Assembly: GCA_030583845.1 (NCBI GenBank)
Contig: CP129478.1
Coordinates: forward strand, 513,835-577,834
Reading direction: 5' to 3'
Source of the DNA: Candidatus Dojkabacteria bacterium
Lineage (GTDB): Bacteria > Patescibacteriota > Dojkabacteria > SC72 > JAHDCA01
Length of the DNA stretch: 64,000 bases
Within the stretch, counting starts at the first letter, position 1. Every line of letters begins with the position of its first letter. The translations under genes were made by a program, and so were the position numbers. This document shows, one piece after another, positions 1-64,000 of this stretch. The notes beneath the pieces are model-generated. The model saw only the letters and a program-made list of their open reading frames with translations. It did no database searches and had not been told where the DNA came from.

Positions 1-186
1 GAAGTGGATGATGTTGTGGTTTCATTTGATAAATACCAGGGCGATTACGATAAAATTCCTGAGTTTATGACTATCGAGGCGGATGATGAAGATGAGGTGT
101 ATGAATGGGCAGAAAGGCTTGGATATGCGAAGAAGGATTGTGTGGCAATTTCTATCATTGACCTAATCAATAAGTATCACAAGTAG
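1..186 (+). CDS. hypothetical protein, C-terminal fragment (ORF open at window start)
   Basis: Open frame from base 1 to stop at 184-186; acidic small C-terminus; no recognisable motif. Confidence 0.3.
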   Translation, partial: EVDDVVVSFDKYQGDYDKIPEFMTIEADDEDEVYEWAERLGYAKKDCVAISIIDLINKYHK

Positions 187-933
187 ATGTCATTTGAAAA
201 TCGCGGATCACCCAAACTAAAGCCATACCTGAAGAAACTGGACTACTCATATGCATTAGGGATTGAACCTACCCTCGATCTGATGAAGCACCAGCCCGAC
301 CGGGTTATGAAAGTGCTTTTCCGCGACGGAGCAGATGAAAACGAGCCTGGTTGGAGAGATGTAATGAAATTCTGCGTGGAAAATAGGATTGAGTATGAGT
401 TCAACTACAAGGCGATCGATAAGATTTCGTATATCAAGACCACTTCAGTAATTGGGATTTATCATAAGTATCAGCCCGAATTAGACCCTTCGCACAATCA
501 TGTGGTGCTAGTTAACCCTATGAATATGGGAAATATCGGCACTGTGATGCGTAGTATGGCGGCATTTGGATTTCATGATCTCGCAATAATCCGCCCTGGG
601 GTAGATATCTTTGACCCGAAGGCGGTTCGTGGGTCGATGGGGGCATTTTTTCAGCATCGGTTTGAGTATTTCGAGGACTTTGAGGCGTACTCGACGCGGT
701 TTGGTGGACATGCGCTCTATCCATTTGTGCTGGGTGGATCGGCAAATCTTGTTGAGGTTGGAATTAAGTCGCCATATGCGCTGATTTTTGGTAATGAAAC
801 GAATGGACTTGGTGATGAGTATAAGCAGGTGGGTACACCGGTTTATATACCTCATTCTGTGAATGTGGAATCGCTCAATCTTTCTGTGGCCGCCTCTGTA
901 GCGATGTTTACCCTGTACTCGAGGGCTATATAG
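187..933 (+). CDS. SpoU/TrmH-family RNA 2-prime-O-methyltransferase (RlmB-like)
   Basis: C-terminal SPOUT motifs LVNPMNMGNIGTVMRSMAAFG, IFGNETNGL, SLNLSVAASVAMF; N-terminal substrate-binding-like domain; about 248 aa as in RlmB. Confidence 0.75.
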   Translation: MSFENRGSPKLKPYLKKLDYSYALGIEPTLDLMKHQPDRVMKVLFRDGADENEPGWRDVMKFCVENRIEYEFNYKAIDKISYIKTTSVIGIYHKYQPELDPSHNHVVLVNPMNMGNIGTVMRSMAAFGFHDLAIIRPGVDIFDPKAVRGSMGAFFQHRFEYFEDFEAYSTRFGGHALYPFVLGGSANLVEVGIKSPYALIFGNETNGLGDEYKQVGTPVYIPHSVNVESLNLSVAASVAMFTLYSRAI

Positions 934-936
934 AAT

Positions 937-1084
937 GGGGCGTCCCGGAACCGGGACGCCCTGGTTGGGTCAGCCCTAAACTGCTCAGACCCTCCGACCA
1001 CCCGACCACTTGCTTCGCAAGTGGGTCGGGCGAGTGGTCGGAGGGTCTGAGCTCTTAATCTCGGAGCAACACTGGGCTGACCTG
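937..1084. repeat. composite GC-rich palindromic repeat (REP-like): hairpin GGGCGTCCCGG-N3-CCGGGACGCCC (937-961) followed by an outer GGTCAGCCC/GGGCTGACC pair enclosing an imperfect long palindrome built on CTCAGACCC...GGGTCTGAG (984-1053)
   Basis: Direct reading of inverted symmetry; the same modules recur at 23595-23648, 24645-24668, 51628-51652 and 63336-63359. Confidence 0.55.
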
Positions 1085-1106
1085 CTGAAGTGGAGTATAC
1101 TTAAGG

Positions 1107-1637
1107 ATGTCTGACAACAATCACTCTTACACATTGGATCAGATCGAGGAGCTCGCCACAAAGGTGCGTGAGCGATTTAATATACCCAGCAGCAATTTCG
1201 TAGATGTAACTGAACTAGCCGACTCGCTCGGTTATGATGTATATGATGCAGAATTCGAGGTAGACGATATTGTCAGCACCCTGTGCGATGAAGATGACGA
1301 GGGCGAAAAGACAATCTATGTAAATCAGAAGCTCGACGAGTCAGAAAAGCGCTTTAATATTGCCAATCAGGTCGCACATGTCGTGTTAAATCACCACGCT
1401 TCCCTCCAGTCAAACGAGTATCTTGTCGAGTATCGCCCAAGGTATAAAGGGGTCTCCGACACACTCCAATATGGTGAGAAAATGCAGGCTATACTATTGG
1501 CGGCAGCTATCTTATTGCCGCATGATCTCGTAGTAAGTGCCTGGGGAAAATATAAAAATGTGGACATTATCGCAGAATACTTTAAAGTGCCGAAAAAGCT
1601 TGCAGTCGTACGCCTTGACGCATTGGGGTTAATATAA
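1107..1637 (+). CDS. hypothetical protein (weak ImmA/IrrE-like region AHVVLNHH, no clear HExxH)
   Basis: 176 aa ORF, acidic N-terminal half; the only motif resemblance is degenerate. Confidence 0.4.
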   Translation: MSDNNHSYTLDQIEELATKVRERFNIPSSNFVDVTELADSLGYDVYDAEFEVDDIVSTLCDEDDEGEKTIYVNQKLDESEKRFNIANQVAHVVLNHHASLQSNEYLVEYRPRYKGVSDTLQYGEKMQAILLAAAILLPHDLVVSAWGKYKNVDIIAEYFKVPKKLAVVRLDALGLI

Positions 1638-1649
1638 GAGTGTAAATAT

Positions 1650-2132
1650 ATGGCAGAAACTAGTGGGGAAACAAAGAGAGAAAAGCAGAAGGTAGCCGAG
1701 AAGATATTGCCACAGATACGCGATGAGGTCATGGCTGTTGCGACTGAACAGTCGGCTCCAACTCCAGTAGCACCTCCGCTACCAGTTGTGAATAAAACGA
1801 AGCGTACCAACGACCTTCAATATTTCCAGGAGGATTTCTCGAAATATCTACGAAGCATCATCCAGCTCCGCGACAAGTATGCTAACCGTCTTTATGCACT
1901 GCTGGTTTTTGAGATTGCGGTAATGTTTTTGTTTGTAATGTTGGCAGGGCTTGGGGTGCTCGAGCTAGAGCAGTGGCTGGTGCTGATTGTGGCGGAGTCG
2001 ATAATCGTGAAAACATTTCTCACAATACAGATTATTGTAAAGAATCTATTCCCGAACAAAAATCTGCTAGAATTGCTTATACAGGGCAGCGGTAGAAGTG
2101 TGTCGGAAGGGACATCTGAATCGGAAGAGTGA
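1650..2132 (+). CDS. hypothetical membrane protein
   Basis: C-terminal hydrophobic helices (LYALLVFEIAVMFLFVMLAGLGVL, IVAESIIVKTFLTIQIIV). Confidence 0.4.
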   Translation: MAETSGETKREKQKVAEKILPQIRDEVMAVATEQSAPTPVAPPLPVVNKTKRTNDLQYFQEDFSKYLRSIIQLRDKYANRLYALLVFEIAVMFLFVMLAGLGVLELEQWLVLIVAESIIVKTFLTIQIIVKNLFPNKNLLELLIQGSGRSVSEGTSESEE

Positions 2133-2187
2133 GCTCTTCGGGCTGAAAGTATGGGGCAGGGTAGTCAATAAGTTTAGTTATGGGAAA

Positions 2188-3165
2188 ATGTACAACGACC
2201 CAGCAATCGCAAATCTTCTCGAGCCAACTGGCACGCAGGCATCACCAGGTGAGCCAGCCAATTCTCGTGATATTGCCAAATTTTTCATTAAACGCGGCTA
2301 TGAAGTAATGGGCATCAACCAGATATGGAAAAGCGTCACCGGCCACCTAAAGAAAGATGGTGTTGAGTACTATCTTAAGTTGGCGAACAGCGGTGCAAGC
2401 TCCGAGCTTATCAAAAACGAGATCTCCTGGAATGAGACAATTCACAAATTAGCCACAGAAAAAGGCTTCGACAGGCTTATCGTCCCAGGGATAGAGGATC
2501 AAGGTGAATATGAGGGTAGTGTATTTTTCTTGACCAAGTACTACTTTGGCACACCGCTAGCCAATAAGAACTATACAAAAGTCGGGGATATAGCCAAGTA
2601 TGCGGACACAATTATCGACATTGCGCACCTGATAAATGATGGTGGAGTTGTACCTCTATCGATTGATAGTCAGCACAAGCAGAAAGATGGCTTAAAAGAG
2701 CATGAGATGCAAGGCTTCCTCAATGTGGCAAAAGGGTATGCTGCCGAGATAAAAGAGAATGATATGGCACCGTTACTAGCTATTGTCGATGAATACCAGA
2801 AGGCATTTGACTTCTCGCTCTGTCACAATTCGTTTGAGCCAAAAGAGATGATTCCAGAGGGTGACAAGATTGTTCTGATCGATGCAGAGCAGGCGAGCGC
2901 ATATTCGCCGAAGTATTACGACATTGCATACTTCTTTACCAAGACTTATGTCGCTGGAAGATTGCCCGACGTAGCAAAGGATCTTATACGTAAGTTTAAA
3001 GAGAAGCTCAGCGATGATGAGAAATCTGCCTTCGATGGGCTGGTGCGTCCGTCAATTGCGCTAAGCGCCATTCACTGCTTCCTCAAATCTGAGCAGGATG
3101 GCAACCACTTCTTCGAGTATCACAACAAATTCTTAGAAGAATTTAAAGCAGGTCTTCCATACTAG
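2188..3165 (+). CDS. phosphotransferase-family protein (APH/choline-kinase-like kinase fold)
   Basis: Catalytic-loop-like LCHNSFEPKEMI (compare HGDxHPGN) and VLIDAEQAS (compare IDxE); start placed at ATG 2188 to avoid overlapping the upstream gene (track ORF begins 2098). Confidence 0.55.
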   Translation: MYNDPAIANLLEPTGTQASPGEPANSRDIAKFFIKRGYEVMGINQIWKSVTGHLKKDGVEYYLKLANSGASSELIKNEISWNETIHKLATEKGFDRLIVPGIEDQGEYEGSVFFLTKYYFGTPLANKNYTKVGDIAKYADTIIDIAHLINDGGVVPLSIDSQHKQKDGLKEHEMQGFLNVAKGYAAEIKENDMAPLLAIVDEYQKAFDFSLCHNSFEPKEMIPEGDKIVLIDAEQASAYSPKYYDIAYFFTKTYVAGRLPDVAKDLIRKFKEKLSDDEKSAFDGLVRPSIALSAIHCFLKSEQDGNHFFEYHNKFLEEFKAGLPY

Positions 3166-3328
3166 TCTGATGGTAGACCCCGCCTATTTAAACTAGATTG
3201 TTCTGCCGACGCACTGTGTTGTCTATTCTGCTTTTGCAGAGGTATTTGTGTGAAAGGTGGATTATAGGTTTGAGATTGGGGAGCTTTTTCATTAAAATTC
3301 TTGAATAGGGACTCTTCAGCTATAGAAT

Positions 3329-3358
3329 ACTCCGGGATAAAAGCCGGAGTTTTCTTTT
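3329..3358 (+). terminator. rho-independent terminator after the kinase-like gene
   Basis: Stem ACTCCGG/CCGGAGT with 8-nt loop followed by TTTTCTTTT. Confidence 0.5.
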
Positions 3359-3425
3359 AGGTAAACAAGATGATGATGGTGAAATTTACTATCTGTTCGA
3401 AAAGGTCATCGAGCGTTAAAAATTA

Positions 3426-4274
3426 ATGAACCAGACCCCGATACAGAATTACAATTTACAATCCACCCTGCTTGGTGGGCAATCTTTCGGCTGGGATAAG
3501 GTCGGGGAGTGGTTTTACGGCTTCACTACCGAGGGTGCTGCAAAGTTAAAAATTCATGAAGATAATCTTATCTGGCAGACATATCCTGTAAGCGACAATT
3601 GGGAATGGCTGAGCAATTATCTAGGCTTGAGCCGAAATTATGAAAAGATCATTAAATTGATCGCAAAAGATGAGCACTTGATTGCCGCGATCGAAGCCTA
3701 TCCAGGATTGAGACTGTTAGAACAGCCTTTTGAAGACACTCTGGTTGGCTTTATCTGCTCATCCACCAAAAGCATTCCAGGAATCAGGCAGTGTGTTCGG
3801 CTAATGGCATCACGTTATGGAGAGAAAGTAGTTATTAATGATGAATATTTTAATGAAATTTCACTCTTTCCGAAATTAGAGCGACTTCATGAAATCTCAG
3901 AAGCTGAATTGCGCGAGTCAAAGGTAGGCTTCAGGGCGAAATACCTGAAAGCAGCAGCTGAGCAGATGGTAGACCATGATCTATCAGGAGAAATTACCAA
4001 AAGCGGGACAGCCTCCCAAGCACGTGAAAAATTAATGAAAATCCCAGGAGTAGGGGATAAAGTGGCCGACTGCGTGCTCGTTTATGGGCTGCAATTTCAT
4101 GAAGTCACACCGTTTGATATCTGGGGGCAGCGTTTTGTGCAGAAGTATTACGGACTACCTGAAAATGCGAAGTATTCACAGATGCGAGAGTGGTCGGAGA
4201 GCTATCTTGGGGAGTATGCGGGTTGGGCTGGGCAGTTTCTTTTTGAGTATATTCGGAATATTGATTGGAGGTGA
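3426..4274 (+). CDS. ogg: 8-oxoguanine DNA glycosylase/AP lyase, OGG1 type
   Basis: N-terminal LLGGQSFGW (OGG1 LPSGQSFRW); FICSS; HhH-GPD motif KIPGVGDKVADCVLVYGL with catalytic Lys/Asp positions; C-terminal YAGWAGQFLF as in OGG1. Confidence 0.8.
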   Translation: MNQTPIQNYNLQSTLLGGQSFGWDKVGEWFYGFTTEGAAKLKIHEDNLIWQTYPVSDNWEWLSNYLGLSRNYEKIIKLIAKDEHLIAAIEAYPGLRLLEQPFEDTLVGFICSSTKSIPGIRQCVRLMASRYGEKVVINDEYFNEISLFPKLERLHEISEAELRESKVGFRAKYLKAAAEQMVDHDLSGEITKSGTASQAREKLMKIPGVGDKVADCVLVYGLQFHEVTPFDIWGQRFVQKYYGLPENAKYSQMREWSESYLGEYAGWAGQFLFEYIRNIDWR

Positions 4275-4351
4275 GGGCATATTGTATTAGCATTGACGGG
4301 TACCTATTAATATGCTACGATACCTAATGCTAATATATACGTCATAATACT

Positions 4352-4612
4352 GTGGAGTTAGCTACAAGCATAACAAGTCAGGGACAAGTAACGATTCCCG
4401 TAAGTATCAGAAGGCATTTGGGATTAAGGCCATCTGATAAGGTCGAGTTCCTAAAAGAGAATGGTAGAGTCTATATAAAGCCATCAAAGGACTTTCTGCA
4501 GCTTAAGGGCACTCTAAAAAGTAAGCGCAAGTATACAGATTCTGAATTAGATAAGTTGATACTTGAACAGGTCGCCCATGAGCAGAAGAAAAAAGTCGCT
4601 AATCGACACTAA
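4352..4612 (+). CDS. vapB: AbrB/SpoVT-type antitoxin (VapB-like), GTG start
   Basis: SpoVT/AbrB-like swapped-hairpin signature QVTIPVSIRRHLGL...KVEF; directly upstream of and overlapping a PIN gene. Confidence 0.55.
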   Translation: MELATSITSQGQVTIPVSIRRHLGLRPSDKVEFLKENGRVYIKPSKDFLQLKGTLKSKRKYTDSELDKLILEQVAHEQKKKVANRH

Positions 4613-4991
4613 CATTCTCCTTCGCTTTCTCACTCAAGATGTTAAAAGTCAGGCAGATGCAGCCGAGAGACTTTTCGAGAGCAGTGAGGATGGGTCACTG
4701 TTCATACCGGATCTCGTAGTTGCCGAAATTGTCTTCATTCTCCAATCTTCCGCTTACGGGAAAGATAGAGGTGAGATCGCTCAAATCATAAGTGGTATCG
4801 CTAATTTCAAGAAATTTGACCTAGACAGGACGCTTATACTTAGGTCAATTGACATCTACCAATCCAGCGCGCTGTCGTTTACCGATTCATATATTGTTGC
4901 ACACGCCCAGTTGGGCAGAAATGATACTGTGTATACATTTGATCGTAAGATGCACAGGTCGGAGCCTTCGAGTGTAAAGATTCCAAGCTAG
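4563..4991 (+). CDS. vapC: PIN-domain toxin VapC
   Basis: N-terminal LIDTNILLRFL with acidic residues spaced as in PIN; 142 aa; C-terminal TFDRK; overlaps the antitoxin ORF. Confidence 0.65.
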   Translation: MNRSPMSRRKKSLIDTNILLRFLTQDVKSQADAAERLFESSEDGSLFIPDLVVAEIVFILQSSAYGKDRGEIAQIISGIANFKKFDLDRTLILRSIDIYQSSALSFTDSYIVAHAQLGRNDTVYTFDRKMHRSEPSSVKIPS

Positions 4992-5578
4992 CTCGTGATC
5001 GTATAGTGGTCGTACTTATATCCACTATGATCCTCAGCCGGTATAGTAAGCAATCTCAGGTAGAGCCAAAATAGTTGTACAAATACCGCTCCTGTGTACC
5101 TATCTAGTTCTTTGATTATATCTTGATATAGTGAAAGCTCGTCAGGAGAGAGTGGCTGACACGGGTTAGCCAGTGCAAATTCCTGAACCTTAAGCCAGTG
5201 AGTGAACCGTATTCGTTCTTCCTCAAACCGCTGCTTGTCAAATTGTCCGGGTAACAAGTGATGAAGTCCACACTCACCGATAATTCTTTTTGCATCTTCA
5301 ACCTGCTCAGCGAAGTGAGGAAAGCTCATCCAAACTGAAAAAGCATCGTTCGCTTGTACCGTATCAGGGTCAATACATTCGGCGCGAAAGCCTAAATTGT
5401 TTATCACTAAATTTTCGTTCTTGATCTGCCATATACAGAACATCAAAGCAGCGTCACCATCAGATAATAAATGCTCATAACATTGATGTCCTACCAATTC
5501 CAACCTCAAAGCCCATAAAACTTCGTCGGCTGGGTTCTTAGGCAATGCAGATTTCAGGAAGCTTTGTTCATCTCCCAT
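4988..5578 (-). CDS. hypothetical protein
   Basis: 196 aa ORF, no recognisable motif. Confidence 0.4.
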   Translation of the reverse strand: MGDEQSFLKSALPKNPADEVLWALRLELVGHQCYEHLLSDGDAALMFCIWQIKNENLVINNLGFRAECIDPDTVQANDAFSVWMSFPHFAEQVEDAKRIIGECGLHHLLPGQFDKQRFEEERIRFTHWLKVQEFALANPCQPLSPDELSLYQDIIKELDRYTGAVFVQLFWLYLRLLTIPAEDHSGYKYDHYTITS

Positions 5579-5642
5579 GTCTAAATATCACTTATCTATA
5601 TGTCCCCACATACATATGAAGCTGTCAATTTTACACCAAAAA

Positions 5643-5651
5643 TGGTATAAT
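5643..5651 (+). promoter_or_regulatory. candidate extended -10 element (TGGTATAAT) for the tmRNA gene
   Basis: TGnTATAAT 12 nt upstream of the tmRNA 5-prime GGGG; a possible -35 TGTCAA lies 17 nt upstream. Confidence 0.3.
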
Positions 5652-5662
5652 AGCACTGTTAT

Positions 5663-6094
5663 GGGGACGTAAGGCTTCGACAGGAGTATTACGTTCAGAG
5701 CCACAAGTGGAGGCTCCAGCTCTGTAAAACTGGAAACGACTGTAAGTGTCGAAAAACTATCAAACGCTTTCAATAAAGTAGTTGCGTTCGTTCAGAACCC
5801 TATGGGTGCTGTTCAGCCTAACTATATGTTTGCGTAAGCAAGCATTTGAAGGTCTAGCCCTGAGGGGCTGGCAATCTTGATTTCTCCTCCCGCTGAGGAA
5901 TCCTGATTGGTCATTAGCGGGATATAGCCTGGTTTGTGATAACTGCGTATCAGGCCGACCACAAAAGTCAGTTGTGCGGCCGCTCTGTTCCGCTAACCTA
6001 ATAGGCGCGGCTTTAAAAACAGGTTAGCTACACTTGTACAATGGTTCTGTACTTAGCTTCTTGGACGTGGGTTCAATTCCCACCGTCTCCACCA
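5663..6094 (+). ncRNA. ssrA: tmRNA (SsrA)
   Basis: 5-prime GGGGACGTAAGGCTTCGACAGG and 3-prime GGACGTGGGTTCAATTCCCACCGTCTCCACCA form a tRNA-Ala-like acceptor/T-arm with a G3:U70 pair and encoded CCA; internal tag ORF GCG..(or GCT at 5808)..AVQPNYMFA-TAA ends at 5837 (NY + hydrophobic tail as in ANDENYALAA); smpB is present at 53417. Confidence 0.75.
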
Positions 6095-6135
6095 TTCTTC
6101 GCTAAAGCTTCGAATGGTCTCGCCTATGGCGAGCC

Positions 6136-6501
6136 ATGAGAAGGTTTACTGAAGAATGGGTGCACTCCATAGCTCGGAGAGCGAAGGAGTGCAGTTTTCA
6201 AAAAATTCACGAACTTTTAATAAGTGTGGCATACAATGATTACAGTATGCGTTACTATGTGTATATCCTAAGAAGTGAGAACTACCCTGATAAAACCTAT
6301 GTGGGTTACACATCCGACTTAAGGCGTAGACTTTATAGACACAATGGCGGATTTGTCGCCTCTACCCAACGATTCCTACCATGGAGGCTTGAGACATATA
6401 TTTCATTTAGTGATAGGCTGATGGCCATGAGATTTGAGAGGTACTTAAAGACAGGTTCTGGTATAGCATTCAAGAGAAAACGATTCTCAAAAAGTAGGTA
6501 A
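6136..6501 (+). CDS. GIY-YIG nuclease-family protein
   Basis: YYVYILRSENYPDKTYVGYTSDLRRRLYRHNGG matches the GIY-YIG core (GIY..YVG..R...H); the core begins at alternative ATG 6247; immediately downstream of tmRNA. Confidence 0.55.
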   Translation: MRRFTEEWVHSIARRAKECSFQKIHELLISVAYNDYSMRYYVYILRSENYPDKTYVGYTSDLRRRLYRHNGGFVASTQRFLPWRLETYISFSDRLMAMRFERYLKTGSGIAFKRKRFSKSR

Positions 6502-6520
6502 GTCCTGCTATAATCCAAAT

Positions 6521-7393
6521 ATGCAAATCATCCGCACAAAGACCAAAGACGGAATACACTACGAAGGAATACTCACAGGCGATCCAGCCACCTCCGACTC
6601 AATAATCATCCACATCCACGGCATGGCCGGAAGCCCAACCCTCAACCAATACTACACAGAAATGTATAAAGATTACCCAGCAGCCGGCTGGCATTTCCTC
6701 GCCGTGACACACAGAGGTACTGGAGTCGCAACCGAATTCACAACTGACGATGGCGCTACAGTTCTTGGTAACGCATATGAAAAATTCGAAGATTGTATTC
6801 ATGATATTGAAGCCTGGGTAAACAAAGCAGCCGAGATGGGTTACAAAAGGATCTGGCTTCAATCCCACAGCCTTGGACCAACGAAAGTAGCCTACTATCT
6901 GAGCCAGACAAAAGACCCGAGAATAGAGGGTGCTATATTTATTAGCCCGTCAGACATGGTGGGCCTCATAAAGTCAGGCAACGAGAGTGAGAATTACAAG
7001 GCGATGATCAGTGAAGCAAATGATCTTGTAAAGCAGGGCAAGGGTGATCAGCTGCTTAGCCAAGATATATGGGGATTGGAGAAGCTATCGGCAGATACCT
7101 ACCTCAATTTCTTCGCAGAGGGTTCGAATCTAGGTGTATTTAACTATAACGGACCAGCTGACGGATGGGGCGTAGTAAACTCACTCACTTTACCGGTGCT
7201 TGCGATAGTTGGGACTGCTGATGTGGGTGTTGTTGAGTCAAAAAACCCGCATGAGGCGATGAAGCAGCTTGAGGGTGAGTTGAAGAATTCGCCAAGGGTG
7301 AAGACGATAGTGTATGAAGGGGCTGATCATAGCTTTGATGGTTTTGGTGGTCGGATTGTGGAAGATGTTTTGGAGTTTGTTAATCAGTCTTAA
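6521..7393 (+). CDS. alpha/beta-fold hydrolase
   Basis: HGMAGSP oxyanion region, nucleophile elbow SHSLG, C-terminal GADHSF (His of triad). Confidence 0.6.
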   Translation: MQIIRTKTKDGIHYEGILTGDPATSDSIIIHIHGMAGSPTLNQYYTEMYKDYPAAGWHFLAVTHRGTGVATEFTTDDGATVLGNAYEKFEDCIHDIEAWVNKAAEMGYKRIWLQSHSLGPTKVAYYLSQTKDPRIEGAIFISPSDMVGLIKSGNESENYKAMISEANDLVKQGKGDQLLSQDIWGLEKLSADTYLNFFAEGSNLGVFNYNGPADGWGVVNSLTLPVLAIVGTADVGVVESKNPHEAMKQLEGELKNSPRVKTIVYEGADHSFDGFGGRIVEDVLEFVNQS

Positions 7394-7482
7394 TGGCTAC
7401 TGGATTGCTACTGCCAGAATCTCTCCGATCCACTAAAAACTGAACTGATGTATAATCCAATATCATTTTACCCACCAACCCC

Positions 7483-7920
7483 ATGACACAAGAAAGAAAC
7501 AAAATATTCGCTGCCGTCTACCTCATACTCCTCAGAGACAAGAAAGTCGCAATGATCAGGCGATACAACACAGGATACCAAGATGGGAATTTCACACTAC
7601 CTTCAGGCCATATCGATGCAGGTGAGTCTGCCATTGCAGCAACCCTCAGGGAAGCAAAAGAAGAAACAGGCGTAGATGTTCAGCCTGAAACACTCAATCT
7701 CGCACATCTCATCCATAGAAACTCCACGGACAGAGTGTATGCCGATTTCTATTTCGTCACTGAGAGTTGGGATGGTGAGCCAGTGAATAACGAGCCCGAG
7801 AAAGCTGATCGGCTAGAATGGTTTGACCTCAATGATCTGCCGCAGAATATTATCCCGGATGTGAAGACGGCTATTGAGCTGTTTAGCAAGGGGGATAATT
7901 ACTCGGAGTTTGGGTGGTAG
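7483..7920 (+). CDS. NUDIX hydrolase
   Basis: Perfect Nudix box GHIDAGESAIAATLREAKEETGV. Confidence 0.8.
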   Translation: MTQERNKIFAAVYLILLRDKKVAMIRRYNTGYQDGNFTLPSGHIDAGESAIAATLREAKEETGVDVQPETLNLAHLIHRNSTDRVYADFYFVTESWDGEPVNNEPEKADRLEWFDLNDLPQNIIPDVKTAIELFSKGDNYSEFGW

Positions 7921-7921
7921 T

Positions 7922-8371
7922 CTACCCCTGCCCCCAATCCAACAAATCCGTAAACCTCAAGTAATACCCAAACGGATCCTCCATCCGAAAATCATACCAA
8001 ACATGCTCATGATCCCTCTTCTCCTTCATCTCCTGCACCACAAATTTCCCAAGCACACCCTGAACCTCACCATACTTCTTCCTCACATCCTTCACTGGCA
8101 CAGTTAGCTCAACACCATACCCCCTCTTCGTATCCCTCGGAAAATTCTTAAAATATGACTGATCATACACCTTCTCATCCCCACCATAGAAAGCTAGTAG
8201 GGTATCCCCAGCCGGATCTTTATGAACCATCGTCAAATATCCGCAATACTCCTCTGTAATCGGGTCTTCAACAGCGATCTTGAAACCTAGCTTGCCATAG
8301 AAATCTTTGGCGACATTGAAATCGGGTATATGGAGCTCGAGGAGGAGGTTGTTGTTGAGTGGTTTGTTCAT
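7922..8371 (-). CDS. VOC-family (glyoxalase/bleomycin-resistance fold) protein
   Basis: N-terminal LHIPDFNVAKDFYGKLGFKI beta-alpha-beta-beta-beta module; 149 aa. Confidence 0.55.
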   Translation of the reverse strand: MNKPLNNNLLLELHIPDFNVAKDFYGKLGFKIAVEDPITEEYCGYLTMVHKDPAGDTLLAFYGGDEKVYDQSYFKNFPRDTKRGYGVELTVPVKDVRKKYGEVQGVLGKFVVQEMKEKRDHEHVWYDFRMEDPFGYYLRFTDLLDWGQG

Positions 8372-8529
8372 GGTTAATTATAGGCTGAAAAGTCGATCAT
8401 TTCCATCGAACGTGCTCATCTTCTCTCATGATCAACGGTCGATTTGTATTTCGGCTATGGGCGTCGCTATTTTAGTTGTTGCGTGCTATAATCGGTAACT
8501 GCTATAGGCTAAGCTAAGCACAAGGAAAT

Positions 8530-9102
8530 ATGACTATTTTTACCGGTTTGAACAAGAACGTATCTGAAAAGGTGGGGCTTGTGGGTCGAGAGGTTTTCTC
8601 ACAGATAGGTTCTGATGACTACTACAGAAAAGGTAAGATCAATTCTAACCAAGGAGACTGGTACTTCCAGTATAAAGCAGGGCGATCTGCCGGAAAAGGC
8701 ATAAAGCTACAGAGAGTGGTAAACGATGTGCCTAGATTAGGTGCGCGTGAAATTACTGATCGTAAAGAGCTGGTATTCAATACGGCGACTGGAAGAGTAA
8801 CTATGGGAACTGCGCAGGTGTACACAAGATCGTCCAATGGGGATCGCGAGGTACACCCACGAGTATATTGCTTATCCTTGTATGAAATGGATGTATGCAT
8901 AGGCCAGTATAGGTGCGGCTTTGATTCGACAGAACAGGAGTGGGCAGCGACCTTATCAGACGGATCAGTCAGTGCTGATGATGTACGAGCTGTGTTATTA
9001 CCGTTCTGGGATGAGCATGGTTGGTTGGTGCTTGTAACTCCACACATGCAGGAAGCTGACCAATCTATTGCTTCATTGCTCAAGCACGAGCAGTATCGCT
9101 AG
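8530..9102 (+). CDS. hypothetical protein
   Basis: 190 aa ORF, no motif recognised; borders the degraded region. Confidence 0.35.
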   Translation: MTIFTGLNKNVSEKVGLVGREVFSQIGSDDYYRKGKINSNQGDWYFQYKAGRSAGKGIKLQRVVNDVPRLGAREITDRKELVFNTATGRVTMGTAQVYTRSSNGDREVHPRVYCLSLYEMDVCIGQYRCGFDSTEQEWAATLSDGSVSADDVRAVLLPFWDEHGWLVLVTPHMQEADQSIASLLKHEQYR

Positions 9103-10760
9103 TCGGAGAGTGTCAGACATCGAGAGAACTTTATTAGGATTTAATACGGACACCTCTTCGGCAAAACCCCAACCGCCTGTCTCGGTGCCAAAATCTCATC
9201 ACTCCGCTGATCAGGTACCGGTGTGCGAATATTTCAGGTACCATGATACCCATGCTGCGCCGTGCGAGAATGCAATCGTATGCTCTCCATCACACAGCTG
9301 GAATGTATTCTCAGCTAACATCACTGTGGTGCCGAATCTCGTCCTGATCACAGCTATAACCAACTGACTCGCGAGAAATGCGTCTCCGTTACCATCAGAT
9401 CGACTCCTCCGATGGCAATATGCCTGCCACACGCATTGCACAGGCTCCATCCAGTACCCTCGTTATGCACATAGGTCCATTCTTCCTGATAACTTGAAGG
9501 CTCTTCTGGGTCGCTGAAGACTGGACTGTTTCTATATTCAGAAACACGTTGAGCGACCATCTCGCCTAGAGAACCCCCTGACTCAATCCATACTGACCTC
9601 GATAATTACAATCGACCGTACCCTCCTTTTGGATTTCGGATCGACCACTAATCACCTCGTGATTACTGGAGCTCGAGAATGTGGAGGTAGACTCCCTCCA
9701 TGAGATAAAGGCGTGGTTCCCGGCCTATCCCTTGCTACAGACAGAGTCAGCTTCATCTAATTTAATAACTCCAGCTGTGCATCATATGCTTCCGGAGAAG
9801 ACACCATATATGTACAACCCTCAGCCGCGAATGTCACTCCTCGTGCCGCGCATAACTGAATCAAGTACGCCAGTGTCTTGCTCTTCGGTTGCAGTTACTG
9901 CAAAAACCGACATTCCCATGAGCGGGTAAGAATAGCCAGGAATGATCGAAAACCTCCCAGCTACCATAAGGCTCAACTTGTAAACCGATCCCTCACTGTA
10001 GATAAAGGTACGAAGTAGGATGCCTGTCTCTGCGCATACAGTATCGAGCAACGTACTCATGGCTTCTTGATCAAGCGTGGAGAGCGTGGTTTCTGAGACT
10101 AGGCTCCAGCAACATCAAAAGAAGGCTGTTATATACTCGCTCTAGAGCTCCGAGTCGTGAGACGACATCAGCATGTACTGGAGGGTTGTACTCCTTTGAT
10201 CGGGCTGCAAGAGCTTCAAGATCACCAATTATCTGTTCTGGATGTTCAGGCTCGCCAGAATAAGATTCACCTATCTCGATCAACTACTTCCAATAGCTGA
10301 AGTAGAACCAGTCACATGCTTCACTAATGAAGGATTCTACGACAGGAGTAATCATGGGCCTAGTCCTTCGGCTAGGTCTGTGCACCAACGACCCGATCGA
10401 TCGCCTCTAACTCATCTGGCCCAAGACCGAGGACAGGTTCTGTAGATGCTTCGATCGGTGTGAGATCGACTCTCATCGTATGTTCAACGTCGAGCCGGCG
10501 AAGACGCCCTATCCGGCCAGTAACATACATAAGGCGCACGTTGTCACCAGTGGTTAGTTTATTCAGCTGATCCAGCTTAACGGTTACCCCATACGATCTA
10601 TACTATATACGCTGGGCATAGTCCCAGACGTATCTACTGTTCTAATTATACCTGCAATCCGTTACTTGGACCCAATATGTCTGCCGCCAGTCGACAACCC
10701 TCGACTATCCACACCCACACTCCAGCTATATAATCCCCCAACATAATCTCAATAAGGCTC
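9103..10760. other. about 1.65 kb without an intact gene: only short overlapping ORFs on both strands, consistent with decayed gene(s) or pseudogenes
   Basis: Longest ORFs are 60-99 aa and mutually overlapping; minus-strand fragments (for example 10071-10283 and a continuation interrupted by a TAG near 10390) read like consecutive pieces of one disrupted frame. Confidence 0.35.
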
Positions 10761-10763
10761 AAT

Positions 10764-11474
10764 ATGAACGATATCCACAAAACCCAGCTCGGCATCCTGA
10801 AACAGCTCCTCTTCGCCAAAACCCTTCGCTACTCAGACCTCAAGACCGACCCAGAGCTCGAAAACAACACCTTCCAATTCCACATCGAGAAAATGATGAA
10901 AGAGGGCTACGTTGAGAAAAATGAGAAAGGATATACGCTCACAATGAAAGGGAAAAAGTTTGCGAACCATATCGACACAGACAAAGATAAAGTTGTCGAG
11001 GTGAAAAAGGTCTCCGTGCACATCTATTGCATTCGAGGAGAGGAAGGGAAGGAAGAGCTGCTCTGTTATACCCGACTTAAGCATCCATTCTTTGGCAATC
11101 AGGGAGTACCCAGCGGCAAGGTCGGATATGGCGAAAAGCATGCTGAGGCAGCGGCACGAGAATTAAAAGAGGAGACCAATCTTGAGGGCACACCGCAGCT
11201 ACTTAAAGTGATCCACTACATCGTGAAGGATGAAGATAGTAAAGAAGTTCTGGACGACAAGCTCTTCTTCGATTACTTCTTTATCAATCCCTCTGGCGAG
11301 CTGAAGGGAAGCAGCGAAGGTGAGTATTACTGGGTGCCAGTCACGGAATTGAAGTCGGTCATAAAGAAGCCGTTCAGCAATGTCGAGACATATGAAAGAG
11401 CTGTTGAGAAGATACTAAATTTCGATGGGTGCATAGATTTTGAGGAGTACGAAGATTTTACAAAGGATTTTTAA
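10764..11474 (+). CDS. winged-helix domain fused to NUDIX hydrolase domain
   Basis: N-terminal HTH-like segment (TQLGILKQLLFAKTLRYSDLK...EGYVEK); Nudix box GKVGYGEKHAEAAARELKEETNL (Gly-to-Asn substitution in the box). Confidence 0.6.
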   Translation: MNDIHKTQLGILKQLLFAKTLRYSDLKTDPELENNTFQFHIEKMMKEGYVEKNEKGYTLTMKGKKFANHIDTDKDKVVEVKKVSVHIYCIRGEEGKEELLCYTRLKHPFFGNQGVPSGKVGYGEKHAEAAARELKEETNLEGTPQLLKVIHYIVKDEDSKEVLDDKLFFDYFFINPSGELKGSSEGEYYWVPVTELKSVIKKPFSNVETYERAVEKILNFDGCIDFEEYEDFTKDF

Positions 11475-12388
11475 TGGCAAGATTGTTTGATCAATATATC
11501 GCGGTAGACTGGAGCGCTAGGAGTGTGCCATCTCCCAAGCGTCCGACAGGTGATGCTATCTGGATCGGTGTTAAGTCGTTTGATGAACCAACAGAGGAGC
11601 AATATTTTCAGACAAGATATGAAGCCGAGGAGTGGATCGGGTCTAGATTAGTGAGTGCGGCAGAAGAAGGGATAAGAACCTTGATTGGCTACGATTTCGA
11701 CTTCGGATTTCCTGCTGGTTTCGCGAATGCCGTTGGTGCAAATAATTGGCTTGGGGTATGGGAACTGCTAAACGGGCTAGTAGAAGATAATCAAGATAAT
11801 AGTAACAATCGCTTCAATGTGGCAGATTATCTCAATTCTATATGCACTGTCGCCGAGGAAGCGACCGGCCCGTTTTGGGCAATTCCAAGAGGCACATCCT
11901 ACAAGTATCTATCTGCCAAGAAGGATTTGACCTACCCGTTTATAACTTCGAGCGGTGTGGAATTAAGTGAGAAGAGACTTACCGAACTGAGAGAACCAAA
12001 ATCACAGCCTGTCTGGAAATTGATTGGGAGTGCCAGCGTCGGAGGACAAACGATTTTGGGCATACCGATGCTGCACAGGTTGATTTTCAATGAAAAGCTT
12101 AGAGTGGTCAGCACTATTTGGCCACTCGAGACAGGATTCAACGCTCCATCAAGTGACAAATTGATCTGTCATATTGAGATCTGGCCTGGGATATTTGCTG
12201 GGCGGTTTGTTGGTGAAGCAATCAGGGATCAGGCACAGGTAAGGGCGATAATAGAGTGGTTCGATGAGCTTGATCAATCGGGTGGTCTTGTGAAGTTGTT
12301 ATCGCGGCTGGACAGGTTGAGCGATGATGAGGTGGCAATTTGTGTTGGGGAAGAGGGGTGGATTATCGGGATGGGGCAAAGAAGATAA
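11474..12388 (+). CDS. hypothetical protein
   Basis: 304 aa; N-terminal IAVDWSARS resembles RNase-H-like/DUF429 openings but is not diagnostic. Confidence 0.4.
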   Translation: MARLFDQYIAVDWSARSVPSPKRPTGDAIWIGVKSFDEPTEEQYFQTRYEAEEWIGSRLVSAAEEGIRTLIGYDFDFGFPAGFANAVGANNWLGVWELLNGLVEDNQDNSNNRFNVADYLNSICTVAEEATGPFWAIPRGTSYKYLSAKKDLTYPFITSSGVELSEKRLTELREPKSQPVWKLIGSASVGGQTILGIPMLHRLIFNEKLRVVSTIWPLETGFNAPSSDKLICHIEIWPGIFAGRFVGEAIRDQAQVRAIIEWFDELDQSGGLVKLLSRLDRLSDDEVAICVGEEGWIIGMGQRR

Positions 12389-12398
12389 GTGCAATCCG

Positions 12399-12701
12399 TC
12401 AGTTGTAGTGGACAGTACCCTCATATCTGGCAAGCAGAACAAATCTCCATTTATCTTCTACAACCATTTTATCTTCTACTATCGAGTACAGACGTCCTTC
12501 TTGTGCATCGATCGGTAGATAGTCTGCATATCTTAAATCATTGTTAGAGTCAGGGTCGAGTCTTGTTAGGACATATTCACCACTGTCTGTAAAGCAACAA
12601 TCAACGCGATAAACCCATCCTATGGAGTCTTGTACAAGGTCGCCCACCCCGTAGGCAAATCTCAAACTATTTTCATATGAAGATTTATCGAACTCACTCA
12701 T
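12399..12701 (-). CDS. hypothetical protein
   Basis: 100 aa ORF adjacent to 12704-13258. Confidence 0.35.
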   Translation of the reverse strand: MSEFDKSSYENSLRFAYGVGDLVQDSIGWVYRVDCCFTDSGEYVLTRLDPDSNNDLRYADYLPIDAQEGRLYSIVEDKMVVEDKWRFVLLARYEGTVHYN

Positions 12702-12703
12702 AT

Positions 12704-13258
12704 CTAGACAAGACCCATTAGAACCTGATCAGGAACAGTTACCCCTGGCAATTCAAGGAATTCTACCATAGGTGCTCGCCAGCCTTGAACCCAAGAGGTT
12801 TGTGGAACAATTAGCCCGCTCAACTCGATAAACTGGAACCCTCCATCATATGACCTCTGAAATGTATACTCCTCTGCCAGTTCGCCTGACCTGTACAGTT
12901 CAGTACTTGGGCTGTGAACAAGTGCTATCCCGGGACTATTTCGTCTATACGAGATTATTTGTCTCAATAAGACAATTAACTGATCCTCAAGATTGAAGTA
13001 GACAGCGAGGTTCCTGTGTTCCTCAATCACATTACTGAACGTCATACCGGTTACTAGGTCAATCCCACCCAAGGAAAGCTTGATGTCTCTACTGAGAGAG
13101 TAAGGTGGTTTATGACTTCTTCTGGTTGCCATCTGCCCAGAGAGAAGCAAGCTTTCCTCTGCTTCAGTAATAGAAGAGCAGACAGATCGACTTATATCTG
13201 CTAATCTTCCAATTTCCCCGTAATTTTCCATATCCCAAATTGGCTGTCGATCTTTCAT
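12704..13258 (-). CDS. hypothetical protein
   Basis: 184 aa ORF. Confidence 0.4.
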   Translation of the reverse strand: MKDRQPIWDMENYGEIGRLADISRSVCSSITEAEESLLLSGQMATRRSHKPPYSLSRDIKLSLGGIDLVTGMTFSNVIEEHRNLAVYFNLEDQLIVLLRQIISYRRNSPGIALVHSPSTELYRSGELAEEYTFQRSYDGGFQFIELSGLIVPQTSWVQGWRAPMVEFLELPGVTVPDQVLMGLV

Positions 13259-13295
13259 TGTGTAAACCCATAGTATGGTATAATTATCTCATAAA

Positions 13296-13778
13296 ATGAG
13301 CGATTATTGTATGTCTTATCACGAGGGTAACGAAATAGACCGCCTTGATCAACGAGGCGCAACAGAAGCCCTTCAGCGCGTAATGGTCGAGCACTTTAGT
13401 AGTATTATAGGAAATGACTACGCTATAAATCCAACCGAAAAAGAATTGCTGCGACGATTAGGATATACAGAGGAAACCACCGGTTGGGTTACACCGGAGA
13501 CGCCTGGAGGCATAGATGAAGCGCTTATTAGATTAATTATTACTTACAGTAGTTTAAACTGCTTACAGAGAGTCATAAACACTAGAACCATTGTAGCTGA
13601 AGTCTTTGAGAGTGATTACTTTGAGTGGTCGAAGTACATAGAAATCGAAAAGCTTGCCCTCGAAATAGACCAGGAAGCTTATCTGGAAGAGTATAATGAA
13701 GCTCAATACTTTCTTAAAATGTATAAACTAGCAATCCTTGCCCTCAACGGTCCAGAGCCATCTAGCGAACAGCAGTGA
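13296..13778 (+). CDS. hypothetical protein
   Basis: 160 aa acidic ORF. Confidence 0.4.
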   Translation: MSDYCMSYHEGNEIDRLDQRGATEALQRVMVEHFSSIIGNDYAINPTEKELLRRLGYTEETTGWVTPETPGGIDEALIRLIITYSSLNCLQRVINTRTIVAEVFESDYFEWSKYIEIEKLALEIDQEAYLEEYNEAQYFLKMYKLAILALNGPEPSSEQQ

Positions 13779-13802
13779 GACTAACTCTGATATAATTGCC
13801 AT

Positions 13803-14288
13803 ATGGATAACATTTATAAAGCCTCGCCAAAACACCCATCCCACCTCTCGATCGGCGCGATAGTTATCAACCAGCAAAACCAAGTCCTCTGCAATCATTA
13901 CAGCAAATTCGGTCATCTAGAGGATATCTACACACTGATGACACAGACGCATCAGCCTGGCCTTACCATCGAGCAATCAGTAGCTGCTGGACTGAAGGAG
14001 GAATTTGGAATCGAGCCCGACCTTTCAGCTATGTCATATCTAGGCACGAAAACTTATAAAGATAAATGGTTTGCGGAATCACCGACGATGGTTGAGAAGA
14101 CCGTAGTCTATCTCCTCGTGAGGGTAGGTGATGATGTGCAGCCAGTGGTAGGTGCGGACAATACAGAGGAGGTAACAGCAAAGTGGATTGAAATCAATGA
14201 GCTGGTAAAGAAAATGCAGGAGCAGGGGATTGAGCATGGAGTGAGTTATCTGGATGAGTCAGCCATGTTGAAATTGGCTGTCAATTAA
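13803..14288 (+). CDS. NUDIX-like protein with degenerate Nudix box
   Basis: GLTIEQSVAAGLKEEFGIE retains the EE..G core but not the full GX5EX7REUXEEXGU. Confidence 0.4.
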   Translation: MDNIYKASPKHPSHLSIGAIVINQQNQVLCNHYSKFGHLEDIYTLMTQTHQPGLTIEQSVAAGLKEEFGIEPDLSAMSYLGTKTYKDKWFAESPTMVEKTVVYLLVRVGDDVQPVVGADNTEEVTAKWIEINELVKKMQEQGIEHGVSYLDESAMLKLAVN

Positions 14289-14363
14289 TACGAGATCCGT
14301 TTCATATTCCCCCCACCATCCTGTAAAATAAAGAGAGAATAACTTTGCCTACACCTTACGAAA

Positions 14364-15407
14364 ATGAAGAAGAACCAAATATTTTTCTATCTATTCTTCG
14401 TGCTCATCACAATAGCCACATTCTTCCTAGTTAAACCTTATCTCGTTACAGTTATCCTGGCATTCTTTAGCGCACTGCTCTTCTACCCGATCTATGAGGT
14501 CATCTTAAAGCGAACTAAGAACCGATCAGCTTTGTCGGCAATACTGACACTCTTCGTAGTATTGATAATCATGCTTATTCCGATGACGCTTCTGATTGGC
14601 CTTACATTAAGACAGGTCGCAGAGTTCAAGGACAATATCCTTAGCATCGTTGGTGGGACATCAGTTAACATTGACCAGGTGATTATGGCAGTTAACAACC
14701 TGCTAGACAAGATTCCTGGCGTAGAGGAGGAGCTTACAACAGAAGAGGTTGTGGTATTCGTACAGCAATCATTAAAATCTCTCACTACCTGGCTGCTTGG
14801 CAGCGCGCTGCTTGTTGGAAATAACGCCTTGGAGCTGATTACCAAGTTTATCCTATATGTCACACTACTTCTCACATTCCTGGTTAACAGGGATAAGATT
14901 GTTGATTTCATCATGCATATCAGCCCGATGGACAATAAAGTCGACAGGCTTTACATCAAGCGAGTGAGTGAGATGTCGAAGTCGATGATACTTGGGACAT
15001 TGGCTATATCGGCAGCGCAGGCTGCATCAACTGCGTTGGTGATGTATTTGCTGGGTATACCATACTCGGTGTTCTGGGGTGCGCTAATGACTTTCACAGG
15101 CATCATACCTTTTGTTGGGACGCAGATCGTGTCGGTGCCAGTAGCAATCTTTGAAATTGCCTCGGGAAATATATGGGAGGGTGTGCTCTTGATACTTTTT
15201 GCAATCTTCGTCGTAGGCTTTATAGACAACTTCTTGAGACCGATGCTGGTCACGAAGGAGGCAGAGTTGCATCCGATGTTGACATTGCTCGGCGTACTTG
15301 GGGGGATGAAGCTGTTTGGTGTATTAGGATTTATACTCGGCCCTGTGCTGATGATTATCTTCTACACTACTGTTGAGACCTACCTGAAGTATTATAAGAA
15401 GGCATAG
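14364..15407 (+). CDS. AI-2E family transporter (PerM/YdiK-like)
   Basis: About 8 predicted TM helices; conserved GIIPFVGTQIVSVPVAIF segment typical of the family; 347 aa. Confidence 0.65.
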   Translation: MKKNQIFFYLFFVLITIATFFLVKPYLVTVILAFFSALLFYPIYEVILKRTKNRSALSAILTLFVVLIIMLIPMTLLIGLTLRQVAEFKDNILSIVGGTSVNIDQVIMAVNNLLDKIPGVEEELTTEEVVVFVQQSLKSLTTWLLGSALLVGNNALELITKFILYVTLLLTFLVNRDKIVDFIMHISPMDNKVDRLYIKRVSEMSKSMILGTLAISAAQAASTALVMYLLGIPYSVFWGALMTFTGIIPFVGTQIVSVPVAIFEIASGNIWEGVLLILFAIFVVGFIDNFLRPMLVTKEAELHPMLTLLGVLGGMKLFGVLGFILGPVLMIIFYTTVETYLKYYKKA

Positions 15408-15428
15408 ATAAGTTTAGTTTTTTCAGCT

Positions 15429-15998
15429 ATGTCAAAGTGGTTTTTGCCATTGATTGGGATATTATCGATGGTGGTATTAGCTGCTTCTACGCCGCCTAAA
15501 GCAAGCGCTCTCACATGTGCTATGCCCGACGTGGATGCGAGTTATGAAGCAGCGGAGCTAGTATTTGAAGGTAGGGTCACAGACGTTGAGTATTCGCTAC
15601 TGCGTGCGACATTGCAAGGTAGGGCAGAGAGAACTGAGTTTGAGGTTATTCGAACGTGGAAAGGTGATGTCGGTGAGGATGGCAAAGTGGAGCTGGTGCA
15701 AGGAGATGAAGAAATCACTTGGGGATATTCATTTGCTGAGGGTCAGACATATACAGTATTTGCTGTTATGGAGGATGGCGACCTGAAGTTACCACTTTGT
15801 GGGATGTACTTCTCGAGTCCGTATGATGGAGAAGAGTATTACAAGATTTTCACTGAAGTGTATGGTGATGGAGAGATATTAGATGCAACTGTAAATGCAG
15901 GTAATCGAGACATGGATCAGCTGCTAAATCTTGGAGGGTTCCTCCTTATAACAACGCTGTTCTTCGGTGCTGCCGCACTATATCTACGTCGACGATAG
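15429..15998 (+). CDS. secreted protein with C-terminal membrane anchor (possible NTR/TIMP-like fold)
   Basis: N-terminal signal peptide, CAMPDVDASYEAAELVFEGRV resembling the TIMP-like N-terminus, C-terminal hydrophobic helix then RRR. Confidence 0.35.
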   Translation: MSKWFLPLIGILSMVVLAASTPPKASALTCAMPDVDASYEAAELVFEGRVTDVEYSLLRATLQGRAERTEFEVIRTWKGDVGEDGKVELVQGDEEITWGYSFAEGQTYTVFAVMEDGDLKLPLCGMYFSSPYDGEEYYKIFTEVYGDGEILDATVNAGNRDMDQLLNLGGFLLITTLFFGAAALYLRRR

Positions 15999-16079
15999 AT
16001 ACAAATCTGACGGCTTGGGTAGATGTTAAACTGCTCTAATGCTGTTATAATCGGCTAATTACTTGTTATAACTACCGCC

Positions 16080-17210
16080 ATGACAGACCCACGCAATACA
16101 GAACTCGCCCGAGTATTTGTCGAGCACTCGATGAGAGTCCAGCCGAAGGATAAGGTAGTTATCTCAGCCTCTGACCTGATCCCTATCGACATCATCCGAG
16201 AGACTTACAAGCTTTGCCTGCAGAAAGGCGCATATGTATATCTCGATATCATGGGGTTTAATTTCTTCTTGGATCGCTCGAGCTACGGTGATTTAGTACG
16301 TACCTTTTATGACAACGCCTCCGAGGATCAGTTCAACAACCCTCCAGAGATTTACAAGGCAATCTCAGAATGGGGTGATAAATATATCCGCATAACCTCG
16401 CTCGACAACTACTCACATCTTGCCGGTGTCGACCCTGTGAAGCTTCAGTGGCGGGCAAAAGCCTCGGACAAGTGGTTTCACCACATTATTGACGAGAAAG
16501 ATTGGGTGCTTACCTACTACCCAACCGAGGCGATGGCACAGCAGGCAGGCATGTCTATGAGTGATCTACTCGATTTCTACTTTAATGCAACCAATGTCGA
16601 CTACGATGCGATGGAGAAAGATGGTGACAGGATTGTGAAGCTAATGGATAAGGCTAATACTGTTCGAATCATTGGCGAAAAGACCGACCTCACAATCGAC
16701 ATCACCGGCCGTCTCGCCAAGAACGCCGCCGGAAGTCGCAACGTCCCAGATGGTGAGGTTTTCCTCGCTCCAGTACATACAAATACAACTGGCCATATAT
16801 ACTACGACCTACCTTTTGCCCGCAACGGTGGTGAGATCGAGGGTGCATATCTGGAATTTAAGGATGGTAAAGTGGTGAATGCTTCTGCCGAGAAGGGTGA
16901 GGCAATTTTGATGGGCGGTCTGGATACGGATGAGGGTGCTCGATATCTCGGCGAGCTTGGAATCGGCCTCAACTACGGTATCCAGCGCGTCATGAAGAAC
17001 ACAATGTTTGACGAGAAGATCGGTGGCACAGTTCATGTAACTCTCGGTAAAGCATATGTGACCGAGCGCGGTGGCAATCCTGACCCTGCTACTCAAAATA
17101 AATCGGCTATTCACTGGGATCTGGTAAAGGATATGCGAAAGCCAGGAAGTCGAATCGAGGTCGATGGAAAGGTAATGTTTGAGGATGGTAAGTGGGCTAC
17201 CAACCAATAG
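16080..17210 (+). CDS. M29-family aminopeptidase (AmpS/PepS-like)
   Basis: Length 376 aa, N-terminal ELARVFVEHSMRVQPKDKVVI, NVPDGEVFLAPV (M29 PxxEVFTAP-like). Confidence 0.6.
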   Translation: MTDPRNTELARVFVEHSMRVQPKDKVVISASDLIPIDIIRETYKLCLQKGAYVYLDIMGFNFFLDRSSYGDLVRTFYDNASEDQFNNPPEIYKAISEWGDKYIRITSLDNYSHLAGVDPVKLQWRAKASDKWFHHIIDEKDWVLTYYPTEAMAQQAGMSMSDLLDFYFNATNVDYDAMEKDGDRIVKLMDKANTVRIIGEKTDLTIDITGRLAKNAAGSRNVPDGEVFLAPVHTNTTGHIYYDLPFARNGGEIEGAYLEFKDGKVVNASAEKGEAILMGGLDTDEGARYLGELGIGLNYGIQRVMKNTMFDEKIGGTVHVTLGKAYVTERGGNPDPATQNKSAIHWDLVKDMRKPGSRIEVDGKVMFEDGKWATNQ

Positions 17211-17246
17211 CGCATTGTAAGTTAGCGACATGAGGTATAATGGGAA

Positions 17247-17843
17247 ATGGGCTTAACGCAATTTATACCGAAGAGGGATAAGAATGACCGACTACCACCC
17301 GGCCAGTATCTTACCGACGACTTTCCCATACTCTCATACAGTCTCACCCCGGAAGTTTCAGCAGCAGATTGGCGGCTGGAGATTGCAGGGGTAGCCAAGC
17401 CTCACTCTCTCAGCCTAGATGAACTAATAAAGCTGGGAGAGGCGGAGTTCCAGGCTGATATACATTGCGTCACGAAGTGGTCTAAACTTGATACGAACTG
17501 GAAAGGTGTTAGCTTAGATAAAATTATCGAAATATCCGAGGTTAGCCCAGATGCTGCCTATCTGATTGCATACTCCTACGATGATTACACCACCAATTTA
17601 CCGCTTATAGATTTACGTGACGGGAAAGCATTCATAGCATATGAATATAACGGTAAGCCGCTCGATGCAACCCACGGAGGACCTGTAAGATTGGTTGTAC
17701 CGCACCTATATTTCTGGAAGAGTGCGAAATGGCTGAAGAAAATTGAGTTTACGAAAGGTGACCAGCAAGGTTTCTGGGAAAGGCACGGTTATCATAATTA
17801 TGGTGATCCGTGGAAAGAGCAGAGATACAATTCAGATATATAG
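17247..17843 (+). CDS. sulfite-oxidase-family molybdopterin-binding oxidoreductase (short YedY/MsrP-like)
   Basis: DIHCVTKWSKLDTNWKGVSL matches the Moco-binding Cys region of the sulfite oxidase family. Confidence 0.6.
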   Translation: MGLTQFIPKRDKNDRLPPGQYLTDDFPILSYSLTPEVSAADWRLEIAGVAKPHSLSLDELIKLGEAEFQADIHCVTKWSKLDTNWKGVSLDKIIEISEVSPDAAYLIAYSYDDYTTNLPLIDLRDGKAFIAYEYNGKPLDATHGGPVRLVVPHLYFWKSAKWLKKIEFTKGDQQGFWERHGYHNYGDPWKEQRYNSDI

Positions 17844-17877
17844 CCCCAAATAAAGTGCAGAACCGAAACGCAACCAC

Positions 17878-18604
17878 GATGAATAGGTGGCAAGAAGCGA
17901 AATTAATAGAATCAAGCTACACCTCCAGGATGATGAAGTCGTTCAAATTTGAGCTTGAGCGACCGTTTGATTTCTTGCCTGGACAGTTCTGCGATATAAA
18001 GCTTACCAGTGCGGACGGTGTAGAAGCGACCAGAAGCTACTCCATCGCCTCAGCGCCAGGCGGAAAGTTAATTGAGTTTGGTATCCAGATACTTGAGGAT
18101 GGAGAGGTCTCGGGACATATGGATAAGATGGAGCCAGGGGATACTGTCCAGCTGCTTGGGCCGCTTGGTGGCTATTTCGTCTGGGATCCCGATCTTTCCG
18201 GGGGTCGAGAGATACTACTAATCGGTGGCGGTAGCGGAATCGTGCCTTTGGTAAGCATGATACGCCATAGGGTGAGGCTCGGACAAGGGAGTAAACTGTA
18301 TGCGTTATTCAGCGTGCGGTCGCTTCAGGATCTCGCATGGCGTGATGAGATTGTAGGGTATAGCTTATTGGAGCATGATGCTGGTGTGAGAGTCGCAGTA
18401 ACATTGAGTCGTGAGTGGGAAGATGATTGGGGAGGGGATGTTGGTAGAATTGATACAGAGAAAATCGAGCGATTGCTGAAAGATGTGAATGTTTCGAACT
18501 TAGATACCTATATATGTGGACGGTCAGAATTTGTGGAGAGTGTTGGCTCATCCTTGAAAAGCATCGGTGTGAAGGAAGCAATAAGGACTGAGAGGTTTGG
18601 ATAA
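17878..18604 (+). CDS. ferredoxin-NADP reductase-like FAD/NAD(P)-binding oxidoreductase
   Basis: RSYSIAS (RxYS FAD motif), LIGGGSGIVP (NAD motif); partner of the upstream Moco oxidoreductase; start at ATG 17878 (track ORF 17810). Confidence 0.6.
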
Positions 18605-18610
18605 ACTGGA

Positions 18611-19150
18611 CTACCGTTTTGAATAAATCGCTACTCTCTTAAACAATGCCTTTACTGAATGCGAGACTCTTCTGATCCCGCGTGGATCTTCATTAAAATA
18701 TAGCCTAATAGCCTTCAACCTGCTCTCGAGGTCGCCCACCTGGTAGTCATATTTGGCTTCTGCGGGAATCAAGCCAGGCTTCTCGCTAATTAGCTTGATC
18801 TTCAGGTCGTGCGGCAATAGCTCGAATTCTTCAACCATAAATGGTCGTACTCCGAGGAGTTGCATGTCGCGTTTGACAAAGATATTCCACAGTTGGGGAA
18901 TTTCATCGAGCCCGCTTTTTCGCAAGAAAGACCGGAATGGGGTGATATGCTTGGCCTCTTCTGGGTCGATTAGGCCAGAGAGAGAGAGCAGGTGATCTCT
19001 TCCCCCTCCTGGGAGGTCAGGGATAGTTCGAAGCTTGTATATTCTAATAATCTTGCGACCTTTACCTGTCGCGTCACGGGCGTAGATAAACCCCTTTGGC
19101 GACGGCCTTTGCCGTTGTCCTTTGTATTTACGCATGATATAATCGCGCAA
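18611..19150 (-). CDS. sugar transferase (Bac_transf/WbaP C-terminal domain family)
   Basis: KIIRIYKLRTI, DEIPQLWNIFVKRDMQLLGVRP signature; no N-terminal TM helix in this ORF. Confidence 0.6.
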   Translation of the reverse strand: MRDYIMRKYKGQRQRPSPKGFIYARDATGKGRKIIRIYKLRTIPDLPGGGRDHLLSLSGLIDPEEAKHITPFRSFLRKSGLDEIPQLWNIFVKRDMQLLGVRPFMVEEFELLPHDLKIKLISEKPGLIPAEAKYDYQVGDLESRLKAIRLYFNEDPRGIRRVSHSVKALFKRVAIYSKR

Positions 19151-19169
19151 TTAATTCAGCCTATTATAT

Positions 19170-20000
19170 ATGAAGAAACTGATAATAATTTTGGGTCTTG
19201 TTTTCGGTCTGTTTTTCATCACAACAGTCGCAGCAGGAAGCTTTGCATATTTTAGATATTTTGTACCCGCACAGACTTTTGCACAGGGTACTGAAACTAT
19301 ACAGGAAGTAAGGCAGGCTGATGCTAATACTGTAATGGATATTAAGATGAAACTTATATCTATGGAGCCTGGATCAGAGGGTGAAACGATAACTCTTTCA
19401 ATGCATGTCGACATGGATATGCTGCTAGATACTGATAATGAGAAGCTTTACCTTAAAATGTTGATGGATGGTGAGTCTGCCTATAATGGCGAGGAAGGAA
19501 CTTTTCCTGAAACCAAAGTCGAGATGTATGTGATTGGCGAAGATCTTTACCTAGTCGACGCAGGCAAGGTTTCAACATTGGATCGTTCGATCTTGGGTGA
19601 AGATGAGGCCACAATTTTCGATTTCGAGACTACATGGCAAGAGATTACAGCAGAAACAATGTATGAATTTTTGGGCGAGGAGAAAGTCAATGGAATTGAT
19701 GCATATAAATATAGGGTTCCGATTGATGCAACTGCTCTCGAATCAATGTTTGAGCAGCTTAATAGCAGCTTATCCTCATTTACAAAAGAAGATATCAGCT
19801 TTGATGATGTATCAATCGATGAGATTAATTACTTTGTGTGGGTCTCTAAAGATGATGCAGAACCTCTAAGAGAGGATGTCGAGTTAAAAGGCTTCTCAGT
19901 CTCAATTCCAGGTATTGCAAAGTTTGAATACGAAGAGGTAGATGCGGTTACGTTATACAATAGCGTTAACAAGCCTGTTAAGATTGAAGCTCCAGAGTAG
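19170..20000 (+). CDS. secreted hypothetical protein
   Basis: N-terminal signal/TM (KKLIIILGLVFGLFFITTVAAG); acidic. Confidence 0.4.
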   Translation: MKKLIIILGLVFGLFFITTVAAGSFAYFRYFVPAQTFAQGTETIQEVRQADANTVMDIKMKLISMEPGSEGETITLSMHVDMDMLLDTDNEKLYLKMLMDGESAYNGEEGTFPETKVEMYVIGEDLYLVDAGKVSTLDRSILGEDEATIFDFETTWQEITAETMYEFLGEEKVNGIDAYKYRVPIDATALESMFEQLNSSLSSFTKEDISFDDVSIDEINYFVWVSKDDAEPLREDVELKGFSVSIPGIAKFEYEEVDAVTLYNSVNKPVKIEAPE

Positions 20001-20328
20001 TATAGGTAGTATTTGCACGTGAATATAGGAGGAGGTTAAACGCCTCCTCTTTTGATGATGGCTCGATTAACTCAATAGCTTCGACCTTCTGGCTATTGTA
20101 GGTAATCGCTGTGTTGAATTTAAATACGCCGACCCTACGTCCGTTCACTATGACCTCTCTTATGAGAGTAGTGTCTTTTAGAAGTTCTGGCTTTAGCTCG
20201 TCATACTCGAGACTTGAAGCTGTCTGATACGCGATATGGTCAATCTCCATATCAGAGACATCAATCCCCATATCTCTTAAGCCTGAAAATACCTTGTCTA
20301 GGAAACTTTGATACCCTGAGTAGATCAT
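19978..20328 (-). CDS. hypothetical protein
   Basis: 116 aa ORF. Confidence 0.35.
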   Translation of the reverse strand: MIYSGYQSFLDKVFSGLRDMGIDVSDMEIDHIAYQTASSLEYDELKPELLKDTTLIREVIVNGRRVGVFKFNTAITYNSQKVEAIELIEPSSKEEAFNLLLYSRANTTYTTLELQS

Positions 20329-20356
20329 CGTGGTGGCAGTTAAAAATTACTATGCA

Positions 20357-20385
20357 ACAGCCCCGCCTAAGCTAGGCGAGGCTGT
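20357..20385 (-). terminator. hairpin downstream of the HdeD-like gene (candidate terminator)
   Basis: 12-bp stem ACAGCCCCGCCT/AGGCGAGGCTGT with one mismatch and a 5-nt loop; the T-run on the minus strand is offset by about 8 nt, so the call is weak. Confidence 0.35.
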
Positions 20386-20398
20386 CACAATTAGAAAG

Positions 20399-20944
20399 CT
20401 ATTTCTTGCCCTTCTTAACTTCTCGCTTCAATTTGATAGAAGCAACGATTGAGAAGATACCTGCGAACAGTGCGGTCAAACCGATTACCCACATATATGC
20501 CACGCTTGTGACCAATGGGTGAACGACCAAGAGTGTACCGAAGAGTATATTTACAACACCAGCCAGAAGCAGTAGGAATCTGTTATCAACTTCTTTCTTG
20601 AATCTGAAGAAGTTAATGAAATCAACAATACCTGAAGCAATTGTCATAGCACCGAAGATTGTTACAACTGTGATGAATGTTACTTTAGTATAGTTAAATA
20701 CGAGCACACCACCTATAACTGCAAGCAATCCAAGCAGTACCATTAGGTACCAATGCTTATCTTTGCCGATACTGAAGAAACCCATAACGATACCAACGAT
20801 ACCGTCGATGAGTAGGAATAGTCCCATAAGGAGGACTATAGTGGCTAGGGAAATCCCTGGCCATGCGACTACGATCATACCGAAGATGACCGCGAGGAGG
20901 CCTCTAAAGAAAAGAAGACCTGGGGTTACTTTACCTTCCTGCAT
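20399..20944 (-). CDS. HdeD/DUF308-family membrane protein
   Basis: Six hydrophobic helices with GxxxG-rich repeats (GLLAVIFGMIVVAWPG, LIDGIVGIVMGF) typical of DUF308. Confidence 0.5.
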   Translation of the reverse strand: MQEGKVTPGLLFFRGLLAVIFGMIVVAWPGISLATIVLLMGLFLLIDGIVGIVMGFFSIGKDKHWYLMVLLGLLAVIGGVLVFNYTKVTFITVVTIFGAMTIASGIVDFINFFRFKKEVDNRFLLLLAGVVNILFGTLLVVHPLVTSVAYMWVIGLTALFAGIFSIVASIKLKREVKKGKK

Positions 20945-21042
20945 AGTGAGTTAATGATATATTTATTTTATCTGGCCTCGCGAATGCGAGTACCTATAAT
21001 AAATATATCATGGTTTGGTGGGGTTTGTCGATTATTTGGCCT

Positions 21043-21600
21043 TTAGTAACCAATCTCGGCTAGCTCTTCTGTGATTGCTTTGCGGCTTAGGTCTGGGTTA
21101 AGGCTGTGGATCAGATCATCGGTTAGCTCTGCATGATCGTAAATAGCCCGGATTGTGTCTAGGTTGAGATTTTTTTCATAATATCCGTCGGCCCACTGCT
21201 TGTATGCTTCGGGTCTCCCGTCGAGTATCTTCAAGATTCTCTCATCGACACCTCCCTGCGAATGCCACTCTGTTTCACTCTCTTTCTTCCAGAGGAAGAA
21301 AGTCGCGTTATTTATCTCAAAAGCCGGCTCGGTGAAGAAAGTTGGAAAGAGTGAGTTACCATCTTGTGGTATCTCGACGGTTGTTGGGTTCTCGTGGAGG
21401 AAGAATTTGCCTACCACCCCTGTATTAGTAAACAGTATATAGAATTCGTCTCCTGAACCGTTACGCATCGAGAACATTTCTTCGCCCTCTGCCCATTTTG
21501 AATTGTAGGAGTAGTAGCGTGACTCCCAGTTTGGAGAAATGATTGCTTCGAGTGTGGCGATTGATTTGGCGGTTTGTTTGAGGTTTGTGGCGATATTCAT
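21043..21600 (-). CDS. hypothetical protein
   Basis: 185 aa ORF. Confidence 0.4.
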   Translation of the reverse strand: MNIATNLKQTAKSIATLEAIISPNWESRYYSYNSKWAEGEEMFSMRNGSGDEFYILFTNTGVVGKFFLHENPTTVEIPQDGNSLFPTFFTEPAFEINNATFFLWKKESETEWHSQGGVDERILKILDGRPEAYKQWADGYYEKNLNLDTIRAIYDHAELTDDLIHSLNPDLSRKAITEELAEIGY

Positions 21601-22077
21601 AAACGATTATACTATAAACAATATATAAGATTAGTCCGACTACTTATGTCGCCAGAGCTGCAAGAAGCATTCTCTAAATTGGGCATCTCTAAAATACAGG
21701 CAGTTGGAGATAAAGTCATGATTCGAGGCAAAGAACACGAGATCAAGGTGCCACTTGCTGAGATCTTGGGAGGGCTAAAATCTATTCAAAAACAGTATTA
21801 CTATGATTACTTCCTTCTTAAAAGTCCGCAAGACTATTTCCACCTGAGGTTTCAACCAATCTTAGATCTGTCGGAGTATCCATGCACTGAGAAATTTCCT
21901 TATGTGGGCTTTGCGTTAAATCAATATGATTCCTATTTTGCAGTTAGACTTGATGATCCAAGTCCTGAAGACCCCAAGACTTATTTCATTGATCATGATG
22001 ATTTTGACGGGACTGAGCCACGGGATAAAGATGTGAGAATAAGTGAGTTCTTAAACTTGTTGATGGAATTGCCTTAA
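21574..22077 (+). CDS. hypothetical protein
   Basis: 167 aa ORF. Confidence 0.35.
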   Translation: MFEVCGDIHKRLYYKQYIRLVRLLMSPELQEAFSKLGISKIQAVGDKVMIRGKEHEIKVPLAEILGGLKSIQKQYYYDYFLLKSPQDYFHLRFQPILDLSEYPCTEKFPYVGFALNQYDSYFAVRLDDPSPEDPKTYFIDHDDFDGTEPRDKDVRISEFLNLLMELP

Positions 22078-22364
22078 TACCTTAGGAAATTCCTAGAGAA
22101 GACTTCTGATTCCTCCACACTAAACAATTTCAAGACCTTAAAGGTTATATCCGTATATTCTGCAGTTATTTCAAGCTTTAACACCACAACCTTCCCGATG
22201 TATTTATGGTCAGAATCGGAAAGCTCCATAGGCATCTTAATGGGTGTTATTCTGTATCCAGATTTTCTAATTGTATATACTTTGTCTATCTCCAGTGTCT
22301 CACTAAAGTCTTCGGGAAGAGAAAGTAATGCGTTTAAGTTGATAGGTGTTGACATAAGTTTCAT
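22074..22364 (-). CDS. hypothetical protein
   Basis: 96 aa ORF. Confidence 0.3.
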   Translation of the reverse strand: MKLMSTPINLNALLSLPEDFSETLEIDKVYTIRKSGYRITPIKMPMELSDSDHKYIGKVVVLKLEITAEYTDITFKVLKLFSVEESEVFSRNFLRY

Positions 22365-22380
22365 AAGTTAAGTTATAAGT

Positions 22381-22394
22381 GGAGAGGGAGGGAT
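22381..22394. repeat. 14-bp direct repeat of the tRNA-Ser 3-prime end (GGAGAGGGAGGGAT), second copy at 22544-22557
   Basis: Exact 14-mer read at both positions; att-like arrangement or tRNA remnant. Confidence 0.5.
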
Positions 22395-22507
22395 GACGCT
22401 CAGTCGTTACACTCCCTCGCTAGACACACAAGAAGAGATGATGCTCGTGTGTTCCGCCCCCTGTCTTGCTTCGCAAGCCATGAGGTTCTCATCCCGCCTC
22501 GTAGTAT

Positions 22508-22539
22508 TGTTTTAGTATTCAATATTGAATACTAAAACA
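22508..22539. repeat. 32-bp perfect palindrome TGTTTTAGTATTCAATATTGAATACTAAAACA adjoining the tRNA 3-prime end
   Basis: Direct reading; perfect dyad symmetry. Confidence 0.55.
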
Positions 22540-22542
22540 ATA

Positions 22543-22633
22543 CGGAGAGGGAGGGATTCGAACCCTCGGTGGGCTTTAAAAGGCCCACGCCTCGTTAGCA
22601 GTGAGGTACTTTCGACCACTCAGCCACCTCTCC
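22543..22633 (-). tRNA. tRNA-Ser (anticodon GCT)
   Basis: Reverse complement GGAGAGGTGGCTGAGTGGTCGAAAGTACCTCACTGCTAACGAGGCGTGGGCCTTTTAAAGCCCACCGAGGGTTCGAATCCCTCCCTCTCCG: 7-bp acceptor stem, long variable arm, T-loop TTCGAATCC. Confidence 0.85.
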
Positions 22634-22708
22634 ATACCTGCGTGATTATATCATAGGTAGGCAGCAAAATCGGCAAAATAGGCCGAATGTGTGCGAGATT
22701 TCATTAAA

Positions 22709-23581
22709 CTAGCCGTTTGGATGAGCAGCTTTATAGGCTTTGTACTCTCGAATGAAGATTGCGTAATCCCCGAGAGAGACCTTGTCGTCATCATTGAGGT
22801 CAGATCGTGCATTGCAATCTGTGAAGTTTTTGTTGCGGCACTCTCTATAATCTTGAAGGAATAGGGAATAATCGCTTAATGAAATCTTGCCATCCTGATT
22901 AAGGTCGCCAAGTAGGTCGCCTGGGTCCGGCGGTGGTGGATCTGGTTCTCCTTCGCCATCATTTACGGTTACGGTCGAGGATGCTCCTAGAATATCTTGC
23001 GCAGTGCCATTGTTATTGCGGACGATGTTAGAGTCGACTGTTGAGCCTGTGCTTGTAAATTCTGTCTTGATCTCATTCTCGCCTTCGGCTAGCACTGTAA
23101 AGCGCACTGTCGCAAGCAGCTGGTTAGATGTAATCGGTGGGGCTGTCTCGTTGTTTCGAAACCCTACCCAGCTAACTCTTACCGTGCCGTTGTTGTGGGT
23201 AATACCGCTATTGCCTTCGTACGGATATGTACCTGCAATTGCACCATTTGTGACTTGGGTCGCCTGTACTTTGGTTCGATCATACTTAATCACTGCGTCG
23301 ACGGCCATTGCGCTTCCACTATTGGCATTGTCAGGATTAACCCGAATCTCTACATTAAACTGCTCGCCATTATCAGCTGTGATAAGTGCAGGGGAGAGGT
23401 TTATGCTGCCGTTTGGGTTATCGGCGCTGCTCCTTGTGTCTTGTGTGTCATTGTTAATAACGACATAAACTGCGATACCTGTGAGCACCATTAATACTGG
23501 AATGATGGCGAGTGATTGTAGTCGCTTTTTATTCTTGTAATTCATTAAATAGATCTTAGACCATACGAAGGTGTGCCACAA
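22709..23581 (-). CDS. secreted protein with cohesin-like domain and C-terminal dockerin-like repeats
   Basis: N-terminal TM/signal; duplicated Ca-binding dockerin-like segments DLNQDGKISLSDYSLFLQ and DLNDDDKVSLGDYAIFIREY; central beta-rich domain resembling cohesin. Confidence 0.5.
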   Translation of the reverse strand: MWHTFVWSKIYLMNYKNKKRLQSLAIIPVLMVLTGIAVYVVINNDTQDTRSSADNPNGSINLSPALITADNGEQFNVEIRVNPDNANSGSAMAVDAVIKYDRTKVQATQVTNGAIAGTYPYEGNSGITHNNGTVRVSWVGFRNNETAPPITSNQLLATVRFTVLAEGENEIKTEFTSTGSTVDSNIVRNNNGTAQDILGASSTVTVNDGEGEPDPPPPDPGDLLGDLNQDGKISLSDYSLFLQDYRECRNKNFTDCNARSDLNDDDKVSLGDYAIFIREYKAYKAAHPNG

Positions 23582-23594
23582 GAGGCTTAAGCTG

Positions 23595-23648
23595 GGTCAG
23601 CCCGAAGTAGGGCGTCCCGGCTCCGGGATGCCCTACTTCGGGCTGACC
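23595..23648. repeat. 54-bp near-perfect palindrome (26-bp arms, one mismatch) combining GGTCAGCCC and GGGCGTCCCGG modules
   Basis: Left arm GGTCAGCCCGAAGTAGGGCGTCCCGG, right arm CCGGGATGCCCTACTTCGGGCTGACC; lies in a divergent intergenic region. Confidence 0.6.
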
Positions 23649-23739
23649 ATTTCCACTTTTCCAATTGACACGGCAATTCCGATGGCATAGCATAAAATTA
23701 AGGTGGAACGTTTGGGGATAAATTCATTAAATCAAGCCT

Positions 23740-24612
23740 GTGGAAAGATATTTAGGAGCACATGTTTCGGCGTCGGGAGGCTTGAAGAATGCTATAGCCA
23801 ACGGTTTAGAGCTTGAAGTAAATTCAATCCAGACAATGTTTTCTGCTCCGATGCGCTGGTCTACTAAGGATATCGATGAGAAGCAGATCGAAGAGTTCGC
23901 CGAAGCAGCCGCAAACTCAAATATTAAGAAAATCCTATTTCACGGAGTGTACCTGATTAATCTCGCTCGTGCCGAGAAGCAGATGTTTCATCTGAGTAAG
24001 CTTTCACTTTTAACCCACCTATCCGCTTCGGCAAAATTAGCTGAGGGCATCAAAGAGAGAGGCTCGGAGTGCGAGGTGTTAGGGGTAACATTCCACCCAG
24101 GCTCGGCTAAAGATCTGACTCCAGAAGAAGGGGTTAAGCGTATTTCATATGGTCTTAACTGGATTTTAGAGCAGCTAAAAGGTGGGATGATTCTGCTTGA
24201 ATCGTCGGCAGGATCTGGTCAGATTATGGGCGACACACTTGAAGAGCTAGTCGCGATGCGTGAAGGCGTTGAGGACAAGGCACGCGTCGGATATGTCTTA
24301 GATACGCAGCATATGTTTGTCTCTGGATACGACTGGCGTGATAATCTCGACGGGATAATTTCACAAATTGAATCCACAATCGGCCTCGAAAATGTAAAAG
24401 CCTTTCACCTAAACGACTCGATGAAACCTTTTGATTCTCATAAAGATCGTCACGCAAATCTTGGCGAGGGTGAGATAGGTAGTGAAGCTATTAAAAAGCT
24501 ACTATCCCATTCAAAGCTCGCAGACAAGCCATTCATACTTGAAACACCCAATTTAAAAAGCATGGCAACTGCTCGAAAGGAGGTGGCCGTATTGAAGTCG
24601 CTCGCACAGTAA
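23740..24612 (+). CDS. nfo: endonuclease IV (AP endonuclease family 2)
   Basis: HGVYLINLA, FHPGS, LDTQHMFVSGYD, KAFHLNDS, DRHANLGEGEIG metal-binding motifs. Confidence 0.85.
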   Translation: MERYLGAHVSASGGLKNAIANGLELEVNSIQTMFSAPMRWSTKDIDEKQIEEFAEAAANSNIKKILFHGVYLINLARAEKQMFHLSKLSLLTHLSASAKLAEGIKERGSECEVLGVTFHPGSAKDLTPEEGVKRISYGLNWILEQLKGGMILLESSAGSGQIMGDTLEELVAMREGVEDKARVGYVLDTQHMFVSGYDWRDNLDGIISQIESTIGLENVKAFHLNDSMKPFDSHKDRHANLGEGEIGSEAIKKLLSHSKLADKPFILETPNLKSMATARKEVAVLKSLAQ

Positions 24613-24644
24613 GCCGTTGAACCCGGCCAGGTCGAACCAAAAGT

Positions 24645-24668
24645 GCTCAGACCCGATCGGGTCTGAGC
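24645..24668. repeat. 24-bp perfect palindrome GCTCAGACCCGATCGGGTCTGAGC (identical copy at 63336-63359)
   Basis: Direct reading; exact second copy; related imperfect copy at 984-1053. Confidence 0.6.
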
Positions 24669-24716
24669 GACGATACCCGATCTTGTTACGAAGCCATTTC
24701 CAATGCGTATAAAGCA

Positions 24717-25346
24717 ATGAAATCAAATGCTCAAAGTGAAAAACATAAGAAAATTATGCGCAGGAAGTCACAAAAGCTATTCGAGAAATGTTACTTTGAT
24801 AACCGGAAAGCGGTATTTTTCTACATCTATCGAAAAGTAAACAAAAAGGAACTCGCTGAAGATCTCACGGCCGATGTGTTTGTGAAGTTAGCCGAGCATC
24901 CCGAAGTACTTCAAGATAGAGACGCCAACGGTGTTAAAGCTTGGCTCTTTACAGTATCAAGAAATAAAGTGATTGACCATTTCAGAAAGCTTGGCCGCAA
25001 TATGCAGCAGGTTGAAATGGAGGAGGAGATTTTTGAAATTGTAACTCAGGATGAGCCTGGCTACCTTGAAAGTCTTGCTAAAGATGAAGAGGTTCAGCTC
25101 ATGCTAGCTGTGGTTGAGGGACTTACCTCAGAAGAAAAAGAGATAATCACCCTGCGATTCCACGATGACCTCCAATTTGCAGAGATAGCCGAGACACTTG
25201 GTAAAAGCGAGGGCGCTGTAAAAATGACCTTATATAGAGCCTTGGAGAAAGTTAAAGCCAAGATGGAGTATAGAGATGAATCTGATGATCTGAATCTTGA
25301 GAGTCTGGTTAATGAAGATGACCAGGATCAGGATATAGATCAGTGA
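24717..25346 (+). CDS. ECF-type sigma-70 family RNA polymerase sigma factor
   Basis: Region 2 (FFYIYRKVNKKELAEDLTADVFVKL) and region 4 HTH (LQFAEIAETLGKSEGAVKMTLYRALEKV). Confidence 0.75.
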   Translation: MKSNAQSEKHKKIMRRKSQKLFEKCYFDNRKAVFFYIYRKVNKKELAEDLTADVFVKLAEHPEVLQDRDANGVKAWLFTVSRNKVIDHFRKLGRNMQQVEMEEEIFEIVTQDEPGYLESLAKDEEVQLMLAVVEGLTSEEKEIITLRFHDDLQFAEIAETLGKSEGAVKMTLYRALEKVKAKMEYRDESDDLNLESLVNEDDQDQDIDQ

Positions 25347-25378
25347 GTTCATTAAATAATTAATGTGGATCTTAAATA

Positions 25379-28300
25379 ATGAAAGATTTAATGAAAAAGT
25401 TCAAAAATAGATTAAACAGGAAGCAAGAGCAGAAGCCGGTTAACCCGGCTGCAGAAAGCACTCCAAAAATCAGCACTGATAAAGCCGCACATGATGCAGA
25501 TAAGGCCGACTTCTCAAAGTTCACTGAGATACAGGATCAGATTGGAGATATGTTTGCTCCTATAAGATCACTTGAAGAGAGTGTCGACATGAAGTCGCTC
25601 GATCTGCGACTGGCGCAGAAGCTTGCTGCTGATTCATCTAAGAAAGAGCTGTCGGAGTCAATCAAAGAGCAGGCAGGCAAGGATACATCAAAGCCGCGTA
25701 TTTTCTCAAAGGAGGCATTCGCTTGGGCAGGTGGAAGCATTGCATCGTTACTAGCACTCACGATTGCTGTAATCTTCATCGTCCCACAGCTCATGGGTGA
25801 AAGCTCGCCATCCGATCTAGCAAACTCACAGCCTATTCCTGCGGTTCGCCTGCAGCCTGCCAACATTACATCGTCTGGCTACATTGCGACTCAAAATAGC
25901 TTCACGCTCGAGACAGAGAGCGCCATTACTAGCAACCTCAACGATGCCATAAAAGTGACCCCAGAGGTACCCTTCACCGCTACAGCAGAGGCCGATGGGG
26001 ATGGGTCGAAAATTACAGTTGAGATCGAGGATGAGCTGGCACGTGGTGCTGAATATACAATCGCACTTGTTGATGGTGTCACATTCGCTGATGGCTCACA
26101 GCTGCGCAAAGATATCGAGTGGGTGTTCAGGGTAGAGCCACTATTTGCGGTCATTGGTAGTACTCCTAGAGATAAGGCCAAAGAGGTTCCTGTGGATACT
26201 ACAATTGAATTTGAATTCAACCATAAGAATATTAGCGCCGAAGAATTGGCCAAGCATGTGAAAATTGCACCAGAGCTAACTGGTCGGTATGAGCAGATCG
26301 GCATGAAAGTTGTCTTTATCCCAAATGATAATCTCGCTCCAAATCACCTTTATGATGTCACAGTAAGCGGTGAATTTGCAAACGGTGACGGTGAGAAATT
26401 AGGTGAGGATTATAAGTTTAGCTTTGATACTGGATCCACCGACTCAAAGGGCAAATATATCGAGAGTGATATGGTGTCGTTCGGTTGGATAAGTAAGCCA
26501 GTAGAGAACGTAACAAATGGTGTTGATGTAAATCTGCGAACTTCGGGTGACTCTGCTTATCCTATCACTGTAAAGCTTTACTCTGTACCAGCAGAGAGTG
26601 CAGTTACACACATCACCAACTTAACTGGGGAGATTACCTCATTGCCAGATGGTATTCAGCTTATAGAGCAGAAGCAGTTAAACATCGACGACCCAAGATA
26701 TGTCAAAGCTCTGCCTAATCGTGGATTCTATATTGTCTCCGCAACAAATAAAGCTGGCACAACCACTGCGTATAAGTATTATGTTAAAACCGACCTCGGT
26801 ATTATCGCTACACAGTCCGATGGAAACCATGGCTACGTCTACAATATGGTTAATGAGACTCCTGCCGCAGAGGTAAGCATGGATGTTTATGATAGCGGTA
26901 AGAAAGTAGGGAGTGCGAAAACAAATGGTGAGGGCTTCTATTCGACCGACACGGATGGGAATGTAGTGATCGGTAAAGCTGGCGAGAGCTGGATTGTATT
27001 TTCCAGCAACGAGGGATGGTTAGACTACCCTGCATATGAGGGGATGCATGGAGGCTCTATTTTTAACCGCAATCATACATATCCGACATATCTGAGCACA
27101 GACAGGCCTCTATACAAGCCTGGGGATACAGTCAACTTCAGCGGGATCGTCCGAGAACAGTCGGGTGACACGCTCGCAATCCCGCAACCTCTCACTGTGA
27201 GGGTGGTTGCCGATGAAGCATACAGCTACATGTTTGATAGTGAGAATATTGGAGCAAGCACTCTACCAATCTTTGAAGGTGAATTCAAAACCACAAATGA
27301 ATTCGGAGTTGTTAATGGTAGCTTCACAATCCCTTATACACAGCAGCAAGCATATGTTGGAATTAGGATGTATGTAGAAGATGAGCAGATTGCAAGCACA
27401 GTTATTGATGTCTCTGAATACAGCAAGCCTGATCAGCAGTTTGTGGTGGAGTTTGAGAAACCAAAGTATTTCGCAGGCGAGCCAATCAAGGCTGTGGTTA
27501 CAGGTACCGACTATTCGGGCCAACCGCTCGCAGGCAAGACAGCAAGGCTGCGCCTCTACAAGGGCAATCCTTCGCCTACAATGATGCAATCAGATCATTA
27601 TGAGCAGTACGGATATATCGCATCACAGTTAGTTGAGGAAAAAAATGTGACATTAGATCAAGCTGGTAGGTACAGTTACAGTTTCACACATTTGAGGAAC
27701 AATGGTGACATGAACTTTACGGCATATCGAGTCGCACTTGTTACCGCTGATGCTGAGTATCAAGTGCTTTCACACAGCAGCGCTTTAGTCTCCGACTATG
27801 ACTACGATATTGAGATGACCACAGATTCAACTTCTATCTCAGTAGATGAAGGTCAAACTAAAGATGTAACTTTGAATTTCAAGTCGAAGAAGGTGTGGTC
27901 AGGAGATCCAATCGGCAACAAGTCATTTAATATCGCTGTAACAAGGCGCTGGACCGAATGGGTAGACACCGGCGAGGAGGAATACAATGAATACACAAAG
28001 AGCCATGTGCCTGTTTATAGGACTATTCAGCACACTGAAACTGTTCCTGGCTATGACCAGAGATATACAACTGATGGAAATGGCAATGTAAGCGTAGAAC
28101 TTAAAGATCTGAAGCACGGAAGCTACAGCATCGAGGTTAAATTCGAGCAGGCAGTAAAGGATTATGCGTATAACTTCTACATTTCCGAGTTGAGCAACGA
28201 AAGAAGGCAATATTACAACAATATTGAAGTTACACCGTCTGTCCTGCGAGCTAAGCCAGGAGAGAAGGTTAAAGTAGACATCTCAGTGCTCTCAGGAGGG

Positions 28301-29893
28301 AAGGGAGTATATATGGTTGCCTCATCCAATATAGACCAGCGAGGCAAGCTAGAATTACCAGCAAATGGTCAAAAAGAGATCGAGATCGAGATTAAAGAGA
28401 GCATGGCACCCTACCTTAGCATTTGCGCATATGTTATAGCTACACCGAGTGAAGCCGAACCGAATGGTGAGCGTGGTAAAGGCTGGTCGTATGGCTGTGG
28501 TACTCTCTCTGTAGATTCAGAAGCATATGATCTCGATGTGAAGATCGAGAGCAGCAAGGAAAGTTATAAGCCAGGTGAAGAAGCTGTGCTAAATATCACT
28601 ACAACAGATAGTGCTGGCAAGCCGGTTAGCAGCTCCGTCTCGGTTGCTGTCGTTGATAAAGCTCTCCTAGATCTGAAGAACAACAGCTTCGCCTATCCTG
28701 ACCTTGGGCAGCACTTTGAATCACGCAAGCGATACTTCACATTTGAATTAGGTAATCCTATGTATAACCAGGTCGATGACGGATCTGGAGCTGGTGGCGG
28801 TGGTGGTGATGGTACTTCGGCAAGAGATGATTTCCCTGATACAGCCTACTGGAATCCTACAGTTGTAACTGATGCCAATGGCCGTGCCACTGTGAAATTT
28901 ACATTGCCTGACAGCTTGACCACATGGTCGGTAGCTGGGTATGGCGCGAGCAAGGATAATGACTATGGCTACGGGAGTGACTTATTTACCAGCAGAATTG
29001 ACCAATTCTTAGACATTGAGGTGCCACAATTTATCCGCGATGGAGACAAGATGATAGTTAGAGTCGAAGCTGCAAATTTTGGCAGCGCAGTAAGTGGTAA
29101 GCTAAAATTTGATTGTGAGGGCTGCTCAGAAGGAGATAAGGAGATCGATGTGAATCTACCTGCAAATACACGCCAGGAGCATGAATTTACGATTGTACCC
29201 GCAGCCGGGGTTGAAGAGGCAAAATTGACCGCTGAGCTAGTACAGGGAGAGACCAAGCTTGATGCGATCAGATATACACTCCCAGTCTATACAGATGGCA
29301 TTATCTCGAATGAGCTGCATTCAGAGCTGCTCAAAACTGATGAAAACAGTGCCGAAATCAAGTTCGATCTTGAGTCAGTGCGCAAAGATGCCACAAAGGT
29401 AAACTTGGTCGTATCGAAGGCGTTCTCAATTGATAGCTTCAAATATGCTGTCGATCCCGGATTGAACTCAACACCTCAATTGGCTAGTGCGATCTTGCAC
29501 GATAATTTCATAGTAGAGCATTATGATGATCTGCAGCCAGACACACCGAAAGCCGAGCTTGAGAAGAAACTTGTTTACTATGCTGAACTGCTAAGCACCA
29601 ATCAGGCTGAGAATGGTGGGTTCGGATGGTTTAGCTATGACGCAGTATCGTTAGAATCATCAGTATTGGCTGCTGAAGCACTCGTAGCCGTGGAAGAGCT
29701 GAAGCCATTGCCACAAACGCAGAGGGGCTTGATGGCTAAATATTTCGCGCAGCATATTGTGTCAGATCATACATCAGTGCAGGATAAGATCTTGGCGTTC
29801 AAAGGCTTGGCCGCTGTCGACGCAGATAGTGCGACTTGTTTATTCCGAAGACATGAAAGAGCTTTTCCTAAGCAGCACCGAGGCTCAGTCTGA
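25379..29893 (+). CDS. giant cell-surface protein of the alpha-2-macroglobulin family (N-terminal cytoplasmic segment + single TM + tandem MG/Ig-like domains + A2M_comp-like region); frame is broken near the end and continues in 29757-30881
   Basis: TM helix GGSIASLLALTIAVIFIVPQL at about residue 120-140; repetitive beta-rich MG-like domains; LLSTNQAENGGFGWFS resembles the TED/A2M_comp signature; no CxEQ thioester seen. Confidence 0.55.
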   Translation: MKDLMKKFKNRLNRKQEQKPVNPAAESTPKISTDKAAHDADKADFSKFTEIQDQIGDMFAPIRSLEESVDMKSLDLRLAQKLAADSSKKELSESIKEQAGKDTSKPRIFSKEAFAWAGGSIASLLALTIAVIFIVPQLMGESSPSDLANSQPIPAVRLQPANITSSGYIATQNSFTLETESAITSNLNDAIKVTPEVPFTATAEADGDGSKITVEIEDELARGAEYTIALVDGVTFADGSQLRKDIEWVFRVEPLFAVIGSTPRDKAKEVPVDTTIEFEFNHKNISAEELAKHVKIAPELTGRYEQIGMKVVFIPNDNLAPNHLYDVTVSGEFANGDGEKLGEDYKFSFDTGSTDSKGKYIESDMVSFGWISKPVENVTNGVDVNLRTSGDSAYPITVKLYSVPAESAVTHITNLTGEITSLPDGIQLIEQKQLNIDDPRYVKALPNRGFYIVSATNKAGTTTAYKYYVKTDLGIIATQSDGNHGYVYNMVNETPAAEVSMDVYDSGKKVGSAKTNGEGFYSTDTDGNVVIGKAGESWIVFSSNEGWLDYPAYEGMHGGSIFNRNHTYPTYLSTDRPLYKPGDTVNFSGIVREQSGDTLAIPQPLTVRVVADEAYSYMFDSENIGASTLPIFEGEFKTTNEFGVVNGSFTIPYTQQQAYVGIRMYVEDEQIASTVIDVSEYSKPDQQFVVEFEKPKYFAGEPIKAVVTGTDYSGQPLAGKTARLRLYKGNPSPTMMQSDHYEQYGYIASQLVEEKNVTLDQAGRYSYSFTHLRNNGDMNFTAYRVALVTADAEYQVLSHSSALVSDYDYDIEMTTDSTSISVDEGQTKDVTLNFKSKKVWSGDPIGNKSFNIAVTRRWTEWVDTGEEEYNEYTKSHVPVYRTIQHTETVPGYDQRYTTDGNGNVSVELKDLKHGSYSIEVKFEQAVKDYAYNFYISELSNERRQYYNNIEVTPSVLRAKPGEKVKVDISVLSGGKGVYMVASSNIDQRGKLELPANGQKEIEIEIKESMAPYLSICAYVIATPSEAEPNGERGKGWSYGCGTLSVDSEAYDLDVKIESSKESYKPGEEAVLNITTTDSAGKPVSSSVSVAVVDKALLDLKNNSFAYPDLGQHFESRKRYFTFELGNPMYNQVDDGSGAGGGGGDGTSARDDFPDTAYWNPTVVTDANGRATVKFTLPDSLTTWSVAGYGASKDNDYGYGSDLFTSRIDQFLDIEVPQFIRDGDKMIVRVEAANFGSAVSGKLKFDCEGCSEGDKEIDVNLPANTRQEHEFTIVPAAGVEEAKLTAELVQGETKLDAIRYTLPVYTDGIISNELHSELLKTDENSAEIKFDLESVRKDATKVNLVVSKAFSIDSFKYAVDPGLNSTPQLASAILHDNFIVEHYDDLQPDTPKAELEKKLVYYAELLSTNQAENGGFGWFSYDAVSLESSVLAAEALVAVEELKPLPQTQRGLMAKYFAQHIVSDHTSVQDKILAFKGLAAVDADSATCLFRRHERAFPKQHRGSV

Positions 29894-30881
29894 TCCGTTG
29901 GCCATCGCTCTGTTCATGCAGGCATTTAATCAGATCGGCAATACCGGAGATTCAACATGGCTTTCTGGCTACCTGCCTAACTTGGCTGAAGAATCAGACA
30001 GAGGAATGTTCTGGGAGGATATCGAGAGCAACTTCAAGGTTATGGGAAGCTCAGACTATGTGACATCAGCAGCTTATCTGGCACTAGCACCGCTCGAATC
30101 ATGGGATACCAAATATAAAGTGCGAAACTGGCTGCTTGATCGAAACGTTAATAGCTACTATGGAGACAAGAACTCCGCGGCAATTATGTATGCATTGGCG
30201 GTGGCTGATTCCGAAAGTGTTGCTGACTTTGGTAAGGATAATAATCTAAAGCTATTTGTAAATGGCGAGGAAGTAGAGGATTTTGAGTTAACAGGTGATA
30301 GCCGCTATTCGAAAGTGGTTGCATCAATTGATTCGAAATATCTTGAGGAGGGCGAGAATGTGATTAAAATTGCTAGAAATGGCGAAGGTGAGCTATATCT
30401 GACCGCTAATGTGAAGAGTGTGACGGACGAGATCCCAGAATCGAAAGGCTTCACAATTAGTCGATCATTAACCGATCTGGATAGTGGTAAGCCGATTGCC
30501 GAGTCAGACTTGCAGGTTGCAGATGTAGTGAAGGTGACTGTTAAAGTGACTCCGGATGCTGATTATACAAATGTAGTGGTGCGTGACTTTGTGCCTTCAG
30601 GCACGGAGCCGTTGCGATTCAATCTAGCCGGTGTATCAATGGAGACGATGCGAAAATTCTGGCAGTACAATGGCGTCTCTGTTGATAGGAGTGGTGTTGC
30701 AGCCAAGGATTATGTAAGCTTCGGCACTGGCACAATGGAGAAGGGGAAAGAGTATAGCTATGAGTATCTGCTTGTTGTGGCAAATAAGGGGGAGCTAAGT
30801 GGTGGGTCAGCCAGCGTATTCTTGGAGATGTTTCCTGATATCGCTGGGTATGTTAGCACTGCGAAGGTAGTGATCGACTAG
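29757..30881 (+). CDS. C-terminal part of the alpha-2-macroglobulin-like protein in the +1 frame (frameshift relative to 25379-29893)
   Basis: NSYYGDKNSAAIMYALAVAD resembles the C3/A2M [23 protein letters not shown] segment; C-terminal beta-domain like the receptor-binding domain; frames overlap at 29757-29893. Confidence 0.5.
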   Translation: MCQIIHQCRIRSWRSKAWPLSTQIVRLVYSEDMKELFLSSTEAQSDPLAIALFMQAFNQIGNTGDSTWLSGYLPNLAEESDRGMFWEDIESNFKVMGSSDYVTSAAYLALAPLESWDTKYKVRNWLLDRNVNSYYGDKNSAAIMYALAVADSESVADFGKDNNLKLFVNGEEVEDFELTGDSRYSKVVASIDSKYLEEGENVIKIARNGEGELYLTANVKSVTDEIPESKGFTISRSLTDLDSGKPIAESDLQVADVVKVTVKVTPDADYTNVVVRDFVPSGTEPLRFNLAGVSMETMRKFWQYNGVSVDRSGVAAKDYVSFGTGTMEKGKEYSYEYLLVVANKGELSGGSASVFLEMFPDIAGYVSTAKVVID

Positions 30882-31517
30882 CTCGCTCTCTTCCGGTGTT
30901 AGTTGATACTCGAGGGCTTTTACTACATCTATAAGGTCTTCGTAAAGAAGCTGGTGGGTCGCCTTCGCGAAGTGAAGCAGCGAAAGCCGCGTCTCAATTA
31001 TCCAGTAAGGGATCTTCAGAGAACGAGGATCCGAGCTGCTGACTCCAATAACGCCTTGGAGGTTGTCGATTCGGTCTGACAGTTTGATAATCTTCACTGA
31101 AAGTGAGGCATCCGCTAATTTCCAATTCTGACTAGCTTTTTGAAATGTTTTTGCTGGTTGCTTTGTGTCGCTATACTTGCTGCGAGTTAGGCACCTCACA
31201 TTACTTGTGATCTCAGGTCCAAAGACATTGTGCATTGCTTCAGTGGTTACGGCGAATTCTTCTACAGCATCGTGGAGTATTGCCGAGACAACGGTATCAA
31301 TATCGCGAATACCAAGCCTGGTCAGGATATAATTTGCTACCCTGCAGGCATGGTAAAAGGCGTTATCTCCTACATTCCCTCTCACTTTACCGCTTAGCTT
31401 TGTATATACGAGATTGAGCGCAAGATTAACTTTCTCGCTTTCCCTTGTGAGCTCCGCAAGAGCGGTTGGTAATAGCTCTCTGTCAAACTTAAGCTGTGTG
31501 TGCGGTGTTGGTGTCAT
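30807..31517 (-). CDS. HD-domain phosphohydrolase, (p)ppGpp-hydrolase-like (small alarmone hydrolase candidate)
   Basis: FYHACRVANYILTRLG...AILHDAVEE HD motif arrangement as in SpoT/Mesh1 hydrolase domains. Confidence 0.5.
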   Translation of the reverse strand: MTPTPHTQLKFDRELLPTALAELTRESEKVNLALNLVYTKLSGKVRGNVGDNAFYHACRVANYILTRLGIRDIDTVVSAILHDAVEEFAVTTEAMHNVFGPEITSNVRCLTRSKYSDTKQPAKTFQKASQNWKLADASLSVKIIKLSDRIDNLQGVIGVSSSDPRSLKIPYWIIETRLSLLHFAKATHQLLYEDLIDVVKALEYQLTPEESELVDHYLRSANIPSDIRKHLQEYAG

Positions 31518-31972
31518 GATATCCTATCAACCCGGAATTGTGCCTTGCCTACTGGTGTACTCACATCTACCAAGTCTCCGACTTTTCTTCCTATGACAGC
31601 CTGCCCGATAGGTGAGTCGACAGAGATCTTATTTTTGAGAGGGTTTGCCTCTACGCTTGAGACTACCTGCATCTCGTAATGGGTGTCGGGGTTAACCAGA
31701 TGGACTATAGAGCCCAGTTCCACTACATCTGTGCTTCTTGTAGTTACGGTCTCGACACTCTTAGCTTTTCTGAGAATATCTTTATATTTATCTAACTCTG
31801 CCTGTGTCTCATTTTTAATTTCTAATCTGTCAAAGTATTGTTCATCGTCAGAGCCATACCACTCTACCGTTCGGTTAACTGAGGCTTTTCTTCTTTGAAG
31901 CATAACCTCAAGCTTGCTAACTTGCATCTGCAGCTCTTCGATCCCCGACTGAGTCAATAGAATTGGTTCCAT
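31514..31972 (-). CDS. greA: transcription elongation factor GreA
   Basis: N-terminal coiled coil, C-terminal FKBP-like domain with SVDSPIGQAVIGRKVGDLVDV. Confidence 0.85.
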   Translation of the reverse strand: MEPILLTQSGIEELQMQVSKLEVMLQRRKASVNRTVEWYGSDDEQYFDRLEIKNETQAELDKYKDILRKAKSVETVTTRSTDVVELGSIVHLVNPDTHYEMQVVSSVEANPLKNKISVDSPIGQAVIGRKVGDLVDVSTPVGKAQFRVDRIS

Positions 31973-32119
31973 TGAGAGTTAATTTGATATCTTAATAACC
32001 GAATAATATAGGTCATTCCTGATGTCAGCTTGATGAAGTTCTGTCACGGTTTTGACACATCCTGTCAAAATCTGACGTTTGTCTGAGTGGTGGCTTATTG
32101 GAGAGGGATAGGGTGTTGT

Positions 32120-33406
32120 CTACCTGCCAAGTTTGAAACCTCTGCCCTTAATGGTTTTAATAGTTACTCCTTGAGGTAACTTCTTTCTTAGACGAGAAAT
32201 TGTCTGATCTATTGCCCAATCAGAATACTTCTCTATGGAACGTGATTTCCAAAGAATTTCGGCAACATCGTCTCTAGTGACAACTTTCCCATAGTTTTGG
32301 ACAAAGAGTGATAAAAGCTCAAACTCTCTCTCTGAAAGTTCGTCACCTATAGTCTCACCGTCGAAGTAGATGTTTCCATCACGTACCTCTGGGTCGCTCT
32401 TCGTATGGTTTGACTCTCCTTGGATGTCAGCATTTTCAACCTTAACCTCTGCTGAAGCAGCTGCCGGGTGAGTCTTTGAGTAGGCCCTGAGTATCGGTAT
32501 AGAGTCTGCATAACCACCATCTGCTGGCTTTATGATGAAACCTGCTTTAATCAGCTGGTCAAGTTCTGATGAGCCATCCTCCATATTTGAAGGTTCAGTC
32601 GTTGAGTAATATCTGTACAGATCAGAGCCCATTTCATCAACTAATCTCATTATCCTTGTTTTGATTGGTTCGTACTCGAGCAGGTTGTTTACCTCACACT
32701 CGCCATTCTCCAAGAGATATTGAACTGTATATTTGATAAAACTTGCATGCCCCCCGGCAATGCTATGAATATGTTTCTTCTCCTCCTTTGTCACCGGATA
32801 CTTATACCTCTTTGCTGCGGATTCAATAACCTCCTCAAAGTACTGGTAATCATCTACAGAAAGCCTGAGGACTAGAGCGTTCAAAACCTCTTCAAATGAT
32901 CCTACACACTCTCTCGTCAACTTTCTTAAAAGGTCGGTATTGCCTGTGAAGATATAGCCGATGCGATTGATATCTTGCTCTCGCAGACCTCTCAGACTCA
33001 TATAGAATTGTGGTCCAAGATGTGCGTATCTATCAATATTCGTCACAACGATGGTCACAGATTTCTCTTTATCTAGTAGATACTCGGAGATAATCTTGCT
33101 GGCTGCTTTATTTAGTTTGTACAAGTCCTTACTCAATAGAGCTTGGCTACTGTCTTCATAAGCAACGCCTAGCACGTCTAGCATGGTGCTAATCAATAGT
33201 CCGTAAAATGACTCAACAGTAATATCGATCAGCGCTGATGCTCTAACAAGTACAATCGCATTGTTTGGGTTAGTCTCTCGGTTCTCGTCATCGAGTTGCC
33301 TGAGGAAATCGCTTTTGCCGGAGCCGTTCATGCCGACAAGGGTAATATAGTTACCGTTGGGCAGGAGTGAAACGACTTGTTGCCTCAACTCTTTTCGAGT
33401 CTTCAT
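32120..33406 (-). CDS. AAA-type ATPase with C-terminal OmpR/PhoB-type winged-helix DNA-binding domain
   Basis: Walker A GMNGSGKS at N-terminus; C-terminal LSEREFELLSLFVQNYGKVVTRDDVAEILW...DQTISRLRKKL...IKTIKGRGFKL matches trans_reg_C. Confidence 0.55.
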   Translation of the reverse strand: MKTRKELRQQVVSLLPNGNYITLVGMNGSGKSDFLRQLDDENRETNPNNAIVLVRASALIDITVESFYGLLISTMLDVLGVAYEDSSQALLSKDLYKLNKAASKIISEYLLDKEKSVTIVVTNIDRYAHLGPQFYMSLRGLREQDINRIGYIFTGNTDLLRKLTRECVGSFEEVLNALVLRLSVDDYQYFEEVIESAAKRYKYPVTKEEKKHIHSIAGGHASFIKYTVQYLLENGECEVNNLLEYEPIKTRIMRLVDEMGSDLYRYYSTTEPSNMEDGSSELDQLIKAGFIIKPADGGYADSIPILRAYSKTHPAAASAEVKVENADIQGESNHTKSDPEVRDGNIYFDGETIGDELSEREFELLSLFVQNYGKVVTRDDVAEILWKSRSIEKYSDWAIDQTISRLRKKLPQGVTIKTIKGRGFKLGR

Positions 33407-33556
33407 CAGATACCTGTCAGGTTGATGTCAGATTTCGGATTATATACCATGGTAGTAGCATCGACAAGAGCCATTTACTACTCGTTGCATAAGCCGAAGC
33501 TAGCCTGTAGCTTACCGGATGTTTGTCCTTTCGCCCCGGATAGTTTAATCTATTAA

Positions 33557-35092
33557 GTGAAATTTAACGCCATGAACCACCAAGACCAATTCCTAAACAA
33601 CTCAAATCTGGCACCAGGGCAAAGTGTCGGGAGCATATCAGCTCAGCCTGCAGTGGTAACGCCGCCAGTAGCTCAGCCTGCAGTGGTAACGCCGCCAGTA
33701 GCGCAGCCTGCTCCAGTAACTCCACTACCCGTTGATCAGCCAGCTGTCTCAGAAGAGCTAGCTGCAGCTGTTCAAAGCTCTCCAGCCGCACCCGATCCGA
33801 TTAAGATCGCCGAGGCTACAACTTCTGCAATCAGTACGACTGAAGCATTAAATGATTCAAACATAGCTGTAGATAGCAGCACGCCAATCGTTGAGCAAGC
33901 TCCACCGAAAGCAAAAGCAAGTCCATCTACCGACAGCGAGGTAATTGAAGAGATAGAAGAGCTAGAGCAGAAAGTTAATAGCTCGCAGATGCCAGAGGAG
34001 CTTCGGGAAAAAGCCTTACGATCAATCGAGAGATTGTATCGCATGGCGAAGCGAGGAAGCTACACAGGTGAATTTGAGACGGTAGAGAAATATATCTATT
34101 GGATTACAAGCATCCCGTGGGGGACATACACTGAAGATAGGCTTGATGTCGCGAACGCTAAGGGGATCATGGACAAGACACACTACGGTATGGATACAGT
34201 CAAAAATTTGGTACTCGATTATCTGGCTGTGATGCAGCTCAAGAATAGTGCGATTGCTGCGCAAGGCCAGAATTCAGCTCAGCCGACTGTCACGCCTGGT
34301 GCTGCATCAGCCTCTGTCACACCTGTAGCCCCGGAGATGGCTATCCTTCGAGGATCATCCGCAAACGCCCCTGTGATGCTATTCGTCGGATTGCAGGGTG
34401 TTGGTAAGACCTCGATTGCCAAGTCGATCGCTATGGCGATGGGGAGAGATTTCACAAGGGTCGCGCTTGGGGCCATCGGCAGTGTGCAAGCATTGCGTGG
34501 GCAGTCTAAGGCATTTCTCGATGCTGAGCCAGGACAGGTGGTGAAAGCATTGATCCGCACCAAGAGCATGAACCCGGTCATCCTACTAGACGAGATAGAT
34601 AAGGCAAGCGGCCAGAGTGGATTGCTCAACGATATTATGGCAGCGTTGTTGGAGATACTTGACCCAGAGCAGAACAGCGCCTTTATCGACCATTACATTG
34701 ATCACCCGATCGATCTATCGAAAGTATTTTTCATCTGTACGGCGAACAACCTGGGGACATTGTCTGCAGCACTTCTAGACCGCATGGAGGTTATCCGCTT
34801 TACCAGCTACAACGACGAAGAGAAGACAACAATCGCCAAGAATTTCTCATTCCCGAAGGTGATAGAGAATACTGGACTCCGACCAGATCAGATAGTGATC
34901 GAAGAAAATGTATGGCCACTACTTGTACGCCCTGTTGGCTTCGATGCAGGACTGCGCCAGCTTGAGAGAAATCTCGCGACTATGGTGCGCGCAGTCGCCA
35001 GGAAGATAGTTGAGGGTGCACCAGCTCCTATTGTTATAACGACTGAAAATCTAAAAGAATTTGTATTGCCTGACCAAGGGCCGTTAAGCTAG
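33557..35092 (+). CDS. Lon-like AAA+ protein lacking LON-N and S16 protease domains, with Pro-rich tandem-repeat N-terminus
   Basis: Collinear with the Lon ATPase module: YIYWITSIPWG, GLQGVGKTSIAKSIA (Walker A), ILLDEIDKA (Walker B), EILDPEQNSAF, LLDRMEVIR (sensor 2); the ORF ends after the AAA alpha-domain. Confidence 0.6.
   Translation: MKFNAMNHQDQFLNNSNLAPGQSVGSISAQPAVVTPPVAQPAVVTPPVAQPAPVTPLPVDQPAVSEELAAAVQSSPAAPDPIKIAEATTSAISTTEALNDSNIAVDSSTPIVEQAPPKAKASPSTDSEVIEEIEELEQKVNSSQMPEELREKALRSIERLYRMAKRGSYTGEFETVEKYIYWITSIPWGTYTEDRLDVANAKGIMDKTHYGMDTVKNLVLDYLAVMQLKNSAIAAQGQNSAQPTVTPGAASASVTPVAPEMAILRGSSANAPVMLFVGLQGVGKTSIAKSIAMAMGRDFTRVALGAIGSVQALRGQSKAFLDAEPGQVVKALIRTKSMNPVILLDEIDKASGQSGLLNDIMAALLEILDPEQNSAFIDHYIDHPIDLSKVFFICTANNLGTLSAALLDRMEVIRFTSYNDEEKTTIAKNFSFPKVIENTGLRPDQIVIEENVWPLLVRPVGFDAGLRQLERNLATMVRAVARKIVEGAPAPIVITTENLKEFVLPDQGPLS
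33641..33730 (+). repeat. 30-bp tandem repeat (2 perfect + 1 diverged copy) encoding AQPAVVTPPV repeats
   Basis: GCTCAGCCTGCAGTGGTAACGCCGCCAGTA x2 exact at 33641-33700, third copy diverged. Confidence 0.7.
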
Positions 35093-35138
35093 AAGTAAGT
35101 AATCGCTACCTGCCGGCACAAAATGAAAGGTATAAAAG

Positions 35139-35801
35139 ATGGGATCAAAAGGGATCAAACGCAGATATAGAAAAGCTACGATTTTTGTAACAGCTTTAAG
35201 CCTTGTGGTATCAGCACTTCTATTCGCAGGGTCGGTGAGAAGCGGCTACCCGTCGATAAGCAGTAGAGAGAGCTTACCTTCAGAGCCTGTCGCTCAGAAA
35301 CCATATATTCCGCAGCATATATATGCTGTACCCGCATCGAACGAAGTATTGTCACAGCAGGACTCGTTAAAGCTTATCTGGCCTGTGGAACGTGGCCTCG
35401 GAAAAATAACCCAATGCGTTTCGGCTGCTCACAACGGTATCGATATAGCGCATCCAGGATATCCAGATGTAATAGCTGCACATCGCGGTAAAGTGACCTT
35501 TGCCGGTTGCGAGCCGAGAAACTGCCCGCCCGACGGTGAAGAGCAGGGTGGCGAAGGGTTAGCTAGGAGTGTGATAATCGAGCACGAATCAGGCTTATCA
35601 ACGGTATATGGTCACCTTAACGAAGTTTATGTAAAAACTGGATTCTTTGTCGAGGCTGGCACCTCAATCGGTCAGATGGGTCGAACAGGCAAGACGAACG
35701 GTGGTGTACACTTGCACTTTATGTTGGCGGAATGGGGGAAGAACAAAGTGTACAATCCTGCGAAATTTATGGACCCGATTGAGTGTCCGGATGGGGATTA
35801 G
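35139..35801 (+). CDS. M23-family metallopeptidase (LytM domain)
   Basis: HNGIDIA (HxxxD), GLSTVYGHLNEV, GRTGKTNGGVHLHF (HxH) motifs; N-terminal TM anchor. Confidence 0.8.
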   Translation: MGSKGIKRRYRKATIFVTALSLVVSALLFAGSVRSGYPSISSRESLPSEPVAQKPYIPQHIYAVPASNEVLSQQDSLKLIWPVERGLGKITQCVSAAHNGIDIAHPGYPDVIAAHRGKVTFAGCEPRNCPPDGEEQGGEGLARSVIIEHESGLSTVYGHLNEVYVKTGFFVEAGTSIGQMGRTGKTNGGVHLHFMLAEWGKNKVYNPAKFMDPIECPDGD

Positions 35802-35815
35802 GCCGCTAACTTATA
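35798..35815. repeat. half-copy (TTAGGCCGCTAACTTATA) of the 23-bp inverted repeat found at 57312-57436, again placed directly after a stop codon
   Basis: 15-nt identity GGCCGCTAACTTATA with 57315-57329. Confidence 0.4.
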
Positions 35816-35840
35816 ATATTTTAGTACTATGGGACTGCGA

Positions 35841-36131
35841 CTACGCTCCTCTGAATGGGTTTCTGACTTTTAACGCCAAATCCTCTTGCTTCTTCTGCTG
35901 GCTTTCTGTTGTGGCGTTTATAGTTGCCCCGCCGCTATATGGAGCGCCGATCTTTCTCTCAAAAGCCATGAGTTTATCGTAGTCGGATTGTTCTTTCGTT
36001 TGAGCAATGCTTTGGGTTGTGCCACCTGCCGTGGGTGTTGTGGCTTGGTTGTTTTGCGCAGCTGGTTGTGCGACTGGCTGGTCAGCTTGAGTCGTGCCTG
36101 GCTTGCTTTTGAAAATGTTGAAGATGCCCAA
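35841..36131 (-). CDS. hypothetical small Q/T/A-rich protein downstream of virB4-like gene
   Basis: 96 aa ORF, low complexity. Confidence 0.3.
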   Translation of the reverse strand: MGIFNIFKSKPGTTQADQPVAQPAAQNNQATTPTAGGTTQSIAQTKEQSDYDKLMAFERKIGAPYSGGATINATTESQQKKQEDLALKVRNPFRGA

Positions 36132-36148
36132 AGCTCTTTATGGCAAAT

Positions 36149-38638
36149 TTATTGGACTGGGTTGGTTGGCTCCTCGGGACTCCCAAAATCTGGAGATTCA
36201 TATCCTGGCTGGGCTGGCTGACTTGGTGGTGGAGTCGGAGCTGTTGATTCAACAGGAACCGTGCCTCCAACAATGCCCTGTGAAGTGATATGTGACCTAC
36301 CTTTTTGCAATGCATCTCTTTCCGCGCTTACCATGTCTGACATAGATGCGTATGTTTCGGCAATGCCATCACCATCCATATCCACCATGCCTTGAGTGTT
36401 TACATCCGATTGTGGTACAGCATGATACTTCAGCCTATCCTCAATCATCTGGTCAACCTGCTCCTTGCGGCTCTGGACTGCACGGCTGATTACATTTGTT
36501 TTGTCCCTGCGGACGCGATCTTTGATTGGATCTTGGACTGCTGGCGGGTCATACATCATCGCAAGCTCCTCGAGCGGGCGTTGTTTCTTAATGCCTTGTG
36601 CTTCTTCGGCACGCATTCTCTCGAGGTCTTTCGGATCGGAGGTAATAAGCTCATGCTCGGCTTGGCTGGATACCACCTGGATAGCCACATGGTTTGCTCC
36701 AGCGAAGAATAAGCCCTGACCCTTGTCGGCAGTTAATAGATACTGTTTCTCACCTTCTGATAAGTTGAAAGTGCCAGTGAGCCGGTCAATCGCAGCTGGG
36801 CTCTGCTTCATCAAGAATTGGATCGAAGAGTTAGTAATAATAGCGCGTCCCATATCATTCTTAAGGAAATCATCAACATCTTGAGTGATTGTCGTGAGTC
36901 CGAGGTAATATTTACGTGCTCGTTTCGCCATGCCGTACAAGAATTTGGCTGAGTCCTCATTTTGCATCATGTACCACGCCTCATCCACGATCAAGATCCG
37001 TCGCTTCATGTCACGTCGAATTCTGGTCCAGATATAGTCCAGCATCAGATACATAACCATCGGACGGAGCTCGTCGGCCATATCACGGATGCTAAATACT
37101 GTGAACGGATTATTAATTTCGACCGTGCTCCGTTCATTGAACACGCCCTTGGCTGAGCCGATGATATATCGTTCGAGGCGGCTTGCCATGCTTCGCGCTT
37201 CAGGCTCTGCCATGCCTTTCAATACCTTGTACAGGTCCTCAAGCAGAGGGTAATCGGCGTTTCGCTGGGTCGCAGGATCGAGTGTGATCCCTTTCTCGCG
37301 ATAGGTCAGGATTAAGGCACGATCCAAGATTGCAATTTCAATAGGGTTCAACTGTCCCATCATTAGCCTGAAGAAGCCCTGTAATGAGAGCATCTTAATC
37401 CTCAACTCATCTTCATCTTGCCCAAGTCCTGACAGCTCAAATGGATTCATCTTGTCGCCTTTATCTTGTGAGAATGAGATATATGCACCGCCAACAGCTT
37501 GGCACAGTCTCTCGTACTCTTTCTCAGGGTCGATAATTATCAATTCTGTCCCAAACATCAGGCTTCTCACCGCTTCCAGCTTCACGAAGTAGCTCTTACC
37601 AGCACCCGACCTGGCAAATACAACTGTATTTGCATTCTCCATATCGAATCGGTCAAAGATAACCAAGCTTCGGTTATGCTGGTTGATCCCATACATGATC
37701 CCATGATCCATGGTGAGCTCCGAGGTGACAAATGGGAATGTAGTAGCCAACGATGTCGTATCCATATTTCGGGTAATAAACATCTTGTCCAAGCCGAGCG
37801 GCTGTGTGCTGATCAGTCCTTGCTCCTGCTGGAGAACCGCTGGCTTTGCAGTCACATTCATCGAGGCTAAAGTCGATGTCACATTCTTGCCGATCTTTTC
37901 GAGCTCATCCTTGTCTTTTGATTGAATGGTGACATACATCCCGAAGTGGAAGAATTTCTCGGTGCCCTCTGCGATCGAGTCTTGAAGCTGCTGAGCGTCG
38001 GTTAGGGCTACTTTGAGCGTGGGATCGACGGCTTTGCGGCCTTCCATCTGCGAGTACAACGTTGCCTCCATCTCACCGATCTTGCGCTTTAACTTTTGCA
38101 AAATCACCTTCGAATCTACTGGGTAATAGAAAGTGCTGATATAGAGCGAATGCTCGAAGTTAATTATAGGCGAGAGCCAGTTCGGCCCGACAAAACGTGG
38201 ATAGCCCTGCGGGCTAACAAAATATGTCTGGAAGTACCAGTCGCCAATCTTCAGGTGGTTAAAATCTACCTCCATGTCGATTGGGGCGATAAGGTCTTCG
38301 ATTGTAAGCCCTTCGATTTTTCGCCCATCTACCGCTTGCTCTTCTGCGGCTATCTGTTCCTCATCATTCTTCGGCGCGTAGTTTTTACCGATAACGGGGA
38401 GATAGGCGAGGAAGTTTTGGAGTGGGCTACGTTTCTTGATTACTGTTGGGTCATATCGCTCTTTATCTTCGAGCTCTTTGGTTTTGAGGCGATCCTCTTT
38501 GACCTGTCGCTGGAAATCATTGATCTTCTTTCCTGGGTCGAGTGTCTCATTTCGCTTATCGATCATCTGCTGAGTCTTAGACTGGTGAGTCTTAGTGAAG
38601 CGGTTTGGATCTTTTTCAAATGGTTGTGTGGTGCTCAT
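36149..38638 (-). CDS. type IV secretion ATPase VirB4 family (Gram-positive TcpF/PrgJ/TrsE type)
   Basis: N-domain LKIGDWYFQTYFVSPQGYPRFVGPNWL...SLYISTFYYPVD; Walker A FARSGAGKSYF; IIIDPEKEY; Walker B ILIVDEAWYMM; 829 aa. Confidence 0.75.
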   Translation of the reverse strand: MSTTQPFEKDPNRFTKTHQSKTQQMIDKRNETLDPGKKINDFQRQVKEDRLKTKELEDKERYDPTVIKKRSPLQNFLAYLPVIGKNYAPKNDEEQIAAEEQAVDGRKIEGLTIEDLIAPIDMEVDFNHLKIGDWYFQTYFVSPQGYPRFVGPNWLSPIINFEHSLYISTFYYPVDSKVILQKLKRKIGEMEATLYSQMEGRKAVDPTLKVALTDAQQLQDSIAEGTEKFFHFGMYVTIQSKDKDELEKIGKNVTSTLASMNVTAKPAVLQQEQGLISTQPLGLDKMFITRNMDTTSLATTFPFVTSELTMDHGIMYGINQHNRSLVIFDRFDMENANTVVFARSGAGKSYFVKLEAVRSLMFGTELIIIDPEKEYERLCQAVGGAYISFSQDKGDKMNPFELSGLGQDEDELRIKMLSLQGFFRLMMGQLNPIEIAILDRALILTYREKGITLDPATQRNADYPLLEDLYKVLKGMAEPEARSMASRLERYIIGSAKGVFNERSTVEINNPFTVFSIRDMADELRPMVMYLMLDYIWTRIRRDMKRRILIVDEAWYMMQNEDSAKFLYGMAKRARKYYLGLTTITQDVDDFLKNDMGRAIITNSSIQFLMKQSPAAIDRLTGTFNLSEGEKQYLLTADKGQGLFFAGANHVAIQVVSSQAEHELITSDPKDLERMRAEEAQGIKKQRPLEELAMMYDPPAVQDPIKDRVRRDKTNVISRAVQSRKEQVDQMIEDRLKYHAVPQSDVNTQGMVDMDGDGIAETYASMSDMVSAERDALQKGRSHITSQGIVGGTVPVESTAPTPPPSQPAQPGYESPDFGSPEEPTNPVQ

Positions 38639-39261
38639 ACTTCTGGTGTGTATACTTCATAAAATAGCTGAATCAGCTCGTTATTTTCAAGCTGGTGCCC
38701 CATTAGTCCCATCCGGCCAAGCTGCTTAAGAATATGGTCGCGCTTCGGGTAGAGGTAGATTCGCCCCTGTTCAGCTACCTGTAATTTATGCTTTTCAGAC
38801 AATATGCTGTTTGCGGCAGCTTTCTGCTTTTTCAGCTTAGCTCCAGCCAGTGGGTTTGCTGGATTGTAGGGGACGACCAGGTAAAATTTCTTATCCAGCA
38901 CATCATTAGTGACGATTAGGTTCTGAACGAAAGAGGTGTAGACAGTGAGTTGGGTCCTTAAGCCTTCAGACATTGGGCGTGAGAGCTGCTGATTGAGGTA
39001 GTCGATATAGTTGGCAATATCGATTCGTTGGGTCTTGATCAAGATCTGAATATGGAAGTTGAGCGAATTTAGGAGACCAGCAAAGGCGTAGATCTTGCTG
39101 TCTTGCTCATACTCTGAAAGTAGGTCGAAGTTAACTGCGTTGGTCTGGATGACAAGTGATACACTGCCGCTTTTGGTGATTACTAAATCGTCAATTACAT
39201 CGAGTATCTCTAGGTGATCTTGTGTCGATGGTTTGATTTTGCTTCTAACTTTCGGGTCCAA
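38635..39261 (-). CDS. hypothetical protein resembling the CagE/TrbE/VirB4 N-terminal region (possible separate N-domain component)
   Basis: LVITKSGSVSLVIQTNAVNFDLLSEYEQDS...LLNSLNFHIQILIKTQR resembles the opening of PF03135-type VirB4 N-termini; ATGA overlap with virB4 start/stop suggests translational coupling. Confidence 0.4.
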   Translation of the reverse strand: MDPKVRSKIKPSTQDHLEILDVIDDLVITKSGSVSLVIQTNAVNFDLLSEYEQDSKIYAFAGLLNSLNFHIQILIKTQRIDIANYIDYLNQQLSRPMSEGLRTQLTVYTSFVQNLIVTNDVLDKKFYLVVPYNPANPLAGAKLKKQKAAANSILSEKHKLQVAEQGRIYLYPKRDHILKQLGRMGLMGHQLENNELIQLFYEVYTPEV

Positions 39262-39279
39262 ATTGGGCAGATCAATAAA

Positions 39280-40287
39280 CTAATTTAAAGGGGTCACTAA
39301 AATTGGTGGATATATACCTTGCTCAATTACATAGTGAAGTCTTGGGAAATTATACTGGCCGTACTCTATGTCTACAAGGTACTCACCTGGCTTAAGCGGC
39401 TTTGCATTTACTAGGTTGCCGGCTCCATCTGTCTGATACACCTGCAATATGTTTTCTGAGGTATCTCTAAGCATTACCATAGCGCGGTGAAGTGGCTGCG
39501 AGCTGTCCTGGAGGTGGAGGTAGATCGTGTTTGGGTGTAGCTCCAAGCCCTCAATACTGTACTGGAATTGGGAGATGTTCTCCTTGGTAATTGTTACACG
39601 AGGTCGAGCCGGGAGCGGTGTTACCTGGTGTACCATCTGTGGCTGCTCAACTGCGGGTTGCTCGGGCTGTGCTGGTGCGGTACTCTCAGGCACTGCTGTG
39701 CCTTCCTGTTGCATCGGTTGTGGCTGTGGCATACTGCTCTGCATGCTGACCTGTGTTGAAGCAATATTTTCAATCTCCGCCAGCCTCTGCTCCTCCTCCA
39801 TGTCGAGAGCCTGGGTCACCTGAGAGCTTTGCATGAATTGATTTGACCCCATCTCACTTGGATCAACTCCACCTATGATCTTACTCTTCTGGTTCTTGGA
39901 AGATGCTGGGAGTTCATTACGCGACATCTCGCCCTGTGTCATTACTAGTCCGCGCTGCTCAGCAATCCCTTCTACCTTCCGGTCAAACTGCTCATTGCGC
40001 CATACTCGCCTGGTTGGTCGAGTAATTGCTGCAATATAGTTGGTAAGGAATGTATCGGCTTTCTGCTCATTTATTGGCACCAATCCGAGGAATAGCCCTA
40101 TTGCTGAAGAGATCAAGAAGATTGGGACAGCAATGAAGTATGTGAGCTCTCCACGAGTGGCAAAGTAGAGAAAAATCCCACCAAAGCCTATCCCTGCGGC
40201 CATATAGATAAATTCACGAACTGTAAATTTCGTAAAAAGCTTAAACTCTACGTCCAATATATTTTGTGGTATCGGATGCTGCTTCAT
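39280..40287 (-). CDS. PrgI/VirB3-like T4SS membrane protein with extended Q/P-rich linker and C-terminal domain
   Basis: KLFTKFTVREFIYMAAGIGFGGIFLYF + second TM helix matches the PrgI-family N-terminus; heads the virB4 operon. Confidence 0.5.
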   Translation of the reverse strand: MKQHPIPQNILDVEFKLFTKFTVREFIYMAAGIGFGGIFLYFATRGELTYFIAVPIFLISSAIGLFLGLVPINEQKADTFLTNYIAAITRPTRRVWRNEQFDRKVEGIAEQRGLVMTQGEMSRNELPASSKNQKSKIIGGVDPSEMGSNQFMQSSQVTQALDMEEEQRLAEIENIASTQVSMQSSMPQPQPMQQEGTAVPESTAPAQPEQPAVEQPQMVHQVTPLPARPRVTITKENISQFQYSIEGLELHPNTIYLHLQDSSQPLHRAMVMLRDTSENILQVYQTDGAGNLVNAKPLKPGEYLVDIEYGQYNFPRLHYVIEQGIYPPILVTPLN

Positions 40288-40384
40288 AATTTGATCGCCG
40301 AGCCACCCTTTTCACTACTGTTTTTATCTTATTCTGGAAACAGCAGTATAATTGATTGCTAAGGCAGTAAAAGTTTAACAGATA

Positions 40385-41254
40385 TTGGGCATGAAATTAA
40401 GCGATAAAAGCAATAAAAGTATGGATGCAGATCGCGTCGAGGCAGTAATCAAAATGATTGCTTTTCGAAAGCAGATGGAGAAGAGGCTCGACAGCTCAAT
40501 TGCAAAACGCTATTGGGGTAACGATATCGTTGAGTTGCTTGAGAATCTTGGTGGTAAGGAGCTAGTCAATAAGTGGATAGCGGATAGCGACGCGATCTTT
40601 GAGTCGCGTCGCGCGGAGCAGCTGAGGTATGCAGAAAGAATTATTAAAGAGAAGTGGTATTTGCGATACGGAGTACTGTTTGTAGGAGTATCGGGATCGC
40701 TTGCAGCAGGCACTTATAAAGAAGAGGATGATATCGATCTGTTTGTGGTTACCAAGGATTACACTGCCTGGATCTATCGTGGGCTCGTGAAGCTATTTGG
40801 AAAAGGGATCGTTCGCTATTTTAATGAAGATGAAAATTCAGGCAAATTATGCATTAACTTCGTATGCGAGGAGAGAGGGACTACTTTTGATGAAGATATA
40901 TTTACATTGCACGAGCTGCTACACCTACAGCCGGTATATAATAAGGAGTACCATCTGAAGCTACTTAGTAGTAATCCTTGGGTGGCTACTAAGTTTCAGG
41001 TGTCGATGCCCGCAAGTCTGGAGAGTGCCCGCACCAGATCATCAAACTTTATTAAAATTGCAAACAGTGCCGCACGAAAACTTCAGATCTTATACATGCG
41101 ACGCACCAGTCATGCTCCAGATACCACACGCATAAATGAGAGTTATCGCAGGGGCAGGATCGAGTTTTATCCCTCCCAATTTCATGAAATGGTAATGAAG
41201 CAGTACGAGCAGGCATATAGCGAAATAAAGGGAGAATTTAAGAAGCATACTTGA
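40385..41254 (+). CDS. Pol-beta-superfamily nucleotidyltransferase-domain protein
   Basis: GVSGSLAAGTYKEEDDIDLFVV fits hG[GS]x9-13Dh[DE]h. Confidence 0.5.
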   Translation: MGMKLSDKSNKSMDADRVEAVIKMIAFRKQMEKRLDSSIAKRYWGNDIVELLENLGGKELVNKWIADSDAIFESRRAEQLRYAERIIKEKWYLRYGVLFVGVSGSLAAGTYKEEDDIDLFVVTKDYTAWIYRGLVKLFGKGIVRYFNEDENSGKLCINFVCEERGTTFDEDIFTLHELLHLQPVYNKEYHLKLLSSNPWVATKFQVSMPASLESARTRSSNFIKIANSAARKLQILYMRRTSHAPDTTRINESYRRGRIEFYPSQFHEMVMKQYEQAYSEIKGEFKKHT

Positions 41255-41279
41255 GCTTTTAAGCTAAAATAATGTATAA

Positions 41280-44200
41280 GTGTCCATGCAGTTCAATCTG
41301 AACGAACGACAACAAGAAGCAGTACAGCATAAAGCAGGACCACTGCTTATAATCGCTGGCGCTGGTACAGGAAAGACCGCAGTCATCACTAGGCGTATTA
41401 CTCATATTATTAATGAGGGCTGGGCTAAGCCATCTGAAATATTGGCCCTAACATTCACCGAGAAAGCTGCAGGAGAGATGCTCGAAAGGGTTGATCAAGA
41501 AATGCCAATCGGCCACGAAGAGATAGCCATCTCGACATTTCACTCTTTCTGCGATCGGATCTTGAGGCAGGAGGGGATATATATCGGTCTCGATACAAAT
41601 TATAAGCTGATGAGCCAGGCTCAATCATATATCCTGTTTAAGAAAAATCTGTTCACCATGTCGCTCGATAAATTCAGGCCGCTGGGCAACCCCACCTCAC
41701 ACATCGACGATATCCTGAAGCACTTCTCGCGATTGCAAGATGAAGATGTCTTCCCAGAGGAGTATATAAAGTTTGCCGAAAAGTTGCCCTCAACAACTGA
41801 AGAGGAGGAAGAGCTAAAGGCGGAGGCAGTTGAGCTAGCCAAAGTGTATAAAGAATACTCAGATATCAAGGTACGTGAGTCGATGCTCGACTTCGGAGAT
41901 CTGATACTGCTCACCCTGAGACTCTTCCGTGAGAAGCCGAATGTCCTAAAGAAATACCACGACCTCTACAAATATATCCTTGTAGACGAGTATCAGGATA
42001 CCAACTATACCCAAAATGTGCTCGTGAACACGATCGCATTTGGCGGCGACCAGAAGAATAAAACCGTAAAACAGAAACAGCCGAATGTCACTGTTGTAGG
42101 AGACGATGACCAGGCTATCTACAAGTTCCGAGGTGCTGCTATCTCAAACATCTTGCAATTCAATAAGACATATAAAGGTGTGAAGAAAGTGGTACTAGTC
42201 GAAAACTACCGATCTCGACAGGAGATACTCAACGCCGCCTACGACCTGATTCAGAAAAATAACCCCGACCGTTTGGAGATATCTGAGTCGATAGATAAAC
42301 GACTTGCGGCTCGAGCCGAATTTGAGGTACCAGAGGTCGATCCTGTGCAGCTAATTGTGGCAGACAGTGGTGCAGTTGAGGCCGACAGCGTAGCGAAAGA
42401 GATCCTGAATCTAACAGGCAACAAGGAGCTGCTTAAAAATGACAACTCGATCGTAAGCAGGAAGTTTGACTCGAAAGGGCAGAGCATGTTTGTGGATGTG
42501 GAGAAAGAGAATGGGGCAGAATTTAGATTCTCAGATATTGCACTGCTTGTTCGGGCAAATAATAACTCGGATGAATTTATCCAGGCATTCAAATATTACG
42601 GAATTCCGTTCAAGTTCTCTGGTCCAAAAGGGCTCTACTCACGGCCAGAGATCTCGAAGCTGATCTCTTTCTTGAGGCTGGTTGTTGATTACAAAGATGA
42701 TAGAAACATGTTCAACATCTTGAAGATGCAATCATTGGATCTGGATTCGCGCGATGTGGTGGAGCTTATGCGCCTTGCCAAAGAGCAGCGCCTATCTATA
42801 TTTGAGGAGATAGAGGCTATAACCGGTACTCGAATCGGCGATGTGGAGAGTGAAGAGATCGAGATCGCGGAAAATCGACGCAATCTGATTGAGAAGACCT
42901 TTAGCACTGATGCTATCGACTCAATGAAGGCTTTGGTCACACTTTTTGACAGCGCTTTTAAAGCAGTCAAAGAGGGACGAAGCATTGGCGAGATATTGTA
43001 CGATTTTGTGAAGAGTAGCGGCTACCTGGACTCAATGACGGAGGTCGAATCGTATGAGAATCAGTTCAAAATTCAGAATATGACAAAATTTTTCGACCTG
43101 ATCAAAAGTTATGAGCGCGACAATAATGACGCTTCTATCTACGACTATGTCGATTATCTGAACTATAGCATTGAGATAGGTGAGAGCCCTCGGGTGGATG
43201 AGGATATGCTTGAGGATTTTGACGCTGTGAAGATTATGACTGTCCACGGATCAAAGGGCTTGGAATTTCCTGTAGTATTTCTGACAAACCTGGTGTCAGA
43301 CCGATTCCCGACGCGGCGACGAAGCGACACAATTCCTATCGCAGAAGAGCTGGTTAAAGAGCAGTTTAGTGACGAGGATGAGCGGATAGCACACCTGAAG
43401 GAAGAGCGCAGGCTCTTCTATGTTGGCGCTACTCGTGCCAAAGAGCGCCTCTACCTGACCGCGGCGAAAGTATACGGCGATGCGAAAACCAAGCGGAAGC
43501 CAAGTCTATTCCTCGACGAGCTACTTGGCAGGAAGGTCTCGCTCGATTTTGCCGAAGATGGAGCAAATGTTCGCAAGGAGCCTGAATTTAAAGTTCAGAT
43601 CTCAACCTACGATGACTCGCTCGATGTGAAGGGACTCAACATCAGTGCGCCCTTAAACCTGAGCTACTCGCAGATAAAGACTTATGATGATTGTGGGAAA
43701 AAATATAAGTATCAGTATATTATCCGGCTTCCATCCAAACCGAGCTCGACGCTTTCATTTGGAAATACAGTGCATGCGGTGCTTAAGTCTTTCTATGAAC
43801 AGCAGAGGGCTGCTCTGTCCGGGCTTGAGGGCTTTGTCCAAACCCCGACAGTGGATGATCTGATCGATAGCTATCATGATAAATGGATATCCACAGGGTA
43901 TGATAGCCGAGAGCATGAGAAAATCCGCAAGGAGTATGGGGAAAGAAAATTGCGCGAGTTTTATGAAAACTTCTACTCGGTCAAGGAAAATCCGATTGAG
44001 CTGGAGAAGTCTTTTCACTACAAGATCGGGGGGGTTGGGATGACAGGAAAGATCGATAGGATTGACCTGGTAGGGAAAGAAGATGGTCGCGAGGTTGTAG
44101 ATCTGTTGGATTACAAAACTGGCAAGAAGAAGGAGCTGAGGGATGTGAAAAACGATTTGCAGCTGGCATTGTACACGATTGTGTGTGAGGAGGTGTTTAA

Positions 44201-44408
44201 TATGAAGGTACGGAAGGCGGGGTTACTCTTTGTCGAGCACTGTGAGAGAGTAGATATTGAGGTCGATGAAAAAATGCGACAGAAGTGCAAAGAGAAGATC
44301 CATGAAGTAGTTGAGCTGATAAGAAAAGAGGATTTTGCCGCGAAACCGAGCAAATTTACCTGTGGATTTTGTGATTTCCGTGATATCTGCTCGGATGCGG
44401 TAATCTAG
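41280..44408 (+). CDS. UvrD/PcrA-family helicase fused to C-terminal Cas4/AddB-like PD-(D/E)xK nuclease with Cys cluster (AddA/AdnB-like)
   Basis: Walker A AGAGTGKT, helicase motifs through VHGSKGLEFP and VGATRAKERL; nuclease module with DDCGKKYKYQY ... DLLDYKTGKK ... CGFCDFRDIC. Confidence 0.8.
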   Translation: MSMQFNLNERQQEAVQHKAGPLLIIAGAGTGKTAVITRRITHIINEGWAKPSEILALTFTEKAAGEMLERVDQEMPIGHEEIAISTFHSFCDRILRQEGIYIGLDTNYKLMSQAQSYILFKKNLFTMSLDKFRPLGNPTSHIDDILKHFSRLQDEDVFPEEYIKFAEKLPSTTEEEEELKAEAVELAKVYKEYSDIKVRESMLDFGDLILLTLRLFREKPNVLKKYHDLYKYILVDEYQDTNYTQNVLVNTIAFGGDQKNKTVKQKQPNVTVVGDDDQAIYKFRGAAISNILQFNKTYKGVKKVVLVENYRSRQEILNAAYDLIQKNNPDRLEISESIDKRLAARAEFEVPEVDPVQLIVADSGAVEADSVAKEILNLTGNKELLKNDNSIVSRKFDSKGQSMFVDVEKENGAEFRFSDIALLVRANNNSDEFIQAFKYYGIPFKFSGPKGLYSRPEISKLISFLRLVVDYKDDRNMFNILKMQSLDLDSRDVVELMRLAKEQRLSIFEEIEAITGTRIGDVESEEIEIAENRRNLIEKTFSTDAIDSMKALVTLFDSAFKAVKEGRSIGEILYDFVKSSGYLDSMTEVESYENQFKIQNMTKFFDLIKSYERDNNDASIYDYVDYLNYSIEIGESPRVDEDMLEDFDAVKIMTVHGSKGLEFPVVFLTNLVSDRFPTRRRSDTIPIAEELVKEQFSDEDERIAHLKEERRLFYVGATRAKERLYLTAAKVYGDAKTKRKPSLFLDELLGRKVSLDFAEDGANVRKEPEFKVQISTYDDSLDVKGLNISAPLNLSYSQIKTYDDCGKKYKYQYIIRLPSKPSSTLSFGNTVHAVLKSFYEQQRAALSGLEGFVQTPTVDDLIDSYHDKWISTGYDSREHEKIRKEYGERKLREFYENFYSVKENPIELEKSFHYKIGGVGMTGKIDRIDLVGKEDGREVVDLLDYKTGKKKELRDVKNDLQLALYTIVCEEVFNMKVRKAGLLFVEHCERVDIEVDEKMRQKCKEKIHEVVELIRKEDFAAKPSKFTCGFCDFRDICSDAVI

Positions 44409-44524
44409 TCGTGGGATTATTCGGAAATTGTCGATCACTTGTTATGACGGCGTTTTGTAGCGCTTTTCTATCCGATAATGTATAATTCCCCCGCATAAGT
44501 AAATGTGCTAGACTGGTTTTAATT

Positions 44525-44911
44525 GTGAATAATATTGGATCAATAACAAAAATTGCAGCTCGAATAGGTGCAATTCTTACTGCGATTTACACAACTGCAT
44601 TTCTCTTCGCAGGCCGTATTTACGCCGACGCGCTCAGTGACAGGATTGATGATGTAACAGATTCAAGGAATGAAGACGATTTAGTAAGCTCCATATTGCG
44701 GCTTGCAGTGCCTCTTGCGATTACTGCACTTGTGGCACTGTTTGTATTTGCCGGATATCAGATGCTCACAAGTCAAGGAAACCCCGATAAGCTCAATGAG
44801 GCTCGTGAGACTATTACCAATGCAGTACTTGGCTTTCTACTTATTGCACTTTCAGTCGCAATTCTAGTGCTGATTCAGAATGTCTTGCAAATTCCGGGTG
44901 TAAACCCTTAA
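44525..44911 (+). CDS. VirB2/TrbC-like T4SS pilin paralog 1
   Basis: Signal-like N-terminus, hydrophobic helix, FAGYQMLTSQGNPDKLNEARETI loop, second hydrophobic helix (compare VirB2 WAGFLMLTGG...). Confidence 0.55.
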   Translation: MNNIGSITKIAARIGAILTAIYTTAFLFAGRIYADALSDRIDDVTDSRNEDDLVSSILRLAVPLAITALVALFVFAGYQMLTSQGNPDKLNEARETITNAVLGFLLIALSVAILVLIQNVLQIPGVNP

Positions 44912-44930
44912 ATTTAGCGCTTTCAAAAAG

Positions 44931-45266
44931 ATGTTGAACGGAAAGATCAAAAAGTTCTCGAAGAAGATAGAGGCGACAGGGTTAGGGGCTTGTTGGTACG
45001 GAATATGTACACCGATTGGTGATAATATCTCTACCTACGCTGGTTTCATTGATACGGTGCAGGCACTCTTGAACGGGCTTATCGGCATCTCAGGTTTGGT
45101 TGCTGTAGCAGTCATGATATTTGGTGGTATTACAATTATTACCTCAGGAGGCGATTCGGACAAATTTGATAAGGGGCAGAAAACTGTGACCTATGCGGTG
45201 ATCGGACTTGTAATCGTGTTCATCTCGGTGCTTATTGTCAACTTCGTGTTTGACGTGGTACTCTAG
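44931..45266 (+). CDS. VirB2/TrbC-like T4SS pilin paralog 2
   Basis: Same two-helix architecture with FGGITIITSGGDSDKFDKGQKTV loop. Confidence 0.5.
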   Translation: MLNGKIKKFSKKIEATGLGACWYGICTPIGDNISTYAGFIDTVQALLNGLIGISGLVAVAVMIFGGITIITSGGDSDKFDKGQKTVTYAVIGLVIVFISVLIVNFVFDVVL

Positions 45267-45358
45267 AGAACGAGCGGGTTCATTGACCTTAAGAAGGCAA
45301 TAAGATATAATAGCCCATAACTCGAAAGTATATATTAATTATTTTAGGTATAACAAAA

Positions 45359-45724
45359 GTGAACACACGAAAACTGGCAACTGTTGCAGTAGCATCAGCT
45401 TCAATGATTAGCTCCACAGCTACTAATCTTTATGCACAAGCTCCTTGCTTCGGGTCAGCATGTATTGATGGCTTAAACCCAACAAACCAGAGCGACCTTT
45501 TGGCATTTATCCAGACAGCTCTCAACACCGTTATCGGTCTTGCAGCACTTATCGCAGTTGGATTCTTGGTATATAGCGGTATTCAGTATATCCTTGCAGC
45601 AGGTGATGAGAACAAGGTTGATAAAGCAACCAAGGGTATTATGTATGCAATCGTAGGTTTGGTTATCTGCTTCATCTCAGTATTGATCGTCAACTTCGTA
45701 TTGACAGCATTCCTAGGTCAGTAA
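45359..45724 (+). CDS. VirB2/TrbC-like T4SS pilin paralog 3
   Basis: VYSGIQYILAAGDENKVDKATKGIMYAIVGLVICFISVLIVNFV. Confidence 0.55.
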   Translation: MNTRKLATVAVASASMISSTATNLYAQAPCFGSACIDGLNPTNQSDLLAFIQTALNTVIGLAALIAVGFLVYSGIQYILAAGDENKVDKATKGIMYAIVGLVICFISVLIVNFVLTAFLGQ

Positions 45725-45753
45725 AGCGGATAGAACTGTGATTCTGAATATAG

Positions 45754-45790
45754 ACAGCGCCCTTGGACATAGTTCGGGGCGCTGTTTTAT
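45754..45790 (+). terminator. rho-independent terminator after pilin paralog 3
   Basis: ACAGCGCCC/GGGCGCTGT 9-bp stem followed by TTTTATT. Confidence 0.6.
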
Positions 45791-45860
45791 TGTAGAGGTG
45801 CTTTATGTGTAATTACGTTTGAGAAACTGCCGACTATAAAATATATGGTAAAATCTTGTT

Positions 45861-46139
45861 ATGGATGCAACAGATCTAATTGAACCTATAAACCCAACAG
45901 ATTTCGCGACATTGTCGGAGTTTGTGGTCTCAACAATGAACCTAATCATATCGATCGCAGCATTGGTAGCTGTTATTGCGCTTGTTTGGGCCGGTTTCCA
46001 ATACATCATCTCAAGAGGTGAGGGTGAAAAGGCCGAGAAAGCACAGAAATCAATAATTTATATCCTTATCGGTCTGGTACTTTGCTTTATATCGCCATTG
46101 GTGATTAACTTCATATTGGTACAGGTATTAGGCCAATGA
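45861..46139 (+). CDS. VirB2/TrbC-like T4SS pilin paralog 4
   Basis: VWAGFQYIISRGEGEKAEKAQKSIIYILIGLVLCFISPLVINFILVQVLGQ. Confidence 0.55.
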   Translation: MDATDLIEPINPTDFATLSEFVVSTMNLIISIAALVAVIALVWAGFQYIISRGEGEKAEKAQKSIIYILIGLVLCFISPLVINFILVQVLGQ

Positions 46140-46456
46140 GAAAGATAGCTCAATCACTCACAATCGCAGCTTCGCTAACATTCCTAGGTAGCCGTGCTGT
46201 GTTTGCAGCGCCTCCGAAGTTTGAGGATCTTTCTATAGTGATTGGCAATGCTTTGACTGCAGCGCTTAGCTTTTCTGCTTTGCTGGCAGTAGGGATGATT
46301 ATCTTCGCTGGATACACATACATGACCTCACAGGGTGATCCTCAAAAGATACAGCAGGCGCAGGGTACAATCACCTGGACTGTTGTTGCGCTTATCTTCC
46401 TCGCAATTTCGGGTGTGGCCATCATCGCACTGATGGACTTCTTCTCTATTCAGTAG
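46136..46456 (+). CDS. VirB2/TrbC-like T4SS pilin paralog 5
   Basis: IIFAGYTYMTSQGDPQKIQQAQGTITWTVVALIFLAISGVAIIAL; start overlaps the stop of paralog 4. Confidence 0.5.
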   Translation: MRKIAQSLTIAASLTFLGSRAVFAAPPKFEDLSIVIGNALTAALSFSALLAVGMIIFAGYTYMTSQGDPQKIQQAQGTITWTVVALIFLAISGVAIIALMDFFSIQ

Positions 46457-46487
46457 GCTTCAAGTTCAGGATAAGGATTGATCTGAA

Positions 46488-47147
46488 TTGGATAACCGCG
46501 AGCTCTCTTTTGTGCTAAAATTTGCTGAATTAAGTTGGCATTTTAAATCAATGGAGAACGAACAGAAAAAAGATAAAAGTTTGCAGCAACTTCGTATGTT
46601 AACGTTTATGGCGGTTGGTTCATGCATTTTCTTCTTCTATGTGGCATATATGGGCTTCACAGGCTCGCTTAGCATCCCAGGTATGGAGCAGGATAAAGGG
46701 GCATCGGTCCAGGGTGTTAATGATAGTGCAAACGATGTAGTAAAGCTCTCGCAAGGCACTCCAGCATCGATTCAGATCAATAATGCAGAAGCAGAAAGTG
46801 GTACCTCCACTGTAGAAGTGAAACTAAGCTCGCCAGTAAATCTGGCTGGTGCAGAGCTTTACTTTGAAATAGAGGGTAATCTGCAGGTGGCCGCAGTTAC
46901 ATGCTCAGCTCTTGTAACCTGCATCAGTAGTGAAGCCAAAAATGGTCGTGTAGAGATAATCGCGCTTGTATCTCCAGATAATGCAGAGCTTTTCCCCGCT
47001 GGTGTCTATGAGCTGGCAACAATAGCTTATGTTCCAGGAACTTATGGCGAATTGAAACTTGACCCACAGTCTACACTGCTCGAGATAGGCTCAGACCAAT
47101 CGATACTGTCGGATAGCAATCCACACCTTGCGGTTGGGAGCTATTAA
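46488..47147 (+). CDS. membrane-anchored surface protein with cohesin-like beta domain
   Basis: N-terminal TM; domain similar to that in 47186-47839 and 22709-23581 (VEVKLSSPVNLAGAELYFEIEG...). Confidence 0.4.
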   Translation: MDNRELSFVLKFAELSWHFKSMENEQKKDKSLQQLRMLTFMAVGSCIFFFYVAYMGFTGSLSIPGMEQDKGASVQGVNDSANDVVKLSQGTPASIQINNAEAESGTSTVEVKLSSPVNLAGAELYFEIEGNLQVAAVTCSALVTCISSEAKNGRVEIIALVSPDNAELFPAGVYELATIAYVPGTYGELKLDPQSTLLEIGSDQSILSDSNPHLAVGSY

Positions 47148-47185
47148 GGTCATAATGGCTTGATAACTATAAGTGCCGAATTTAT

Positions 47186-47839
47186 ATGACGCTGCTGCTC
47201 AAAGGATTAAGAAGACAAGGTAAGATTATCCGCACCTTTACGATTTTATTTGTAGCAACTTTGCTCTTTTCATTTGCCGCGACTCCTGCAGAGGCTGCGA
47301 CCATATCCATATCGCCAGCTTCTGGTACATATGCAGGATCTTTCTCGTTCAATGTCGTAATTGATGTTGCGAGTGGAGAGCAGATGGCGGCAGTAGACTT
47401 AAATATTGCCTATACCGGTCCGGTTGAGTTTGTAACCGCGGCTAATGGGGTTCAAAACTGTACCCCATCCGTCAATGCGGGTAGTGGTACGGTAAATGTG
47501 CTCTGTGCATCTCTTGATTACTTTCAAGATGGCGCAATTGTCAGGCTTACTTTCGTGGCTAACGGTAGTGGTACAGCTAATTTCACTGTTAGCGTGGCCG
47601 ACAGTGATGGGACAATCTCGAGTGCCACCGGCGCTTCCTATACTGTGAGCGGGAGTGGTGGTCAGGGAGGTGGTGGCGAATTGCCTGAAACAGCGTTAAT
47701 AGATGTGAAAACAGCTGGAGTAGGGACATTTCTACTAAGTGTAGGAATGGCGTCGCTGCTTCTTGGGCATGTAATAAATCGTGCACCCAAATCTGACGAG
47801 CTATATGAAGATAAGTGTTTGGCAGATAAGGTCAAATAA
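47186..47839 (+). CDS. surface protein with cohesin-like domain and C-terminal LPXTG-like (LPETA) sorting signal
   Basis: Signal peptide; Gly-rich spacer; ELPETA + hydrophobic helix (GVGTFLLSVGMASLLLGHVI) + charged tail. Confidence 0.5.
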   Translation: MTLLLKGLRRQGKIIRTFTILFVATLLFSFAATPAEAATISISPASGTYAGSFSFNVVIDVASGEQMAAVDLNIAYTGPVEFVTAANGVQNCTPSVNAGSGTVNVLCASLDYFQDGAIVRLTFVANGSGTANFTVSVADSDGTISSATGASYTVSGSGGQGGGGELPETALIDVKTAGVGTFLLSVGMASLLLGHVINRAPKSDELYEDKCLADKVK

Positions 47840-47854
47840 TCTAGATTTATCCAA

Positions 47855-49735
47855 ATGCTTCTAAAAAAGAATATTAAAAATGCACTTTTTGTATTAATGA
47901 TTCTCTGTACTACAGGGTTGGCTCTCTTTTGGGTAGATTCAACACTTAGAACGCCAGTCAGATCGCAATCCGCCGAAGATCTCGAAGAAGAGCTAGAGCT
48001 TACACAGGAGCAGCTTGCCGAGCAGAATCGAATTTTGGAACAAGCCAGAAGTCAGATATCCAGAATTACCTCGAGTTCCCGATCGGTTAGCCAGAAAATC
48101 GCTGACTTGGAGGCAGTCATTGCTGATCTAGAGGCAGATATAAAGGACACGCAAGCGCAGATTACAACAAAAGAGGAGTCAATCAAGACTAAGCAAGGAG
48201 AGCTAGAAATCAAGGTCGACTCTGCGAAAGAGATAACTGGTCAGCTATATCGAGGCTCGCGTTCTAGCCTTCTTGAGCTAATCATGGCTCAAACCAAAAG
48301 CAACGACCTTCTACGCGCACTAGCCTACAGGAAGTATGTGTTCAGAGCCCACGCCGACCAGATGGCCAGTCTAAACAAAGAGATCGAATCTCTAGAAGCC
48401 GAGAAAGCAGCGTTGGATCAGGAGAAGGCTAACCTCGAGAGCCAAAATATAGCACTCGATGAGTCAAGGCAGGCCTTAAACGCTGAGCGGTCGAACTTGC
48501 AGGCTCAGCTAAATGCCCAGCGTAGCGCCTCGAATCAAGCCCAGTCACAGATCAACACCCTGAATGGTCAGATTACTCAGCTACAACAGCAGATCTTGAT
48601 CGCAAGATCGGGTGCATTTATACCTCCTATTGATTCAACCCCTATCGGTGCTGATTACCCTGGTACTGCAGCTGGATTTCGAGAGCTAGCACCATCGGGC
48701 TCATATGCTGTGTTCTCATTTGGTGCTTATACCCACCGTAATGGTATGAGTCAATGGGGTGCAAAAGCACGCGATGATGCAGGGCAGAACTTTAACCAGA
48801 TTCTGAGCGCATATTATCCTGGTACGACGATCCGGACTGGGACCGTCAATATCAATGGGACAATCGAGAATCTTACAGCCAATATCACTGTAACAGGGCA
48901 TGGAACTATGCCTTTTGAGGCCCAGTATCTACTTGGGATTAGGGAGATAACCGGAGCATGGAACAATTCTAGCGATATTAATGTGTTGAAAGCACAGGCG
49001 ATAGCGGCGAGAACCTATGCAATCCGCCGTACTACAAACGGCCGTACCGCAATCTGCGCGACAGAAAGCTGTCAGGTGTATAGTCCTAACCAGTTTGGGG
49101 GTACATGGACACAGGCGGTTCAAGAGACTGCAGGCATGATATTAACCGATGGGAATGGCGTGCCAGTTTCTACACAGTATGCAGCTGTACATGGTGGATA
49201 TGGTACTGGTGTTGGCTGGGACACGACAGACGGAAGTGGCAGCGGTGATTGGATGTCTAGAGCTTATGATAGGATCAGTGGAGTATCATGGTTTTATAAA
49301 GCATGGTATAGGCAGGGCTACTCCAGCTCTGGCGAGTCGTGTGGAAGATACTCATGGCTAAATCAGGAAGAGATGGCAGATATCCTCAATGCATGGCTAG
49401 TTATGAACAACCAAGGTGTGGTTGGCAACCCGGATCTAAACAGAATCATTCCGGTGACGATCTCGACATGCCCGATCGGTGTTGGTGGCAACCCGTACTC
49501 TATGGCCGAGCTTCGTTCGTACCTAAGTGCGCCAGTAACTTCGATAAGTGGCCTGCCAGGGATAATATTTACAGGCAGCGGAAACACTTCTAGCGTTGTG
49601 TTTAGCACGAACCGGGGTACAGTCGTAATACCTGGCTCTGAATTTAAAACTATCTTTAATACTCGCGCACCTGGTCATCTCAGATTGCCATATCAGGGTA
49701 ATTACTACCACTTCAACGTTGAGAGGAAGCTGTAG
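47855..49735 (+). CDS. SpoIID/LytB-domain peptidoglycan hydrolase with N-terminal TM and long coiled coil
   Basis: KAQAIAARTYAIRRT...ICATESCQVYSP SpoIID signature; about 230-aa heptad-rich coiled coil after TM. Confidence 0.6.
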   Translation: MLLKKNIKNALFVLMILCTTGLALFWVDSTLRTPVRSQSAEDLEEELELTQEQLAEQNRILEQARSQISRITSSSRSVSQKIADLEAVIADLEADIKDTQAQITTKEESIKTKQGELEIKVDSAKEITGQLYRGSRSSLLELIMAQTKSNDLLRALAYRKYVFRAHADQMASLNKEIESLEAEKAALDQEKANLESQNIALDESRQALNAERSNLQAQLNAQRSASNQAQSQINTLNGQITQLQQQILIARSGAFIPPIDSTPIGADYPGTAAGFRELAPSGSYAVFSFGAYTHRNGMSQWGAKARDDAGQNFNQILSAYYPGTTIRTGTVNINGTIENLTANITVTGHGTMPFEAQYLLGIREITGAWNNSSDINVLKAQAIAARTYAIRRTTNGRTAICATESCQVYSPNQFGGTWTQAVQETAGMILTDGNGVPVSTQYAAVHGGYGTGVGWDTTDGSGSGDWMSRAYDRISGVSWFYKAWYRQGYSSSGESCGRYSWLNQEEMADILNAWLVMNNQGVVGNPDLNRIIPVTISTCPIGVGGNPYSMAELRSYLSAPVTSISGLPGIIFTGSGNTSSVVFSTNRGTVVIPGSEFKTIFNTRAPGHLRLPYQGNYYHFNVERKL

Positions 49736-49892
49736 TTCGTAAGTTGTCGTGATGTGGCGACCTTTTCATTCCTGATAGAGTGATATCTTGTCCGATTACC
49801 TTTGTAGAAAATATTTCTATGGGCTTCGCAATGACGCCGCGAAGTGATATAATTAGCCATATAGCTTTCCAAATTAACAACATATCTGAGGG

Positions 49893-50519
49893 GTGATGCA
49901 AGTTCAGATACCAGACAAGTTCAAAATCAATCGCAAATCGTTTGTAACCAAGATTACGCAGGCAAATTCTAGGTCTGCGATTAGCAATTTCTGCGCTTTC
50001 CCGAAGAATGTGAGCTTCACAGGCAAGGAGATCGACGAGTGTGTTGTGCTTCTTGTGCGTCGAAGCCTCGTCTCATATTGGCCACAATATCTTCTGATCT
50101 TCTTTTTTATTATCGCTCCGATGATATTTGGTGTGCTTCTGAGTGCATGGGATAATGAAAATACCGCCGCAATTGGCTTGGCCGCGACCATACTTTTCTG
50201 GTTGTTAGCATTCACAACTGCAGTTGATACATTCTTGAAATGGTTCTACTCGGTAAATATTATTACCGACCAACGCGTCATCGATGTCGACTTTAATAAT
50301 GTGCTTTATCATAGATACTCTGAAGCTCAGCTTGAGAATATCCAGGATGTGACTCACTCGGTCGCAGGATTACTTGGCTCAATCTTCGATTATGGAGATG
50401 TATATATCCAGACTGCAGGTACCAACCCAGAGTTTGTATTTGAGATGGTTCCAAAGCCAAGAATTGTACAGGATACGTTGCAGGACTTACTTGAAATGAA
50501 GCAGGAGGGCACACTTTAA
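49893..50519 (+). CDS. membrane protein with bacterial PH (bPH_2/YdbT-like) domain
   Basis: Two TM helices followed by ...IITDQRVIDVDFN...DYGDVYIQTAG pattern typical of bPH_2. Confidence 0.45.
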   Translation: MMQVQIPDKFKINRKSFVTKITQANSRSAISNFCAFPKNVSFTGKEIDECVVLLVRRSLVSYWPQYLLIFFFIIAPMIFGVLLSAWDNENTAAIGLAATILFWLLAFTTAVDTFLKWFYSVNIITDQRVIDVDFNNVLYHRYSEAQLENIQDVTHSVAGLLGSIFDYGDVYIQTAGTNPEFVFEMVPKPRIVQDTLQDLLEMKQEGTL

Positions 50520-50770
50520 TGGATTATGTTGGCCAGCTAAACCAAACAGGTGTAGAAGTGCTCAGTCTAAACTTTGCATTTCAATGCCTCTTCTTCGTAC
50601 TTATTGTCGGATACCTTTTTTATGCCTTCATGCTCACGGTTCGTGTGAGAATACTTTCAGAAACGATTAAAGCGCCCTATAACAATCTTGCTGTCACCAT
50701 AAGCTATATCCACCTGCTTGTAGCATTAATTGGTGGATTCCTTGCATTGTTGGTGATTCTTCTTGCATAA
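50519..50770 (+). CDS. small membrane protein
   Basis: 83 aa, two hydrophobic helices; ATGG overlaps with flanking genes. Confidence 0.35.
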   Translation: MDYVGQLNQTGVEVLSLNFAFQCLFFVLIVGYLFYAFMLTVRVRILSETIKAPYNNLAVTISYIHLLVALIGGFLALLVILLA

Positions 50771-53435
50771 TAGAGGCATGAAAATTCATCTTAAAGATTT
50801 TCTGGTCGATAGTCCCGACAGATCCTCGGTAACCAAGATCTTCCGCTCAGACCTCTCGGGTGATATTAGAGGTCACCTGGTAATACTGCTATCGATTAAG
50901 GCAAAAGGAAAAGTTGATGTAAACCAGATCGCGCCATTTATTATCAATGGTGTTGGTCTTGGTGCCAAAGCAGCAAAATCTCCGATCGAGTGTCTAAAAT
51001 TGGGTCTAGAGCAGGGTGAACGACAGCTGCGTGACCTTATTCGCCACGATGGAGAGGCAGAGCTAGGCCTTGATGTGAATCTCTCAATGGTGCTGCTCCA
51101 AGAAGGCAAAGCCTATATTGGTATGCTTGGCTCTCATGAGATCCGCCTATACCACGATGAAAATCTGGTAGATGTCACAGAAATCTTAGAAACCAACAAT
51201 GTCCAAACTTGTAGCCTAGTGATTAAGGATGAAGATTATTTCGTACTTTCATCTTCACGAGCCTTCTTTGACCAGCTGAGCTCTGCTACATCAGGGAGTG
51301 CCAAAGAGCTTTTCAACGATATTTCAAACACGCAGAGTGTTCTTGAGCAAGGTGAAGGACTACTTCTACTCTCGACAGGTGTAGATTTTGAGAAGTTTGC
51401 AGAGGAATATGCCGCGCCATTTGCGGCTGATCGTGACGACCAGCTTGTTGCACCTCACAATTCAGCGCTTTTTGATGTAGTGCTGACTGAGGATGAGCTA
51501 AATGTTAGCGATATTAAGGAAGAAGTTGAAGAGGAGCTAGAGGAAAAGTTGGAAGAAAAAGAGGTTGAGACAAACTCCTTCTTGGATAGTCATGCAGATG
51601 AGCCAGAGGTAGGGGCAGCCCAAACTAGGGCGTCCCGGACCTGGGACGCCCCAGAAGCTGAGCCGGCTCCCAGAGCGACTTCTCGAGATGTTTTAGAAAC
51701 TGAAACCGAAAAATATGTAGAGGAGGTCGATGAGGATCAGCCAGCAAAAGTGCAAGAAGTGCCTGTAAAGTCCAGCTCATATACAGAAAAAATGCGAGAT
51801 ACGTTCAAACCGCTGAGCGTTACGCCAACACCACCCGCAAGTGTGCCCCCTGCCATCTCGACCTCGGCCGCTCCACAAGATATCAAGAAGTTCAAAGATA
51901 TCCGTAAGCCACTGCGTGAATTTAAGTCAGGCGTAGATGTAGAAGACCTGAAAGGGAAATTCCGCACAGTTTCCAACAAGACTCAGCAAAAATTAAGTCC
52001 GGTAGTCAATAAAGTGGGTACAAACCTCTCTAGGAAGTATGACACAGTTTCTACTCGGGTTACCAATAGGCTCTCGACAAAATATGGTCGAAGTCCATGG
52101 TTTAAACGAATCATGGCAAAATTAAGCCAGGCTCGAGTAAGCAGCGGTAAGGCACCGGGACTAAGACTTGGTGAGTACAGAGAGAGGGCAAATCGAAGGA
52201 GCAAATTCACCAAGATTGCACTGGCGTTTGTTATTGTTGCGCTAATCTTTAGCGGATGGAGAATTACCCAGAATTGGAAATATAAGTCAGAAGTCCACAG
52301 CAAATTTGTGAGCTATCTGTCAGCTGTTGAGGGTAGCCTAAGTGAGGCCGAAGCAAAGGTGAATAGTAGCCCGGAAGAAGCCATCCTAGCACTGTTTAAT
52401 GCACAAAAGAAGATTGACCAGATACCTGTAAGCCTAGATGACCTGTCAGAAGATGATCGTGAGGCATATAGCGACCTTCAAGGACGTGTACTGGGAATCT
52501 CCGACCAGGTAAATAAGGTGACGGTACTTTCTGAAGATTCTGGCAACATAAGTCTATTTGCAGATGGCAGGATTGATTTCGACTCAAAGTCTGCACCAAC
52601 TGACATTGCCATTTTTAGAAACTCTGAGCTGGTAGAGCAGCTATTGATTACCGACAGAGGTACAAGCTCGGTCTACCGAATCCCGACCGTTGGAGGTGAT
52701 GTGAAGAAAATTCTTGACACAAACGGTGTTGTTAAAACCCCGATGTATATCGATGTAGGAACCAATGGTATATATATTTTTGACGAGACAGCAGGTGTAT
52801 TGAGAGCTGCGTTTGGTGACTCAGATAGTGAGATCACCACATTCACGACGCTGACTGGGGCAGGCCGAGATCAATTTGAAGGTGCAAGTGTAGATGAGTT
52901 TGCCGTATTTACCGCCGCAGACAATCTTTACGTCTTGAGCAAGAGTGCAAACTCTATTTTCAAGTCTCAACGAGCGTCCAGCGGTTCTTACGGATTGCCA
53001 TTTGTGTATTATGAAAATGCTGTTTTGTCCAGCGGTGAAGATCTTTTTGCTGACTTCAATATCTATGTGATCACAGGCGGGGCTACAGGGCTAAATCGTT
53101 ATACATTTGATAGCAGGCGGGGAGCATTGACGGAGTTCCCAGTGGAAGTTGCTGAGCTACGCGGATCATTTGAAAATCTAACCGCCGGATACACAGGGGC
53201 TGATCTGACCAAAGAGCTATATCTATTTGACAATGCAACCAAGAGGATAATAATCTTGGCGAAGCCTAGTGAGGGTGATAATGCAAATGCTAGCGTGATG
53301 GTGATGCAGAAACAGTTTGAGTATAGAGGGGACAATGATGAAATGTTTGAGAATGTCTCAGATATAGTTGTGGATGATGCAGAGCAGTTCATGTATGTCC
53401 TTGATGGGACTAAAGTGTGGAAGATCACCCTGTGA
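50763..53435 (+). CDS. large bitopic membrane protein (cytoplasmic about 470 aa, acidic/low-complexity linker, one TM at about residue 480, extracytoplasmic about 400 aa), function unknown
   Basis: TM FTKIALAFVIVALIFSGW; carries an in-frame copy of a palindromic repeat in its acidic linker. Confidence 0.5.
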   Translation: MHNRGMKIHLKDFLVDSPDRSSVTKIFRSDLSGDIRGHLVILLSIKAKGKVDVNQIAPFIINGVGLGAKAAKSPIECLKLGLEQGERQLRDLIRHDGEAELGLDVNLSMVLLQEGKAYIGMLGSHEIRLYHDENLVDVTEILETNNVQTCSLVIKDEDYFVLSSSRAFFDQLSSATSGSAKELFNDISNTQSVLEQGEGLLLLSTGVDFEKFAEEYAAPFAADRDDQLVAPHNSALFDVVLTEDELNVSDIKEEVEEELEEKLEEKEVETNSFLDSHADEPEVGAAQTRASRTWDAPEAEPAPRATSRDVLETETEKYVEEVDEDQPAKVQEVPVKSSSYTEKMRDTFKPLSVTPTPPASVPPAISTSAAPQDIKKFKDIRKPLREFKSGVDVEDLKGKFRTVSNKTQQKLSPVVNKVGTNLSRKYDTVSTRVTNRLSTKYGRSPWFKRIMAKLSQARVSSGKAPGLRLGEYRERANRRSKFTKIALAFVIVALIFSGWRITQNWKYKSEVHSKFVSYLSAVEGSLSEAEAKVNSSPEEAILALFNAQKKIDQIPVSLDDLSEDDREAYSDLQGRVLGISDQVNKVTVLSEDSGNISLFADGRIDFDSKSAPTDIAIFRNSELVEQLLITDRGTSSVYRIPTVGGDVKKILDTNGVVKTPMYIDVGTNGIYIFDETAGVLRAAFGDSDSEITTFTTLTGAGRDQFEGASVDEFAVFTAADNLYVLSKSANSIFKSQRASSGSYGLPFVYYENAVLSSGEDLFADFNIYVITGGATGLNRYTFDSRRGALTEFPVEVAELRGSFENLTAGYTGADLTKELYLFDNATKRIIILAKPSEGDNANASVMVMQKQFEYRGDNDEMFENVSDIVVDDAEQFMYVLDGTKVWKITL
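51628..51652. repeat. GGGCGTCCCGG-N-CTGGGACGCCCC palindromic repeat copy inside the CDS 50763-53435 (translated in frame as AQTRASRTWDAP)
   Basis: Same hairpin module as 937-961 and 23611-23635; sits in an acidic linker. Confidence 0.5.
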
Positions 53436-53890
53436 GCATAAAAATTATCTCAAAAAACAAGCGGGCATATTTCGATTATGAGATCTTAGAGGAATTTGAA
53501 GCTGGAATTGCACTTGCTGGTGCTGAGGTCAAGTCTGTAAAGAATTCCCAAGTTAATCTAGCCGATTCTTTTGTACGGTTTGAAGGCGACCAGGCTTATC
53601 TCTGGAACGCAAATATCGCCATGTATAAGCATGCATACGATCCCTCTTACGATCCATTAAGGAGTCGTAAGCTATTATTAAAGAAAGGGGAGATAGATAT
53701 GCTTCAGAGCAAGGTTAAGCAGGCTCGCCTTACTGTTGTACCGCTAAAGGTATACTTAAGTAGAGGGCTAGTCAAATTATCTATCGGGCTGGTGCGGGGC
53801 AAGAAACAGTATGAGAAGAAACTAAAAATTAAGGAGCGTGACCTTGATCGTGAGCTACATAGAGAAAAAAGGGTTCACATGGTAAAATAG
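53417..53890 (+). CDS. smpB: SsrA-binding protein SmpB
   Basis: KNKRAYFDYEILEEFEAGIALAGAEVKS..., RSRKLLLKKGEI, VVPLKVYLSRGLVKLSIGLVRGKKQYEKK. Confidence 0.85.
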   Translation: MEDHPVSIKIISKNKRAYFDYEILEEFEAGIALAGAEVKSVKNSQVNLADSFVRFEGDQAYLWNANIAMYKHAYDPSYDPLRSRKLLLKKGEIDMLQSKVKQARLTVVPLKVYLSRGLVKLSIGLVRGKKQYEKKLKIKERDLDRELHREKRVHMVK

Positions 53891-53917
53891 CCGACGTATA
53901 GTGACAGCAAAAGAGAT

Positions 53918-54601
53918 ATGACGCCTAACAATCAAACAAATAATGTTAGCCAGCAGGAACGGGAGCTACTGATCCAGCAGGAAATCCCTAGGTATCTTCA
54001 GCGCATGCTTTCTGTAGACCAGTGGGAAAGATTTACACTAGAGCAGAAAGATCTATTGCGCCAATCCGAAAATGGCCTTCCCAAAAATCTAAACGGCATA
54101 GTACCAGATAGCATCTGGGGCACACTCCAGCCCGAGCAGAAGCTCGAATTCCTCTTCTCGCACAATCTTCTACCACGCTTTGAGATGACCGCTGACCCGA
54201 TGGAGGCCGTCTCACACGGTTTCGATGGAGCTATGCAAGGCACTGAGACAATGAGTGTCGAGATGGCAGAAGAAGCAGAGTCACAGGCGGTAGAGGTACC
54301 GTTACAGCAAGAATCGAAGGAGCAGTTCACCCAGGCGGTAGAGAGGATGAATCAGGTAGAGGAGCAATATAGCACTGATGTGGAGCCACAGCTCCCACCA
54401 GAAGATGTCAGACACCTGGATAATGAAAGAGGCAGGAATCTCCTCCTTTCATCACCCACGATAGTTGGCCACCGCCCATCCGACGATCTTCTTGCCAACT
54501 ATAAGAAGTATGCAGATGGTAACACCACACAGAGCAAGACCTGGATCTCCACAATGATCCAGAAGTTTGTTGACTCAATCGGTCTGGAAAGAGTCGAATA
54601 A
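53918..54601 (+). CDS. hypothetical acidic/Q-rich protein
   Basis: 227 aa ORF. Confidence 0.4.
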   Translation: MTPNNQTNNVSQQERELLIQQEIPRYLQRMLSVDQWERFTLEQKDLLRQSENGLPKNLNGIVPDSIWGTLQPEQKLEFLFSHNLLPRFEMTADPMEAVSHGFDGAMQGTETMSVEMAEEAESQAVEVPLQQESKEQFTQAVERMNQVEEQYSTDVEPQLPPEDVRHLDNERGRNLLLSSPTIVGHRPSDDLLANYKKYADGNTTQSKTWISTMIQKFVDSIGLERVE

Positions 54602-54712
54602 GCAGCAAAATGTCGCTTTGAGACCTCGCTTTCCGATAGTTCATATGCTATCCTGATTTAGTATTTAAAAAGCTTTCGGATAGATGTTTGGCAATTCACA
54701 AACATCGTAGGG

Positions 54713-57313
54713 ATGCTTTTAACTAGAGAAATGTTTATGTTGACTGTCCCACAAAATTCTCAATCGAATCTAGAGATCTACGCCTTTGATAATGATGGCG
54801 GCGTTTTGTCGCAGGTTGTCGGGCCATCTCCATCGAGTGAGGATGTTGAGAATAATGTCGACACGGTTTATCCGGATGATAGCTTTGCCCAAGAAAGCAA
54901 TGGAGCCGCTATCTTCACCTGGGTGCTGCTGGTGGTTTTCCTCCTGTTGCTTATCGGATCTGCGGCTGGACTGCTCTACCTTTACATGAACCAGCTGAAG
55001 CGAAAAGACCGCGAGCATAAGACGAAAGAGGGTGTACTGTTCGAGGTGAAAGTGCCACGAGGCAATGAAACTGAGGTAGGTGTGGCCGAATCGATGTTTG
55101 CAAACCTTTATGGAATAGGCGGAGTTGGCGACGGCATTAAGAAATATATGACAGTGAGCAACAGCATCAGCTTTGAGATTGTAGGATTACCAGGAGAAAT
55201 CCGCTTCTTCGTTTATGCGCCGAAGAAATTCGCTGACCTCGTTGAGAAGCAGATACTCGGCTCCTATCAGGATGCTGAGATTACAGTTATCGATGAGCAC
55301 AATATCTTCCACGACGATGCACAGGTTGCTTACGCACAGCTGGACATCACAGATGAGCGGTACTATCCGATAAAAGTTGCTGAAGATTTTAAAGGCGATC
55401 CAATTGCAAATATCCTCTCAACCATCAGCAAGATGGGCGACAAAGAGGGCGCAATGATACAGATTGTGATCTCTCCTGCAGGATCTAGCTGGCAGAAATC
55501 AGGACGCAAATTTGTATCCAGCGTTGAAAGCAACAATGCCGATCCCGAGAAGAAACGAATGAACGTCAGCCAGGAGCAGCTCCAGGCCATTTCAAAGAAG
55601 ACCAGCAAGATCGGCTTTAACACCGCTATTCGTATCGTCGCCAGCTCGCCAAATGTCGAGATCGCAAAAATGCACGTCAACAACATTATTGGTGCATTCG
55701 ACCAGTTCTCAAACCCTGGCATCAACAACCTAAAGAAAACCAAGATTCGCACCGGCGATGAGAAAGAGTTTATGCACAACGTAATCTATCGACGCATGCC
55801 GCTAAAGACCAAGACAGTCTTAAATATCGAAGAGCTCGCCTCAATCTACCACTACCCGAATCAGGAGGTGACCACTCCAAACATTAACTGGCTGCTCGCC
55901 AAAGAGGCTCCCGCCGCCAACTGGGTCAATTCAGATATCCAAGGCCGCGACACGATCTGGATAGGTAACAACTATTTCCGAGGGAATGTTCAGCCGATCT
56001 GTATGGCTCGTGAGGATCGAATGCGACACAGTTATGTAGTTGGACAGACAGGCTCGGGTAAGTCGTGGTTCCAGCTGCGCATGATTATGCAGGATATCTA
56101 TAATGGTGACGGTGTATGTGTAATGGATCCGCACGGCTCTTTGGCCGAAATGGTGCTAGAGAGGATTCCACATGAGCGAGCCGAAGATGTTATCTATTTC
56201 AATGTAGCCGACTTTGAGAGGCCACTAGGCTTCAACCTGATGGATTTCCAGAACGAGCAGGATAAGCACCGCGTGGTAAACGGATTTATCGGATTGCTAA
56301 AGAAGCTTTTCGACCCAAATGAGCAGGGTATTGTCGGTCCAATCCTCGAGCGTGCCGTCCGAAACGCTATGCTCACCGCAATGTCCGAAAAAGGCTCTAC
56401 GCTAGTTGAAGTTGTACGTATCCTGACCGACGAGAAATGGGTAAAGGAGAAGTGGCTCCCAATAATCCAGGACGACCTTGTAAAGCGATACTGGACCGAC
56501 CAGATAGCCAAGACTACCGAGCAGCAGAAATCAGAGACGCTCGGCTATATCGTCTCGAAATTTGACCGCTTCGTCACAAACTTGGCAATCCGCAACATCA
56601 TCGGCCAGTCCGAGTCATCATTTAATGTGCGTCAGGTAATGGACGAAGGTAAAATCCTTGTAATCAACCTCTCGAAAGGCTTGATCGGTGAGGAAAATGC
56701 ACAGTTCTTGGGTATGCTGGTGGTACCGAAGATTATGTCTGCTGCTTTGAGCCGTGAAGATCTGCCTGAAGATCAGAGGCGCGACTTCTTCTTCCACGTC
56801 GACGAGTTCCAGAACTTCGCAACAGAAGAGTTCGCAGGAATTCTCTCAGAGGCTCGTAAATATCGACTCTCGCTAAATGTCGCAAACCAGTATATCTCGC
56901 AGATGCCAGAGAAGGTGCGTGATGCTGTCTTCGGTAACGTCGGCTCAATGTTTATCGGCCGCGTTGGCGCTGAAGATGCAGAGTTCCTCCAGAAGCAGTT
57001 TGAGCCAACTTTAACCTCCAACGACCTGCTCAACCAGCCAAATATGCATTACTATGCCAAGATGCTCACGGATGGTAAGTATTCACCTCCATTCTCGCTC
57101 GACCCGAAGTATGGTCCGAAATTCCCAGAATCTGGCTTCAATCTACCGGTAAATCAAGATGTCGCGGAGCTTATCAAGAAGCTATCCCGATTGAAGTATG
57201 GCCGCGACGTAAACATTGTGGAGTCGGAGATGAATCAGCGAGCCGATCTTGCCGTAAACCCTGGTGCTCAATCGGACAATATGTCGGCGCCACCGCCGTT
57301 GTCGTTTAAGTAG
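54713..57313 (+). CDS. T4SS coupling-protein-like ATPase (VirD4/TraG/TraD family)
   Basis: N-terminal TM; Walker A VGQTGSGKSW; VMDPHGS; FFFHVDEFQNF; C-terminal ...ARKYRLSLNVANQYISQ... resembling TraG-D_C. Confidence 0.6.
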   Translation: MLLTREMFMLTVPQNSQSNLEIYAFDNDGGVLSQVVGPSPSSEDVENNVDTVYPDDSFAQESNGAAIFTWVLLVVFLLLLIGSAAGLLYLYMNQLKRKDREHKTKEGVLFEVKVPRGNETEVGVAESMFANLYGIGGVGDGIKKYMTVSNSISFEIVGLPGEIRFFVYAPKKFADLVEKQILGSYQDAEITVIDEHNIFHDDAQVAYAQLDITDERYYPIKVAEDFKGDPIANILSTISKMGDKEGAMIQIVISPAGSSWQKSGRKFVSSVESNNADPEKKRMNVSQEQLQAISKKTSKIGFNTAIRIVASSPNVEIAKMHVNNIIGAFDQFSNPGINNLKKTKIRTGDEKEFMHNVIYRRMPLKTKTVLNIEELASIYHYPNQEVTTPNINWLLAKEAPAANWVNSDIQGRDTIWIGNNYFRGNVQPICMAREDRMRHSYVVGQTGSGKSWFQLRMIMQDIYNGDGVCVMDPHGSLAEMVLERIPHERAEDVIYFNVADFERPLGFNLMDFQNEQDKHRVVNGFIGLLKKLFDPNEQGIVGPILERAVRNAMLTAMSEKGSTLVEVVRILTDEKWVKEKWLPIIQDDLVKRYWTDQIAKTTEQQKSETLGYIVSKFDRFVTNLAIRNIIGQSESSFNVRQVMDEGKILVINLSKGLIGEENAQFLGMLVVPKIMSAALSREDLPEDQRRDFFFHVDEFQNFATEEFAGILSEARKYRLSLNVANQYISQMPEKVRDAVFGNVGSMFIGRVGAEDAEFLQKQFEPTLTSNDLLNQPNMHYYAKMLTDGKYSPPFSLDPKYGPKFPESGFNLPVNQDVAELIKKLSRLKYGRDVNIVESEMNQRADLAVNPGAQSDNMSAPPPLSFK

Positions 57314-57436
57314 GGCCGCTAACTTATAGTGCGCGGTTGTGACTCGCACATAAAGCATTCTCAGGAAATCATTAAACGTGGATTGGAAATTTTACTATCG
57401 TACTTAACCTTCAGCGCACTATAAGTTAGCGGCCCT
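57312..57436. repeat. perfect 23-bp inverted repeat (AGGGCCGCTAACTTATAGTGCGC / GCGCACTATAAGTTAGCGGCCCT) flanking a 79-bp spacer between convergent genes
   Basis: Direct reading; the arms abut the stop codons of the VirD4-like gene and holA. Confidence 0.6.
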
Positions 57437-58376
57437 ACATTATCGCAATCAACAACGTCAGCCCAAGCTTCCCATCTATCTCGCCAGTTTTCATCTGGTA
57501 GTCGAGATTGGCCAATTTGTCATACAAGGTAAATAGCCTCTCATAGCTCGTGTCGTCGGCAGCTTTGACTAGGGCAGGGACAGTAAAAGGTGGGATTTTA
57601 AGCTCTTTGGCGATCGCTGAGCTGTCATATCCCTCGTCTCGTAGGCTCTTGCACAATAGAAGTGAGCGAGTATTGCGCACAATCATTGCTAAGATATAGA
57701 TCGGGTCGACTCGATTCTGAAATAGGTTCTCGAGGATCTCGATTGGCGGATAATCGTTGCGACCATTAATGCTGTCGATCAATGCCCAAATATCGCTCTC
57801 ATACGTATCGATAGCTGTATCTTTGATTAATTGAGCGGTGACAATCTTCTCTCCGGAAAGAGAGATCTTTTTTAGACTATTCATGAAGCGCTCTGGCTCG
57901 TAATTTGAGATTTCGGCAAGCGAGTAGAGTGTGGCTCTGTCAGCTTTTATATCGGGGTAATCCCGCTTGATCTCCTCGGCGGCCCAGCTCATAAACGATT
58001 GCTTGTTTAGTGGTGCAGATTCAAACGCCGCTTTCTGGTTGCCAAAAAATTTAAAAAACTTGGTGTTTGAGGCAATTTTCTGATCCTCCCACAAGATGGT
58101 GTTGCGACTCTCGTCCTCATTGCTTAGGAAATTCTTGAGCCTCTCAAAGAGCTGCTCTTTCTGCTTATTTCGGTAGAGGCGTTTGAGTAGGATGTTTTTG
58201 CCCGGCGAAAACATATCGACAGTCTCGCAGATTTTTATAATCTCGCCGGCATCAACTTTTTCGCAGTCCAGCACGACTTTCCCGAAATCGGGTCTCTCCT
58301 CGCAAAATTTCTGAAATGCACTCCTGGCTGCACGCAAGGATAGATAGCTCTCTTTGCCGTGATATAGCTGAAACAT
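57435..58376 (-). CDS. holA: DNA polymerase III delta subunit (HolA-like)
   Basis: N-terminal MFQLYHGKESYL, KNILLKRLY and overall about 313 aa helical organisation typical of delta subunit. Confidence 0.5.
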   Translation of the reverse strand: MFQLYHGKESYLSLRAARSAFQKFCEERPDFGKVVLDCEKVDAGEIIKICETVDMFSPGKNILLKRLYRNKQKEQLFERLKNFLSNEDESRNTILWEDQKIASNTKFFKFFGNQKAAFESAPLNKQSFMSWAAEEIKRDYPDIKADRATLYSLAEISNYEPERFMNSLKKISLSGEKIVTAQLIKDTAIDTYESDIWALIDSINGRNDYPPIEILENLFQNRVDPIYILAMIVRNTRSLLLCKSLRDEGYDSSAIAKELKIPPFTVPALVKAADDTSYERLFTLYDKLANLDYQMKTGEIDGKLGLTLLIAIM

Positions 58377-58399
58377 CTCTCCTTCTACGCTAAGCTATA

Positions 58400-59974
58400 T
58401 TAATTGGGCTGTGCCTCACTCTCGGTCGTGGCTGACGCAGTGGCCGGATCTGTCGCTAGCATGATTGATACATGCTCATTATAAAGCTTGGTCGTAACAA
58501 ATGCAGGCTTCTCTGTATTGGTGATGTTTAGATGCTGTTTAAATACCTCAAAAGTAGCGGTCATTTTCTCACTCTCATTATTATAGAAGATACTATTTTC
58601 TGTTTGGTCATTCCTCAATGTGCCGGCAAAGACGATTGCATTAAACGGATACTGCTTCTGGAGGTCGGTTGCGACCTTCTGAGTTGCAGCATAGCCGAGC
58701 CCGACGTCATAAACATACACGATAGATTTCTCAGAAAGGAATGCAGGATTCTCCATTACCAAGTCTACATATGTGTGGATATCGTCATACTTGCCAAGCC
58801 CAAGTCTTGGTCCAATTGCATAGATATTCTCGGCAACACCAGTCTTGACCAATTTTGAATTGCCAACAGAAGGGTCAAGTACAAATGAGTAGCTGTTGCT
58901 CGCTTTTAGCTCATCGGCAAGTGCAAGTGCGGCCTTCACCTCGTCAAGCGAGTAATCTGAAATCACTGTATTTTTGCTCAACGATTGTGCAATGCTCAGA
59001 ACTTTATCCGGATTGAGCAGTGTCTCAGAAGATAGTACCTTATCCATCACGGCGTTGATAACTTTCTGCTGCCTTCTGGCACGAGCGTAGTCAGAGCCCT
59101 CTGGTCCCTGTGCTTTACGCGATCTTGCATACTTAAGTGCGGTCTCTGCATCCATAGTTTGTGGGCCTTCGGTAAATTTCACTGTGACATATGGAGGATT
59201 TGAGCCTTTTGGGTTTGGATATTGATAGTCAGTGAAGCTATTGTCTACATAAACATCAACTCCGCCAACGATATCGATTACCTCCTTAAATCCACCGAGA
59301 TCGACCATCCCGTAATATTGGATCTCAACTCCAAGCAGATCTTCAACAGATGTGACGAGAGCCGGGAGTCCAGTACCCTCAGTTTGTGCTTCGTATCTAT
59401 TGTAGATGCTGTTGATTTTCACATACCACTTCTCACCAGGGATGCCCGCGTAGAAGTCGCGGGGGATTGAGAACATCACAATATCGTTGGTCTCATAATT
59501 GTACGAAACCAAGATGATAGTATCTGTGTTTTGTAGGCCGTCGCTATATTCTCGCGTGTCTTTACCGACAATCAAGATATTGGTATAGCCACCTGTGCTA
59601 TCTTTCTTTAGTTCAGGCTCCTTGCCGATCGTAGTGACGGTAGAGATAGTATCAATAACTGTGAGGTCGAGCCCTGCGCCTTTTGCCAGCTGTTTTGCGC
59701 TAAACCATATCCCACTGATTGAGAGTACGAAGATAAGTAGTGGGAGCATTTTATAGGCAGCTCGGAAAAGCTTCGATTGACCCAATGGTTTCTTCACACC
59801 TTTGTTTCTCTGTGGTGCGTTTGGCGTCTTCTGCTCAACAGTTGGCCTTACTTCTACTTCATTAGCATTTTGCTTCTGAAGTGACCCGTTCAGGGTGATC
59901 TTGGTGTTGCTCTTCTCTGGTGGTGCTACTGGCTTCGGTGTTGTTTTGGAGTCGGAAAGATTTAGATTTACCAT
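58400..59974 (-). CDS. LytR-CpsA-Psr (LCP) family cell-envelope phosphotransferase
   Basis: NTDTIILVSYNYETNDIVMFSIPRDFY...KINSIYN...DLGGFKEVIDIVGGVDVYVD; N-terminal TM. Confidence 0.8.
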   Translation of the reverse strand: MVNLNLSDSKTTPKPVAPPEKSNTKITLNGSLQKQNANEVEVRPTVEQKTPNAPQRNKGVKKPLGQSKLFRAAYKMLPLLIFVLSISGIWFSAKQLAKGAGLDLTVIDTISTVTTIGKEPELKKDSTGGYTNILIVGKDTREYSDGLQNTDTIILVSYNYETNDIVMFSIPRDFYAGIPGEKWYVKINSIYNRYEAQTEGTGLPALVTSVEDLLGVEIQYYGMVDLGGFKEVIDIVGGVDVYVDNSFTDYQYPNPKGSNPPYVTVKFTEGPQTMDAETALKYARSRKAQGPEGSDYARARRQQKVINAVMDKVLSSETLLNPDKVLSIAQSLSKNTVISDYSLDEVKAALALADELKASNSYSFVLDPSVGNSKLVKTGVAENIYAIGPRLGLGKYDDIHTYVDLVMENPAFLSEKSIVYVYDVGLGYAATQKVATDLQKQYPFNAIVFAGTLRNDQTENSIFYNNESEKMTATFEVFKQHLNITNTEKPAFVTTKLYNEHVSIMLATDPATASATTESEAQPN

Positions 59975-59987
59975 AGCTTAATACGTT

Positions 59988-61052
59988 TTATTGAAGATAG
60001 TTACGAATATTTTCGTTATGCTCAGCCAAAGTCCTTGCTGGATACATTACATTATTTTCGTCATGAATGTAATAGTAATACAGGGTATTTTCAGGATTTT
60101 GCGCGGCTTGTAGTGATGAGAGACCAGGATTGCAGATAGGGGTAGGGGTAAGCCCAAGTCTTGTTCGTGTATTGTATGGATGGTCCTCTTCAAGATCTTG
60201 GAAGGTCAATTCGTACTGCCAGTCACCATGGTAGTAAAGGTTCGCTGCATCTATACCTAGGAACCACCCCTCATCAACACGCTTCTGGATAATATCTGAA
60301 ATAATATATCGCTGCTCTTCGGTTTTTGCCTCGCGCTCAATTAAGCTGGCAACAATAAGCTCTTCATAGCTGTAGTTCCCACCTGTTTTAGTCTTGAAAT
60401 TCGCCACCATACTCTCAATTACCTGCTCGGTTGTGGCTTCTACCGAGAAGAGGTACTTATCTGGGAAGAGGTATCCTTCTAATGTGGTGGCAGGGGAGAG
60501 TCCAAGCTGTGCGATATATGTCGGATCATCAAAATAGTCTATAAATAATGCCTTATCAAACTGTGCAACTTCATATCCAGCAAACTGTTCCTCAACAATA
60601 TCAGCTATCTCATCATATCTCTTCCCCTCGGGCACTGTTACCCATACAGAAGGGATTCCTGCATCCTGTAGTGCCGCAGCAAGCTCTTTGACTGAGAGGT
60701 TCTTTGCTAATTCAAATTGACCTGCCTGAAGCTTTGGCGCCAAGTCATTTAGCTGAAGGTATGCTAGGAAATAAAGCTTTCGTTCTGGTTGAAGTAGCTC
60801 AAGAGATATAAGCGCATCTACAATTTCTTCTGGGGTATCTCCTGGATCAACGATAAAAATAATTTTCTCTGATGATGCTGAGTTAGCAGCCTCGATCTCC
60901 TGGTTATACTTACCCTGTACAAGAATAAACGCAGTTGCTCCGACAAGTAATACTAATAGTAGAAATGCTAAAAATGCTTTGAACGGCGAGCGCTTCTTAC
61001 TCGTCGGTGGTTGTTGGCGTATGTTGTTTGGCTTGAAGGCGCTGTTCTGCAT
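59988..61052 (-). CDS. mltG: endolytic murein transglycosylase MltG (YceG-like)
   Basis: N-terminal TM, C-terminal HPYNTRTRLGLTPTPICNPGLSSLQAAQNP motif. Confidence 0.8.
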   Translation of the reverse strand: MQNSAFKPNNIRQQPPTSKKRSPFKAFLAFLLLVLLVGATAFILVQGKYNQEIEAANSASSEKIIFIVDPGDTPEEIVDALISLELLQPERKLYFLAYLQLNDLAPKLQAGQFELAKNLSVKELAAALQDAGIPSVWVTVPEGKRYDEIADIVEEQFAGYEVAQFDKALFIDYFDDPTYIAQLGLSPATTLEGYLFPDKYLFSVEATTEQVIESMVANFKTKTGGNYSYEELIVASLIEREAKTEEQRYIISDIIQKRVDEGWFLGIDAANLYYHGDWQYELTFQDLEEDHPYNTRTRLGLTPTPICNPGLSSLQAAQNPENTLYYYYIHDENNVMYPARTLAEHNENIRNYLQ

Positions 61053-61512
61053 CTAAATATTCCTTAAGAAAATTGGCCGCAGCCAAAGAATCTATTTTAT
61101 CCTTATATTTTTTACGAGATTGACCTAATGATAGTAACATATTTTGCGCCCCCTTTGTAGAAAAGCTTTCATCAAAAAACGCCGTATCTAGTGGTGTTTT
61201 ATCTCTAATTGCCGCTGCAAAGTGCTCGATCTTTTCGCGGATCTCCTCGTGGCTAGCAACAAATGCCTGTGGTAAGCCGATTAGGAGGCTTTTCACCCTA
61301 TATTTCTCAGCTGCAGCAAGCAGCTCCGTGATTACCAACTCCTCGCTCTTATTTCGCGTGATGTGGATAACTGGCAAAGGACTTGCAATGAGTCCTTTGC
61401 TATCACTGACCGCAAGTCCGATCCGCTTGCTGCCATAATCAATTGCCAATATAGGTTTTTCTAATGTAGTACTGTTATTCAAGGATTGCTTTAATACGTT
61501 TAATTCCGGCAC
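60997..61512 (-). CDS. ruvX: Holliday-junction resolvase-like RuvX/YqgF
   Basis: ILAIDYGSKRIGLAVSD RNase-H-like opening; true start may be an internal non-ATG codon. Confidence 0.75.
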   Translation of the reverse strand: MPELNVLKQSLNNSTTLEKPILAIDYGSKRIGLAVSDSKGLIASPLPVIHITRNKSEELVITELLAAAEKYRVKSLLIGLPQAFVASHEEIREKIEHFAAAIRDKTPLDTAFFDESFSTKGAQNMLLSLGQSRKKYKDKIDSLAAANFLKEYLDAEQRLQAKQHTPTTTDE

Positions 61513-63280
61513 CTACATTCTCCTGCTTTACAATCTTAAATCTGCCAAGCTCTCTGGTATTGCTGACATGTGGCCCATTGCAGATCTCTACAGAGAATGG
61601 TGTTTCTTTGCCACCCATCCAGTATACCTTAACCATCTCGCCATATCGCTCAGAAAATGCAGCGTACGGTACTAGCTCCAACGCCTTATCCTTCGGCATC
61701 TCTTCCCAGGTAACCTCAAGCCCTGCTTCGATCTGGGCGTTCACCATCTCTTCAACTCTCTTGATCTGCTCATTGGTGAGCTTCTCATCATTTGGGAAAT
61801 CCAATCTTAGTCGATCTGGAGTAATGTTGCTTCCTTTCTGATAGATATGATCTCCGAGAGTTTTATACAGTGCCGCCAGGAGCAGGTGAGTGGCTGTGTG
61901 GAGCTTTGTGCTACCCTCTGAGGTGTCTGCGAGACCTCCCTTGAACATACCCTTGGCTGCTGTTCGCGACTTGCTCTGATGCTCCTCATAGGCTTTGTTG
62001 TGATTAGCCCAGAATGTCTCCTCGTTGACCTCGATACCACGAGTGCTCAGCTCTTCTAGAAGCATCTCTGGTGGGAATCCATATGTCTCGTAAAGCTTGA
62101 ATGAAGCTCCATCTTCGTTGGTAAAAACTTTTTCACCGTTCTTGGTAAGACCTTCCACTTCACGCAACCCTTTTTCGACTGTCAGGTTGAATTTTCGTTC
62201 CTCCTCCTCGAGGATATTTAGGATCTCATCTTTTCTTGGCTCTAAGTTTTCATGCACTGGCTTGAACTGCTCAATAGCTACCTCACCGACTTTTCGGGTG
62301 AATTCACCCTCTATGCCAAGCTTTCGCCCGTGCCTGATTGCCCGGCGGATCAACCGCCTCAAGATATACTCGCGCTGCGTCCTACCTGGCACCACACCAT
62401 CCGCAATCATCCAGGTTGCCGCTTTGATATGGTCAACGATTATCCGGATCGAGTTTTCGATATCGTTGCTTGCAAGCTCTTTAACCTGATCATAGATCGG
62501 CTTGTAAATATCTACCTGGTACACATTATCCACGCCCTGCAAGATCATAGCGATACGATCCAAGCCACCGCCAAAGTCTACATTATGTCTGCCCAGCGGT
62601 TTATACTCTCCACCCTCTTTCAGGTACTGCATGAACACATTATTGCCGATCTCTACATACTTCACTCCGTCGCTTGCCACGTTGCTATCCTCGACCGTTG
62701 GCTCTACACCCATGTCGTAGAACATCTCGCTGTCAGGTCCACATGGGCCACCACCATCTAGCTCCCACCAGTTCTCAGACTTCGGATGTGGCTGAATTCT
62801 CTGATCTCTGCCAACTTGTGCATCGATGCCATAATCAGCAAACACTTTCTTCCAGATCTCGACAGCATCTTCATCCATAGGCACGTCTTCATTGCCTTCG
62901 AACACTGACACATATATCTTGTTGATATCGAATCCTAGCTTATCCACATAGTAGCCAACCGAGATCTTGATGGCCTCCTCTTTGAAATAGTCATTGAGCG
63001 ACCAGTTCCCGATCATCTCAAAAGCTGTGAGGTGAGAGTGATCGCCGACCTCCTCAATATCGATAGTCCTGATGCATCTCTGTACATCCGCCAATCTTGT
63101 CCCTTCAGGATGGGCCTCGCCAAGCAGAAAAGGCACCAATGGAAACATACCCGAATTTACAAATAGCACTGTGGGGTCATTCTCCGGCACCAGCGATGCG
63201 GATGGGATGATGGCATGACCATGCTCTTTTAAATGGTCGAGATATAGCTGCCTTGCTTCTAGGTATGTAAGGCTTTTCAT
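61475..63280 (-). CDS. alaS: alanine--tRNA ligase, short form lacking C-Ala domain
   Basis: NDPTVLFVNSGMFPLVPFLLG, QRCIRTIDIEEVGDHSHLTAFEMIGNWSLNDYFK, editing-domain HTATHLL and CNGPHV; ends after the editing domain (601 aa). Confidence 0.85.
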   Translation of the reverse strand: MKSLTYLEARQLYLDHLKEHGHAIIPSASLVPENDPTVLFVNSGMFPLVPFLLGEAHPEGTRLADVQRCIRTIDIEEVGDHSHLTAFEMIGNWSLNDYFKEEAIKISVGYYVDKLGFDINKIYVSVFEGNEDVPMDEDAVEIWKKVFADYGIDAQVGRDQRIQPHPKSENWWELDGGGPCGPDSEMFYDMGVEPTVEDSNVASDGVKYVEIGNNVFMQYLKEGGEYKPLGRHNVDFGGGLDRIAMILQGVDNVYQVDIYKPIYDQVKELASNDIENSIRIIVDHIKAATWMIADGVVPGRTQREYILRRLIRRAIRHGRKLGIEGEFTRKVGEVAIEQFKPVHENLEPRKDEILNILEEEERKFNLTVEKGLREVEGLTKNGEKVFTNEDGASFKLYETYGFPPEMLLEELSTRGIEVNEETFWANHNKAYEEHQSKSRTAAKGMFKGGLADTSEGSTKLHTATHLLLAALYKTLGDHIYQKGSNITPDRLRLDFPNDEKLTNEQIKRVEEMVNAQIEAGLEVTWEEMPKDKALELVPYAAFSERYGEMVKVYWMGGKETPFSVEICNGPHVSNTRELGRFKIVKQENVGAGIKRIKAILE

Positions 63281-63335
63281 ATGTCTTAATGTATTCTTTC
63301 GATAAATTTAGCTTTGTCTGCGCCCGATCAGAGAT

Positions 63336-63359
63336 CGCTCAGACCCGATCGGGTCTGAG
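63336..63359. repeat. second exact copy of 24-bp palindrome GCTCAGACCCGATCGGGTCTGAGC with adjacent related arms
   Basis: Identical to 24645-24668; lies upstream of alaS. Confidence 0.6.
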
Positions 63360-63698
63360 CACTTCGGGTCTGACCCGACCCGAGGGCAAATAAAAACCGC
63401 CCTTCTCACATGCAAAACGTCTGCAATTCAGACACCTCGCATATAATAAGGACGGTTGTTACCGTGGTACCACCTTAATTTCCATCTATGTTGCCACAGA
63501 TGACTTATCAACTGATTTCAAACCAGTCCTCTATATTTTGTAGCTACATTTAGAGTTGTGTATCTAGTCGGGTGTTTCTCCTTATGAGAGGTCACTTTCC
63601 TAGCTCGCTCACAGTTGGCCAGACCGAAGTCCTCTTACTGATCTGCGCGATCTACAGGGGTAATTCTATTGGAATGACGGCCTAATGTCAATTTTCGC

Positions 63699-64000
63699 CT
63701 AGAAGCGAGGCGGTTGAGGCTGGGCTGGATTTGAAGGCTGTGAGGTAGAGGCTGTTGGCGTGACTGATGGTGGAGCTGGCTGAGTAGGTGTAGTAGTTGT
63801 GACAGGTGTGGTTGTGGAAGCTGTTGGAGGTGTTGCCGGCGAAGCTGCAGCGACAGGTGGTGTAGAAGCTCCAAAAGAAGCGTTGTTTACGGTAGATGTC
63901 GGCTGTGTGTTTGTAGGCACAGGAGCTGGGGTATTAGGCCTGGCAGCGCTGCTGACTGATACCGGAGCTGGTGCAGGCGTGGCTACCGGAGCATTGGTTG
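63699..64000 (-). CDS. C-terminal end of a Pro/Thr/Ala-rich low-complexity protein (ORF open at window end)
   Basis: Minus-strand frame open from base 64000 to stop at 63699; composition PTASTTTPVTTTTPTQPAPP. Confidence 0.35.
   Translation of the reverse strand, partial: TNAPVATPAPAPVSVSSAARPNTPAPVPTNTQPTSTVNNASFGASTPPVAAASPATPPTASTTTPVTTTTPTQPAPPSVTPTASTSQPSNPAQPQPPRF

What the first reader, a model, noticed from the sequence alone, without database searches (positions are those of the whole stretch)
937..1084. Family of modular GC-rich palindromic repeats (REP-like), one copy inside a coding region
Three recurring modules are visible. The first is GGGCGTCCCGG-N3-CCGGGACGCCC. The second is GGTCAGCCC/GGGCTGACC. 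The third is the 24-bp perfect palindrome GCTCAGACCCGATCGGGTCTGAGC. They occur alone or nested at 937-1084, 23595-23648, 24645-24668, 51628-51652 and 63336-63390. The 24-mer is identical in two loci, which implies recent spread or strong constraint. One copy is embedded in frame in the acidic linker of CDS 50763-53435. The elements are much more GC-rich than their surroundings and mostly sit at gene ends. They could be targets of a REP-associated transposase or structured RNA motifs.
Basis: seen in the sequence. Interest (0 to 1): 0.5.

Follow-up and report, generated by a model that had tools for sequence, protein, structure and literature searches.

The report
GC-rich hairpin repeats in Dojkabacteria
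A tiny (about 1 Mb) candidate-phyla-radiation bacterium carries a family of short, very GC-rich hairpin repeats that are present at six or more places where its nearest available relatives have nothing or only a small trace, one of them in frame inside a protein; they look like REP-type miniature repeats, a known kind of element not so far reported for this group.

Summary
Three modules recur far above chance, and they form very stable hairpins (z about -11). Corrections: the module 1 spacer is 2 nt, not 3. The exact shared unit of module 3 is 30 nt (AAGT + 24-mer + GA). A further exact copy lies about 840 nt left of the window.

The window comes from a Candidatus Dojkabacteria MAG (1.04-Mb contig, 45.6% GC). 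The modules build two element types on a common frame, GGTCAGCCC-N6-[core palindrome]. Five insertion sites could be compared with syntenic relatives at 62-83% protein identity. In the relatives all five sites are empty or hold only a small possible relic. About 85 kb of relatives' DNA contains none of the modules.

The elements lack U-tracts. One sits between divergent promoters, one in the alaS T-box leader downstream of its terminator, and one (54 nt, 18 codons) in a variable acidic linker. They are therefore not terminators that evolved in place.

Best reading: a lineage-restricted REP/REPIN-like family of non-autonomous palindromic repeats. No RAYT or other transposase was found among the window ORFs scanned. 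The rest of the genome could not be read. I file it as a new member of a known kind, of moderate interest.

The parts
938..961 (+). Module 1 core alone: perfect 11-bp stem, 2-nt loop (GGGCGTCCCGG AA CCGGGACGCCC). It starts 5 nt after the TrmH/SpoU stop codon.
968..1082 (+). Composite 115-nt hairpin. Outer frame: GGTCAGCCC (968-976) / GGGCTGACC (1074-1082). Tag: TAAACT. Module 3 arms: 983-992 / 1043-1052. Inner 50-nt hairpin: 993-1042, containing a tandem CCGACCAC duplication.
   Evidence: Logan contigs break at its centre. The relatives' SpoU-IrrE spacer is 21 or 64 nt, against 173 nt here.
23595..23648 (.). Type I element: 54-nt near-perfect hairpin, GGTCAGCCC GAAGTA [module 1] TACTTC GGGCTGACC. 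It lies between the -35 boxes of the divergent cohesin/dockerin and nfo promoters.
   Evidence: Absent from L138; a small possible relic in L136.
24630..24670 (+). Type II element: GGTCGAACC AAAAGT [module 3 24-mer] GA. It includes the exact 30-nt unit 24641-24670. It lies 18-33 nt after the nfo stop codon and upstream of the ECF sigma gene.
   Evidence: Absent in L136 and L138.
51613..51666 (+). Diverged type I element (54 nt = 18 codons) in frame in the acidic variable linker of CDS 50778-53435. It encodes roughly GAAQTRASRTWDAPEAEP.
   Evidence: Homologues P0002 and P0003 have gaps or no similarity there. No module is present in their DNA.
63315..63390 (-). Type II composite on the minus strand: GGTCAGACCC GAAGT [24-mer] GA plus two small flanking hairpins closed by GCCC/GGGC. 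It lies between the alaS T-box terminator (ends about 63391) and the alaS ATG (63280).
57310..57438 (.). Possibly related 129-nt element with 25-bp perfect inverted arms (GTAGGGCCGCTAACTTATAGTGCGC). Its TAG is the stop codon of the upstream gene. It lies between convergent genes.
   Evidence: Relative L127 has a 22-nt spacer with a short version. A solo arm lies at 35799-35815.

Best explanation
These are a lineage-restricted family of small, non-autonomous, hairpin-forming dispersed repeats of the REP/REPIN type, in the roughly 1-Mb genome of a Candidatus Dojkabacteria (CPR) bacterium.

Architecture: two different 24-nt core palindromes sit on a shared asymmetric frame, GGTCAGCCC + a 6-nt tag (RAAGT or AAACT). 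The frame can close into 54-115-nt hairpins.

Shown:
- The elements are extra DNA at five sites compared with syntenic relatives.
- Copies are identical or nearly identical at unlinked loci.
- They are found only in harmless positions: just after stop codons, between two divergent promoters, in a 5' leader downstream of its riboswitch terminator, and in frame in a disordered linker.

Inferred:
- They spread by copy-and-insert through a single-stranded hairpin intermediate. An enzyme encoded elsewhere in the genome recognises that hairpin, most probably an HUH/Y1 (RAYT or IS200-like) transposase.
- Selection then removes harmful insertions.
- Transcribed copies make very stable RNA hairpins. 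These may incidentally buffer mRNA 3' ends, but they do not terminate transcription efficiently.
For: Repetition far above chance.

The exact unit is 30 nt with non-palindromic flanks (AAGT...GA) at three loci. This shows common descent rather than convergent hairpins.

The 54-nt elements at 23595 and 51613 are homologous over their whole length.

Sites empty in relatives:
- SpoU-IrrE.
- Cohesin-nfo and nfo-sigma.
- The CDS linker.
- The alaS leader.

About 85 kb of relatives' DNA has none of the modules and no GC-rich perfect hairpins.

No U-tract follows any copy, whereas the alaS T-box terminator of the same genome has a canonical U-tract.

All five orientable copies point the same way as local transcription and GC skew.

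Intragenic and clustered REPs, and REP families with variable self-complementary inner parts, are documented (PMC3733652).
Against: - No Y1/RAYT or any other transposase domain in the window ORFs scanned. The genes of the flank beyond the right end that were annotated carry none either.
- No target-site duplication is visible.
- The flanking tag is AAGT/AACT, not the GTAG or CGTC of described REP superfamilies.
- Copy number is known only from about 75 kb (7 loci).
- The nearest relatives are distant (62-83% aa). 'Insertion' versus 'loss in relatives' therefore rests on parsimony.
- A possible relic at the cohesin-nfo site in L136 suggests that site is old yet still a near-perfect hairpin. That points to maintenance by selection or conversion rather than simple recent transposition.
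Confidence: 0.55

Rival explanations
1. Functional hairpins that evolved or are maintained in place: RNA 3'-end stabilisers, factor-dependent terminators, or binding sites for one nucleoid or regulatory protein. On this view they are repeated because they serve the same factor, not because they are mobile.
For: - Two copies lie 5-33 nt after stop codons.
- Hairpins are kept nearly perfect.
- A possible relic at the same site in a relative at 83% nfo protein identity hints at long persistence.
- The orientation of tagged copies follows transcription.
Against: - The same 30-nt and 54-nt sequences, including unpaired flanks, occur at unlinked loci.
- Copies lie between divergent promoters, inside a CDS, and in the leader of the presumably essential alaS gene, downstream of its own terminator.
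- No U-tracts.
- Absent from orthologous sites of relatives.
Confidence: 0.15
2. Palindromes generated and spread without a dedicated transposase. Hairpin-templated copying or template switching during replication and repair extends and perfects quasi-palindromes. Short-patch recombination or gene conversion then copies them between sites.
For: - The inner stem at 993-1042 contains a tandem 8-bp duplication on both arms.
- The 57310-57438 element looks like a long perfected version of a short ancestral hairpin seen in L127.
- No transposase nearby.
Against: Template switching explains growth of a local palindrome. It does not explain identical 30-nt units with asymmetric flanks at three distant loci, or a 54-nt copy inside a CDS.
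Confidence: 0.12
3. Miniature inverted-repeat transposable elements (MITEs) derived from a DDE-type insertion sequence and mobilised by it.
For: - Terminal inverted symmetry (GGTCAGCCC...GGGCTGACC) with a variable interior.
- The 129-nt element has 25-bp arms.
Against: - No target-site duplications at the three sites with good empty-site comparisons.
- The elements are almost entirely self-complementary.
- The 24-nt cores also occur alone.
- No parent IS in the window.
Confidence: 0.08
4. Fragments of foreign high-GC DNA, for example actinobacterial terminator hairpins taken up from a host or neighbour, that were then duplicated.
For: The only exact module 1 matches among 185,579 species genomes are single hairpins in high-GC genomes, nine Actinomycetota and one Acidobacteriota. 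One has the identical 24-mer with the AA loop.
Against: My own composition estimate gives about 12 chance matches against 17 strand matches observed. The flanks, tag and frame are not shared.
Confidence: 0.03

Closest known systems
REP / REPIN elements (repetitive extragenic palindromes; GTAG- and CGTC-tagged families, Di Nocera et al. 2013, PMC3733652; REPIN-RAYT systems, Bertels & Rainey 2011)
   Same: - 20-40-nt GC-rich palindromes.
- Dispersed, mostly extragenic and often just after stop codons.
- Several sequence types coexist in one genome.
- Clustered and nested arrangements.
- An asymmetric short tag next to the stem.
- Occasional in-frame intragenic copies.
- Lineage-restricted.
   Different: - The tag is AAGT/AACT rather than GTAG or CGTC.
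- Two unrelated cores share one outer frame.
- The long forms are single nested hairpins, not two inverted REPs.
- No RAYT was found in the readable 75 kb.
- The host is a 1-Mb CPR genome of 45% GC. I found no report of REPs there (negative literature search only).
Rickettsia palindromic elements (RPE)
   Same: Palindromic repeats in a small genome that insert in frame into protein-coding genes and are tolerated as extra peptide segments.
   Different: RPE-1 elements are about 100-150 bp, are not GC-rich islands and are frequent inside genes. Here only 1 of 7 loci is intragenic. No sequence similarity was tested.
Intrinsic (Rho-independent) terminators
   Same: A GC-rich stem-loop close to the 3' ends of some genes.
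   Different: There is no U-tract, the same sequence recurs at many loci, and copies occur in non-terminator positions.
PATE / IS200-IS605-derived miniature elements
   Same: Hairpin-based, no target-site duplication, and a possible strand or orientation bias.
   Different: No IS200/IS605 ends, TnpA or TnpB were detected. The elements are much shorter.

Membership tests
REP / REPIN-RAYT | Short (20-40 bp) imperfect palindromes, multicopy, dispersed, mainly extragenic | tested here: met
   7 loci in about 75 kb. The cores are 24 nt. 6 of 7 loci are extragenic.
REP / REPIN-RAYT | Conserved unpaired terminal tetranucleotide GTAG or CGTC (PMC3733652) | tested here: not met
   The flanks are AAGT (4 copies), AACT (2) and AATG (1). 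GTAG occurs only at 23607-23610, where it is paired with CTAC. CGTC lies inside the module 1 stem, not at an end.
REP / REPIN-RAYT | [quoted passage not shown] | tested here: inconclusive
   The long forms (54 and 115 nt) are frame arms enclosing one core palindrome, not two complete REPs.
REP / REPIN-RAYT | Cognate single-copy RAYT (Y1 HUH transposase, PF01797) flanked by the repeats | tested here: inconclusive
   None among the window ORFs scanned, nor among the annotated genes of the flank beyond the right end. About 93% of the genome was not readable with these tools.
REP / REPIN-RAYT | Tens to hundreds of copies genome-wide | not testable with these tools
   The source contig (1,036,382 bp) could not be fetched beyond the window plus 10 kb.
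MITE (DDE-type) | Terminal inverted repeats matching a parent IS, plus target-site duplication | tested here: not met
   No duplication is seen at the SpoU-IrrE, cohesin-nfo or alaS-leader junctions when compared with empty sites. No IS in the window.
Intrinsic terminator | GC-rich hairpin followed by a U-tract at the end of a transcription unit | tested here: not met
   No T-run follows any copy in the transcribed orientation. The consensus scan (run on 1-20000 only, so it covered only the first two elements) flagged just 938-961, and only on the non-transcribed strand. Copies lie between divergent promoters, in a leader and in a CDS.
Any Rfam RNA family | Score at or above the family gathering threshold | tested here: not met
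   Only generic hairpin (miRNA-precursor) matches, far below threshold.
Rickettsia palindromic elements | Sequence membership in an RPE family | not tested
   No RPE reference sequences were compared. The resemblance is behavioural only.

The most novel reading that the evidence does not exclude
A self-propagating population of nested GC-rich hairpin repeats persists in an ultra-reduced CPR genome that encodes no RAYT or IS200-type enzyme. It would spread by a mechanism not yet described for REPs, such as hairpin-primed or template-switch copying, or an unrelated nuclease. It would occasionally be built into proteins as new linker peptides.
Probability: 0.15. Interest if true: 0.65.

Novelty: new member of a known kind. 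Interest (0 to 1): 0.36.

Why it matters
CPR/Patescibacteria genomes are regarded as streamlined and repeat-poor, and REP-type elements are described mainly from Proteobacteria and a few other phyla. A young, lineage-specific hairpin-repeat family in a 1-Mb Dojkabacteria genome shows three things. First, such genomes can still host intragenomic replicators. Second, it gives natural markers for strain typing. Third, it explains assembly breaks: short-read contigs end exactly at these palindromes. It also provides a clean example of an in-frame repeat insertion adding 18 residues to a protein linker. If the complete genome lacks a RAYT, it would become a test case for how such repeats spread.

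Tried and rejected
- Module 1 pattern scan of 185,579 species genomes: only 10 single hairpins, nine in high-GC Actinomycetota and one in an Acidobacteriota MAG. By my composition estimate this is chance level, and the flanks are unrelated. The source genome is therefore not among the GTDB representatives, and the family is not widespread.
- Viral contig scans for modules 1 and 3: 0 hits.
- Metagenome scan for module 3 arms with a 0-30-nt loop: 114 loci. None has the GATC loop or any other module, and none is related to this organism. tblastn of the window ORFs hit only one locus, at 45% identity.
- Rfam at gathering and at permissive thresholds: nothing specific.
- Terminator hypothesis: rejected on position and the lack of U-tracts.
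- DNA-uptake-sequence idea: rejected, because there are several unrelated cores, few copies, and copies only in one lineage.
- Assembly artefact: rejected, because the sequences are identical in independent Logan assemblies.
- Attempts to read more of the source genome failed. The NCBI contig was never returned by the look-up of encoding contigs. Only Logan contigs came back, giving 0.85 kb on the left and 9.3 kb on the right.
- MAFFT alignments of the intergenic regions were noisy at this divergence. Pairwise global alignments were used instead.

Full report
**What is there**

The window is bacterial chromosome of 45.6% GC. Exact protein matches identify it as a MAG of Candidatus Dojkabacteria (CPR, formerly WS6) on a contig of 1,036,382 bp.

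The reported sequences are all present.
- Module 1 is GGGCGTCCCGG-N2-CCGGGACGCCC (spacer 2, not 3). It lies at 938-961 (perfect), 23610-23633 and 51628-51651 (one mismatch each).
- Module 2 arms, GGTCAGCCC/GGGCTGACC, pair at 968/1074 and 23595/23640. That is 4 hits against 0.18 expected.
- The module 3 24-mer, GCTCAGACCCGATCGGGTCTGAGC, is exact at 24645 and 63337. Its two arms at 983-992 and 1043-1052 enclose a further 50-nt hairpin.

Perfect GC-rich hairpins number 5 against 0.25 in dinucleotide shuffles. The folds are extreme. Region 936-1084 gives -104 kcal/mol (z -10.7). The stretch 23585-23660, which holds the 54-nt element 23595-23648, gives -57 kcal/mol (z -11.5).

**Anatomy**

Read in one orientation, the copies fall into two types on a shared frame.
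- Type I is GGTCAGCCC + 6 nt (GAAGTA or AAACTA) + module 1 + 6 nt + GGGCTGACC. The copy at 23595-23648 is nearly perfect. The copy at 51613-51666 is diverged. Both are exactly 54 nt.
- Type II is GGTCAGMCC + (N)AAGT or AAACT + module 3. Copies are at 968-1082, 24630-24670 and 63375-63335 (minus strand).

The exact unit shared by three loci is 30 nt, AAGT + 24-mer + GA. The third copy is in Logan contig L001 at 3-32. That contig is 100% identical to the window where the two overlap, and the copy lies about 840 nt left of window position 1. The flanks AAGT and GA are not complementary to each other. The copies therefore share descent, not merely a convergent hairpin shape.

Module 2 and the module 3 arm are related (GGTCAG-CCC against GCTCAGACCC), and 63366-63375 carries a hybrid of the two. 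The inner hairpin at 993-1042 contains a tandem CCGACCAC duplication mirrored on both arms.

**Are they insertions?**

Syntenic contigs of the nearest available relatives were fetched. They share 62-83% protein identity with the window.
1. The SpoU-IrrE spacer is 21 nt (L139) or 64 nt (L140), against 173 nt here. The shared TATACTT...ATG part lies to the right of the 148-nt composite.
2. In the cohesin-nfo spacer, L138 aligns on both sides of the 54-nt hairpin and lacks it. L136 has at that spot only AAACTAGGCTGCCCGGCCTAATC, possibly a deleted relic.
3. In the nfo-sigma spacer, no element is present in L136 or L138.
4. In the CDS 50778-53435, the element lies in an acidic, indel-rich linker where both homologues have gaps or no similarity.
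5. In the alaS leader, L127 has about 24 nt between the terminator U-run and the ATG, against about 110 nt here.

About 85 kb of relatives' DNA has none of the modules and no GC-rich perfect hairpins. Strains at 97.8-100% identity carry the elements unchanged.

**Position and function**

- No copy is followed by a U-tract. The genome's own T-box terminator upstream of alaS does have one. That T-box scored RF00230 at 38.9 bits, E 3e-7.
- The 63315-63390 element sits downstream of that terminator, in the leader of the presumably essential alaS gene. It therefore cannot be an efficient terminator.
- The 54-nt element at 23595 lies 13-16 nt upstream of two facing -35 boxes. One is TTGTGG-17-TAAGAT on the minus strand. 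The other is TTGACA...TAAAAT on the plus strand, which is conserved in L136 and partly in L138.
- The CDS copy keeps the reading frame (18 codons).

These are all positions where an insertion does little harm. That is the pattern expected for selfish repeats filtered by selection.

**Mechanism**

None of the window ORFs scanned has a Y1/RAYT or any other transposase domain (Pfam columns). No target-site duplication is seen. The five orientable copies all point with local transcription and GC skew, which is only suggestive (p about 0.06).

I therefore infer, but cannot show, mobilisation in trans through a hairpin in single-stranded DNA, as for REP/RAYT or IS200-like systems. Template switching may contribute to stem growth. 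Evidence for that is the tandem duplication in the stem and the 57310-57438 element, which looks like a perfected long version of a short hairpin in L127.

**Comparison with known families**

The behaviour matches REP families as catalogued by Di Nocera et al. (PMC3733652). That catalogue includes coexistence of several types, complex self-complementary inner parts, clustering, stop-codon proximity and intragenic copies.

Membership in the GTAG or CGTC superfamilies is not met, because the tag is AAGT/AACT. The RAYT criterion is untested for 93% of the genome. There is no Rfam family.

Module 1 has no counterpart in 185,579 species genomes beyond chance hairpins in high-GC genomes, mostly actinobacteria. 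Module 3 has no true counterpart in JGI metagenomes. Neither occurs in viral contigs. A literature search found no report linking REPIN/RAYT to Patescibacteria.

**Verdict**

This is a real, lineage-restricted family of REP-like GC-rich palindromic repeats in a CPR genome. I file it as a new member of a known kind, of moderate interest. The open point that could raise its interest is whether the complete genome encodes any enzyme able to move the elements.

Noticed in passing
window 57310-57438 and 35799-35815; L127 16450-16480: A 129-nt element with 25-bp perfect inverted arms (GTAGGGCCGCTAACTTATAGTGCGC) lies between convergent genes. Its TAG is the stop codon of gene 54713-57313. The relative L127 has only a 22-nt spacer with a short version. 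A solo arm (TAGGCCGCTAACTTATA) overlaps the TAG stop of the M23 peptidase gene at 35799.
   Followed up: partly
window 63654-63445 (minus strand): A T-box leader upstream of alaS (RF00230, 38.9 bits, E 3e-7). It is well below Rfam's gathering score of 93, so standard annotation misses it. A canonical U-tract terminator ends near 63391.
   Followed up: partly
window 5663-6094 (+): tmRNA gene (RF00023, 111.8 bits). ARAGORN did not report it.
   Followed up: no
window 22504-22543: A 40-nt perfect AT-rich palindrome abuts tRNA-Ser(GCT) (22542-22634, minus strand). Three independent Logan contigs start just past it, at 22547.
   Followed up: no
window 25379-30881: The alpha-2-macroglobulin-like gene is split into two overlapping ORFs here (1504 + 374 aa). 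In strain contig L133 it is one 1833-aa gene. The two sequences differ by a single indel, so this is a frameshift or an assembly error in the window sequence.
   Followed up: partly
window 3414-3430, 3544-3560, 4023-4039, 23540-23549, 23722-23735, 25348-25364: A recurrent TTAATGAA / TTCATTAA motif at or near start codons. It may be a preferred translation-start context in this organism.
   Followed up: no
window about 57300: Cumulative GC skew peaks and gene orientation flips from plus to minus at the convergent gene pair. This could be the replication terminus.
   Followed up: no
window 33640-33729: A 30-nt tandem repeat (three copies, two identical) lies near the 5' end of the AAA/Lon-lid ATPase gene 33557-35092.
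   Followed up: no
window 36149-40287 and 44525-46456: A type IV secretion-like cluster: a VirB4/TraG-like ATPase, a PrgI-family protein, and five tandem T4SS-pilin genes. It is conserved in the relatives.
   Followed up: no
L001 end, L128-L131 starts (window about 1003): Short-read Logan assemblies from four different runs all break at the centre of the 968-1082 hairpin. These palindromes fragment short-read assemblies of this organism.
   Followed up: yes
L002, L003, L004, L010 (Actinomycetota): Four of the ten chance module 1 matches in high-GC genomes share the extended form GAA-GGGCGTCCCGG-NN-CCGGGACGCCC-TTC. This may be a recurrent terminator shape in those genomes.
   Followed up: no

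Follow-up and report, generated by a model that had tools for sequence, protein, structure and literature searches.

In the 64,000-nucleotide window analysed here, from a Candidatus Dojkabacteria bacterium, a tiny, uncultured member of the CPR, the gene for a stress-type ECF sigma factor is followed by the gene for a very large membrane protein whose ectodomain is a true, complete and thioester-less alpha-2-macroglobulin (A2M). We think it fairly likely that the two genes constitute a self-activating ECF sigma operon with a new anti-sigma architecture, one in which the cytoplasmic tail of the macroglobulin partner acts as the anti-sigma domain; this conserved inner tail probably restrains the sigma factor. 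A sequence-only reading of the locus had already proposed a sigma/anti-sigma-type pair, and the proposal is supported by pairing at 13 of 13 loci, by a conserved promoter and by a helical cytoplasmic module that occurs only in this family, a combination that fits an autoregulated ECF sigma/anti-sigma operon. We found no description of such a sigma/membrane-macroglobulin pairing in the literature.

The sigma factor and its promoter

Coordinates are window positions on the plus strand. The 209-aa ORF at 24717..25346 encodes an ECF (group 4) sigma factor, as first read. Pfam recognizes Sigma70_r2, Sigma70_r4_2 and Sigma70_ECF, the NCBIfam model TIGR02937 (sigma70-ECF) is passed with 84 bits (cutoff 42.9), and alignment with orthologs agrees. 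The best specific NCBIfam model, that of the BldN family (TIGR02952), reaches 114 bits but misses its cutoff of 206. The protein is of the minimal sigma-2/sigma-4 type; the ortholog alignment reveals no regulatory extension conserved across the sigma orthologs, and the acidic C-terminal tail (aa 185-209) is confined to the window genome's copy.

An ECF-type promoter, composed of a GTTAC -35 element, a 16-nt spacer and a CGTATA -10 element (24685..24711), ends 5 nt ahead of the sigma ATG, so the sigma mRNA would be leaderless or nearly so. The motif (consensus GTTAC-N16-CGTAT(A)) stands directly before the start codon of sigma, with constant N16 spacing, at all 13 loci, with no more than one mismatch in 12 of them and two in L017. 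The intergenic DNA around it is otherwise dissimilar between loci when compared by eye, and just three further matches with at most one mismatch occur elsewhere in ~190 kb. Bacillus ECF promoters match the window's -10 (CGTA) and -35 (..AC) elements (PMC5758882). From the ECF paradigm, we infer that the promoter is autoregulatory and is read by the adjoining sigma factor. Further upstream, a perfect palindromic hairpin with a 10-bp stem (24645..24668, unstranded), identified by a terminator-like scan and direct reading of the sequence, separates the promoter from an AP-endonuclease-family gene that ends at 24612, and probably insulates or terminates that upstream unit.

Conservation of the gene pair

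The pairing of sigma factor and giant protein, which the first reading had proposed to look for in relatives, is conserved. The two genes are adjacent and on the same strand at 13 of the 13 loci examined, and the association holds in both directions: all seven sigma homologs checked (43-63% identity) are followed by the partner, and all five partner homologs are preceded by a sigma factor. The intergenic gaps range from -23 to +39 nt, the flanking genes often differ, and across the 13 loci no other gene is conserved beside sigma as a possible regulator. Identity between loci goes down to 41-44% for sigma and ~20-30% for the partner.

In some relatives the same syntenic slot is occupied by short-form partners of 960-988 aa. 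These align to aa ~32-935 of the window partner and stop before the bait-region domain (BRD), and thus have no BRD, bait, TED or MG10; the cytoplasmic tail, the TM helix, the Big_5 domains and the MG array are all retained, as are the sigma factor and the promoter. The trap half is therefore not needed for the coupling to sigma.

The cytoplasmic tail

In the partner, ~113 N-terminal residues precede a single hydrophobic, Gly/Ser/Pro-rich helix (aa 114-139, 25718..25795), which a hydropathy scan marks as the sole TM-grade segment of the whole protein and AlphaFold2 (AF2) places at 121-138. This is close to the cytoplasmic segment of ~120 aa and the one TM helix described initially. In 11 of 11 family members checked, Lys and Arg residues cluster on the N-terminal and not the C-terminal side of the helix, which indicates an N-in topology.

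All partners share a cytoplasmic three-helix signature of ~55 aa followed by one N-in TM helix. In alignments of 11 and 22 members it reads h..h...h..hh / D.S.LD.K...KL...G / LAK.I..K., and in the window it corresponds to aa 44-100 (25508..25678), a candidate anti-sigma domain delimited by the alignments, AF2 and HMMER. The tails of family members measure 59-113 aa, three helices are conserved in them, and all contain variable linkers and a basic juxtamembrane stretch; AF2 models helices at 35-58, 60-68, 71-83 and 86-99, with low to moderate confidence (pLDDT 40-70). An exhaustive HMMER search of 1.84 billion representative proteins found the module solely at the N-terminus of this family, a position at which other A2Ms carry a signal peptide or a lipobox. 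The partner family is a small one, at 18 clusters in that collection. Anti-sigma homology, which the first reading had proposed to look for, did not emerge: Pfam (E<=10) and NCBIfam relate the tail to none of the known anti-sigma domains, a profile search of all PDB sequences (E<=10) gave no match, and hhalign against small partners of distant sigma relatives returned a non-significant probability of 0.2%.

The macroglobulin ectodomain

Pfam finds two Big_5 domains, MG2, A2M_BRD, A2M and bMG10 in the partner, and the fold seen by AF2 and Foldseek agrees with these A2M/MG assignments, bearing out the earlier description of MG/Ig-like repeats with a TED-like end. The two Ig-like Big_5 domains (aa ~157-355, 25847..26443) are modelled as beta domains with pLDDT 80-95. 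They lead into an array of macroglobulin (MG) beta-sandwiches (aa ~356-940, 26444..28198; Pfam MG2, with weak bMG6 and Big_1), for which the best Foldseek matches are E. coli ECAM (5a42, E 4.4e-27) and Salmonella A2M (4u48). Next come the A2M bait-region domain (aa 950-1099, 28226..28675; A2M_BRD, E 1.6e-15) and the A2M (MG7) domain (aa 1155-1234, 28841..29080; Pfam A2M, E 2.1e-15). Between them lies a flexible segment (aa 1100-1154, 28676..28840) that contains GSGAGGGGGDGTSA and falls within the variable Gly-rich stretch of multi-A2M alignments, up to a conserved motif (DDFPDTAYWNP in the window); this segment presumably serves as the bait.

The TED-like alpha/alpha helical domain (aa ~1352-1612, 29432..30215) is interrupted by a frameshift; it was recognized by AF2 and Foldseek in the intact ortholog P0002, and its window coordinates are transferred from the P0002 alignment. 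The AF2 model of P0002 aa 1151-1803 (pLDDT 85.9, pTM 0.76) has a CUB-TED-MG8 architecture and matches the MG7-to-C-terminus part of ECAM (4ziu, E 4.6e-32, TM 0.64/0.66), with further Foldseek matches to C3, C5, A2ML1 and TEP1. Two motifs quoted from the region on first reading lie at aa 1412 (NGGFGWF) and aa 1593 (YYGDKNSAAIMYALAVAD), and a bMG10 domain follows at 30447-30818 (Pfam, E 2.5e-12). The reported lack of a CxEQ thioester motif is confirmed: the thioester column, CxEQ in 30 of 42 aligned A2Ms, reads STPQ (29468-29479) in the partner, which has four Cys in the whole protein and zero in the TED.

The partner gene had been taken for a single giant ORF, a reading that passes silently through a one-base frameshift. 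As assembled, it is split into ORF 25379-29893 and ORF 29757-30881 in the +1 frame, and tblastn against P0002 locates a single extra base at ~29831, within the TED-like domain (frameshift site 29828..29834). The first ORF (25379..29893, 1504 aa) is in the true frame to ~29830; the remainder (29832..30881, +1 frame, 349 aa) supplies the second TED half, the CUB return and bMG10. With one base removed the partner has 1833 aa and is collinear with intact orthologs of 1772-1850 aa. The NCBI annotation covers the truncated 1500-aa product alone (P0001, 'alpha-2-macroglobulin family protein', Candidatus Dojkabacteria), to which the first ORF is 100% identical. There is no slippery heptamer at the frameshift site, and a small hairpin (29812-29831) ends there.

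Proposed circuit and alternatives

In the circuit we favour, the sigma factor would read its own GTTAC-N16-CGTATA promoter, and so transcribe itself and the gene behind it. Judged by its context, topology and conservation, the ~55-aa three-helix tail would be the cognate anti-sigma domain, tethering sigma to the membrane for as long as the ectodomain is neither damaged nor engaged. Release would most likely proceed as in RseA, RsiW and RsiV, by proteolytic trimming of the ectodomain and then intramembrane cleavage; the freed sigma factor would increase expression of the operon and thereby replenish the surface protein. The sensing half would be the membrane-proximal Big_5/MG array, which every family member has, with the bait/TED trap module an add-on to the circuit in the long forms only.

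A rival model, in the spirit of the first reading, would make the long form a protease-triggered anti-sigma, in which bait cleavage by a foreign protease and the ensuing trap rearrangement free the sigma factor, and consumption of the single-use trap induces its own resynthesis. The long forms do carry the full trap architecture (BRD, Gly-rich bait-like linker, MG7, CUB, TED, MG8), the apparent autoregulation of the operon fits a replenishment loop, and RsiV offers an earlier case of an anti-sigma binding its attacking enzyme, lysozyme, directly. Nonetheless, we consider this model unlikely. The syntenic short forms keep sigma, promoter, tail and TM helix without BRD, bait, TED or MG10, so bait cleavage cannot be the general signal of the family, and the original idea that envelope protease sensing is coupled to transcription is weakened accordingly. 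In addition, ~1000 residues separate the bait from the membrane and no path from it to the TM helix is apparent, the partner has no thioester, and its trap half is frameshifted in the window genome. Another model, to which we also give little credence, treats the A2M-like protein as cargo, a surface protein co-transcribed with sigma and dependent on it, with sigma controlled elsewhere and the tail helping to insert or target the very large ectodomain, to localise the protein, or to bind some other cytoplasmic partner. The tail's lack of homology to known anti-sigma domains is in line with this model, as are the conserved N-terminal extensions that some giant surface proteins have in their signal sequences. 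At L003, moreover, a second copy of the promoter motif precedes another membrane-protein gene, and sigma may therefore have ordinary regulon targets nearby. However, no alternative regulator gene is conserved beside sigma at the 13 loci, sigma itself has no conserved regulatory extension, and a positively autoregulated ECF sigma factor with no negative regulator would be unusual; a tail of 59-113 aa with three conserved helices also far exceeds a signal-peptide n-region.

The frameshift in the trap half reflects either a mistake in the assembly or genuine decay, and the window's own partner copy may be defective. It is possible, though we lean against it, that the locus is decaying: the frameshift would be genuine, the 1504-aa product truncated in the TED and left with no functional trap, a step toward the short form. 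The site is not in a homopolymer, the whole C-terminal half has been lost in related lineages, and no intact near-identical copy of the partner was found in a collection of 5.8 billion proteins. Elsewhere in the window, four more pairs of overlapping ORFs each proved to be two complete genes and not one split gene, so indels are not widespread in the assembly. At the same time, single-base indels are a common artefact, and the 1.04-Mb contig is metagenome-assembled. The second ORF is fully open, 67% identical to the P0002 C-terminus without gaps and free of further lesions, which disfavours long-standing pseudogenisation.

Comparison with known systems

RsbN, the anti-sigma of sigma-BldN in Streptomyces, spans the membrane once; its cytoplasmic N-terminus of 117 aa is made of three helices and flexible linkers and has no sequence similarity to other anti-sigmas (PMC6101532). 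In that system, which has a class III anti-sigma domain, as in the window, an ECF sigma gene adjoins the gene for its actual or candidate anti-sigma. Both proteins are single-pass and N-in (117 aa and TM 118-139 in RsbN; 113 aa and TM 114-139 in the partner), both tails have three short conserved helices, variable linkers and no class I or class II similarity, and among the specific NCBIfam models it is BldN against which the window sigma scores highest, yet at 114 bits against a cutoff of 206. A PDB-sequence profile search detects no sequence similarity between RsbN and the tail, the 272-aa ectodomain of RsbN has an unknown fold whereas that of the partner is an A2M, and RsbN/BldN belongs to the Actinobacteria and the window to the CPR.

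In RsiV/sigma-V of Bacillus and Enterococcus, the ectodomain is a lysozyme receptor, and binding licenses site-1 cleavage and intramembrane proteolysis. RsiV is conceptually the nearest known anti-sigma that directly senses an attacking enzyme, and it is one of the models for the release step proposed for the partner. The sigV-rsiV operon is autoregulated (PMC5758882). RsiV differs from the partner in its class I anti-sigma domain and in an ectodomain of unrelated fold and ligand. The RsgI proteins of clostridia are membrane anti-sigmas whose large ectodomains, borrowed carbohydrate-binding modules, sense an extracellular macromolecule, and RsgI/sigma-I systems control genes for surface machinery. 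Sigma-I/anti-sigma-I pairs are linked in PMC6582324 to polysaccharide sensing and cellulosome regulation. RsgI/sigma-I systems are unlike the window pair in their sigma family, which is sigma-I rather than ECF, in their anti-sigma domain and in the folds of their ectodomains.

The partner shares with ECAM/YfhM of E. coli and Salmonella an MG array, BRD, MG7, CUB, TED and MG8/bMG10, and with bacterial A2Ms an outward-facing anchorage in the cytoplasmic membrane. CPR bacteria, the window host among them, are generally regarded as having no outer membrane. YfaS/MagD-type A2Ms have no CxEQ thioester, and the partner resembles them in this respect. Unlike either type, it carries two Big_5 domains ahead of the A2M part, and it is anchored through a TM helix near its N-terminus, preceded by a long conserved cytoplasmic tail, in place of a lipobox or signal peptide. 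Genes of the two known types lie beside pbpC or within a mag operon; neither pbpC nor mag genes occur within 5 kb of the sigma/A2M loci, and the partner instead shares its operon with an ECF sigma factor.

Results

The ORF at 24717-25346 (+) encodes a 209-residue protein that is matched in Pfam by Sigma70_r2, Sigma70_r4_2 and Sigma70_ECF, and that passes TIGR02937, the NCBIfam model of the ECF superfamily (84 bits, cutoff 42.9); on these profile matches we regard it as an ECF (group 4) sigma factor. Its top specific NCBIfam model is that of the BldN family (TIGR02952); at 114.3 bits it falls under the equivalog cutoff of 206.45, and the sigma is not a member of that family. Alignment of the orthologs indicates a minimal sigma factor with no conserved regulatory extension. 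An acidic 25-residue C-terminal tail, YRDESDDLNLESLVNEDDQDQDIDQ, at residues 185-209 (25269-25343), is found only in the sigma of the window genome.

The sequence-only reading had set this sigma factor beside a giant alpha-2-macroglobulin (A2M)-like protein, and the pairing proved to be conserved in relatives, where the two genes share a strand at 13 of 13 loci, the window included, and lie -23 to +39 nt apart. A sigma gene lies directly upstream of all five of the partner homologs P0002, P0003, P0004, P0151 and P0165, and a member of the partner family directly downstream of all seven of the sigma homologs P0066, P0067, P0071, P0075, P0078, P0080 and P0081, the sigma homologs used for this count having 43-63% identity to the window sigma. 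Because flanking genes vary among many of the loci, it is the pair alone that is conserved. The scan of genome contigs with the A2M alignment, whose back-translated patterns were too specific, returned L004 alone, which is the same contig as L003, and the scan of metagenome contigs with the sigma alignment returned distant sigmas alone, at 24-33% identity and from high-GC organisms.

The partner gene starts at 25379, 32 nt 3' of the sigma ORF. It had been read as a single gene, 25379-30881 (+), a description that does not hold for the assembly, which splits it into an ORF of 1504 aa (25379-29893) and a second one in the +1 frame (29757-30881). The first of these is 100% identical to an NCBI protein encoded on a 1,036,382-bp contig, and the window belongs to a metagenome-assembled genome of Candidatus Dojkabacteria (CPR/Patescibacteria). 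By tblastn both are collinear with P0002, the partner's intact ortholog, with one surplus base at ~29831, the deletion of which yields a partner of 1833 aa. Programmed frameshifting was rejected, since 29828-29834 holds neither a slippery heptamer nor a stop-codon context and the orthologs all read in one frame. Elsewhere in the window, four pairs of overlapping ORFs are ordinary, distinct genes, so indels are not a general problem of the assembly. The surplus base may be an assembly error or a genuine lesion. A small hairpin with a 7-pair stem (29812-29831) ends exactly at the frameshift base; this may be coincidence, or the hairpin may have led to an indel in assembly or sequencing.

Pfam assigns Big_5 (two stretches), MG2, the bait-region domain (BRD) A2M_BRD and A2M to the first ORF and bMG10 to the second; MG2, A2M_BRD and A2M score above their cutoffs, which bears out the macroglobulin domains first recognized from the sequence alone. 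An AF2 model of partner residues 1-940 has a mean pLDDT of 75, with ectodomain blocks mostly at 80-95, and its best PDB matches in Foldseek are E. coli ECAM (5a42, E 4.4e-27) and Salmonella A2M (4u48). The CUB-TED-MG8 module, containing the thioester domain region (TED), was examined on P0002, to which the window partner aligns with 54-58% identity overall and 66-67% over this module. The AF2 model of the C-terminal 653 residues of P0002 (pLDDT 85.9, pTM 0.76) matches the crystal structure of ECAM from MG7 to the C-terminus (4ziu; Foldseek E 4.6e-32, TM 0.64/0.66), and C3, C5, A2ML1 and TEP1 as well; because of these matches we take the module to be present, despite the lack of a match to the Pfam TED model in the partner.

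The absence of a CxEQ thioester motif, also part of the initial description, is confirmed by the alignment. CxEQ occupies the thioester column in 30 of 42 aligned A2Ms and in none of the 22 partner-family members; the window reads STPQ there, and the orthologs STAQ, STIN or STIS. Since STPQ replaces CxEQ, the partner belongs to the thioester-less subclass, and its ectodomain is a real A2M without a thioester. In bacterial A2Ms the interval between BRD and MG7 is the bait site. A Gly-rich segment occupies this interval in the window partner (residues ~1117-1148), and we infer that it is the bait. Unlike A2Ms of the ECAM/YfhM type, which have a lipoprotein signal and pbpC linkage, the window partner has no lipobox and carries a cytoplasmic tail and a TM helix; its neighborhood (AP_endonuc_2, HD_4, GreA, Trans_reg_C, an AAA+ ATPase and an M23 peptidase) has no linkage to pbpC. 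Other A2M homologs show plain signal peptides or lipoboxes where the partner family has its tail.

The family comes in two forms. Long forms, with the bait/TED trap half, are found in the window, at L001-L003 and at L017-L021, in the more varied contexts. Short forms of 960-988 aa, at L013 (7597-10563), L014 (7588-10470), L015 (1765-4665) and L016 (7567-10521), align to window partner residues ~32-935 and end before the BRD. Tail, TM helix, Big_5 pair and MG array are retained in them, and BRD, bait, MG7, CUB, TED and MG10 are missing. The window's gene order, AP_endonuc_2, sigma, partner, HD_4 and GreA, is common to short-form loci L013-L015, and L016 has it without HD_4. As neighbor-joining trees of the sigma and of the partner disagree on branching, the direction of change is taken from parsimony, which favors the view that some lineages lost the trap half, because long forms occupy more, and more diverse, contexts. 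Whichever form is ancestral, the coupling to the sigma factor persists without the protease-trap machinery.

At the N-terminus of the partner, hydropathy gives a 113-residue hydrophilic stretch and then a hydrophobic helix at residues 114-139, in agreement with the cytoplasmic segment and single TM helix of the sequence-only reading. In 11 of 11 family members the 20 residues before this helix contain 3-8 Lys/Arg and those after it 0-2, and the topology is accordingly N-in. Alignments of 11 and then 22 members delimit a conserved tail core of ~55 aa, in which variable linkers separate three short helical segments, with the signature h..h...h..hh / D.S.LD.K...KL...G / LAK.I..K, followed by a basic linker and the TM helix; AF2 places helices at 35-58, 60-68, 71-83 and 86-99 with low-to-moderate confidence (pLDDT 40-70). 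The conserved helices correspond to partner residues 44-58, 71-83 and 86-99, and D75 is nearly invariant. An exhaustive HMMER search of 1.84 billion representative proteins with the tail-region profile gave 18 matches at E<=0.001 (ten of 1793-1850 aa, five of 960-988 aa, one of 1062 aa and two probable fragments), the 1062-residue protein, P0165, being a long form cut by a contig end. All 18 fall at N-termini of the partner family, to which the tail module is therefore specific. A homology search with an alignment of the tail plus Big_5 regions returned a single, irrelevant protein, its word prefilter probably swamped by Lys-rich low-complexity words. The partner family is rare, with 18 clusters at 50% identity among the 1.84 billion representatives, and judged by source names it does not occur outside Dojkabacteria.

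The anti-sigma character first proposed for this N-terminus found no echo in the profile libraries: four orthologous tails have no Pfam match at E<=10, and none in NCBIfam. The tail has zero Cys and thus no HxxxCxxC zinc motif, and the class I families (zf-HC2, RskA, RseA_N) are not matched. Its profile has no meaningful match among PDB sequences, a set that covers RsbN provided its chain was part of the copy searched. The distant sigma relatives at 24-33% identity are followed by small single-pass proteins at L005 (743-1804), L007 (1211-2176), L008 (7296-8435), L009 (1954-3264) and L010 (1481-2119), whose N-termini have two short helices (F..AL..AD.AL ... AD.RLR.RL) with a loose likeness to the Dojkabacteria tail; at an hhalign probability of 0.2%, homology is not claimed.

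Immediately 5' of the sigma gene, 13 of 13 loci carry GTTAC-N16-CGTAT(A), with at most one mismatch in 12 and two in L017. In the window this ECF-type promoter lies at 24685-24711, separated from the upstream gene by a perfect hairpin (24645-24668). The remaining intergenic DNA has, by eye, no evident likeness between most loci, and when N16 is required and no more than one mismatch allowed, only three other matches to the pattern occur in ~190 kb. Looser matches at 6305 (N15) and 61113 (-) (N17) were dismissed, having the wrong spacing and lying within the chance expectation of 0.86, and a scan of the locus for sigma-70-type promoters found 11 sites against 11.0 expected from shuffled sequence. 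The motif agrees in its -10 CGTA and its -35 ..AC with Bacillus ECF promoters, which have tgaAAC at -35 and CGTA or CGTC at -10 (PMC5758882). From the ECF paradigm we infer that this sigma recognizes the motif and that the sigma-partner operon is positively autoregulated. In 11 of the 13 loci (the window, with its -10/start region at 24706-24719, L001-L003, L013-L016 and L019-L021) only 0-5 nt lie between the end of the -10 and the annotated start codon of the sigma; since this leaves no room for a Shine-Dalgarno sequence, the sigma mRNA appears to be leaderless or nearly so. Some gene callers start the sigma at Met14, dropping residues 1-13 (24717-24755); the conserved promoter speaks for the upstream ATG.

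A second perfect GTTAC-N16-CGTAT stands at L003 2382-2406, 42 nt 5' of a gene (2449-3627) just upstream of the sigma that encodes a 392-residue single-pass membrane protein without a Pfam family. This gene is a candidate second member of the regulon; its homolog in L002 (620-1804) has no promoter match at one mismatch or fewer.

Several neighboring genes deserve mention in their own right. An AAA+ ATPase with a Lon lid domain and without a protease domain is encoded in the window (33557-35092, +), L002 (8199-9455), L003 (9793-11037) and L001 (10776-12257), directly 3' of the A2M gene in L002 and L003 and 2.6-2.7 kb downstream in the window and L001; it is absent from the remaining loci within the range seen. 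That it is an unfoldase tied to turnover of the partner is speculative. Two genes upstream of the sigma, a 290-residue protein with cohesin and dockerin (22709-23581, -), cellulosome-type assembly hardware in a genome of the Candidate Phyla Radiation (CPR), is kept in the closest relative, L001 (208-1038, -). An 829-residue VirB4/TraC/TraG-like P-loop ATPase (36149-38638, -), a motor of the type IV secretion/conjugation type, lies 5 kb downstream and has a homolog near the L001 pair. A tmRNA gene (5663-6094, +; Rfam, 111.8 bits) and smpB (53417-53890, +) lie ~47 kb apart in the window; the tmRNA was not reported by ARAGORN.

Discussion

The two genes are strictly adjacent, the sigma has a promoter of its own and is minimal, with no regulatory extension conserved, and the partner is an N-in single-pass protein with a family-specific tail module. 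Together these features argue for an autoregulated ECF sigma/anti-sigma operon, in which a membrane-anchored A2M lacking the thioester would act as the anti-sigma through its cytoplasmic tail. The partner shows the hallmarks of an ECF anti-sigma in being an adjacent same-strand gene (13/13) and a single-pass protein with a cytoplasmic N-terminus (11/11), and we consider it probable that the tail is the cognate anti-sigma of this sigma factor. The main rival explanation, that the partner is merely sigma-dependent cargo and its tail has another role, is in line with the silence of the anti-sigma profiles; we judge it improbable.

The sequence-only reading went further, and proposed that the pair couples the sensing of envelope proteases to transcription. 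As a general account of the signal bait cleavage fails, because the short forms keep their sigma without the trap; in the long forms, which have bait and trap half, it may still act. Cleavage of the bait, or destruction of the ectodomain, would then lead to intramembrane proteolysis and release of the sigma factor, and the single-use trap would be re-expressed from its leaderless, autoregulated promoter, so that consumption of the trap drives its replacement. Yet the short forms weaken this scheme, ~1000 residues separate the bait from the membrane, and the trap half is frameshifted in the window genome itself. We find bait cleavage a doubtful candidate for the signal that frees the sigma, and a protease-sensing anti-sigma acting through this whole sequence of events unlikely. 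The probable reading, an autoregulated sigma/anti-sigma operon, suggests that A2M expression may be tied to the fate of the protein at the cell surface. With long and short forms at one syntenic locus, nature has in effect set up an experiment on the signal perceived by the ectodomain.

Bacteria most commonly relay envelope signals to transcription through ECF sigma/anti-sigma pairs, the diversity of which resides in two parts, the sensor ectodomain and the anti-sigma domain. Dojkabacteria are uncultured members of the CPR with reduced genomes and a probably episymbiotic habit, and to our knowledge almost nothing is known of their gene regulation. Full-text literature searches returned no paper connecting anti-sigma factors with macroglobulins, and nothing relevant on ECF systems in Dojkabacteria or Patescibacteria. 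Were protease sensing to hold true, the partner would be the first anti-sigma to have a protease trap as its basis and would use a new class of anti-sigma domain, and the locus would be the first defined signal-transduction circuit of the CPR/Patescibacteria that we know of, with sigma, anti-sigma, promoter and signal. Because the sigma, the candidate tail and the promoter, GTTAC-N16-CGTATA, are defined, the circuit could be rebuilt with E. coli or B. subtilis as host, with no need to culture the organism, and the set could act as an orthogonal ECF switch.

ECF sigma/anti-sigma operons as such are already known, and the A2M ectodomain and the tail module are new variants within them; both the sensor ectodomain, a complete thioester-less A2M, and the anti-sigma domain, of no known class, would be new. 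A precedent in layout, and one beyond the reach of homology searches, is RsbN of Streptomyces, in which 117 cytoplasmic residues precede a TM helix at 118-139 and flexible linkers connect three helices; it shows no similarity to other anti-sigmas and founds class III (PMC6101532), a class whose helices bind sigma-2 and sigma-4. We do not claim class III membership for the Dojkabacteria tail, whose profile is without a match in PDB sequences, Pfam and NCBIfam and in which three conserved helical segments with variable linkers are predicted. BldN, the sigma factor of RsbN, is in turn the NCBIfam family that the window sigma most resembles.

What the first reader, a model, noticed from the sequence alone, without database searches (positions are those of the whole stretch)
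33557..35092. Protease-less Lon homolog with degenerate ATPase motifs and proline-rich tandem-repeat N-terminus
The protein is collinear with the Lon AAA+ module, including the exact sensor-2 block LLDRMEVIR and EILDPEQN. It lacks the LON-N and S16 peptidase domains, however. Its Walker A is GLQGVGKT rather than GPPGVGKT, and the conserved Arg-rich stretch after Walker A is replaced. The N-terminus carries 30-bp tandem repeats encoding AQPAVVTPPV. It may be a non-proteolytic Lon-derived chaperone or adaptor, or a pseudoenzyme.
Basis: partly seen in the sequence, partly recalled or inferred. Interest (0 to 1): 0.5.

Follow-up and report, generated by a model that had tools for sequence, protein, structure and literature searches.

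The report
Protease-less Lon-type ATPase of Patescibacteria
This gene encodes the ATP-driven motor of the Lon protease without its protein-cutting domain; the same shortened form is conserved across many tiny-genome (CPR/Patescibacteria) bacteria, so it is a working and probably non-proteolytic machine, not a broken gene.

Summary
The ORF is real (33557..35092; the true start is probably ATG 33569, giving 506 aa). It consists of a disordered N-terminal tail, the LonA helical bundle, a Lon AAA+ module with Lon-type lid, and a 10-residue tail. No LON-N or S16 peptidase domain is encoded here or anywhere in the window. This is not a truncation artefact. More than 120 orthologue clusters (Ca. Dojkabacteria) end in the same FVLPDQGPLS. 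Thirty-nine Patescibacteria MAG loci carry short (348-472 aa) relatives, and these form one clan apart from full-length LonA (200/200 bootstraps). "Degenerate ATPase motifs" is wrong: Walker A (GLQGVGKT), Walker B, sensor-1, Arg finger and sensor-2 are invariant in 120/120. The part that has changed is pore loop 1. It is Lon's most conserved substrate-gripping loop (Tyr in 51/51 LonA), yet it is the most variable segment of the core in this clan. The best reading is an active LonA-derived AAA+ ATPase that no longer feeds a protease, i.e. a remodeller or chaperone. A separately encoded peptidase partner is not excluded. I found no description of it in the searchable literature, and databases label it "AAA family ATPase" or, wrongly, "Lon protease". 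Verdict: new variant of a known kind, moderate to high interest.

The parts
33557..35092 (+). Whole ORF for the protease-less LonA-type AAA+ ATPase (511 aa from GTG 33557; the probable true start is ATG 33569, giving 506 aa; stop TAG 35090-35092).
   Evidence: ORF list and sequence. It is identical to NCBI protein P0001, 'AAA family ATPase [Ca. Dojkabacteria]', 506 aa. Orthologues start MNHQ/MNH...
33557..33943 (+). N-terminal low-complexity, predicted disordered tail (aa 1-129).
   Evidence: No Pfam or NCBIfam match. Among 120 orthologues the tail is 11-264 aa (median 42) and rich in N/S/T/Q/P.
33640..33720 (+). 30-bp tandem repeat, 2.4-2.7 copies, encoding AQPAVVTPPV twice plus the diverged copy AQPAPVTPLPV.
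   Evidence: Tandem Repeats Finder score 137, 97% matches. The first two copies are identical in DNA. The 76%-identical orthologue P0002 lacks it, and P0007 carries a different repeat unit.
33803..33853 (+). Short conserved motif inside the disordered tail (aa 83-99, KIAEATTSAISTTEALN). Family pattern: K[VI]x[DE]GNT[TS]A[LIM][KT]T[ST][DE][AT]L.
   Evidence: A regular-expression search finds it in at least 30 of 120 orthologues, with looser copies in others. AF2 does not dock it onto the folded part (pLDDT below 50). Its function is unknown.
33944..34249 (+). LonA N-terminal helical region: the C-terminal part of the coiled-coil/HI(CC) domain, the three-helix bundle and helix alpha0 (aa 130-231).
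   Evidence: It aligns to B. subtilis LonA residues 9-105 of the 3m6a construct and to LONP1 and to TIGR00763 from model position 252. AF2 predicts helices with pLDDT 84-97.
34250..34342 (+). Variable disordered linker between alpha0 and beta1 (aa 232-262), followed by the family-specific conserved block MAxLRGSSANAP.
   Evidence: The linker is 5-100 aa in orthologues and has pLDDT below 50 in AF2 (model residues 117-145). The block is conserved in the family but gapped in 35 of 40 LonA sequences.
34376..34804 (+). AAA+ alpha/beta (nucleotide-binding) domain (aa 274-416).
   Evidence: Pfam AAA 1.6e-21. It is 44% identical to the AAA module of a full-length LonA. Foldseek TM 0.75-0.80 to LONP1/LonA chains.
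34388..34414 (+). Walker A, GLQGVGKTS (aa 278-286). LonA has GPPGVGKTS.
   Evidence: Invariant in 120/120 orthologues. All 37 short Patescibacteria relatives have G[LVI][QVAP]G.GKT and never GPPG.
34496..34534 (+). Pore loop 1, RGQSKAFLDAEPG (aa 314-326). LonA has RGHRRTY[IV]GA[LM]PG.
   Evidence: The Lon Tyr column reads F80/E14/L9 in 120 orthologues. In the wider clan it is E9/F6/N4/... against Y in 51/51 LonA. This is the most variable 7-residue window of the core (rank 1 of 142), whereas in LonA it ranks 135 of 142.
34580..34603 (+). Walker B, ILLDEIDK (aa 342-349), followed by pore loop 2 with a 2-residue insertion (ASGQSGLLND).
   Evidence: D345 and E346 are invariant in 120/120. G352, L356/L357 and D359 are nearly invariant.
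34736..34789 (+). Sensor-1 (CTANN, N397) and arginine finger (LLDRME, R409).
   Evidence: N397 and R409 are invariant in 120/120. Residue roles follow the EcLon N473/R484 assignments in PMC6722904.
34865..35020 (+). Lon-type lid (small helical) domain (aa 437-488), with sensor-2 R467 in GLRQLER and the family signature W453...RPVGFDAG.
   Evidence: Pfam Lon_lid 1.6e-8. R467 and W453 are invariant in 120/120.
35060..35089 (+). Conserved C-terminal tail, FVLPDQGPLS-COOH (aa 502-511).
   Evidence: All 120 orthologues end in ..DQG[PSI][LMI][STN]; 92 have exactly FVLPDQGPLS. The last residues have pLDDT below 50. Other subgroups end ..DIG[VI]YS or ..FLPQW.
35139..35801 (+). Context only: a downstream Peptidase_M23 gene on the same strand, 46 nt after the stop, with a hydrophobic N-terminal segment. 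It is not a Lon peptidase.
   Evidence: Pfam Peptidase_M23 2.3e-21. Among related loci it is adjacent only in L004.
35841..40287 (-). Context only: a convergent T4SS-like operon (96-aa ORF, VirB4/TraG-P-loop ATPase, TraC-like, PrgI). It is a conserved tail-to-tail neighbour of the group-A gene. No functional link has been shown.
   Evidence: Pfam. The same arrangement occurs in 20 of 20 group-A loci with enough flank, with a median gap of 262 bp. It is absent next to more distant family members.

Best explanation
The gene encodes a catalytically competent, stand-alone AAA+ ATPase that descends from LonA and has lost both the N-terminal substrate-binding (LON-N) domain and the S16 peptidase domain.

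Shown: the domain content, the intact and strongly conserved ATP-binding and hydrolysis residues, the Lon fold, and a single clan of such proteins across Patescibacteria.

Inferred: like the equivalent LonA fragment, it assembles into a ring or spiral hexamer through its helical bundle and AAA+ module, with the Arg finger acting in trans, and it hydrolyses ATP. There is no proteolytic chamber, and the Tyr-bearing pore loop 1 used for processive threading is no longer constrained. It therefore most likely works as an ATP-dependent protein remodeller or chaperone (binding, partial unfolding, disassembly or release of particular clients), not as a degradation motor.

Candidate client or partner contact sites, untested: the hypervariable disordered N-tail with its embedded short motif, the clade-specific pore loop, and the invariant C-terminal tail.
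For: Domain content: AAA plus Lon_lid only. The Lon equivalog model is matched only over positions 252-568 and scores below cut-off. No Lon_C or LON-N coding potential appears in any frame of the window or in 720 kb flanking 47 related loci.

Not an artefact: the 120 best orthologue clusters (374-632 aa) all lack Lon_C and end in the same decapeptide. Thirty-nine GTDB Patescibacteria loci carry 348-472 aa versions.

Active enzyme: Walker A, Walker B, sensor-1, Arg finger, sensor-2 and the adenine-stacking Tyr418 are invariant in 120/120, and the catalytic motifs are kept in nearly all of the wider clan. Mean core entropy resembles that of LonA (1.04 vs 0.95 bits).

Lon fold: AF2 pLDDT 83.6; Foldseek TM 0.75-0.80 to LONP1/LonA. 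The equivalent EcLon(235-584) fragment packs as a helical hexamer in crystals (PMC6722904).

Changed substrate handling: pore loop 1 is the most variable segment in the clan (rank 1 of 142, 2.49 bits) and among the most conserved in LonA (rank 135 of 142, 0.26 bits, Tyr 51/51).

Single origin: the clan separates from 51 LonA sequences and 2 tandem-Lon modules in 200/200 NJ bootstraps.

No operon partner: the neighbours differ between subgroups.
Against: No experiment exists; hexamer formation, ATPase activity and chaperone activity are all inferred. In LonA the protease ring contributes to hexamer stability (my own knowledge, not checked here), so a P-domain-less protein may need another partner to assemble.

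This particular protein, and two thirds of its closest orthologues, still carry an aromatic-hydrophobic pair (F320-L321) at the Tyr position, so threading is not excluded for them.

An invariant C-terminal tail is what one would expect of a docking element for a separate partner, possibly a peptidase.

I could not see the other ~970 kb of the genome, so a canonical Lon or a stand-alone Lon_C elsewhere is not excluded.

NJ clustering of fast-evolving sequences can be inflated by long-branch attraction.
Confidence: 0.5

Rival explanations
1. It is the ATPase half of a two-component protease. The hexamer would dock through its conserved C-terminal tails onto a separately encoded peptidase ring and feed it substrates, as HslU does with HslV (C-terminal tails), ClpX with ClpP (IGF loops) and proteasomal ATPases with the 20S core (C-terminal HbYX).
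For: The C-terminal decapeptide is essentially invariant in 120/120 orthologues and is predicted unstructured. Subgroup B ends in ..G[VI]YS, which is hydrophobic-Tyr-X at the very C-terminus and resembles the HbYX docking motif; that resemblance rests on my own knowledge and was not tested. This protein keeps F-L at the pore-loop Tyr position.
Against: tblastn finds no Lon_C, ClpP or HslV gene in the window or within 10 kb of the gene in 47 Patescibacteria loci. Pore loop 1 loses its aromatic residue in most subgroups and is the least constrained part of the core, which is hard to reconcile with processive translocation. The tail differs between subgroups (DQGPLS, DIGVYS, FLPQW).
Confidence: 0.2
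2. It is a dedicated accessory ATPase of the Patescibacteria T4SS-like apparatus. It might unfold or hand over secretion substrates, or assemble and disassemble the machine.
For: In group A the gene lies tail-to-tail with the PrgI/TraC-like/VirB4 operon in 20 of 20 loci with enough flank (median gap 262 bp), although its upstream neighbour varies. In the window and in L004 it is followed on the same strand by an M23 peptidase. M23-type wall hydrolases occur in monoderm conjugation systems (my own knowledge).
Against: The orientation is convergent, so the genes are not co-transcribed. The adjacency is absent in groups B and C and in the other short relatives. A published survey of virB4 neighbourhoods in Patescibacteria does not mention a Lon or AAA protein. 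The synteny may simply be inherited within one class.
Confidence: 0.12
3. It is a pseudoenzyme, a decaying remnant or an assembly/annotation artefact of a normal lon gene.
For: Walker A departs from the Lon consensus (LQ for PP), the pore-loop sequence is replaced, and two domains are missing.
Against: All catalytic residues are invariant across 120 orthologue clusters drawn from many independent assemblies. The stop position and tail are conserved. Core conservation equals that of LonA. LQ itself is invariant, i.e. selected. There are two in-frame stops and then an unrelated gene 46 nt downstream.
Confidence: 0.04
4. It is a nucleic-acid-directed motor or regulator that exploits the DNA-binding capacity reported for the LonA AAA+ region.
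For: A basic residue (K/R318) is kept in pore loop 1. The PDB entry for the E. coli fragment is titled 'DNA-binding ATP-dependent protease La'. Nearby genes include a UvrD/PD-(D/E)XK helicase-nuclease and the T4SS-like cluster.
Against: The pore-loop end is made acidic in the family (D322 in 114/120 and E324 in 120/120, replacing Lon's G and M/L), which is unfavourable for a phosphate backbone. No DNA-binding domain is detected.
Confidence: 0.05

Closest known systems
LonA (endopeptidase La; B. subtilis LonA 3m6a, E. coli Lon, human LONP1)
   Same: Both have the helical bundle, the AAA+ alpha/beta domain and the Lon-specific lid. Identity over the AAA+ module is about 44-47%. The signature blocks EILDPEQN and LLDRME and all ATPase catalytic residues are shared. 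Foldseek TM is 0.75-0.80.
   Different: It has no LON-N domain and no S16 Ser-Lys peptidase domain, and it scores below the TIGR00763 cut-off. Walker A reads LQ instead of PP. Pore loop 1 (GHRRTY[IV]GAMPG) is replaced and variable. It has a variable insertion between alpha0 and beta1, a 2-residue insertion in pore loop 2, and a conserved C-terminal tail.
Engineered E. coli Lon fragment 235-584 (PDB 6n2i)
   Same: It has almost the same boundaries as the folded part of this protein: three-helix bundle, NB domain and H domain. Foldseek TMt is 0.87. The fragment crystallises as an open helical hexamer with ADP bound (PMC6722904).
   Different: That fragment is a laboratory truncation of a protease. 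This protein is a natural, conserved gene product with its own family-specific conserved blocks and tail.
LonC of Meiothermus taiwanensis ('A Lon-like protease with no ATP-powered unfolding activity', PMC3391209)
   Same: It is a natural Lon relative in which the ATPase and protease functions have been uncoupled (title and abstract seen).
   Different: It is the mirror image: LonC keeps the protease and has lost ATPase function, whereas this protein keeps the ATPase and has lost the protease.
Free-standing AAA+ partners of separate peptidases (HslU, ClpX) and proteasomal ATPases
   Same: These are single-ring AAA+ proteins without their own peptidase domain. They use a loop or a C-terminal tail for docking, and this family has a comparable invariant C-terminal tail. 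This comparison rests on my own knowledge.
   Different: Those proteins all keep an aromatic pore loop 1 (GYVG, or K[YF][VIL]G), and their peptidase partner is known. Here the loop is unconstrained and no partner is found nearby.
Non-proteolytic AAA+ relatives of protease motors (ClpB/Hsp104 versus ClpA; protease-dead FtsH-like proteins of plastids)
   Same: The evolutionary theme is the same: a protease-coupled unfoldase turned into a non-degrading remodeller. This rests on my own knowledge and is an analogy only.
   Different: They belong to different AAA+ lineages. ClpB keeps its pore-loop tyrosines and has two rings and an M-domain. I am not aware of a described LonA-lineage example.

Membership tests
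LonA protease (endopeptidase La, MEROPS S16, TIGR00763) | C-terminal S16 peptidase domain with the Ser-Lys dyad (Pfam Lon_C, PF05362) | tested here: not met
   Pfam gives no hit at E<=1. tblastn with four Lon_C probes (three from full-length or tandem Lons, one E. coli sequence written from memory) finds nothing in the window. The ORF stops 10 residues after the lid, with TAG AAG TAA.
LonA protease (endopeptidase La, MEROPS S16, TIGR00763) | N-terminal LON substrate-binding domain (PF02190) | tested here: not met
   No Pfam hit. The N-terminus is a low-complexity tail, and a LON-N tblastn probe finds nothing.
LonA protease (endopeptidase La, MEROPS S16, TIGR00763) | Score above the curated equivalog cut-off | tested here: not met
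   TIGR00763 scores 334.5 bits against a 608.05 cut-off; NF008053 scores 232.9 against 891.
LonA protease (endopeptidase La, MEROPS S16, TIGR00763) | Lon-type AAA+ module: helical bundle, NB domain and Lon lid, with Walker A/B, sensor-1, Arg finger and sensor-2 | tested here: met
   Pfam AAA plus Lon_lid. PDB phmmer hits are all LonA/LONP1. The residues are invariant in 120/120. The fold matches.
LonA protease (endopeptidase La, MEROPS S16, TIGR00763) | Pore-loop-1 tyrosine (EcLon Y398) in GHRRTY[IV]G | tested here: not met
   This protein has Phe. The column reads F80/E14/L9 in orthologues and is mostly non-aromatic in the wider clan, against Tyr in 51/51 LonA.
AAA+ ATPase superfamily (P-loop, additional strand, catalytic Glu) | Walker A GxxxxGK[ST], Walker B hhhhDE, sensor-1 polar residue, trans-acting Arg finger, lid with sensor-2 | tested here: met
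   The motifs are GLQGVGKT, ILLDEIDK, N397, R409 and R467. Pfam AAA scores 77.5 bits against a 21.2 cut-off.
AAA+ ATPase superfamily (P-loop, additional strand, catalytic Glu) | Hexameric ring or spiral assembly and ATP hydrolysis | not testable with these tools
   Only monomer prediction was available. Assembly is inferred from the conserved Arg finger and from the hexameric packing of the equivalent EcLon fragment.
Two-component AAA+ proteases (HslUV, ClpXP type) | A cognate compartmental peptidase gene in the genome, usually adjacent | tested here: inconclusive
   No ClpP, HslV or Lon_C is found in the 64-kb window or within 10 kb in 47 related loci. The remainder of the genomes could not be searched.
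Lon-like proteins of phage-defence systems (e.g. BrxL) | Match to a defence-system profile and a defence-gene neighbourhood | tested here: not met
   PADLOC gives only weak generic AAA matches (best DolB, 2.4e-11, over the P-loop region), and none of the neighbours hits a defence model meaningfully.

The most novel reading that the evidence does not exclude
Patescibacteria (CPR) as a group may have converted their Lon into a non-proteolytic AAA+ machine. Its substrate-contacting pore loop, freed from the generic threading role, would diversify clade by clade to handle specific clients. Alternatively, it may dock by its invariant, in some clades HbYX-like, C-terminal tail onto a so far unrecognised partner ring. 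Either case would be a previously undescribed class within the Lon lineage, and these reduced genomes would lack classical Lon proteolysis altogether.
Probability: 0.25. Interest if true: 0.75.

Novelty: new variant of a known kind. Interest (0 to 1): 0.6.

Why it matters
Lon is one of the most conserved bacterial proteases. In another genome-reduced bacterium, Mycoplasma pneumoniae, it is one of only two essential ATP-dependent proteases (PMC7737663, abstract seen). A whole radiation of ultrasmall bacteria keeps only Lon's motor under strong selection, while letting its substrate-gripping loop drift. That is a natural experiment on what a Lon ATPase does without proteolysis, which bears on the long-discussed protease-independent 'chaperone' activity of Lon.

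It also affects annotation. JGI and UniProt call these proteins 'ATP-dependent Lon protease' or 'Lon protease', so metabolic and proteostasis reconstructions of CPR genomes may wrongly credit them with Lon proteolysis.

If a trans-acting partner exists, the conserved C-terminal tail gives a direct handle for finding it.

Tried and rejected
1. Sequencing-error or truncation hypothesis. Rejected: two in-frame stops, an unrelated gene 46 nt downstream, no Lon_C in any frame, and an identical C-terminus in 120 orthologue clusters.

2. Adjacent split protease gene. tblastn with Lon_C, LON-N, ClpP and HslV probes against the window plus 720 kb of flanks from 47 loci gave no hits. This is adequate for a homology probe but is not a curated sequence.

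3. Conserved operon partner. None: the neighbours differ among subgroups. Only the tail-to-tail T4SS adjacency holds, and only within group A.

4. Defence-system membership. PADLOC was negative.

5. Mobile-element or phage origin. tblastn against phage records gave only ordinary Lon-like hits at 33-37% identity.

6. Intramolecular docking of the N-tail motif. The second AF2 model left it at pLDDT below 50.

7. Promoter and terminator scan. The counts were no higher than in shuffled sequence, and no promoter-like site lies on the gene's own strand.

8. Literature. No paper combines 'Lon protease' with Dojkabacteria, Patescibacteria or candidate phyla radiation, and no paper describes a protease-less LonA. 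The Patescibacteria T4SS paper and the Southlakia genetics paper do not mention Lon or AAA.

9. Naming the nearest full-length Lons to look for a Patescibacteria Lon. The cluster names were uninformative: Clostridiales, Ktedonobacterales or unnamed.

10. A Foldseek search of AFDB50 was unavailable. A first Biopython tree run timed out and was replaced by a numpy NJ implementation.
Full report
**1. What is in the sequence**

An uninterrupted ORF runs 33557..35092 on the + strand, 511 aa from a GTG. NCBI's model for the identical protein (P0001, 'AAA family ATPase [Candidatus Dojkabacteria bacterium]', on a 1,036,382-bp contig) starts at the ATG at 33569 (506 aa). Close orthologues also begin MNHQ/MNH, so 33569 is the likelier start.

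Pfam finds an AAA domain (aa 274-416, 1.6e-21) and the Lon-specific lid (aa 437-488, 1.6e-8). It finds neither Lon_C nor the LON N-terminal domain. The NCBIfam Lon equivalog TIGR00763 is the best family hit, but it scores 334.5 bits against a 608 cut-off and matches only model positions 252-568 of 795. By phmmer, the best solved-structure matches are all LonA or mitochondrial LONP1 (B. subtilis 3m6a, 2.5e-72). They align in two stretches: aa 132-231 (the helical region before the ATPase) and aa 264-503 (the AAA+ module).

The frame ends TAG AAG TAA. After 46 nt an M23 peptidase gene begins. tblastn with Lon_C and LON-N probes finds nothing in any frame of the 64-kb window.

The 30-bp repeat at 33640-33720 is real: 2.4-2.7 copies, TRF score 137, and two copies identical in DNA.

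- LLDRMEVIR is the Arg-finger block (EcLon R484), not sensor-2 (EcLon R542, here the R of GLRQLER), by the assignments in PMC6722904.
- The 'Arg-rich stretch' is pore loop 1.
- GLQGVGKT is a perfectly good P-loop.

**2. It is a family, not an accident**

The protein search returned 7,836 hits. The 120 best clusters are 374-632 aa, 57-100% identical, and nearly all that carry a name are from Ca. Dojkabacteria/WS6. Every one carries only AAA-type domains, nearly all with Lon_lid as well, and none has Lon_C. All 120 end in the same C-terminal decapeptide; 92 have exactly FVLPDQGPLS. Stop-codon position and tail are thus conserved across many independent assemblies.

In the 1.84-billion-protein representative library, the closest full-length Lons are only about 40-46% identical. 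The better-scoring hits are either further short Dojkabacteria proteins (P0122, P0141 and others) or Lons with tandem AAA+ modules.

A scan of GTDB species genomes gave 39 loci in Patescibacteria MAGs whose ORFs are 348-472 aa (one is cut by a contig end). They fall into subgroups.
- Group A ends ..DQGPLS (Dojkabacteria-type).
- Group B ends ..DIG[VI]YS, ..GTLS or ..GIVS.
- Group C ends ..FLPQW (Shapirobacteria-type).
- A few others do not fit these groups.

Below roughly 40% identity the hits I examined are ordinary 787-881 aa LonA from Acidobacteriota, Chloroflexota and other phyla.

In a neighbour-joining analysis of 331 columns, the 37 short Patescibacteria proteins form one clan apart from 51 LonA sequences and 2 tandem-Lon modules, in 200/200 bootstraps. 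The tree has no outgroup and long-branch effects are possible. One MAG (JAFGIK01) carries two paralogues.

**3. Which residues are kept and which are not**

I aligned 120 orthologues against 40 LonA sequences.
- Walker A GLQGVGKTS is invariant. LQ replaces Lon's PP in every member, so it is a selected signature and not decay.
- Walker B D345/E346, sensor-1 N397, Arg finger R409 and sensor-2 R467 are each present in 120/120.
- Tyr418, which corresponds by alignment to EcLon Tyr493 (the residue that contacts the adenine), is also present in 120/120.

These catalytic residues persist in nearly all of the wider clan.

Pore loop 1 behaves differently. In LonA it reads GHRRTY[IV]GA[LM]PG, with Tyr in 51/51 sequences. 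In the window protein it reads GQSKAFLDAEPG. At the Tyr column the orthologues have F80/E14/L9, and the wider clan is mostly non-aromatic (E9, F6, N4, ...).

Quantitatively, this 7-residue window is the most variable of 142 windows in the AAA+ core of the clan (2.49 bits). In LonA it ranks 135th of 142 (0.26 bits). Mean core entropy is nevertheless alike (1.04 vs 0.95 bits).

The family also has its own conserved blocks:
- MAxLRGSSANAP before strand beta1;
- DAEPG closing pore loop 1, which is acidic where Lon has G and M/L;
- a 2-residue insertion in pore loop 2 (SGNSGLLND);
- W453 and RPVGFDAG in the lid;
- the C-terminal tail.

**4. Structure**

AlphaFold2 with a 67-sequence alignment gives pLDDT 83.6 and pTM 0.78 for aa 125-511. 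The alpha0-beta1 linker and the last three residues are disordered. Foldseek's top 50 PDB matches are all LonA/LONP1 chains (TM 0.72-0.80). They include the engineered EcLon 235-584 fragment (TMt 0.87), whose boundaries almost coincide with the folded part of this protein. That fragment packs as an open helical hexamer with ADP bound (PMC6722904).

**5. N-terminal tail**

Among orthologues the tail before the first conserved helix is 11-264 aa (median 42) and rich in N, S, T, Q and P. The proline-rich repeat in the window is a recent local expansion. P0007 has a different repeat (ANPTQ-type), and the 76%-identical P0002 has none.

A short motif is embedded in the tail (window aa 83-99, KIAEATTSAISTTEALN). 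Its family pattern is K[VI]x[DE]GNT[TS]A[LIM][KT]T[ST][DE][AT]L, and it recurs in at least 30 of 120 orthologues. A second AF2 run did not dock it onto the folded body.

**6. Context**

The upstream gene is divergent and encodes a protein with a P-loop-like N-terminal motif (seen by eye, not a Pfam hit) and an OmpR-type winged helix (Pfam Trans_reg_C). Downstream on the same strand lies an M23 peptidase with a hydrophobic N-terminal segment. Beyond it is a convergent T4SS-like operon: a small ORF, a VirB4-like ATPase, a TraC-like gene and PrgI.

The tail-to-tail adjacency to the VirB4 operon holds in 20 of 20 group-A loci with enough flank, with a median gap of 262 bp, while the upstream neighbour varies. 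It is absent for groups B and C and for the other short relatives. A published survey of virB4 neighbourhoods does not mention such a gene.

No Lon_C, LON-N, ClpP or HslV coding potential lies within 10 kb in 47 Patescibacteria loci, 720 kb in total. PADLOC and phage searches were uninformative.

**7. Interpretation**

Shown: a LonA-derived AAA+ protein without LON-N and peptidase domains, under strong purifying selection on every ATP-hydrolysis residue, forming one clan across Patescibacteria, with its pore loop 1 released from the constraint seen in all LonA.

Inferred (confidence about 0.5): it assembles as a hexamer and hydrolyses ATP but no longer threads substrates processively into a chamber. 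It would act as a remodeller or chaperone for particular clients, with the N-tail motif, the clade-specific pore loop and the C-tail as candidate contact sites.

The main rival (about 0.2) is a two-component protease in which the invariant C-terminal tail docks onto a separately encoded peptidase. The tail favours this reading; in group B it even looks like hydrophobic-Tyr-X. The unconstrained pore loop and the lack of any nearby peptidase argue against it.

A T4SS-accessory role (about 0.12) rests only on clade-limited convergent synteny. A nucleic-acid role (about 0.05) is disfavoured by the acidic pore-loop end. Pseudoenzyme or artefact (about 0.04) is contradicted by the conservation pattern.

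**8. Limits**

No oligomer prediction or experiment was possible.

**9. Novelty**

Searches of the held literature found no description of a natural protease-less LonA and nothing linking Lon to CPR lineages. Databases label the proteins 'AAA family ATPase' or, misleadingly, 'ATP-dependent Lon protease'. The nearest described relative in spirit is LonC, which keeps the protease and has lost ATPase function (PMC3391209), the mirror image of this case.

I rate it a new variant of a known kind, with interest 0.6.

Noticed in passing
not in the window; proteins P0121, P0123, P0124, P0125, P0128, P0131, P0132, P0135, P0139, P0142: These are Lon proteins with two or three tandem Lon-type AAA+ modules followed by a single Lon_C domain. 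Lon_lid was seen in the two of the three scanned where Pfam listed it. Examples: P0121, 1113 aa, Ca. Dependentiae, three modules; P0124, 997 aa, two modules that both carry the RKTYIGAMPG pore loop. They may be 'double-ring' Lons. I do not know whether they have been described.
   Followed up: partly
window 25379..29893 (+) and 29757..30881 (+): A 1504-aa alpha-2-macroglobulin-like ORF (Big_5, MG2, A2M_BRD, A2M) overlaps by about 135 nt a 374-aa ORF carrying the bacterial A2M MG10 domain. This looks like one A2M gene split by a frameshift, or a genuine two-gene arrangement.
   Followed up: no
window 35841..40287 (-); loci L001, L002, L004, L009-L022, L024, L025: A T4SS-like cluster (small ORF, VirB4-like, TraC-like, PrgI) lies tail-to-tail with the Lon-like gene in all 20 group-A loci with enough flank (median gap 262 bp), although the gene on the other side varies.
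   Followed up: partly
window 33803..33853 (aa 83-99): A short conserved linear motif (KIAEATTSAISTTEALN; family pattern K[VI]x[DE]GNT[TS]A[LIM][KT]T[ST][DE][AT]L) sits inside an otherwise hypervariable disordered tail. It is present in at least 30 of 120 orthologues. Its role is unknown.
   Followed up: partly
L035 (JAFGIK010000072.1) and L007 (JAFGIK010000020.1): One Dojkabacteria MAG (GCA_016929645.1) carries two protease-less Lon-like paralogues. One is 409 aa and ends ..GIGTLS. The other is a divergent 548-aa form (P0141) with a long S/N-rich C-terminal extension and the Walker A sequence GVQGAGKT.
   Followed up: no
L040, L041, L042, L044, L046: MAG records titled 'uncultured Gammaproteobacteria bacterium' carry group-C proteins that are near-identical in motifs, length and C-terminus to the one in a Ca. 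Shapirobacteria MAG (L043). The NCBI organism labels of these bulk-submitted MAGs are probably wrong. The same may apply to several group-A loci labelled 'Saccharibacteria'.
   Followed up: no
window 32120..33406 (-): A divergently transcribed 428-aa protein has a P-loop-like N-terminus (NGSGKS, seen by eye) and a C-terminal OmpR-type winged-helix domain (Pfam Trans_reg_C). It is separated from the Lon-like gene by 150 nt. A weak relative (27% identity) lies about 4 kb upstream of the gene in L009.
   Followed up: no
window 50763..53435 (+) and 54713..57313 (+): An 890-aa ORF has no Pfam match at all, and a nearby 866-aa ORF has only a HerA/DUF87-type ATPase core.
   Followed up: no
database records for P0005, P0013, P0016, P0032 and others: JGI and UniProt/NCBI names for members of this family include 'ATP-dependent Lon protease' and 'Lon protease', although no peptidase domain is present. 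This is a propagating mis-annotation.
   Followed up: yes
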